A DNA stretch of 36,923 bases from Octopus bimaculoides. Lineage: Eukaryota. Where the stretch lies: assembly GCF_001194135.2 (NCBI RefSeq), contig NC_068988.1, positions 21,145,051 through 21,181,973 of the forward strand, given 5' to 3'. Of the stretch, positions 1-36,923 are shown one piece after another. The notes under the pieces are model-generated. The model made no database searches, was not told where the DNA came from, and saw only the letters and a list, made by a program, of their open reading frames with translations. Within the stretch, counting starts at the first letter, position 1. Every line of letters begins with the position of its first letter. The translations under genes were made by a program, and so were the position numbers.

Positions 1-79
1 TTCACCAGTCCTCAGTCAAATCGTCCAACCCATGCTAGCATGGAAAGCGGACGTTAAACGATGATGATGATGATACCTA

Positions 80-240
80 TACACGACGGGCTTCTTTCAG
101 TTTCCGTCTACCAAATCCACTCACAAGGCTTTGGTTGGCCCGAGGCTATAGTAGAAGACACTTGCCCAAGGTGCCACACAGTGGGACTGAGCCATGTGAT
201 TTGTAAGCAAGCTACTTACCACACAGCCACTCCTATGCCT
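80..240 (-). mobile_element. tRNA-headed CORE-type SINE, head fragment
   Basis: Reverse complement of ggagtggctgtgtggtaag...ggcaccttgggcaagtgtcttctactatagcctcgg; same family as 26279-26692. Confidence 0.85.
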
Positions 241-542
241 ATATGCACAATAGTGAGAGAGATTGAATCAGACAGGAGGAGGGGAGGAAGTGAATGCCAG
301 TAGTTATAGAAGTTATACAAACGAGAAATTTTTAATTTAAGATATTTTTCTTTTGAAACTAAATATTTATTTTATTATAAGTACCAAGAAATTTAATGAA
401 AGTTAATTTGTAATTATTGTATGTATGACATAATTCTTGTTATTACTCTTTGTGGCAAAAGTATACTCCCAAAGCTACCTGACATATGATGAGTAATACT
501 CTAATTTCATGTAGAAATTACATTCACTTATCAATATTAGGA

Positions 543-760
543 TGGTGAGTTGGCAGAAACGTTAGTACGCTGGGTGAAATGCTTAATGGTATCTCGTCTG
601 TCTTTGTGTTCTGACTTCAAATTCCACCGCGATCAACTTTGCCTTTCATTCCTTTTAGAGTCGATAAATTAAATACCAGTTGTGTACTGGGGTCGATCTA
701 ATCAACTGGCCCCCTCCCACAAAATTTCAGTCCTTGTGCTTAGAGTAGAAAAGAATATTA
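543..760 (+). mobile_element. Second SINE family (ggtgagttggcagaaacgttag head; gcctttcatcc...gtcgataaatt central domain)
   Basis: Repeated at 19508-19742 and 19752-19950 on the - strand; B-box-like gttcaaattcc. Confidence 0.8.
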
Positions 761-894
761 AATGATGTGTGGAAAAAGGGAGTTTAGTCAAATTTATTAT
801 AATTGCTCTATAAAATACAATAGAAAAAAATAGCTATAGATCTTAAAATGGAACTAACTAGAAAACAATTAGGATGTTGCCTTTTTAATATCAC

Positions 895-1165
895 TTGGGC
901 ATCTTCTATAGTCTCAGACTGAACAAAGCCTTGTAAGTGAATTTGGTTGAAGGAAACTCCGTGTGTTTTGTGCCTCCACTGACAACTGTTGTTGGTTTGT
1001 TTACATCCCTGTAACTTAGCAGTTTAGCAAAAGAGATAGAATAAGTACCAGGTTTTAAGAAAAAAATGTACTGGGGTTGATTTGTTTGATTAAAATTCTT
1101 CAAGGCAATGCCCCAGCATGGCCGCAGTCCAATGACTGAAACAAGTAAAATAAAAGATAAAAATG
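895..1165 (+). mobile_element. Degenerate CORE-type SINE body and tail
   Basis: Ends in ccagcatggccgcagtccaatgactgaaacaagtaaaa, like 26279-26692. Confidence 0.75.
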
Positions 1166-1469
1166 CCATGTTGTTTACTTAAAACTCTTGTGTATTCTGA
1201 ATGATTTGGGATTAAATAACAATGTGAGAAAAAACAGTACTGAAACCAATAAAAATTAAAAGAATCTATGCAAAACTAACAAGCAACCTGGATTGGGATT
1301 GGCTTCCAAATATGAAAGACGTAAATAGCAACAACAATTAATGAGGTCGTGAAAAATAGTCCTGTTAGTACAGGTCTCTGTTTAATAATAGAACTCAGGG
1401 TCGCTCTTAGTGTAACTTAAGAACTGTCTGTCAGTTTCACTCAACACCTTTTATGTATATATCTTTTTC

Positions 1470-1790
1470 TTGTTTCAGTCATTGGACTGTGGCCACGCTG
1501 GAACACAGCCTCAAAAGATTTTTTTTTTTTTATTGGTCTAGTACTTATTCTATCAGTCTCTTATGCTGAACCACTTAGTTATGAAGGCACGAACCAACAC
1601 TGATCGTGAAGCAGTAGTGGCAGGGAGGCACACACATGCACATATATAACAGGCTTCCACATAGTTTCCATCTACCATATTCACTCACAAGGTATTGGTA
1701 AACTCAGATCTTTGTAGGAGCCACTTGCCCAAGGTGCTGCACAATGGAACTAAACCCAAAACCACATGGTCACAAAGCAAGTTTGGTCAC
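1470..1790 (-). mobile_element. Degenerate CORE-type SINE
   Basis: ttgtttcagtcattggactgtggcc... through cacttgcccaaggtgc. Confidence 0.75.
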
Positions 1791-2010
1791 ATGTCCAAGT
1801 TTGTGCCTGTATACAGAAAAGTTCCATTAATCTGGTATCCATAGTCCAGCAAACCTATTGTTCAGCACTTTTCATTGTGCTTCACTGTTTGTTCTTTATT
1901 AAATGCCGTCACTTGCAACCAACAATACTCTTTTTATTGTTTGCATTCAAGTTAAAAAGAAAAAAAACTGTGACTAATATGTCAGTGCTTTATAAATCTT
2001 TTCTTTGTAA

Positions 2011-2248
2011 AAGAGCACCAATCGATCGTGGCCGTTGCCAGCCTCCTCTGGCCCCTGTGCTGGTGGCACATAAAAAGCACCCACTACACTCACGGAGTGG
2101 TTGGCGTTAGGAAGGGCATCCTGCTGTAGAAACAGTGCCAGATCTGACTGGAGCCTGGTGCAGCCTCCTGGCTTCCCAGACTCCAGTCAAACCGTCCAAC
2201 CCATGCTAGCATGGAAAACAGACGTTAAACGATGATGATGATGATGAT
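2011..2248 (+). mobile_element. (GAT)n-tailed SINE family with ggttggcgttaggaagggcatcc central domain
   Basis: Conserved 3' end aacccatgctagcatggaaagcggacgttaaacgatgatgat. Other copies: 1-73(+), 2655-2830(-), 3280-3592(-), 4093-4367(+), 4841-5212(+), 5685-5835(+), 12372-12497(+), 13140-13353(+), 16198-16415(-), 19090-19142(-), 20682-21040(-), 21492-22022(-). Confidence 0.9.
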
Positions 2249-4840
2249 TGTCTATCCTTTAGTGAAAATATCTTCAAATATGAGTATATTCGCTTTCCTT
2301 TCAAGCAGTTGAGAAATGTATGAAAAGAAAGTATGCAAGAAGGCATGGTTTTAGGTTCAATCTCACTGCATGGTACCTTGAGCGAGTATCTTCATCTGTA
2401 GCCCCAAGTCGATAAGTGCTGGGGGGTGATTTGTTTAACTGAACTATTTGAAGACGTACCCCAGCATGACCACAGTCCATCCAGAAATGGAAATGTGATG
2501 ATCGAAAGAGTGGAATCCTCAAGACTATTGTGCATGAATCTAACAGGTTTTTCAACAATATATGCCTTTAGCAGTTAAACCGGCCATGTCTGGTCTAAAT
2601 AGTCTACCTGTTTTAAGTTTAAACTGACCAACACTGATTGGTCAGCCCTACAATCATCATCATTTAACAGTATGGGTTGGATGGTTTGACAAGAGCTTGC
2701 TAGCCAGAAGACTGCACCAAACTTCAGTGTCTGTTTTGGCATGGTTTTTATGGCTGGATGCCCTTCCTAACACCAGCCAGCCTGCCCACACACAGAGTGG
2801 ACAGTGCTTTTTACATTGCACCAGCACATATGGGGTCAGTTTTGGCATATACAATCATATCGTAGAAATTTTGAAGCTACAAGATTATGCCTGATTAATT
2901 CAAAACAATGTGAATAAATAAGCTATAAATTGAAGAAAGAAATCTGAATGCTAAAGAATTAAGAAACGATAAAACAATTAATGCAATTTACAGCTGATTT
3001 ATTGACAATCTTTAAAAAGGAAATTCAAAACTTGCTCTGTTAAATGCCATGTTATGTAAATAGTTTGCTGCATAACAATCCAAGGTCCAATATAAATTGG
3101 AAACAATAAGCAATTACTCAAGGATCTGGGAATCTTTTCCATGAAAATCATATATAGCTATGTCTAAAGGCACATATGGCTATGTGCTTAAGCTTTCTTT
3201 GTGACCATGTGGTTTTGGGTTTAGTTCTACTGTTCAACACCTTGGGCAAGTAGCTTCTACAAAGTCTTGGGCTGACCACCATCATCATCATCGTTTAACG
3301 TCCGCTTTCCATGCTAGCATGGGTTGGACGATTTGACTGAAGACTGGTGAAACCAGATGGCTACACCAGACTCCAATCTAAGTTGGCAGAGTTTCTACAG
3401 CTGGATGCCCTTCCTAACGCCAATCATTCAGAGTGTAGTGGGTGCTTTTACGTGTCACCCGCACGAAGGCCAGTCAGGCGGTACTGGTAACGGCCACGCT
3501 CNNNNNNNNNNAACGGCCACGCTCAAAATGGTGTATTTTATGTGCCATCCGCACAAGAGCCAGTCTAGCGGCACTGGCAACGATCTCGCTCAAACGCTGA
3601 ATTTGGTTGATGGAAACTGGAAGCAGGTTAGAACTGGCAACAGGAAGGGTATTTGATCATAGAAAATCTGCTTCAACAAATTCAGTCTGACTCATGGAAA
3701 ATTGGGCGTTATGTGATGTTGTTTTCATCCTGGTCTGTTCTGATGGATTAGATCTATGATCAAAAGGCATTCTAACCATGACCATTCTGCATTGAATCTC
3801 CATTTTTAGAAATTAGGACCATAAGGAACTTTTGGCAGCTTGGAATGAGGATCAAGCCCACCAGTTTCAGTGTTACTTAACAAGTCATCAACATCTCACA
3901 TGTTTCTCCCAAACTATTGATGGCTTCTTCAATAAATGTAAACAAAATATAGGCATGAGCATGGCTGTGAGGTAAGAAGTTTCAGATTCAGTCTCTGAGT
4001 GGCACCTTTGGCATGTGTCTTCTATAACCCCAGGCTAACCAAAGCCTTGTCAGTAGATGAGAACTGAAAAAACCCATTTTATATCATCCAAATGTGGTCG
4101 ATGCCAGCCCCCTTGTCCCGACTGGCTCCTGTGCCGGTGGCACATGAAAAGCACTGTCCGAACGTGGCGGATACCAGTGCCAGTGGAACATAAAAAGCAC
4201 CCGGTACACTCGGAGTGGTTGGCGTTAGGAAGGGCCTCCAGCTGTAGCAAAACACTGCCAGATCATATTGGAGCCTGGTTCAGCCTCCAGGCTTCCCAGA
4301 CCCTCAGTCGAACCATCCAACCATCCAACCCATGCCAGCATGGAAAACGGACGTTAAACTATGAGGATTTTATATATGTATATATATGCACACACACACA
4401 CATTCATGTGTGTGTTACTGTCTTCTTGCCTAGACTTCACATGATAGTTGTAAACGAGTGTTTCCATCATGCATGCAGTGTCCTGTTTCCAATTTTTCAT
4501 GAAAACATGTCTGGTCTTGGAGAAATAATATCTTCGCGACAGGTGAGTGTTGGCGGCAGGAAGGGCATCTGACCATAGAAAAATCTGCCTTCACAAATTA
4601 AGTGCAAACATGGAAAAGTGGACATTAAAACAATGATAATTAAAAAAATTCATGACTGGCACAATTCATAGGATACCAATGTTGTGTAGGTTATTGTTAA
4701 TATATAGAAACAAGACTATATTTTACTGTGAAGTTAGGTGTTAGGACTTTTTATGTAATTGATATATTTGTGAGAAATAGCAGTCAAATCTCTTTCCGTT
4801 TGTATCTACCACCTTAAAATGGATACATTGGTTAGAGTGA

Positions 4841-5212
4841 AAAGTACCATGTGAGCGTGATCGTTACCAGTGTTGCCTTACTGGCACTTGTGCCGGTGGT
4901 ACGTGGAAAACAACATTCGAGCGAGGGTGATGCCAGTACCGCTGGACTGGCTCCTGTGAAGGTGACACGTAAAAACACCATGTGAGCGTGGCCTTTGCCA
5001 GTACTGCTTGACTGGCCCTCGTGCCGGTGGCATGTAAAAGCACCCTCTACACTCTGGGAGTGGTTGACTTTAGGAAGGGCATCCAGCTGTAGAAACTTTA
5101 CCAGATCAGATTGGAGCCTGGTGCAGCCATCTGGCTCACCAGTCCCCAGTCAAACCATCCAACCCATGCCAGCATGGAAAGCGGACGTTAAACGATGATT
5201 ATGATGAAGATG
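4841..5212 (+). mobile_element. (GAT)n-tailed SINE copy with three tandem ~60-nt internal modules
   Basis: Three repeats of ...ccagt(N8)actgg...gtgccggtggca.gtaaaa.cacc upstream of the aggaagggcatcc domain. Confidence 0.85.
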
Positions 5213-5505
5213 CTTGAAAAGAATATGGGTGTAGCTTGAATGAATTTGACTACTTATTTCCCTTCTTACTTAGGGTTTACCTGGGGTTAAATACCAATAT
5301 CAATAATCTTATTGTAGTAGCAGTACTTTGGTGTTCTCTGTTCTACTAATTCTATTAATAATTATTTGCTAGCATACATTCGGTTATCGGTGAAAGAGTT
5401 AGTGTACATTTCTATAATTAGTGCTATTACTATGATACATATCTTTGCTGTTTTACTTTCTTAGCATGTAATTTGTGTAATTAATCTTTTATTTATTTAT
5501 TGCAG

Positions 5506-5608
5506 GTTGATGAAGATTATATTCAAGACAAATTCAACTTAACAGGTCTCAATGAACAAGTCCCTCATTATAGACAGGCTCTGGATATGATATTAGACCT
5601 CGAGCCAG
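5506..5608 (+). CDS. CSNK2B: CK2-beta coding exon (equivalent to human exon 3), 103 nt, phase 0 to phase 1
   Basis: ttattgcag|GTTGATGAA...GAGCCAG|gtactc; encodes [34 protein letters not shown], including the destruction-box-like RQALDMILD. Confidence 0.97.
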
Positions 5609-8600
5609 GTACTCAATCTATTGGCTTTTGTCTTGGTTCTTAATTTAAAAAATTTTTTTTTCCATGAGACACATCCATTATACTCTTGGAATGGTTGGTG
5701 TTAGGAAGGGCATCCAACCAGAGAAACCATGCCAAACCAAACTGGAACTTAGTGCAGCTCTCTGGCTTACCAGTTTCAGTCGAACTGTCCAACCCATGCC
5801 AGCATGGAAGCAGACACTAAATGATGATGATGACTATGACCAAATGATCAAGCTATTCAATTAGGTGCACTTGGGGATGTGAATGACTTTGTGGTTAAGA
5901 AGTTCCCAGTTCAATCCCTCTGCACAGTACATTGGACAAGTGGCTTTTTCTATAGCCTTGAGTTGTTCCAAGCCTTGTCAGTGAAATTCAATAGAACTAA
6001 TTCATCTCCCTGTTTCACCCTCTATTACCTTTTCATCTACTATGTTGTAAACATTCAGTTAAGGTCTCCAATCTGAAGATAACACATGGGTACCTCCTTT
6101 GCCAGTTTTGGAAACCCTGCAAAAATTTCATGAGTGCTACCTTGCTATGCTTTAAACTTTTAAAATGTTACTTATTTTTGTTGTGTTTTGTATCAAAACC
6201 CTTCTACTTTATTGTGACACAGTTAAGCTTACAGCTGAGGATAAGTATCAGATCATTCTGATCAAAGTTTGATCTGAACTCTTTGACTACAGACTCTGTA
6301 TGTGGTGACTAGTATATACAACAGCTTGTTAAAGATTCAGCTCATTGCATTAAGACCATTCAATATCATGGAATACTTTTGACCATGAGACATTGTAAAG
6401 AAACAGATATTATAACTGGAGATGAAAATTCATCTGGTTGTTCAGTTTGAACTTTGAGCAAGAATAATGAGGTTTCTCTAAATCAGAGAAATTAGAAATT
6501 AGTTGCTAATTAGATTAAAAATATTAAAAGCATCAGCTGCAATAGAGATGCAATTTTCAATATCGTTTTAACCTCCACTTTTCTATACTTGCATGGGGCA
6601 GATGTAACTTGTTTGAGGTAGATTTTCTGTGGCCAAATGCTCTTCCTGTTACCAACACTCTTCTGTTTTCGAGGAAAGTAACATTTTTCCCATCTTGCTT
6701 TCAACATTGAACAACTCTATGGCTTGGCATGTTTACTTGGATATATTGTAAACAAATGATGCCTTTTTTTTCAATTAGTGTATACCTGTTAAGACAAGGG
6801 GGAGACACTCATAAGTACAGATGTATATGGAATGGGCTTCTCACTGTTTCCATCTACCAACTTCACTCACAATGCTTGATTAACCCATGTCTGTAGAAAA
6901 CACTGACAGTACCCACACAGTGGGAATGAACAGTTAAATGTATTTTGCTTCTTAACCATATAGCCATGCCAGCATTTATTCCTGTTGTATAAAAATATAT
7001 CATTACAGTTGACTGGTTATTAGTAAAACCAGTAGCTTTTGGTGAGATCAAAACAGTTCCTTGCTAGTATTAATCTAATAAATTTGATGTCTCTGTAAAT
7101 GTCAATCATTAAATATTTGTGTTTAGGAGATCATTTTACAGTGGTTTGCAGATTGTATTATTTTGTTGTGATGGCTTTCTTGTGACATCAGTCAGCATTT
7201 CTCTCACAGATAAACTGTTGTAATATTTGCACTTTTTAGCTTGCATAAGAAATTAGCAGAGATTGTTGCATTCCTAATTCACTTCAGCACAGCAGATCTT
7301 GGATGTGATAATGCACAAAGCTTTTACATTAGTTTCAAATGCAGTCCATTTTCATGAGAAACATGTCGCTTTGCATTCGGAAAGAACATGAAAATATAGT
7401 TGAGACGTTTTGAATATATTTCCAAGTGTTTGTGAAGTTATAGTATAGAAGGGAGGTAACTTTTTTTCAGTGTCGCTGTATGCATATATGGGTGGACAAA
7501 CGTGCTTTGTCCATAGTTTAGAATTTGTTTGCACCTCCAAACAGTCATCCTAATGTTAGAAAGGACCAAGAGTCCTGTTCATAGCATCAGAACTTGCTTC
7601 CTTGTTTTAGAAAAAAAAGACATTCAGGGAAAAGTAAAAGAGAGAATAGAGTAGTTGCTGTTTAACTCCATATCAACCTTCATGCAGCGGAATGGACATA
7701 AATTTCAATGTTATGTAAACACTCGAAAGAAATATGAAGATAAGGTAGAAGTATATCAGATAAACTAGATTACCTAAGTACAGATAGGCTATATATAGTC
7801 AAAAAAAAAAGAAAAAGAAGGTAGCTGCTTTAGATTCTATATCATATGGCTACCTTCACAAATTTAGACAGTGTATACTCCTTCACTAACACAAATGTAC
7901 TAACTGAAAGACATAGGTAAGTTTTCTATGACTGTCATGTTCTTAATTGCAAAGCAAATGAAAATGTGAAAGTTTTCAGAACTAATTTTTACTGAAATTG
8001 TATTGTGATTGTATATGTTCTAATTTAAGTGTGACTGCTGGCTGTTAATAGCTTGTGTAAACTCTATTATCACATTGTATCTGTCCAAGCTTCTTCACTG
8101 TGAAGATCTGTTTTCTTGTGTTAGACGATGATGGGGATGACTGCGTTAATAAAGACCAGCTGGAGCAGGCTGCTGACATGCTTTATGGACTGATTCATGC
8201 TAGATATATCCTAACAAATGCTGGTCTCAGTACTATGGTAAGAATTTGTCTGCTTCCTGCCATGACCCTGTCTGATGGAATGTTCATTTTGTTTTCAAAA
8301 GAAATTTGTTGTTCTTGTCTCACACCTTGCATATGACATTCTCAATTTGAACTGCCTTCAAGTGTGTTTGTTTTTCTGTCTGACTTTAATATTTGTTTCA
8401 TGAAAAGAGAGGGGGGGAAATCTGAAGATAATATTTTAGGACGGCTAAATTTTACTGCTGTCTTTAGGCTGAAATAGAATATATTTTAGTGTTTCATATT
8501 TATATAATTTATTGCATTGCATCTGAAATGAAGGGTTTGCCTCTAGCTTATGATGAGTTAGAACCATCAATCAAGATCTATGAAATTGATGCAGGTGATA

Positions 8601-11600
8601 CGGTGCTTCAGCAGTTAGCAGTTAGGATATTGTGGAATTATGTAGCAGATGAATACATATTCTAAGGAAGTGGCATTTTCTATGACACGCATATTTTCCT
8701 TAGCAAAAGGATTCTAATAGTCTGAGAAAATTGAAGATGTTTGATTAACTAACCAATTGCAAGATCTTAAAGCCATTTGAATTTTAAATACTTGCTTCCC
8801 AACCACATGCTTATGAATTCAGTCCCATTGCATGGCACCTTGGGCAAGTGTTCTGGGCCAACCAAAGCCTTATCAGTGGATTTGGTAGATGGAAACTGAA
8901 GGGAACCCATTGTATATATATGTATATGCGTTGTTGTATGTAGGTGTTGAAGATGCAACAACTGAAGATTTTTCGATCTTGATAACATAGGGAACTTACG
9001 TACTGTAGAAGAAAGCAAATGAAGACCAGAAGTACAGGACCGCAGTAAATGATTGATTAGAAATGTGATTACATGTGCCCTTGCCTTGACATTGTGTGGT
9101 AGTTGTAGATGAATGTCACTGTCATTGCAAGCAGTGTCATTCTCTAAAAACATGTCTTGCTTGGAAATGGGTGAGAATTAGTGGCCAACAGACCATCTTG
9201 CTGTAGAACACCTGCTTCAATAAACTCCATGCATGCATGGAAAAGAGAGGGGGTGGAGTTAAAATGATTATGATGATGTAAATTTAGTAACTAGGTATAA
9301 GAAGTATGGATAATACATTAACTAACTTATAACTGATCAACTGATTAGACAATTACTTAGTCCTGAGAATCTTGAATGTCATATGCTGCAATTCAATATA
9401 TTTTATTGCCATTAGAGGCATGGCTTTTTTTATATAGAGAATTTAGATATGATTAAAGGAGTTGTGCATTTTCTCCTCCCGCAATTTCTGGTTATAATTT
9501 TTGTAGTGGTGTTTTGTTTTTTTTTTGTTTTTTTTTAAATATGAATTTTGCAAGTTTGCATCCGTTTCCAAAATTCTTTTTTCTTTTTTTGCTGTTTTAT
9601 TTTTATTACACATACACAGAGACACACACACACACACACACACAGTAATTCCTTTCTGCAGGGTTTGTTGATCGGAACTGGTTGGGCGAGAGTTGATGGC
9701 TGTAAATGATTTATCTTTATACAGATGATGAACTTGAAGATAATCCAAACCAAAGTGATTTGATTGAGCAAGCTGCTGAGATGCTGTATGGTTTGATCCA
9801 TGCACGCTACATAATGACAAATAGGGGCATAGCTCAAATGGTAAGCTTAGCCGTTAACCAGCTTTTTTATTTTCTATTGCTGTTCTATTTAAAATACATT
9901 TTCAGATTTAGCTTAAGGCTTCCCCCTAGTGTGTAGCGTCGTATTCACACATTTAATTCTCTTTAGGATCGTTTAAAGACGGTTGGGAATGGAATGTTAA
10001 TATTAACAGTTTCTTTAACCCATTAGCATTTAAACCAGCTATGTCTGGCTTAAATATTCTACCTGTTTTATGTTCAGACCAAACAGATCCAGCCTCTCAC
10101 ATCTACCTGACGATGTTGTTCTGAAACTAAATAATCATATCATCGAAATCTGAGCTATGAGATAATGCATGATTAATTCAAAACAATGTCATTGGATAAG
10201 TGTTACATTTGACAGAGTAATCTGAATGCTGATGGGTTAAAATTATCATCTCCTGTTGTTTGAATATGAATTTTTATCAGAATTAATTATGGGTTTAAAT
10301 TTTGAAGATATTCTGTCTCAAACAACCTAGTTATCTTTTCATCAGTTAGTAAAACTTCATCTAGCAATGGGAGTAAATATCTAAGCGTACAGCTGCATCC
10401 ATTCTAGTATGATCAGGTATTTGTAATGGGTTTGTTAGCTTGGTTTGGCTACATGATTGCTGTATTTTATTTCTGCTTACTAAACCATCATTTTAACCTT
10501 TTTTAAGTTCTGTGGTTTATTCCTGTTTTCTTACACCCAATAAATCCCAACTACGGTACTAACTGTCTCCACTCTTATATCTTAATTAAATCTTTAGTTC
10601 ATTTAGGGCATGCCAAAAATTAGCAAAATACTTCTTACTGCTTCAATTTTTGTGAATATTTGAAAAAAACTATTTTATCAAATGTTAATAAATGCTGTTG
10701 GAAATGTCTTTGTAAATATCTTAAGCAAAAATTGACAATAGAATTGTAAAAATGCATTTATAGAATGGACCTGTTTCAACAGAGGGTTTCCTATAATGAT
10801 TATTTGATTTGCTGCATATAGCAGCCAAATTTCTCTAACATTACACCTTACAGTCTTGGAAAAGAAAAGAACACATTGGATAATGAAGTCCTACATATCC
10901 TTAAACCATTGGTATGATCATGGTTGAATGCCTTTCACTATAGGTCTACTTGATCAAAGCACAGGCCAAATGGATAAAAAGTTCACATCGCCTTCCATAT
11001 TAATTTTCTACAAGGCATGCTAGGCAAGTTGTTTTCTATGATAGCTGTGAGTCACTTTAGACCTTAAGTGAGTTGAAGTAGTCAAATGACTGAAACTAGT
11101 AAAAGTATATTACTTTCTTATGGTAAACATTATCCAAAATGTACTTTAGACGTATTGATATTACTGTTGATTTAGCCCTTAGAGAAATCTCTTCTTAATC
11201 TTACATGCTAGCAAGATCCTGGGCCAACTCTTGCTGCATCAGCTCATAGGAAATGTGTAGGTATGTGAGGAATGATTAATAATTTCTCATGCTAAAGTCT
11301 CTGGAAAATTTGGTTTCCAAGCATGAAGCGAAGTGCATTTTAATCCAGTGTGAATCAAAAGCAATTGTTCAGTTTATTTCTATTATCATCAATAACATGC
11401 CTTTAAAATGAGTCTTGCAGGATTTAGTTCCATCCTTATACAATCTTGCTGTTGTTGATTTAAACATGCACCTGTTAACTACTGGGGTTGATTTGACTGT
11501 ACTCTTTCCCCTCAATTTGTAGCTATGCAACTATAATTAGTGTGATATAAACATTTATTCTAAATATAGGATAATGGTTACTACACACTTGTAAATAGAT

Positions 11601-14495
11601 TTATGCATTCCTTAAACTCAATTTTTTAAATTTATATTCTTTGTTTTATGTTTGCCTGCAGTAAAATGTTTGGAACACAATTATTATATGATATGTAGCT
11701 TTAGAAAACTTGCTTTACTGCAGAAACAAATACACTGAAATTCTAATTCAGCATCTAAATTAGTATAAAATAATTATAAACCTCTATTATAAGAATATAG
11801 ACAACTATAGAATTAAACTACTGTTTAGAAGTGGTCTGCAGTGAATTAGAACTGTAGTATAACCATTTGATTTATGAAACAAATATTGCCACCTAGCAGT
11901 ACATCACCTGTATTTCATAAAGACATTGTTGTTTTGACAGATTGAAAAATGGCAGCAAGGTGACTTTGGTTACTGTCCTCGGGTTTATTGTGAGAACCAA
12001 CCCATGCTACCTATTGGTAAGTTTGCTGATTAAGTTCTCATGTCAGTCCTCATCGAATAGTTGAGTTGCGAAAGTGTTGCTGTCATGAATTGAAACACCA
12101 TTACTGATTTTGCATGCTTATGGTTGAGGTATATTTTTATTTTTCACCTCTTAAAACATTACCTAGAAGCCAATACCAGTCCATCGTCCAGTTTATCACC
12201 ATCACTTAGCACCTGAAAGTGGGAGCTTGGAAAACGGTCATTGATATTTCCCTTCTCTGACTAAGCTTCTGGGGTGGGGGGGACCGTTGATTAGAAAAAC
12301 TAATTTGCAAGGATTCATATTCTACATATCCTAATACATTTGTATTCAGTACATTTTCTAATTAGGGAATCTAGCTGTAGAAACTCTGCCAGATCAGATT
12401 GGAGCCTGGTGCAGCCTTCTGGCTTGCCAGTCCTCAGCCAAATCGTCCAACCCATGCTAGCATGGAAAGCGGACGTTAAACAATGATGATGATGATGAAA
12501 TGGTAACTTGAAATGTTCATGCCTTTTCTCAGCTCATAAGTAATCTAAATGGAATAGCTACTTTTCAAATGGATTATAGGCTTGGCCCAGCAGGAGCTCT
12601 GTTTCATGTGTACACACTCTAGTTAAAATGAATGAGATAGTTATATAAAAATGACTGCTCAAACAATTCACTGTCCCTTTTATGTATTTATGAAAGCAAG
12701 TGTTAAAGAAAGAACGAAGTGAATTTATTAAAAGTGTTGTTAATTTATTAAAAATTTCTTAACATTGAATTTGGATAGTCAGATTAACTATGACTATGTT
12801 AGTTATGTTTTTTAACTGAGTGTTTACTGCTTAGCTGACATGTTGCTGAGGGACTGACTAAGAGATAATTCATTGTCTAGTGGCCACTGGTAGGCTGACA
12901 GCTTAATGAACTGGCTAAGTGAACCTGGATCGTTTATGCATAGTGAAAACCTTATGCTGAGTGCTCATGGAGTTTATTTGAAAGGTTTAATGGTTGTGTA
13001 TTTTGTTAAGTGTAGGAATGTCTATGACCGGTTTATTCATAAAATTTGTAAGTTTAAATTTTACTTTGTCAAACTTGTTGCTGAAAACTAGTGTGTGACT
13101 TTACAGAGTTGTCTTTAAAAAAGCAGTATTGTATTGCTGTTGCCAGTACCGCCTGACTGGCCTTCGTGCGGGTGACACGTAAAAGCACCCACTACACTCT
13201 CTGAGTGGTTGGCGTTAGGAAGGGCATCCAGCTGTAGAAACTCTGCAAAATCAGATTGGAGCCTGGTGTTGCCATCCGGTTTCACCAGTCCTCAGTCAAA
13301 TCGTCCAACCCATGCTAGCATGGAAAGCGGACGTTAAACGATGATGATGATGAGCCCTTAAAAGAAAAAAAGGTTAAATATTTTCTTATTCTTGTGAGTT
13401 TTATTTTTTCATTCTAAACCGATAATTATTTTGTTGTTATTGCTTAGGCATGTACAGTATGAAGAATCATTTTTTTTCTTCTTTTCTGAATACTGCAACT
13501 ATTTAAGTTATTCCCCTTGTGTATTTAACAGGTCTCACTGATGTACCTGGTGAAGCAATGGTGAAGCTGTACTGTCCAAAATGCCAAGATGTTTACACAC
13601 CTAAGTCTTCTCGTCATCACCACACGGATGGAGCATATTTTGGCTCTGGTTTCCCACACATGTTGTTCATGGTCCATCCAGAATACAGACCTAAGCGTCC
13701 TGCAAACCAGTTTATTCCAAGGTAGAGTGCTGATTGCTTTTCACCAGCAATAATCTGACAGTAGGGAATCTGTGTGTGTGTATGTATATATATATATATA
13801 TATACTCTTTTACTCTTTTACTTGTTTCAGTCATTTGACTGCGGCCATGCTGGAGCACCGCCTTTAGTTGAATCAAATCGACCCCAGGACTTATTCTTTG
13901 TAAGCCTAGTACTTATTCTATCAGGTCACTTTTTGCCGAACCGCTAAGTTATGGGGATGTGAACACACCAGCATCGGTTGTCAAGTGATGCTGGGGGGTG
14001 GGACAAACACATACATATATATACATATATACGATGGACTTCTTCCAGTTTCCGTCTACCAAATCCACTCACAAGGCTTTGGTCGGCCCGAGGCTATAGT
14101 AGAAGACACTTGCCCAAGGTGCCACGCAGTGGGACTGAACCCGGAACCATGTGGTTGGTAAGCAAGCTACTTACCACACAGCCACTCCTGCGCCTATATA
14201 TATATATATATATGTATATTTTTTCGCTTGTTCCAGTCATTTGACTGCAGCCATGCAGGAGCACTGTCTCCTAGTTGAATAAATTGAGCCCAGGACATAC
14301 TCTTTGTGAGCCTAGTACTTATTCTGTTGGGCTCTTCTGCGAAACTGTTAAGTTACGAGGATGTAAACTCACCAACATTGGTTGTCAAGCGATGGTGGAG
14401 AACAAACACACACGTGCATGTGTGTGTGTGTTCCCCCACCATTGCTTGACAACTGATGTTGGTGTGTTTACATCCTGATAGCTTAGTGGTCTCTT

Positions 14496-14559
<64 letters not shown>

Positions 14560-17227
14560 AGTTGTATACTGCCAACTTAACGTGACAGTCCCAATAAGGG
14601 AATATACTACTGTTGTTTAACCCTAGGAAGCCAGACTGCTTCCTATTAGGCCTTGACACAATTTCTGTGCCCTTATCCATACAAGGGGGAGACAAACTCC
14701 TCCAACCAGCCCAGCCTGCATTCAGGGACATGTTTCTGAGTCTTTGCTCGTCATCAGCCTGAAGTAGCACGGCAGGCTAGCTGAAGAAATCTATCTAAGC
14801 TTTGTATGGATATACTATTTCAGTGAAATACTATTCACTGGTAAATATATACATACATACATACACACGACAGGCTTTCAGTTTCTGTCTACCAAATCCA
14901 CTCACAAGGCTTGAGGCTATAGTAGAAGACACTTGCCCATGGTGCCAAGCAGTGGGACTGACCCAGAACCATGTGGTTGGGAAGCAAGCTTCTTTATTTC
15001 ATATATATTGGCCATTAAGGCCTTACAAAGAGGGGACGAACAAGGACAGACAGACATAAAGAAGCTGCGGGCTGGACATAGACATTAATGAGATGGTGAT
15101 AACAAAAAGAATGAAATAGAAATGGGAGGGGCGCCGGCGCCCACCGACCAATGACCCTTGAAAACCTTGTTCAGTACAATTCATTAATTCATTATTATAA
15201 ATCATTATAGCAAACTTCCTACCACACCTGTCCCTATACATAAATATAAATTCTATGTAATTGCAATCCTTACTGTCATCAGAACTCTATGAATAGTTTT
15301 TGTTTTAATGGTTTCAATTATGTAACAACCAACCAGTTACTTGGGCTAAAGATATGTTACTAGTTCACAGGGACTTCAACATTTTGTGGCCATATCTCTA
15401 ATGAAATACACAGCTTGTGTGTTTGTTTATTTCAAAAACAATTGAGAATTTAGGATTTGCTGAAACGATTGGTTCATTGTCAAGCTAGTGTTAAGAAAAT
15501 GATTTAACAAAAAGGTTCTAGCATATTAAGATGGAAGGTTTATTTTGAAATATAAGCATTTTAGATGTTGTGTACCAAAGACTCAGAAGTGGTATGGAAG
15601 GGAGTTAAACCATTTCATTACTATATTTCTGTGCTTAAATTAAATATGGACTGCTTTCATAAGACAACTTTTTCATTTATCAAAATATATAAAAATGATA
15701 TTTGGAACACAGCTAAAGTTTTTACATATATCTATTATGGAATTTTTGTCTCAGACTACTTTAATTACAGATAAGTACAAGAAAATTAGTGAACCATTAG
15801 TTATACTCTTTTACTTGTTGCAGTCATTCGATTGTGGCCATGCTGGAGCACCGCCTTTAGTCGAGCAAATCGACCCCAGGACTTATTCTTTGTAAGCCTA
15901 GTACTTATTCTATTGGTCTCTTTTGCCGAACCGCTAAGTTGCGGGGACGTAAACACACCAGCATCGGTTGTCAAGCGATGTTGCGGGGACAAACATATAC
16001 ACACACATACATATATATACGACGGGCTTCTTTTAGTTTCCGTCTACCAAATCCACTGACAAGGCTTTGGTCAGCCTGAAGCTAGCACTTGCCCAAGGTG
16101 CTACACAGTAGGACTGAACCCGGAACCATGTGGTTGGTAAGCAAGCGACTAACCGCACAGCCACTCCTGCGCATATATTATTGAAACCTTTTTAAATATC
16201 ATCATCATCATCATCGTTTAACGTCCGCTTTCCATGCTAGCATGGGTTGGACGATTTGACTGAGGACTGGCAAGCCAGAAGGCTGCACCAGGCTCCAATC
16301 TGATTTGGCAGAGTTTCTATAGCTGGATGCCCTTCCTAACGCCAACGACTCCGAGAGTGTAGTGGGTGCTTTTATGTGCCACCTGCACGGGAGCCAGTCT
16401 AGCGGCACTGGCATGACATAAAATTATTTCTCTGGCTACATTATTTAGTTTATTAAATGCTTTTATTTATTGCAAAAATGCTCTTAATTCCCTTCATTTT
16501 GTAATTCATTTTTGCTGTTATATATGACTTGGAGTGAAATTAATAAGCAAATAGTGCAAATTGCTTTAAAGCACAGCCTTTCTGGCCAATATCTCCTTAG
16601 AAGTTTCAAATCTCAGGTTAATTCAAGTTAGAAATTCTACCACTTCAACTTTAATCACAGGAATGATTCGGTTCGGTTTCTTGAGAAAAAGAAATAGATC
16701 TTCACTTTTGCTTACATTGTCCAGCTTCTTTAAACCCTAGAAATTCAAGCAAGTGGTAGAATTTCTCGCTCTTTCCTCTTGCCTTTAGCAGCTCACCTGC
16801 GACGGTCCGTCACCCTGTCCAGGTGGGGAACCTATACACCAATGAAACCAAGAAACCTGCCCTTATGAGCCGAGCATGGCTCGAGAAGGAACAAACAACA
16901 ATGAAAATAGAAGGAAGGTGTTCTTGAGAAGGAACTGATGGTACATGTATTTTTTTAAATGCTTTGAATTCTTAGTATGAGAGTTTAAAGGAAGTTACAA
17001 GACTATTCTTGAAGTATTTGTTTTGGGTTTTTTTTGTTTGTCTAAAACCCTTGAGTCTGCTGTAGCAGTCTGTATTCATCTGATTATCTTTTAATCTCGC
17101 ATTCATATATATTTTCAGATTATATGGTTTCAAGATTCACCCATTAGCATATCAACTCCAGTATCAGGCTGCTGCCAATTTCAAAATGCCCATTAGGGGA
17201 ATGGGACACAGTAATAGCAAAAGGTAG
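5506..17227 (+). CDS. CSNK2B: Casein kinase II subunit beta, multi-exon CDS, 5'-partial (first coding exon MSSSEE...FFCE not found in window)
   Basis: Manual splicing gives [197 protein letters not shown]. This is near-identical to metazoan CK2-beta. All introns are GT-AG with matching phases. Confidence 0.98.
6570..6900 (-). mobile_element. Old composite SINE (CORE-type head plus aggaagggcat/GAT-type tail)
   Basis: Reverse complement contains ttggtagatggaaac and gttggtaacaggaagagcatttggccacagaaaatctacctc. Confidence 0.6.
8125..8237 (+). CDS. CSNK2B: CK2-beta variant exon 4a (duplicated, diverged), 113 nt, phase 1 to phase 0
   Basis: ttttcttgtgttag|ACGATGATGGG...AGTACTATG|gtaaga; open frame (D)[37 protein letters not shown]; about 24 of 38 aa identical to exon 4b. 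Confidence 0.85.
8790..9280 (+). mobile_element. Old composite SINE (CORE-type head, (TA)n, GAT-type tail) between exons 4a and 4b
   Basis: ggcaccttgggcaagtg...gatttggtagatggaaactgaa, then catgcatggaaaag...gttaaaatgattatgatgatg. Confidence 0.65.
9725..9840 (+). CDS. CSNK2B: CK2-beta canonical exon 4b (equivalent to human exon 4), 116 nt, phase 1 to phase 0
   Basis: tttatacag|ATGATGAACTT...GCTCAAATG|gtaagc; encodes (D)[38 protein letters not shown]. Confidence 0.97.
10015..10240. mobile_element. piggyBac-like MITE with TTAA ends
   Basis: ttaa|cccattagcatt ... aatgctgatggg|ttaa (TIR 15/16 including TTAA). Related copies at ~2565-2962 and ~21285-21490 are interrupted or truncated by GAT-SINEs. 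Confidence 0.75.
11941..12016 (+). CDS. CSNK2B: CK2-beta exon 5, 76 nt, first half of zinc finger (CPRVYC)
   Basis: gttttgacag|ATTGAAAAATGG...CCTATTG|gtaagt; encodes [25 protein letters not shown]. Confidence 0.97.
13140..13353 (+). mobile_element. (GAT)n-tailed SINE, young copy
   Basis: Close to family consensus; 3' end identical to window bases 1-73. Confidence 0.9.
13532..13721 (+). CDS. CSNK2B: CK2-beta exon 6, 190 nt, second half of zinc finger (CPKC) and [10 protein letters not shown] motif
   Basis: tttaacag|GTCTCACTGAT...ATTCCAAG|gtagag; overlaps ORF-track 13519..13725. Confidence 0.97.
13803..14195 (-). mobile_element. Full-length CORE-type SINE with internal (TA/CA)n tract
   Basis: Reverse complement of head aggcgcaggagtggctgtgtggtaag through tail gactgaaacaagtaaaagagtaaaagagta. 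Confidence 0.9.
14220..14490 (-). mobile_element. Tail half of CORE-type SINE (degenerate)
   Basis: cttgttccagtcatttgactgcagccatgc...gttgtcaagcgatggtgg. Confidence 0.7.
14505..14555. repeat. (ATCT)n(TA)n compound microsatellite
   Basis: Directly visible; many similar TA/CA/TG/ATCT tracts occur elsewhere (e.g. 9623-9644, 26441-26480, 31129-31180, 36636-36675). Confidence 0.95.
14718..14768 (-). ncRNA. Minimal type I hammerhead ribozyme motif in a probable Penelope-like element fragment (~14560-14800)
   Basis: - strand: UUCAGG-CUGAUGA-C-GAG(CAAAGA)CUC-A-GAAA-C-AU-G-UC^-CCUGAA; 6-bp stem I, complete core, GUC cleavage triplet. Confidence 0.7.
15803..16172 (-). mobile_element. Full-length CORE-type SINE
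   Basis: Same structure as 13803-14195. Confidence 0.9.
16198..16415 (-). mobile_element. (GAT)n-tailed SINE
   Basis: atcatcatcatcgtttaacgtccgctttccatgctagcatggg... Confidence 0.9.
17119..17227 (+). CDS. CSNK2B: CK2-beta last coding exon, to TAG at 17225-17227
   Basis: attttcag|ATTATATGGTTTC...; encodes (R)[35 protein letters not shown], the CK2-alpha-binding tail. Confidence 0.92.
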
Positions 17228-17379
17228 GCTACTGTGTCAACCACAAGTGCCGACTCTGAGCAGACCAGCTGTCAGTTCCTGTAAAAAAAGAAAAAAAAAA
17301 ATTGTATCTTTGTTACTGACAAAAACTCTTCCTGTCTCTTTTATTTTTTTTTTCTCCCCCTTTTTTTTTATATATATAG

Positions 17380-17392
17380 CAATCAGTTCTGA
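17380..17392 (+). CDS. CSNK2B: Candidate alternative terminal coding exon (…SK-S-N-Q-F*), reached by a 156-nt intron 17224-17379
   Basis: Donor AAG|gtaggc overlaps the stop codon. A long polypyrimidine tract (17325-17370) followed by tatatag| forms an acceptor. No transcript evidence. Confidence 0.45.
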
Positions 17393-18349
17393 AATGTCAT
17401 CTAGCTGCAACCATTTGTAGTTAACCTGCTGTTACTATGGAAATTCCAGCTGGTTTTTTTTCTGTAATCTGCACGTGGAAGTGTTTCAAAAGATGGACAA
17501 ACAACTACTTTGGAAGTGGAAGGAAAAGCAAATACCATTCTGATACCTATAGTAATTATTCTGGAGACTGTTTTCTCATGTTTCTCTGGTTTTCTGACTG
17601 AAATCATAAACTGTATTAAATTGTTTTGATATTTTTTGCATCTCTCCTTAATGCTTAAGACAATTATTAGCATTGAAAATGAAGAAATCAGACGGAGAAT
17701 GGAAATGACAAATATTACATTGGTGTGTGTGTCTGTGATATACACGCTATTTTAATAGCTACAATCAGCGTTATTATCCACCATCACTGAGTCATTGGTG
17801 ATCTGTACAGCTTGTACAGAACAACTGCTGGGTCTATCAAGTGCTGAGCAAATCTTAACCCTTCCATAGTGTTTGTTAATCACCTGATCTTGACTCTGTA
17901 TACTGTGAATATATGCAACATTTACTTTATACAATTTCTCCCTAAGTAATAGAAAAATTTTATTTTTAATTTAAATTTTATTTCACTGACTGACTTCATC
18001 TGGTTTCTGTTTTAGATAAAGGGGTGGGGGGTTTTTTTTTGTCTTTTTTTCTCTCTTCTCACTGGCCCTTTCATCATTACTACCTCCATCCCCCTCATCA
18101 TCAAATGTAAACACACCCAAATGACTTAATACATACAATATAAAGCAAACTAAATTTTTCTTTCTAACTTATTTTTCCCATCAAAACTAATAACAATGGA
18201 TGTTAGACCACAAGGAGATCTAACTCAATTACAGTTTTATATAAATGAATATATATAGATATGAAATTCACGTCTTCTCTTTCCTCCAAATTAATTTCAC
18301 TCACGTTTTCCTTGTTAGAAAGCTTGCGGTGACTGTATATTTATGCATC

Positions 18350-18355
18350 AATAAA
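18350..18355 (+). promoter_or_regulatory. Candidate polyadenylation signal (a second one at 18584-18589)
   Basis: AATAAA followed by U-rich sequence downstream of the CK2-beta stop; the hexamer is common in AT-rich DNA. Confidence 0.35.
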
Positions 18356-19507
18356 ATCAACTCTTCTATCTTTTAACACATCTGACTTGCTTTAGCTGGT
18401 TTTTCATTACTAATCAATTCTAGATGCTGGCAACCAGCTCACAGTTACCTCAGACCACAGTAATCTTACAGGTATAATTTTTGTCTTTGTCTGGGGATGT
18501 TTTTTTTTTTCACCCATTAAGAAAATTTGGTATGTGGGGGTTGGCAAGTATTACAAAAACCAAATTATTGTGTACATAATTTGAATAAAATGACAAATCC
18601 TAAAAATTTCTGCTGTCATAGAGAATTCTTTGTCATTTTTGTTTTTAATGTTGAATCAAAATTGCAATGATCATTAGTCCTGTTGTTGCTTTTTGCCCTA
18701 GGTCAGACCTGTGATTAATAAGAAATCCAGCAGGTATTGGTTATCTTGTTACATTGCCTAATGTTTTCTCCCTTGCAAGACGAAAATTTGGTAGCTATTT
18801 CTCTCCAGTCATTTAACCATGTAGAAACTGTTTAGATGTCTTGTTTGGTTGGTGCTAAACACGTTAAATCCTTTCACTTGTTTCAGACATTGTAGTAGTG
18901 TGTTGCCATGCTTGTGCATTACTTTCAAGAGTCTGGTTTATCATATCAGCTCATGAATCTCTGAGATGTGTTCTTTTGTGGGACATAAAGGAACATGTCT
19001 TAAACAATATTGAGTTGTTTGGTTTTTGGGGGTTTTTTGTCTTGGTGAAGAATTGGAACAGTGTAAACACTAACAGACAATGATTTTTTGTTATCATCAT
19101 CATCATCATCATTTAACATCCATCTTCCATGCTAGCATGGGTGTAAATTCCATTTGATAGATATAACCACTTGTGATTATAGGTGAAGACACTTGCCCAA
19201 GATACAGCATAGTGGTGGTTCAAATCTGGAACCCCACATATCTACTTAGTGAACTTCTTAATCAGGTGACCACAGGGAATTTGAATTCAGATATTTTTTT
19301 GTTATTGATTTAATCACAGTTGGCTTTGTAAACGGAAGTAATGGGTATTTGTATGTGGAAACTCGAGAGACTGGTTGGTTTTGTTATTGAGGGGTTGAAA
19401 CAACTCGTGATCTAGAAGTTAGGATGTGGCACTCGTGATTGCTGTTGGGCTAAACACCTCATCTCATATTCTGGTTACTTTGACACCTGACATGGTACAC
19501 CATGTAT

Positions 19508-19950
19508 CTTATTTCTTTATTGCCCACAAGGGGCTAAACAAAGAGAGGACAAGCAAGGACAGACAAAGGTATTAAGTTGATTACATCGACCCCAGTGTGT
19601 AACTGGTGCTTAATTTATCGACCCTGAAAGGATGTAAGGCAAAGCTGACCTCGGCAGAATTTGAACTCAGAACGTAATGGCAGACAAAATACTGCTAAGC
19701 ATTTCGCCCAGTGTGCTAATGTTTCTGCCAACTCGCCGCCATTTAAAAATATAGAAGGGACAAACAAGAACAGACAAAGGGATTAAGTCAATTACGTCTA
19801 TCCCAGTGCGTAACGTACTTAATTTATCGACCCCGAAAGAATGAAAGGCAAAGTCGACCTCGGTGGAATTTGAACTCAGAACGTAGCGGCAGACGAAATA
19901 CCGCTAAGCATTTCACCCGGTGTGCTAACGTTTCTGCCAACTTGCTGCCT
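19508..19950 (-). mobile_element. Two tandem copies of the second SINE family
   Basis: Both end (on +) in ...gtgtgctaa(c/t)gtttctgccaac...; each ~200-230 nt. Confidence 0.85.
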
Positions 19951-20681
19951 TGTACCTGTTCAAGCAACGTCAATTTGATGGAGGGTGTGTTGATCACTAT
20001 AACCAAATCATATGTGCAGGTTGTTCACCAACAAATTGCAGAACCATCTCTCAAAGTTACAAGAGACTACCATCATCAGGCATTGATGAAATATCTGCAA
20101 GTCGCTGGTTTATCCACCATATTGTACCAAAACAAGAAATTCTTTCTATAGTGAAGATTGCTTTTACNNNNNNNNNNAACAGCATACAGTTATTTTGTTA
20201 TTCAAGGCTTATTTAGAAGGAAAGAATGTTTGTCACTGTATAGCACGTGAAAGAGAACTCTGTAGTAATAACACACATACACTGTATATTTTTATTGCAG
20301 TAGTAGGGGGACCCAGTTAATGTAATGATTGCTGTTTGGTTAGAAACATGAAGAAATGGGAAAGTACTTTCTATTTATTGTAAAAAAATGGAAGTGTTCA
20401 GTTTATTGCAATTTATCATCATTATTGACTTAAATTTAATGATTTTTTATCTTGATTGTTGTAGTGGGACTTCCATTATTTCTATGACCCAAACAACTAT
20501 ACCAGCAAAAGGTTTTCCTCCTGTAGATCTCAGGTGACAGATTAGACTAAATGAGAAGCAGCATAGAGAAATCAATCAAATAATGATCAGTGATACTGAT
20601 TAGTTGTTGGATGGAAGATGACTAAAGTCACCTAATTCAAAAAGTGAACTGCTAACATTTGCAGAATTCTCTGACTTCAAA

Positions 20682-21040
20682 TCATCATCATCATCATCGC
20701 TTCACGTTCGCTTTCCATGCTAGCATGGGTTGGACAATTTGACTGAGGACTGGTGAACCGGATGGCTGCACCACAGGCTCCAATCTGATTTGGCAGAGTT
20801 TCTACAGCTGGATGCCCTTCCTAATGCCAACCACTCCGAGAGTGTAGTAGGTGCTTTTCCGTGCCACCGGCNNNNNNNNNNGATGCCCTTCCTAATGCCA
20901 ACCACTCCGAGAGTGTAGTAGGTGCTTTTCCGTGCCACCGGCACGAAGGCCAGTCAGGCAGTACTGGCAACGGCCACGCTCAAAATGGAGTTTTTTGATG
21001 TGCCACCTGCACAGGAGCCAGTCCAGCAGTACTGGCAACG
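20682..21040 (-). mobile_element. (GAT)n-tailed SINE spanning a 10-N join
   Basis: Family sequence; a 60-nt block is duplicated on both sides of the N run. Confidence 0.85.
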
Positions 21041-21491
21041 AATTAATATAACAAATGTTATATTGAGGTTATTTTAAAGCAACTTCATAATTTACTGATG
21101 AAGAACTCAATACTGAAACTGAAATTTATTGCAAAATTCTTGTTGCAAGTTTTGACTAATGATTTATTCAATCAGTCCATAGTTAAATAGACTTGCCACA
21201 AATATTGCTATCACTAATTTGTCATACTGTCAAGCATAACAGGATATTAGTTATCTAAGACTTGTTTCTGGGGCCAGAAACTTCATTAGCCTTTTAGCAT
21301 TTAAACCAGTCATATCTGGTTCAAATATTCTACCCATTTTATGGTCAAACTGACTAGATCCAGCCTCCACGCCTATGCTACAATGTTATTCTTAAAATAA
21401 AATAGAACTATCACATCAAAATCTCAAAGCTATGAGATAATGCATAATTCAAAACAATATGAATAAATAAGCATTACATTTGACAATAAGC

Positions 21492-22022
21492 ATCATCATT
21501 GTCAGCGTTTAACGTCTGCTTTCCATGCTAGCATGGGTTAGGCGATTTGACTGAGGACTGGCGAACCAGATGGCTGCACCAGGCTCCAATCTGATCTAGC
21601 AGAGTTTCTACAGCTGGATGCCCTTCCTAACGCCAACCACTCAGTGGGTGCTTTTACATGCCACTGGCACGAGGACCAGTCAGGCAGTACTGGCAACGGC
21701 CATGCTCAAGTGGTGTTTTTTACGTGCTACCTGCACAGGAGCCAGTTCAGCAGCACTGGCAATGACCTCGCGCGAATGTTTTTTCACGTGCCAGGAAGGT
21801 GACGCTGGTAACAATCACACTCGGCTGGTGCTTTTTATGTGCCACCGGCAACGAAGCCAGTTAGCTGCTCTGGCAGTAATCACGGTCAGATGGTGCTCTT
21901 AGCGCTCTACTGGCATGGGTGCCAGTCATCGAATTTGTGAACTAGATTTGATTTCGAATTCACTTGCCTCAACAGGCCTTCACAAGCAGAGTTTAGTGTC
22001 CAATGAAGGAAAGGTAAGCATA
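21492..22022 (-). mobile_element. Longest (GAT)n-tailed SINE copy, with about five internal modules
   Basis: Tail at 21492-21540; modules 21648-21935; additional 5' sequence to ~22020. Confidence 0.8.
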
Positions 22023-22320
22023 ATGAAGATGAGATGGCTCCTAGGTATCTGGTACAAAAAACATGATGATGTGGGTATGAGAATAACCCAGGCTATTTGA
22101 CCACAAGGATCTGCTGACAATTATGAAGACAAGGAAACTGAAATGGTATGGCCATGTGACAAGAAGCTCTTGTCTAGCAAAGACAACCATGCAAAGCACA
22201 GTGGAAGGTGGGCAAAAGCAAGGCAAGCCAAGGAAAAGCTGGTCTTGTATCATCAAAGAGTGAACATGCCTAAGTTCCACTGACTCACAGAGAGCAGCAG
22301 CAGCTGCTTGGCAAAGGTTG
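22022..22320 (+). pseudogene. RTE-clade LINE 3' ORF fragment
   Basis: Translates with stops/frameshift to ...MRWLLGIWYKKH...RITQAI / DLLTIMKTRKLKWYGHVTRSSCLAKTTMQSTVEGGQKQGKPRKSW, the typical RTE C-terminal R.L.W.GHV.R...G.VEG.R..G.P...W motif. Confidence 0.8.
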
Positions 22321-23272
22321 AGTTGAACTCTGCTGTGTATGCGTACTTTATTTCACGTTGCTCCAGTTAATTCAGCTATAGAAATGAGCTGTGACGTCAC
22401 TGTTAGCAAGCCTTTGTTTTTTGCCTTGGATAACCTTGGTGGCGTAGAGAGGAAAGGCTGATATACATGGGCAACTGCCGGTCTTCTGTAAACAACCTTA
22501 ACCAGACTTATCCCTCGGAGGAGAACTTAGGTCATCGTCGCTGCTGCTGCTGAACGCTAATTCAGTCTTCATTACACACACGAATGAGCAGCAATGTTCA
22601 CTACATATTTTTTTATTTTACACATAGCTTATGGACGGACAAGAGTGGACAATGTGCTGCAAGGTGTTCAATACATGACGACGATATTTACTACCATTTA
22701 TTCTGTATGTCTTTCTTATTTAAAGCTGCAGGGTACGATCTAAGAGAAATTTGGTTTGTTATCTCTAGCTGGTCGAGTATTCAAGATTCTCTTGATGACT
22801 CTTATAGAATTTCGTAATAAATAGTTAAAGGGGTCGAATGCTTAACATAGCCCCAGAAAATGGAATTTATACACGCACACACACACACGTAAGTATGATA
22901 TGCGTGTGTGTTGTGTGAAATTCATGAAGTTTGTGTGCCAAGAGGAGAATCGAAATATGTTTCAAGCAAGGTTTCTCTTAACCATAGAATCCAAAGAACT
23001 TAAGTGGAAACAGCCTTCTTCTCTCTCTCTCTCTTTCTCATTAATTCTTCCCCCCCTCTCTCTCTCTCACACACACACACTGACATGCACAGAATGTAAA
23101 ATGATGTATAGTAGTGCGTCGGTTGTACCGCATGGTTTGAAGAAGATATTTTGAACAGCTGTTAGAAGGTTGTGTGAGCCACCTGTTTTGAAAGAAGCTC
23201 CGTTATCGAACCAGCCCATTCATTGAAAATACTAAAATATTGCTCGTCAAATAGCTATTTATTTATTCTATT

Positions 23273-23882
23273 NNNNNNNNNNNNNNNNNNNNNNNNNNNN
23301 NNNNNNNNNNNNNNNNNNNNNNNNNNNNNNNNNNNNNNNNNNNNNNNNNNNNNNNNNNNNNNNNNNNNNNNNNNNNNNNNNNNNNNNNNNNNNNNNNNNN
23401 NNNNNNNNNNNNNNNNNNNNNNNNNNNNNNNNNNNNNNNNNNNNNNNNNNNNNNNNNNNNNNNNNNNNNNNNNNNNNNNNNNNNNNNNNNNNNNNNNNNN
23501 NNNNNNNNNNNNNNNNNNNNNNNNNNNNNNNNNNNNNNNNNNNNNNNNNNNNNNNNNNNNNNNNNNNNNNNNNNNNNNNNNNNNNNNNNNNNNNNNNNNN
23601 NNNNNNNNNNNNNNNNNNNNNNNNNNNNNNNNNNNNNNNNNNNNNNNNNNNNNNNNNNNNNNNNNNNNNNNNNNNNNNNNNNNNNNNNNNNNNNNNNNNN
23701 NNNNNNNNNNNNNNNNNNNNNNNNNNNNNNNNNNNNNNNNNNNNNNNNNNNNNNNNNNNNNNNNNNNNNNNNNNNNNNNNNNNNNNNNNNNNNNNNNNNN
23801 NNNNNNNNNNNNNNNNNNNNNNNNNNNNNNNNNNNNNNNNNNNNNNNNNNNNNNNNNNNNNNNNNNNNNNNNNNNNNNNNNN
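23273..23882. other. Assembly gap (N run); other large gaps at 30284-30950 and 35222-35715
   Basis: N characters. Confidence 1.
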
Positions 23883-24223
23883 GGGTTCCAGTTGATCCGA
23901 TCAACGGAACAGCCTGCTTGTGAAATTAACGTGCAAGTGGCTGAGCACTCCACAGACACGTGTACCCTTAACGTAGTTCTCGGGGGATATTCAGCGTGAC
24001 ACAGTGTGACAAGGCTGACCTTTTGAATTACAGGCACAACAGAAACAGGAAGTAAGAGTGAGAGAAAGTTGTGGTGGAAGAGTACAGCAGGGTTCGCCAC
24101 CATCCCCTGCCGGAGCCTCGTTGCGCTTTCAGGTGTTTTCGCTCAATAAACACTCACAACGCCCGGTCTGGGAATCGAAACCGCGAGTCTGCTGCCCTAA
24201 CCACTGGGCCATTGCGCCTCCAC
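23883..24223 (-). mobile_element. Third tRNA-derived SINE family (truncated by gap)
   Basis: - strand head gtggaggcgcaatggcccagtggttagggcagcagactcgcggtttcgattcccagaccggg with A- and B-box-like motifs. Confidence 0.75.
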
Positions 24224-26278
24224 ATTCAAGCAATAAGTCGACTATAACTCATGCTGTGTACATTCAATATCCAGTTACCTTAAAATTAGAAAGCAAGGGA
24301 AATAATTCCAGCAGCTAGAGAACATGTTGACGAGGAAGAACTACCAGGAAACAGTTACTCTGTATGTAGACACTAAGAACTTTTGATGCCACTTCAGCGT
24401 GCGGTCTACCCGGCCTTTTAGATTTTAGAGTGTGTTATATCTGGTCATTTACGCTTTTGCGTGCAACCTAACTCTAACCATAATCCTAAAAAATAACCAT
24501 AACCCCTAACTCTAACCCTAAACCCTAATCTGACCATTTAAACATTTTTTAAAGTTACATTTACTTACTCAATGTATAAATTACTAAAAAAATTCTAACA
24601 TATCAAATCATATATATACAATTTCCTGCTTTTGTGTCAAGATATTGAAAAAATAAAATAAATATCTGTCAAAAACGAAGATCAATTTAATCGACTATGC
24701 CCTCTTCACAACACATGTGGCTTTCTGCTTATGTTAGACATTATTATTAATTTAAGGCCAATGGTTTATTAATCTCAGGTTAGGAGAAAGTCTATGCATA
24801 GTCGCTCGATCTTCTAGATATAGCAACCAATCTACTTCAAATAACACCTTTTTGTATTTGAACCAATATCCTTCAAATAAAACCTTGTTGACGAACATAC
24901 TGGATAACTAACGACCATACCTTTGCATTTAGAAAAAATGCAAAGGTATGGTCATAAATGGAACGATGTTGTCCATAGCTTTATTTGATTAGAACTAATC
25001 TAGAGTTAAACAAAACCAAAAGTAACACTTGATTTCACGGACTGTTTGAGCGTCGGGCATAATGTTCGTAGTATTTAATTAATTACAGCCCTTGATCTTC
25101 TGAGTTCAGAACATGTCTTAGTCAACTATGCTTCTCTGATTACCTAGTAATGAGTTGATTCAATATTCTTATAAAACATCCTGGATATTAATGGAACTAT
25201 ATTAAGAGATTATGACTATTAATCAGTATTTCATTCGTTCAAAAAAGACAAATAAGTATTAAGTAAAATTCAGATATCTTAAGACCTAAGACCGCTGAAT
25301 GGTAATAAAACAATAAAACAGTTTGGTTCAATCAACTGACTTCTTGGCTGGTTGTCCGCTGCCCTCATATCCCGATCGGTTTAATACCATCACCCAATCT
25401 CTTGTCTTTAGCGAAATTTCTTTTATTGCAAGCATTGTAAATAGATTCCTGTTTTCTTCCCCACCCATATTTCTGCTACAGATATCGACATGACAATATT
25501 CCAGCATGCCATCAATGACATCACTCTCACAAGTTTAGTGGGGGGGGGGGCTTTAAAGGTTATGAGGTCACTTCCCCTACTTCCCCTACTTCTCCAATTT
25601 CTCTAACTAATTATACCATTTAAAATTGCTTAGTTCAATGCTCTGACATGAATTTCTAGTTAGAATGGTTTTTGTATTTCGTTTTTCTGTTTCTGGAATT
25701 ACCAATATTATGGAAATATATATGAAAAGAGTGGTAGATTGGTAGAATCCTCTTAAGGGGTCACACAAAATTCTTTGCAGAATTTTGCTAAAATCCTTTA
25801 CATTCTGCGTTCAAATCCTGTTGTGGCCAACTTTGAAATTCATCTTTCTGGGTCAATAAAACAAAGTACTAGTCAAGTACTGAATTGAATTAATCGCCTA
25901 TATTCTCCACCTAAATTTTGGGGTTTGTTTCAATTTTCAACGTTAAGTCATGGCGTGATTCGATTTTCTAGAACTTTCTCATTGTGCCCTATATAAAAGT
26001 GATAACCGCAGAATGTTGAGGTAGCCGCATGACGTCTCCATTCTCATTACCACATTCAGCTGATTAAGACACCTGGCAGATAGTAGACAGGAATTTTCGT
26101 CTCCTCGAATGGAGCACAATTATTTTCCAGTTAGTGATGGGCCGGCCACAAATTGCTATATCGGTTAACATGTAAATCCCAAACAGTATGTCTCTCTCGG
26201 CATGTAACTATTGTTGTTAGTATTTGTAAAAAAACAACAACCAGAAAACACTATGTACAGTAATAAAATCTTCTGCTA

Positions 26279-26441
26279 AGGCGCAGGAGTGGCTGTGTGG
26301 TAAGTAGCTTGCTTACCAACCACATGGTTCCGGGTTCAGTCCTACTGTGTGGCACCTTGGTCAGGTGTCTTCTACTATAGCCTCGGGCTGACCAATGCCT
26401 TGTGAGTGGATTTGGTAGACGAAACTGAAAGAAGCCCGTCG

Positions 26442-26482
<41 letters not shown>

Positions 26483-26692
26483 GTGTGTTTGTGTGTCTGT
26501 GTTTGTCTCGCCACCATCGCTTGACAACTGATGCTGGTGTGTTTACGTCCCCGTAACTTAGCGGTTCGGCAAAAAGAGACAGATAGTATAAGTACTAGGC
26601 TTACAAAGAAGAAGTCCTGGGGTCGATTTGCTCGACTATAGGCGGTGCTCCAGCATGACCGTAGTCAAATGACTGAAACACGTAAAGAGAGT
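26279..26692 (+). mobile_element. Full-length CORE-type SINE with internal (TA)n(TG)n tract
   Basis: A-box-like tggctgtgtgg, B-box-like gggttcagtcc, CORE-like ggcaccttgg...; tail gactgaaacacgtaaagagagt. Confidence 0.9.
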
Positions 26693-26848
26693 GACAGTTA
26701 CTTCTTCACGTAATCTGAAAAATACATTTCCATTCACAAACTCAACAGCTACCATTTCAGCATTTGACGAAACGCCCAAACACCACTCTCGTAACAACTG
26801 GTGACACCCAACCAAGTGAACAAACCACCACCACCAAGCAACCTTTGG

Positions 26849-27409
26849 GGATCTTTTTTAAAACGGGGGCCACATTTTTCATTAACGAAACACTTTGAAA
26901 CTTGGAACACTGGTAGAATGTGTCATATAAAACATCTTTTTCTCTTAGTCTTCTTAAAAAAAAAAAAGAAATCCCTAAGCTATTTCATGTTAAAGTTGTC
27001 GTATTTCTGTAATTTCAACCAATCACTGACGTCCATTCAGCCGATATACATTAAGTGCCGACTACATAAACAAACGATTCTGAAACAATTCTATCGGTGA
27101 TAGGGTTAGGGTTAGGGTAAAACAGCAAATTTAAAAAGAAAAAAGAAAAACGAAGCTATGGAAATTAAATACGCTTTACACCGCTTAATCAGCCAAAAGA
27201 GTAAATATAAACAACTGAATACTTGTCAGTGATTGGTTGAAATTATCGAAATAAGACAATTTTTTACATGAAATAAATTCGAATACAAAAATATTTTTCT
27301 GTTCTATAACACAAAATAGATAAGTATACGAAGTTTGAAAGTCTTTCGGTACCAAAAACACTACGTAAAACATTAATGAAAAATGTGGCCCTCGTTTTTA
27401 AAAAGATCC
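26849..27409. mobile_element. Non-autonomous DNA transposon (MITE), ~39-bp TIR starting GG, 8-bp TSD; possibly Merlin superfamily
   Basis: acctttgg|GGATCTTTTTTAAAACGGGGGCCACATTTTTCATTAA ... TTAATGAAAAATGTGGCCCTCGTTTTTAAAAAGATCC|acatttgg (TSD 7/8 identical). Confidence 0.8.
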
Positions 27410-28837
27410 ACATTTGGTGATATTCGATCCAGAAATAACCAGAAAAAGCCATTAAAATAAAGCTGATTTATTTAGTGCGTGAACATCAACTTACCACGAC
27501 TACTACCGTGACAACCACTCTTGTGACAATACTATATATGGTAGTATTTAGACAACTATCTTCGACGTCAGCTGGTGGTAGGTATGCCAACCCAAAGGAA
27601 ACTTATTGTTTTCGCACTTCAAGTTGTTGCCAGAACATTCGAGAATTTCGAAGGGGGAAAAAATTTGGGATTCAATACTCGGAGTGGGAAAACTTACTGT
27701 TTATTCTAGATGCAAGCTAAGTGGATTTCCCGTCTTGCGTTTTGACAAGATAATTTTCATCTCTCAAAATCTCCACTGAAAAATTATTCCTGTTACCACT
27801 AACAATTATGTTCCTAACTTTTTTCTGAGAACTTCTACGTGATTTATAAATAATATATTGTAAAGTATTATGTTTAGTGTTATCAATAAAACATGACTGA
27901 AGATAATTTCTTATTTGCCCAAGATTCAACATGTTAACATAACACCCATCTACCATTTGGTGAACACGCCGAACTAAAATCGACGAATGACACAAGACCT
28001 AACTCATTCCCACAAAAAGAGTGCTTACTAGCTTAGCAGAAAATAACTAAATTTTCTTGACTTGATATCTTTCTTATCAATACTAATAATCTTTTGGGAT
28101 TGTATTCACAGAAGTTGGAAGCCGATAGAATATCGCAGAACCAGCCGAGAGACCGACTGTTCGATCTTGTCATCAGTACTATACTGTCCGTAGCTGAGAT
28201 ACTTGACTTCTAACAACTGTGTCAGTCTAACTCTAAATAGTATCGCTGGATTGCAACGCTGCTTTAAATATCCTTTCGTGAGAAAAGCCAGATACGCGAG
28301 AACACCGTGCTATACATAAGGAAATGCACCGGTCATCTGGAAAATACAAGTCAAGCATAAATCTTACAGTTCCTTCTTTTATGAGTGAAAAGGATTAGCA
28401 AGCTACTGCTCTGTCAAATAAAATGAAAATTCAAAGTTTTCAATTGCTTATCATGAATTGCCACCATAAAGTCATGTTACTGTCTACGTTCCTAATGCTG
28501 TTAAATCGTTTGGTCTTATCTAGTCACTAATTTAAGAGGATTAGAATTGTAATATGGAAGTCGAAATCAAGTCTCAACTTGTCTTGGTATCTATTGTTTA
28601 TTTTTGTTCGCAAAAGTTCCTGAGTGTTTCCTTAAATATCGATCTAGTTTTCAATTTGCAAAAGCCGCACATTTCAGAGAAGGAGGAGGTACAACCTGCA
28701 GATCCAATTCTTGGAATATTACTGATATTTACTTTATCGATTCCCACCTCAAAGGAAACAAACAAAAGAGGCATACCTACTCATGTGTGTCCCACCGATT
28801 TTGTTTGCTCGTAACTTTCAGAAATACCGTTAAGCAC

Positions 28838-28930
28838 TTCATTTACATTTACATTTGACGGATATTTGTCTTCATCTTGTTTGTTGTTAGCTCAACGTTT
28901 CGGCTGATATACCCTCTAGCTTTCATCAGG
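28838..28930 (-). mobile_element. Penelope-like terminal repeat fragment with degenerate hammerhead core
   Basis: - strand CCUGAUGA-AAGCU(AGAGGGUAUAUC)AGCC-GAAACGUU-GAGC. Confidence 0.55.
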
Positions 28931-30283
28931 CGAGATCGGCTTTGGACTGAAACCTCAATGCCAAACACGAAGGATGCAGAGTTCGAGCTAAAGTACGTAC
29001 ACTGGGTCGCGAGGGTATCAACGTTGCCGGGTGGGCTCGCTTGGTAGAAACCCAACATGGCGTGGATGCTACGATAAGGTCTGTGGTTAACGAACATGGA
29101 CAGGAGATGTACAAGGCCCTTCACGAGCACTTTGCTGCGTTTAAACGGGAGGAGCGGGACGCTGGACCATGGAGATGCTCTCCGGGATTTCCTGCCCGGC
29201 GACCCGAGTCTTTCGGCGCGTGATGCTGAGTGCTGTGAAGGACCGATCACGGCTGAAGAGGTTACAGAGGTGCTTTCCGAGTGCCCCGGGGACAAGTCAC
29301 CGGGATTGGATGGTCAACCTTACGAATTTTATAAAAGTGTGCCAGACTTGTTCAGGGACATACTAGCCAGTGTTTATGCAAATTGGCAGCAGAATGGGAG
29401 AATTCCCAAATCTGTGAGCCGAGGAGTGGTGACACTGATCAGGAAGGACCCGAGCAAGGAGGATAGCATTAATAATTTCCGGCCTATAACTCTGCTAAAC
29501 ACAGAGTTAAAGATTTTGGCCAAGGTGCTAGCCAAGAGAGAGAAGATTGTCATAGGCAACCTGGTGGGAGAGGCACAGACATGTGCCATCCCAGGGAGGA
29601 CGATACATGACAACCTTCATCTCATTCGCTACACCATTGAGAGGGTAGGTAAAGTTCCTGGCAAGAGTGTGGCACTGGTGAATTTAGATCAATCTAAGGC
29701 ATTTGATAGGGTCGACCATCGGTATCTGGCGGCAGTCGGACCCGGCCCGACTTTCTGAGGCTGGATCGAAGCCTTATATTGCAACATCGAACCTGTCGTC
29801 CGGGTGAATGGATTCTTTTTAAGCCCATTCGCAATCGAGCGTGTTCGGTTCGCCAGGGCTGCCCCCTGTCCCCGCTCCTGTATGTGTTGGCTCTTGAACC
29901 ACTGCTGCGGAGATTGGGGACTATGGGGGGTGAGGAGAGACCCGCGTGATCTGTGTTATGGTAGAAGTGTGACGGCATATGCGGATGATGATACCATCAT
30001 CGTATCTGATGAAGGGCAGCTACCTCGTGTAGAAGACGCCATCAAAAGATACGAAGCGGTGGCAGAGGCGATAATTAACCAGGAAAAATCAGTCGGCTTG
30101 CAACTAGGCACCTGGCATGGCAAGTCGATGCCTCTCAACAGCGTCGTCGGACGCTGGACGGAGGGCCCGGTTAAACTGCTTGGAATCTGGTTTAGATCAG
30201 GTGGAGAAAAACTGGAGCGAGGTAAAGAGTAAGGTGACGGCCATAACCCAGACCTGGTCTGGGAGGTCGTTATCCTTGCTAGG
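28931..30283 (+). pseudogene. Tx1/L1-clade non-LTR retrotransposon ORF2 (reverse transcriptase), 5'-truncated, frameshifted, running into an N gap
   Basis: KSPGLDG, FRPITLLN.ELKILAK, LDQSKAFDRVDH, VRQGCPLSPLLY, YADD and KLLGIWF motifs across ORFs 29041..29223, 29096..29758 and 29804..30232. Confidence 0.93.
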
Positions 30284-31130
30284 NNNNNNNNNNNNNNNNN
30301 NNNNNNNNNNNNNNNNNNNNNNNNNNNNNNNNNNNNNNNNNNNNNNNNNNNNNNNNNNNNNNNNNNNNNNNNNNNNNNNNNNNNNNNNNNNNNNNNNNNN
30401 NNNNNNNNNNNNNNNNNNNNNNNNNNNNNNNNNNNNNNNNNNNNNNNNNNNNNNNNNNNNNNNNNNNNNNNNNNNNNNNNNNNNNNNNNNNNNNNNNNNN
30501 NNNNNNNNNNNNNNNNNNNNNNNNNNNNNNNNNNNNNNNNNNNNNNNNNNNNNNNNNNNNNNNNNNNNNNNNNNNNNNNNNNNNNNNNNNNNNNNNNNNN
30601 NNNNNNNNNNNNNNNNNNNNNNNNNNNNNNNNNNNNNNNNNNNNNNNNNNNNNNNNNNNNNNNNNNNNNNNNNNNNNNNNNNNNNNNNNNNNNNNNNNNN
30701 NNNNNNNNNNNNNNNNNNNNNNNNNNNNNNNNNNNNNNNNNNNNNNNNNNNNNNNNNNNNNNNNNNNNNNNNNNNNNNNNNNNNNNNNNNNNNNNNNNNN
30801 NNNNNNNNNNNNNNNNNNNNNNNNNNNNNNNNNNNNNNNNNNNNNNNNNNNNNNNNNNNNNNNNNNNNNNNNNNNNNNNNNNNNNNNNNNNNNNNNNNNN
30901 NNNNNNNNNNNNNNNNNNNNNNNNNNNNNNNNNNNNNNNNNNNNNNNNNGAACTAGTCCCTGCGCATGCGTGGATAAGCTTTCCGGAATGTCTGCTATTA
31001 AGGCGTCACTACAAGCCAATAAAAACACACGCACTGTATATTTGGTGTTAATTTGCTTCAGCTTTATATTACATTATATTAAATTAATCTTATTTCGGCC
31101 AGAGTTCTTTCGTCACACTTCTGTGACCTC

Positions 31131-31184
<54 letters not shown>

Positions 31185-31314
31185 CCAACTAAATAAACGG
31201 TCATCTTCATAATTAATATCGTTTTTCATCCATTCATTTCTCCGATGCATCATCATCATTCAAACTTCGTCGCTATTTTGTTACATTCGACTTCGCCTCC
31301 CAGTTACATCGTCT

Positions 31315-31345
<31 letters not shown>

Positions 31346-32048
31346 GCGCGTGCACAAGCACACGCGTGCGCGCGATGGTGAAGAATCACTATCGTCGAAC
31401 ATCTTTGTTTTTAATTTTTTTTCTGGAAGCATCCATACCAAAGTTCTGACTGACAACAGCATTATTTATCCAACTTCTAATCTTTGAAAGAATAAAGACA
31501 TTCTTGGTATAAAAATCTGAGCAATTTAAGTTCTCTTTCAAAATTGTTCAAATGTTTGTCTTCCGAAATGCTCTGGGTTTTATACACGCGTATAGTTGTT
31601 TACATAATATGAATATAGAAAACAAATAATCAAACACCCCAACACACACAACTATTAGATATTTATCGTCGTTCCTCACAAAAAGAAACGGTTATTCCAC
31701 ATCCATATTATGATTAGTACAGAAATACAGTTCGTAGATGTATTAACCTGCATCTTTTCTTGGACGTGCAGCAATGACCCTGTAGTAAGCAATAATTTGA
31801 CACGTAGTTTAATCAATCGATAAAATCATTTTTAAGATAACAAATACTTAAAACTACATGCCTGATCTTCCAGTTTCTGACATGTTATCCTTGTACCACA
31901 GTCTAAACTGTCGTTGACACTTAAGACAACAAACAGAACGATAGAATGAGAAACACAATTATCGTTGTTAGTAGAATACTGATAAAGGTTAGTAGTACTG
32001 AATATGAAAACTTTAAATCAAGTCATTGTATTTCCAATGAATCGGAAA

Positions 32049-32391
32049 GCAAGTTAAAATTACGGAGATGTACTTGCATAGCAAGTGACCTGATCTGAGA
32101 TCGTGTGCTGGAACGAAAACAATTTCAGCGTGGAAGGTGTTTATAAGCCATTTAAAATAACACACAAAAACCGTTAGATTCACTTCAACATCTAAATTTA
32201 ATTTGTCAAAATATTTTCGTCGCTTTGAAACCGCGACCTGCGACACAGAATTTTGTCAGTGAACAGGTCGCGGTCTCAAAGCGACGAAAATATTTTGACA
32301 AATTAAATTTAAATGTTGAAGTGAATCTAACGGTCTTTGTGTGTTATTTTAAATGGCTTATAAACACCTTTCACACTGCAAGTTAAAATTA
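32049..32391. repeat. Long inverted repeat (arms 32126-32240 and 32264-32378) flanked by a 14-nt direct repeat
   Basis: 115-nt arms with 5 mismatches and a 23-nt spacer; GCAAGTTAAAATTA at 32049-32062 and 32378-32391. Confidence 0.92.
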
Positions 32392-34864
32392 GTTGTGCGG
32401 TAAAAGTTAATAGACAGCATACTGTGTGTATGGTGGACATCCTACCGGTAGTAGTGTAGCAAATAGGAGGTGAGGTTAGGAGATCGACCGCTCCTCCCGA
32501 GTATATTTTTCAAAATTGGCACCTTTTCAACAATTTTTTAAAAACTCTTTAGTCGAATCGTTCTTTTTAATTTTTTGTTAATTGCATGGTCTTCGAAAAA
32601 CTTACTGGAGTTATTACTTTACTTGGCCAACCTCACGTGGTTTTGAACTGGCTGCTCAATCTTCTCTGTTGGTGACCGCTGAAGGCGGAAGAACCAAAAC
32701 AAACCCTGATGTAATAATAACCTCGCGATACTGCACTATCTCGTGGAATTTCATCTTTTTCACGTCATGCCTATATCAGTAGTTGTAAGTTTTATACATA
32801 ATAACATTGTTACTGAAACAGGAGATTAGTGAATGTAGAATACTATTACGTATGTTATAAATATTGGAAAATTTTGCGTGATATAAGAGAAATTAGTTAA
32901 AATTGTTTGGTATGTGTCATGGTGCTTTTTTTTATGTGATCGCTCCGCCTAACTTTAGAACCTGGCTTACACTATTGCCTGCAGGATGAATAACAAGACC
33001 CGTGAAATGGAAAATGAATTCAGGAGAGTCAACGGCCATCCAATTATGTGATACATACTAAATACTAAGGAAGAATTTTGCTTAGGTTTCTTTCCATCTA
33101 TCATCCCTTACCGATCTAGTTTGTCATAATAAAAAGGCGATTTCTGATACTTGCATATGAACATGCATTCGCTTAAAAAGGCATATATTAAAGGTTAATA
33201 GTTTTTCATTTTGTGAATTACATGGGATAAAAAGCAAAATCGCTAAATCAACAAAGCGCAGCCCTTTTCAGGATATGGTTCATAAAATTCACGAGTATAA
33301 ATTTGCGGACCACAGAATATGATATAAATATTTGTAATCAAGAAATTGATCATTATTGTGTAACGGAGTATTTGTACAGTTACACGTGTCGAAACCATAA
33401 TGATATCTGTTTGGAAGCTGATGATGAAAGTTTATGTCTGATGTTCCTGTGGTCTATAAGTCTTTATATTTTATGTTCCCGTTGCTTTAAGTTGTCCTTC
33501 ATTCTCATAGGATTGAACTTGTTAAGGGGTCCTTTGGTCTCTTGGTTATGGTGGTTTCGTTGTTTATTTTATACCATATTTTATACCATACATTGTTATT
33601 ACATAATTCTAATTCCGGCTAGAGTAATACTTATTAAAAGGTTTCTAGTTTATGGTGGTTTTGTTGCATTGTATTGGTTTACATTTTAGATTGTCTTCTG
33701 TAAAAAATTATCGACTTCTTTGGTTTTACGAAACTCGTATGGGACCACCAAATCTTCGGTATTAATCACAAGTGGTCCACTGGACCACATTGTGAACCCT
33801 TGATGCAAATAATTCTATTCATGTCATTAATAATTTTGTTTTACTTATTTCATCGATCATTATATTATGGATCAGCTAAGTTACCGTTTTGTAACCAGCA
33901 GTGTTGTCACACACATTAACACTAACATAGATACAAAACTCATATGTGCTGTTGGCCAGTTTCCCTTTTCCACATTCAGTTTACAATGTATTGGTCAACC
34001 CGAGACTATGGTAGAAAACAATTGTCTAAAGATGTGCAATGGCGATGTAAGCAATTCCAGTAAGTAAAAGTAAGAAACGGTTACTGGATTGACGATTCAT
34101 TTCATGCTCTTGGAATGAAATTTACGAGGAAGAAAATTCCAAACTGAAAACAAACTGGGTGGGAACATAAATTGAGTAAGGTTGTTGAAAGTATTGCGAT
34201 ATCATTTTCACTGATAACAAATACACACAGACATGCGCACAAAATTAAGATATTTTAAAGACACACGTTGTTTTTAGCGATACATGCTTACGTATACACA
34301 TATATACATGCAAACATACATACACACATCTCAGTATGTGTGCGCGCGCGTATATGTGCATGNNNNNNNNNNTCTCAGTATGTGTGCGCGCGCGTATATG
34401 TGCATGTGTGTGTGTGTGTGTAACCGAAAGGCAGAACTATAGACGTTACCAAAGTGACTAAAGGTACCAGTTAGCACCAGCATTGTTAGAAATAAGAGGC
34501 AAAAACAATTCTTAACCACGATAAAGCACTTATCTTAAGACTGACAAAGGAGGTAAGCTCCCCACAGCATCCGAGGCACAGCCACATCACCAGTGATTTC
34601 GCATTTTTATTAATGATCGTCAATGGTTCTTACCCGACCTAGGGTTTAGTTACCTCGCTTTGTTAGTTTATAAGAGTTACCGTAGGAATCTCACGCTGAT
34701 TTCATAAATGGCAAAAGTGAAAATTATAAATGATAAAGGTGGCTTATTCGCAAATTTACAACCAAAAAGCAGAGCTATTTCACTATATCACTTTTCGAAT
34801 GTCGGAGCGAAGAGCTACGATGCATTCTTGTCAGCTATTAATGGCAACAGACGCTATAAAAAAC

Positions 34865-35158
34865 CGTCTCCCGATCTTGATCCGTCAGACTACCATTTGT
34901 TTCGTAGTTTACAGAATCATTTGGGGGACATAACTTTCACAAGCCAGGAGGAGGTTGAAACTGACATTTCAGAGTTCTTCGCTTTGAAACCAAAAGAGTT
35001 TTACATTGATGGGATTAAAAAGCTTGTAAATAGATGAAAGGAAGTTATAGATAATCAGGGAAGGTACATTGATGATTAAATTTCAATTAAATATAACATT
35101 TGATCGATCACTTATTTTCTTTATTCAAAAATCGGACAGAACTTATGAGATGGCCTGA
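34865..35158 (+). pseudogene. Mariner (Tc1/mariner) transposase C-terminal fragment plus right TIR
   Basis: SPDLDPSDYHLFRSLQNHL...FTSQEEVE...FF..KPKEFYIDGI.KLV.R*.EVIDNQG.YIDD*, then ...ggacagaacttatgagatggcctga|TA. Confidence 0.88.
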
Positions 35159-35865
35159 TATATATGTGTGTGTATGTATATATATATATATAAAAACAAA
35201 TGGTAAATGAGTATATGCATANNNNNNNNNNNNNNNNNNNNNNNNNNNNNNNNNNNNNNNNNNNNNNNNNNNNNNNNNNNNNNNNNNNNNNNNNNNNNNN
35301 NNNNNNNNNNNNNNNNNNNNNNNNNNNNNNNNNNNNNNNNNNNNNNNNNNNNNNNNNNNNNNNNNNNNNNNNNNNNNNNNNNNNNNNNNNNNNNNNNNNN
35401 NNNNNNNNNNNNNNNNNNNNNNNNNNNNNNNNNNNNNNNNNNNNNNNNNNNNNNNNNNNNNNNNNNNNNNNNNNNNNNNNNNNNNNNNNNNNNNNNNNNN
35501 NNNNNNNNNNNNNNNNNNNNNNNNNNNNNNNNNNNNNNNNNNNNNNNNNNNNNNNNNNNNNNNNNNNNNNNNNNNNNNNNNNNNNNNNNNNNNNNNNNNN
35601 NNNNNNNNNNNNNNNNNNNNNNNNNNNNNNNNNNNNNNNNNNNNNNNNNNNNNNNNNNNNNNNNNNNNNNNNNNNNNNNNNNNNNNNNNNNNNNNNNNNN
35701 NNNNNNNNNNNNNNNTATATATATATTGTATGTGTGTGTGTATTAATGTTTGTTTTAGATAGAAATCATAGATAAAAACAATTTAACAATAAACTGAAGA
35801 ATTAGCCGATACTTTTTTGCTAAAGCTTATGTTTAAAAGGGAAAAGTTAAAAAGAGAAAAGTTTG

Positions 35866-35907
35866 TCGGTATTTCGAAGTTTCGGCTTGCTTGCCTTCGT
35901 CAGACCG
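35866..35907 (-). ncRNA. Degenerate hammerhead-like motif in a probable Penelope-like fragment (~35780-36200)
   Basis: - strand CGGU-CUGACGA-A-GGC(AAGCAA)GCC-GAAAC-UUCGAA-AUACCG; stems I and III imperfect. Confidence 0.4.
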
Positions 35908-36486
35908 TGCTTTACTTGGGCATATATAGCCTTTGGCAAGTTGAATTTTGGGGATAGGTGGAGCTATGTGAAATGATAATCTGATGTGATTTATATAGAT
36001 GGAGGAAGTATTTGTGTAGGAAGGGAAGATAGAGAAAATAGAAGGAAAGTATGTATTTGTTGAGGGTGAGGGTTTACAGAAAAAGTTATTGTGAGGAGAT
36101 TTTATTTGATGCAATGTAGGAATATTGTTATTGTGTTTCGGGTTTCGTCAAGCGTGGAAGTAACTGTTCAAATGTCACTACACTTCCTTCCTGTAGAGAA
36201 AATTGGTTTGTTATGTCTTAGGGTTCACAAAAAATGACATGGATATATATGTATATATGTATGTATATATATGTATATATACGCTTAGTTTAGAATAGAG
36301 GCAGCTGATGAAGGAAATATTCTCTATGTGGCCTGTTTGTTTTCTGTGCTCTGCTTATGTTCTGTTTTTCATTTTGTCCACGTTTTTTTTGTGACGTCCT
36401 GTACCCAGATATGCATCTATATATACATGTAGATGTAAGTTTGTACATGCATTTACGTATATATGCATATACTCACATATTATTTG

Positions 36487-36532
<46 letters not shown>

Positions 36533-36604
36533 GGAGCAAAAACGCAATAGAGGACATTAAAGCATTCGGACAGATAGACGATACAAAAAAAACAAAAACG
36601 GTGG

Positions 36605-36670
<66 letters not shown>

Positions 36671-36675
<5 letters not shown>

Positions 36676-36923
36676 ATAAAAATGAGAATGTGTGTCTGTC
36701 TGTCTGTCGGTCTGTCTGCCTGTCTGCCTGTCTGTCTATCTGTCTGTGTGAATCCCTAAAACTCGAGAACTACGCAACCAATTTCATTCAAATTTTACAC
36801 ATGCCTTACTTAGGGTTCCAGTTGTGTTTTAGTCAAAAAAAATTATTAACTTCTTGCAGAGTTCGAGCACACGGCAACATAATATCTCCTCCACTATTTA
36901 AGTATTACGTGTCAAAAGTGAAA
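36671..36923 (+). mobile_element. Probable non-autonomous Helitron-like element, 5' part
   Basis: Starts tctatataaaaatgag followed by a (TGTC)n microsatellite, as in DINE-1/Lep1-type Helitron-derived elements; 3' end outside the window. Confidence 0.45.

Follow-up and report, generated by a model that had tools for sequence, protein, structure and literature searches.

Gene structure and the two copies of exon 4

The window, the whole stretch of 36,923 nucleotides of Octopus bimaculoides DNA that was analyzed, matches chromosome CM046608.1 of that species at 100% identity and carries a CK2-beta gene on its forward strand; the first coding exon is absent from the window and is placed upstream of it (Table 1). 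Two copies of exon 4, here termed 4a and 4b, lie in tandem between constitutive exons 3 and 5. Querying the window with human CK2-beta (tblastn) returned exactly two exon 4 copies, matching human residues 59–98 with E values of 1.5e-10 (4a) and 5e-21 (4b); these values indicate that the matches are not due to chance. Exon 4a is bordered by ...ttcttgtgttag/ACGATGATGGGG...AGTACTATG/gtaagaat and exon 4b by ...tctttatacag/ATGATGAACTTG...GCTCAAATG/gtaagctt (slashes mark exon boundaries), and both copies have usable splice sites: pyrimidine-rich sequence leads into each AG acceptor, and each donor reads GTAAG.

Table 1. Coding exons and conserved segments of the CK2-beta locus, in window coordinates
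Feature	Coordinates	Strand	Remarks
Constitutive exon 3, 5' of pair	5506..5608	+	34 residues and first base (G) of next codon; acceptor ttgcag, donor gtactc
O. bimaculoides/O. sinensis zero-difference block	7971..8333	+	exon 4a with ~150 nt 5' and 96 nt 3'
Argonauta hians-alignable island, 4a	8070..8295	+	87% identity; 55 nt of 5' and 58 nt of 3' intron
Exon 4a, divergent alternative copy (113 nt)	8125..8237	+	38 residues; used in XP_036361111.1 (O. sinensis)
4a–4b intron (1487 nt)	8238..9724	+	T-rich tract and (CA)n run at about 9500–9645
Argonauta-alignable island, 4b	9682..9909	+	88% identity; 43 nt 5' and 69 nt 3'
Exon 4b, canonical copy (116 nt)	9725..9840	+	39 residues
Constitutive exon 5, 3' of pair	11941..12016	+	25 residues and G
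Constitutive exon after exon 5	13532..13721	+	second half of zinc finger, KSSRHHH, helix F
Last coding exon	17119..17227	+	TAG stop at 17225–17227

Exon 4b matches the human exon at 38 of 39 residues, the single change being Leu89 to Met, and its amino acids are identical in Argonauta, scallops, Sinanodonta, and a gastropod-like mollusc genome (L011); the amino acids of exon 3 are likewise 100% identical in Argonauta, scallops, and L011. Exon 4a is homologous to 4b, sharing 23 of 37 aligned residues, and 13 of these 23 are encoded by different codons. An earlier note on this DNA had described the two homologous exons, with open frames, equal phases, AG acceptors, and GTAAG donors on both, and each of these observations was confirmed; the two peptides, read from the G that exon 3 contributes, are exactly as it gave them, and the four junctions that it named (5608–8125, 8237–11941, 5608–9725, and 9840–11941) are all correct as coordinates. 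Its count of 8 synonymously differing codons in a shared block of 11 residues was reproduced, and its proposal of an old duplication under purifying selection is supported by synonymous divergence between the copies that has reached saturation (pS 0.90, pN 0.26) and by the intact frame and splice sites of 4a in four octopod genomes.

Splicing, usage, and conservation of exon 4a

Exons 4a and 4b both start in phase 1 and end in phase 0, and transcripts joining exons 3-4a-5 or 3-4b-5 each translate through to the normal C-terminus. Since the two lengths are both 2 mod 3, transcripts that include or skip both copies hit an early stop, located 17 codons into 4b when the two are joined and immediately 3' of exon 3 when neither is used. 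The frame is kept solely by transcripts containing exactly one of the two, and both-in and both-out transcripts would be expected to undergo removal by nonsense-mediated decay.

The 4a isoform is already present in RefSeq as a predicted protein, XP_036361111.1, casein kinase II subunit beta isoform X2 of O. sinensis. In that species isoforms X1 and X3 contain 4b, while X2 contains 4a in place of 4b and not together with it; both O. bimaculoides isoforms (X1 and X2) contain 4b. The 4a isoform of the window is listed at 100% identity to XP_036361111.1 (P0122) over a 220-aa query, the first 24 residues of which were taken from the conserved N-terminus. The 4a peptide itself is exact; elsewhere, a single substitution (Thr for Ser, AYFG[ST]GFPH) and an alternative N-terminal extension set XP_036361111.1 apart. 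Mutually exclusive use of the pair, as the earlier note proposed, is supported by the reading frame as well as by O. sinensis isoforms with either 4b or 4a. Gene structure, frame logic, conservation, and the database isoform are demonstrated directly, and splicing ratios, decay, tissue specificity, and biochemical effect are inferred; we consider it likely that 4a and 4b of O. bimaculoides CK2-beta are a tandem-duplicated, mutually exclusive pair with the products and usage described here.

A 12-member protein cluster comprises eleven 4b proteins and one 4a protein (the model). The protein collection held no full-length 4a product from transcriptome assemblies, the assembled full-length transcripts being 4b only, and a 75-aa protein query centered on 4a returned no 4a-like match among the best 120 listed, only short canonical fragments, a weak negative as candidates were apparently length-limited. 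A search with the genomic ORF through 4a returned one match, on another octopus genomic contig. The RefSeq X2 model is the sole expression evidence for 4a, and its transcript support is assumed from NCBI Gnomon variant building. Minor, regulated use of exon 4a is probable, because the assemblies contain 4b only and because its synonymous sites are frozen, the intron sequence flanking it is conserved, and its amino acids change faster, as detailed below. These latter features are typical of regulated alternative exons; low synonymous together with raised replacement rates were reportedly described by Xing and Lee in 2005 as a signature of minor-form alternative coding exons. Annotation of the locus is incomplete, as O. 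bimaculoides, scallops, and Argonauta have no annotated 4a-type isoform.

Within octopods, exon 4a is identical at 113 of 113 nucleotides in three Octopus-type genomes (O. bimaculoides, O. sinensis, and a contig of SRR11869391), and O. sinensis, SRR11869391, and Argonauta all retain its AG and GTAAG sites. The zero-difference run that contains it (360–363 nt) is the longest in the 7.1-kb alignment from exon 3 to exon 5 of O. bimaculoides and O. sinensis; the next longest, at 4b, reaches 128 nt, against a median run length of 12 nt. Introns of these two species are 84–92% identical (gaps counted), with ~5.5% of aligned sites mismatched, a rate at which the chance of zero differences is ~4e-8 for 300 nt and ~0.002 for exon 4a alone. 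Introns of Argonauta hians are otherwise unalignable, with 4a and ~55 nt on each side among seven conserved islands; here too, frame, AG acceptor, and GTAAG donor are all kept.

Between Octopus and Argonauta, exon 4a differs by seven amino acid changes, six within the N-terminal 15 residues and the seventh A33V (human position 92). All seven are nonsynonymous and fall at codon positions 1 or 2, none at the third; synonymous sites of 4a are unchanged (0/~24), as compared with 36/76 changed in the constitutive exons. A pattern of exclusively nonsynonymous change is unlike ordinary coding constraint, and the RNA sequence itself may be under selection. The comparison of 4a orthologues for which the earlier note had called gives, for Argonauta, a pN of 0.08, or an omega of roughly 0.1 with constitutive-exon synonymous divergence as the yardstick, and the stops and frameshifts named there as refuting evidence occur in none of four octopod genomes. 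Neither do lost splice sites or divergence at a neutral rate, the other marks expected of a decayed pseudo-exon.

This conservation bears on whether 4a might act mainly as a regulatory "poison" exon, with inclusion alongside 4b leading to nonsense-mediated decay that tunes CK2-beta levels and with the 4a-only protein as a by-product. The zero-difference block, the unchanged synonymous sites with all changes at codon positions 1 or 2, the stop 17 codons into 4b on joint inclusion, and the lack of an assembled full-length 4a transcript in the collection are all in keeping with such a role. However, the use of different codons for 13 identical residues and the excess of pS over pN between the copies reflect long-term constraint on the protein, and the buried core residues of 4a are intact in all octopods examined. 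Furthermore, the RefSeq model has 4a replacing 4b rather than accompanying it, the scallop copies described below show ordinary synonymous change with few replacements, and the combination of low synonymous and raised replacement rates would also fit a minor-form coding exon; a mainly regulatory role is accordingly improbable. That 4a is a nonfunctional leftover of duplication, and its RefSeq isoform splicing noise or an annotation artefact, is far less credible still and close to refuted by conservation: though a single predicted protein carries 4a, none of the O. bimaculoides RefSeq proteins does, and 4a alters residues (E77, R92, and I94) that are at least 90% conserved across animals, its open frame and splice sites persist in four octopod genomes, including Argonauta with its otherwise unalignable introns, and its complete identity in three Octopus-type genomes has the low neutral probabilities given above for the exon and the surrounding 300 nt.

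Mutually exclusive coding use of 4a and 4b has known parallels. Tandem duplicated exon substitution events have been catalogued in human, fly, and worm genes (PMC9741552, PMC8373072, PMC9013439), and the pairs resemble 4a/4b in that two homologous exons lie side by side with nearly the same length and the same phase, in combining one conservative and one divergent copy of old origin with conserved intron flanks, and in keeping buried residues while altering surface residues; unlike in those pairs, the exclusivity of 4a/4b is explicable by frame alone. CSNK2B is not mentioned in the main text of the paper that catalogues human genes. In docking site/selector systems such as Dscam exon 6 and 14-3-3 zeta, RNA structure selects the exon (PMC6071210), and as in 4a/4b one of several tandem homologous exons is chosen. 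In contrast to these systems, 4a/4b has no excess folding energy, and its sole candidate pairing is not conserved: folds of 4a and 4b with their conserved flanks are not unusually stable (z 0.47 and 0.18), and an inverted repeat that could loop out 4b (8388–8404 with 11871–11887) is weaker in O. sinensis and missing from Argonauta. Exon choice by RNA structure was therefore set aside, as was steric exclusion via a distant branch point of the OGDH type (PMC7969005), the 4a–4b intron being full of AG dinucleotides.

The literature searched contained no report of a mutually exclusive CK2-beta exon pair in any animal, nothing relevant on cephalopod mutually exclusive exons or octopus casein kinase splicing, and no paper or functional study of XP_036361111.1. 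The earlier note knew of no described pair at this position, which holds for this literature but not for the databases, where the 4a isoform stands as a predicted protein of a sister species.

Exon 4 copies in other molluscs

Comparison of mollusc genomes indicates that the duplication is not octopus-specific. Three scallop genomes contain an in-phase, divergent copy 5' of the canonical exon, with AG and GT sites present; these copies are 131–140 nt long with a poly-Glu start, and their pN/pS of about 0.05–0.2 reflects ordinary synonymous change with few replacements. The gastropod-like L011 carries a 113-nt in-phase copy, also 5' of the canonical exon. A 256-aa gene model suggests a second exon 4 copy in Nucella as well; on this reading, the model mistakenly joins the two copies within a single protein. 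A single exon 4 is present in Lottia, the oyster Crassostrea virginica, and the unionid Sinanodonta woodiana. The near-invariant Arg92 is replaced in every upstream copy.

Repeated duplication of exon 4, independent in octopods, the gastropod-like genome, and scallops and without a single ancient molluscan event, is a serious possibility, though we stop short of calling it probable. The patchy distribution, with three single-copy genomes, points in this direction, as do the greater length and poly-Glu start of the scallop copies. Upstream copies share 15–17 of 28 residues between classes, as compared with 17–23 of 28 with the canonical exon; the pattern of closest similarity to the canonical copy has one narrow exception, Octopus 4a matching the L011 copy at 21/28 and the canonical exon at 20/28. 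Additionally, the 3' portion of this exon is repeated locally in tandem in an unrelated genomic ORF (P0269). However, this identity matrix would also result if the copies had diverged in star-like fashion from a canonical-like ancestor, and the divergent copy lies 5' of the canonical one in all three lineages. The octopod 4a and L011 copies are both 113 nt long, shorter by one codon within the same segment, and both encode Ala (GCT) at position 92, and the same positions are altered across copies, 92 and 94–96 in all of them and 72 and 77 in those of octopods and scallops only.

More doubtful, in our assessment, is that the upstream exon was a single molluscan invention, by our own estimate >500 million years old, inherited by cephalopods, gastropods, and pectinid bivalves with several later losses and marked by replacement of Arg92 and its neighbors. 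If so, molluscs would possess a second, regulated form of the CK2 regulatory subunit in which self-inhibition or the docking of partners is altered, and the frozen synonymous sites of octopods would additionally reflect an RNA-level control element.

The exchanged protein segment and its significance

Few animal proteins are as conserved as CK2-beta. CK2 is commonly regarded as a constitutively active kinase. We know of no internal CK2-beta isoforms in vertebrates. The segment encoded by 4a or 4b corresponds to human residues 59–97, that is, the second half of the acidic loop (55–70), helix alpha-D, which contains Glu77 and Arg86, and the turn to the next helix. The 4b product is canonical CK2-beta. 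Exon 4a retains a 12-residue core block ending at position 90, N91, G93, M97, and the acidic run DDDGDD; CVNK replaces NPNQS, making it one residue shorter, and further substitutions are L71Q, I72L, E77D, M89L (Leu being the human residue), R92A, I94L, A95S, and Q96T. Apart from the acidic run, the residues kept are buried core, and the altered positions are surface. The acidic-loop and groove surface damps kinase activity, binds polyamines and polybasic partners, and mediates tetramer–tetramer contacts. Described regions of CK2-beta include the acidic loop, Glu77 in alpha-D, a surface cluster at Arg86, the zinc finger (106–146), and the CK2-alpha interface (164–170 and 186–198) (PMC9608649).

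Both the zinc-finger dimer interface (CPRVYC, CPKC) and the CK2-alpha-binding tail are encoded by constitutive exons. The 4a isoform (P0122) matches Pfam PF01214 (CK_II_beta) end to end (1.1e-76, profile positions 1–182/182) and its alignment to human CK2-beta chain 1jwh_C (3.8e-135) has a single one-residue gap, inside 4a; an AlphaFold2 model built from a 41-sequence alignment was of too low quality to compare structures (mean pLDDT 48.5). A 4a subunit would presumably still dimerize and build holoenzyme, and would expose a changed acidic-loop and groove surface. The location of the dimer interface in constitutive exons is compatible with the mixed 4a/4b beta dimers that the earlier note suggested; Drosophila CK2-beta and CK2-beta', however, form no mixed dimers in S2 cells (PMC5374408).

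Drosophila CkIIbeta has C-terminal splice variants (VIIa–d) and the paralogues CK2-beta', Stellate, and SSL, which have non-redundant functions and differ in features that include how acidic the acidic micro-domain is (PMC5374408). Molluscs would resemble Drosophila in having several CK2 regulatory subunits in one lineage. However, the Drosophila splice variants differ in the last 15–20 residues only, and acidic-region variants are separate genes; the molluscan arrangement is instead an internal exon swap in a single gene, covering the end of the acidic loop, helix alpha-D, and the following turn.

The 4a/4b pair is a further example of a well-known type of splicing event. The swap represents a natural, conserved experiment on the role of this CK2-beta surface: part of the acidic loop, the beginning of alpha-D, and the Arg92 turn are altered, and the regions for dimerization and alpha binding stay as they are. 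The extra exon in octopods, scallops, and a gastropod-like genome is either an overlooked ancient molluscan isoform or the repeated evolution of the same solution, and both alternatives are relevant to research on exon duplication.

Structure of the exon pair

Both copies of exon 4 in the octopus CK2-beta gene (CSNK2B), the divergent upstream copy (4a) and the canonical copy (4b), lie between constitutive exons 3 and 5, each preceded by a pyrimidine-rich tract and AG and followed by GTAAG; the first codon of each starts with a single G supplied by exon 3, and each finishes on a whole codon. These splice sites and identical phases are as described in the earlier note, whose quoted translations match the window sequence exactly and whose count of synonymous differences in the shared 11-residue block (8 of 11 codons) is confirmed. 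Across the pair as a whole, the two copies agree at 23 of 37 residues, with different codons at 13 of the 23, and pS reaches 0.90 as compared with a pN of 0.26. By this pattern the duplication is old, as proposed in the earlier note, and 4a was protein-constrained for most of its history.

Both exon lengths leave a remainder of 2 when divided by three, so that the use of one copy or the other is enforced at the protein level by frame alone. Joins of exon 3 to exon 5 through either copy stay open to the normal C-terminus; inclusion of both places a stop 17 codons into 4b, and omission of both results in an immediate stop. Both-in and both-out transcripts would presumably be removed by nonsense-mediated decay. 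The mutual exclusivity claimed for the pair is thereby borne out, in that the frame permits exactly one copy per intact protein. These data point to 4a and 4b as true tandem duplicates within the CK2-beta gene, mutually exclusive by reading frame and conserved octopod-wide; the pair is one further case of a well-known kind of splicing event.

Window bases 1-18227 match O. bimaculoides chromosome CM046608.1 (GCA_001194135.2) at 100% identity. Mapping by tblastn with human CK2-beta against the window recovered exon 4 in two copies only. The first coding exon was searched for in the window and not found; the O. sinensis locus and the O. bimaculoides record place it upstream of the window start. 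Also outside the window is an alternative 5' end (O. sinensis locus L001, 10104-10190; P0246 and P0247), in which MW(K/R)QIFGSD precedes the usual MSSSEE start; isoform X1 of both O. bimaculoides and O. sinensis begins in this way, as does X2 of O. sinensis. Downstream of the gene, two ORFs match reverse transcriptase (RVT_1; 1.3e-09 and 0.0023) and mark a retrotransposon fragment. Many copies of a short interspersed repeat (~170-230 nt) occur, in both orientations, in the window and across the O. sinensis locus.

Coordinates of features in the window and in the compared molluscan loci
Feature	Sequence	Position	Strand	Remarks
CK2-beta exon 3	window	5506-5608	+	tblastn with human CK2-beta
CK2-beta exon 4a	window	8125-8237	+	tblastn with human CK2-beta; 113 nt
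CK2-beta exon 4b	window	9725-9840	+	tblastn with human CK2-beta; 116 nt
CK2-beta exon 5	window	11941-12016	+	tblastn with human CK2-beta
CK2-beta exon 6	window	13532-13721	+	tblastn with human CK2-beta
CK2-beta last coding exon	window	17119-17227	+	TAG stop 17225-17227
Short interspersed repeat	window	5048-5210, 13193-13353, 16205-16417, 20688-20871, 21496-21727, others	both	
Second repeat family	window	13798-14189, 15803-16172, 26280-26692		
RVT_1 ORFs	window	29096-30232		flanking N gaps 30284-30949
T-rich tract and (CA)n run	window	9500-9645		~80-220 nt upstream of 4b acceptor
Exon 4a	Argonauta hians (L002)	7961-8073		
Exon 4b	Argonauta hians (L002)	9692-9808		
Upstream copy	Mizuhopecten yessoensis (L006)			137 nt
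Upstream copy	scallop GCA_041381155.1 (L007)			140 nt
Upstream copy	scallop GCA_902652985.1 (L008)			131 nt
Exon 3	gastropod-like contig (L011)	1412-1513		
Upstream copy	gastropod-like contig (L011)	2388-2500		113 nt; AG acceptor, GTAGGT donor
Canonical exon	gastropod-like contig (L011)	5228-5344		
CBFD_NFYB_HMF gene	O. sinensis (L001)	1-1805		
CBFD_NFYB_HMF gene	Lottia (L005)	1-768		
CBFD_NFYB_HMF gene	Mizuhopecten yessoensis (L006)	1-1461		
CBFD_NFYB_HMF gene	scallop (L007)	1-762		
CBFD_NFYB_HMF gene	scallop (L008)	1-216		

Conservation and database isoform of exon 4a in octopods

Exon 4a does not differ between O. bimaculoides and O. sinensis at any of its 113 nt, and is enclosed by a perfect-identity block (window 7971-8333, 360-363 nt) that is by far the longest between exons 3 and 5. 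The next-longest perfect run in this interval, at 4b, is 128 nt and the median run 12 nt; intron segments are identical in 84-92% of aligned columns, with ~5.5% of aligned sites mismatched. A third octopus genome (Logan contig SRR11869391) carries a 4a identical at 113/113 positions, with AG and GTAAG kept and more diverged flanks. Introns cannot be aligned between Octopus and Argonauta hians; seven islands remain, namely 4a and each of the six canonical-transcript coding exons that fall in the window, and only 4a and 4b have conserved intron flanks (~45-70 nt on both sides). The length of Argonauta 4a (113 nt), its acceptor (ttgtgttag), and its donor (gtaagaattTG) are all as in Octopus.

Nei-Gojobori counts between Octopus and Argonauta give synonymous changes at 11 of 19.5 sites in exon 3, 4 of 15 in exon 5, and 21 of 41.5 in exon 6 (36/76 in all), with 0, 1, and 2 nonsynonymous changes, respectively. 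Synonymous sites are nearly frozen in both 4b (2/21.7, with 0 nonsynonymous changes) and 4a (0/23.8, with seven); the probability of the 4a value at the constitutive rate is ~2e-7. Six of the seven 4a replacements are among the first 15 residues; the remaining one is A33V, at human position 92. Checked for stops, frameshifts, and a dN/dS near 1, the 4a orthologues were found to keep frame and splice sites, with an omega of roughly 0.1 when the gene's own synonymous divergence is the yardstick. At this value 4a is under constraint, though a looser one than 4b. Xing and Lee (2005) reportedly described the combination of low Ks and raised Ka as a signature of minor-form alternative exons.

The frozen synonymous sites, together with the restriction of all 7/7 replacements to codon positions 1 or 2, leave room for an RNA-level role of the 4a nucleotide sequence. 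Folding of the exon pair found no special RNA structure that would account for the frozen sites; RNA editing and dense splicing signals are candidate causes. CA repeats can serve as splicing regulators, and a long T-rich tract with a (CA)n run precedes 4b in the window; O. sinensis has the tract too, with a CA run that is shorter and interrupted, and both are absent from Argonauta.

The earlier note knew of no described pair at this position. This holds for the literature searched, in which no description of the pair was found (the main text of a human tandem exon substitution catalogue does not name CSNK2B), but not for databases, where the 4a isoform is already predicted. The window's 4a isoform, its first 24 residues filled in from the conserved N-terminus, matches RefSeq XP_036361111.1 (casein kinase II subunit beta isoform X2, Octopus sinensis) at a listed 100% identity; the 4a peptides are identical, and one Ser/Thr difference lies elsewhere. 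Because Gnomon, the NCBI gene-prediction pipeline, builds alternative variants from transcript alignments, this computational model would imply some RNA support. The other 11 of the 12 members of its 90% cluster all contain 4b (including O. bimaculoides X1 and X2, O. sinensis X1 and X3, O. vulgaris, Argonauta, and four transcript-derived sequences). No assembled full-length 4a transcript occurs among the cluster members, which suggests a minor or tissue-restricted form.

Upstream copies in other molluscs

Scans of the intron between exon 3 and canonical exon 4 in other molluscs had a divided outcome: upstream copies are present in three scallops, and none was found in this intron in Sinanodonta woodiana, Crassostrea virginica, or Lottia gigantea (where it is only ~136 nt). 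Each scallop copy is in the same phase and lies between an AG acceptor and a GT donor; a very acidic, Glu-rich start leads into a common core ending (Q/P)G(M/L)T(I/V)M. Across this core the three scallops show pS of 0.19-0.35 and pN of 0.015-0.053, a pattern of plain coding constraint. When the 38-residue 4a peptide was searched against 1.84 billion representative proteins, one further kind of match was returned, genomic ORF P0272; it occurs in 13 Logan contigs that derive from several SRA runs, and the gastropod-like L011 has an upstream copy between exon 3 and the canonical exon. The L011 copy resembles a partial second copy in the Nucella lapillus model KAL8561188.1 (P0124). Outside octopods, pairs comparable to 4a/4b are present in scallops and in at least one mollusc of gastropod-like type.

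In that Nucella model (256 aa), a portion of the upstream copy is linked to the canonical exon by SSDGLLCVCV within a single protein, most likely an annotation error from the duplicated exon. In a 111-aa genomic ORF (P0269), an exon 4 of canonical lophotrochozoan type has its last third repeated in tandem three or four times behind it (VGLIHAIYIMTNQGIAQM...), either a local micro-duplication at exon 4 or an assembly artefact. In O. sinensis, Lottia, and the three scallops, the upstream neighbour of CK2-beta is a histone-fold gene (CBFD_NFYB_HMF) in head-to-head orientation, a neighbourhood conserved across molluscan classes. In oyster isoform X2 (C. virginica P0266, locus L009; Magallana gigas P0239), the C-terminal tail after ...RPANQFV is replaced by a cysteine-rich Ly6/QVR-like domain (weak PF17064 match) and a hydrophobic end; this form would be without the CK2-alpha-binding segment, and is either an unusual isoform or a model produced by read-through or fusion.

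The upstream copies may descend from one origin or from several; comparison between classes rests on 28 alignable residues. The divergent copy is upstream in every lineage, and the octopod and L011 copies share both their length and Ala (GCT) at human position 92, consistent with a single origin. Likewise, Arg92 is replaced in all upstream copies (A, V, A, P, Q, Q), positions 94-96 are also changed, and positions 72 and 77 are changed in octopod and scallop copies; across 41 aligned animal sequences, Arg92, Glu77, and Ile94 are each conserved at 90% or more. The patchy distribution and the longer scallop exons are consistent with several origins, as is the closer resemblance of each upstream copy to the canonical exon than to other classes' upstream copies, with the narrow exception of Octopus 4a, which matches L011 at 21/28 residues but the canonical exon at 20.

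Predicted properties of the 4a subunit

Drosophila reaches comparable CK2-beta diversity by another route, with splice variants of the C-terminus and with paralogues encoded by separate genes, the latter differing in the acidic micro-domain (PMC5374408). Exon 4 encodes residues 59-97 (human numbering). The acidic loop (55-70) extends as an acidic groove, with the beginning of helix alpha-D forming part of it; Glu77 lies in alpha-D, Arg86 in a conserved surface cluster, and the zinc finger (106-146) and alpha interfaces (164-170 and 186-198) are located elsewhere (PMC9608649). The 4a isoform has a full-length match to Pfam CK_II_beta, and aligns to the human CK2-beta of holoenzyme structures with one 1-residue gap, inside 4a. 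In 4a no buried residue is changed, nor is Arg86 or the acidic run, and surface residues are altered on both helix sides; from this we infer that the 4a subunit would assemble normally but show altered regulatory or docking behaviour.
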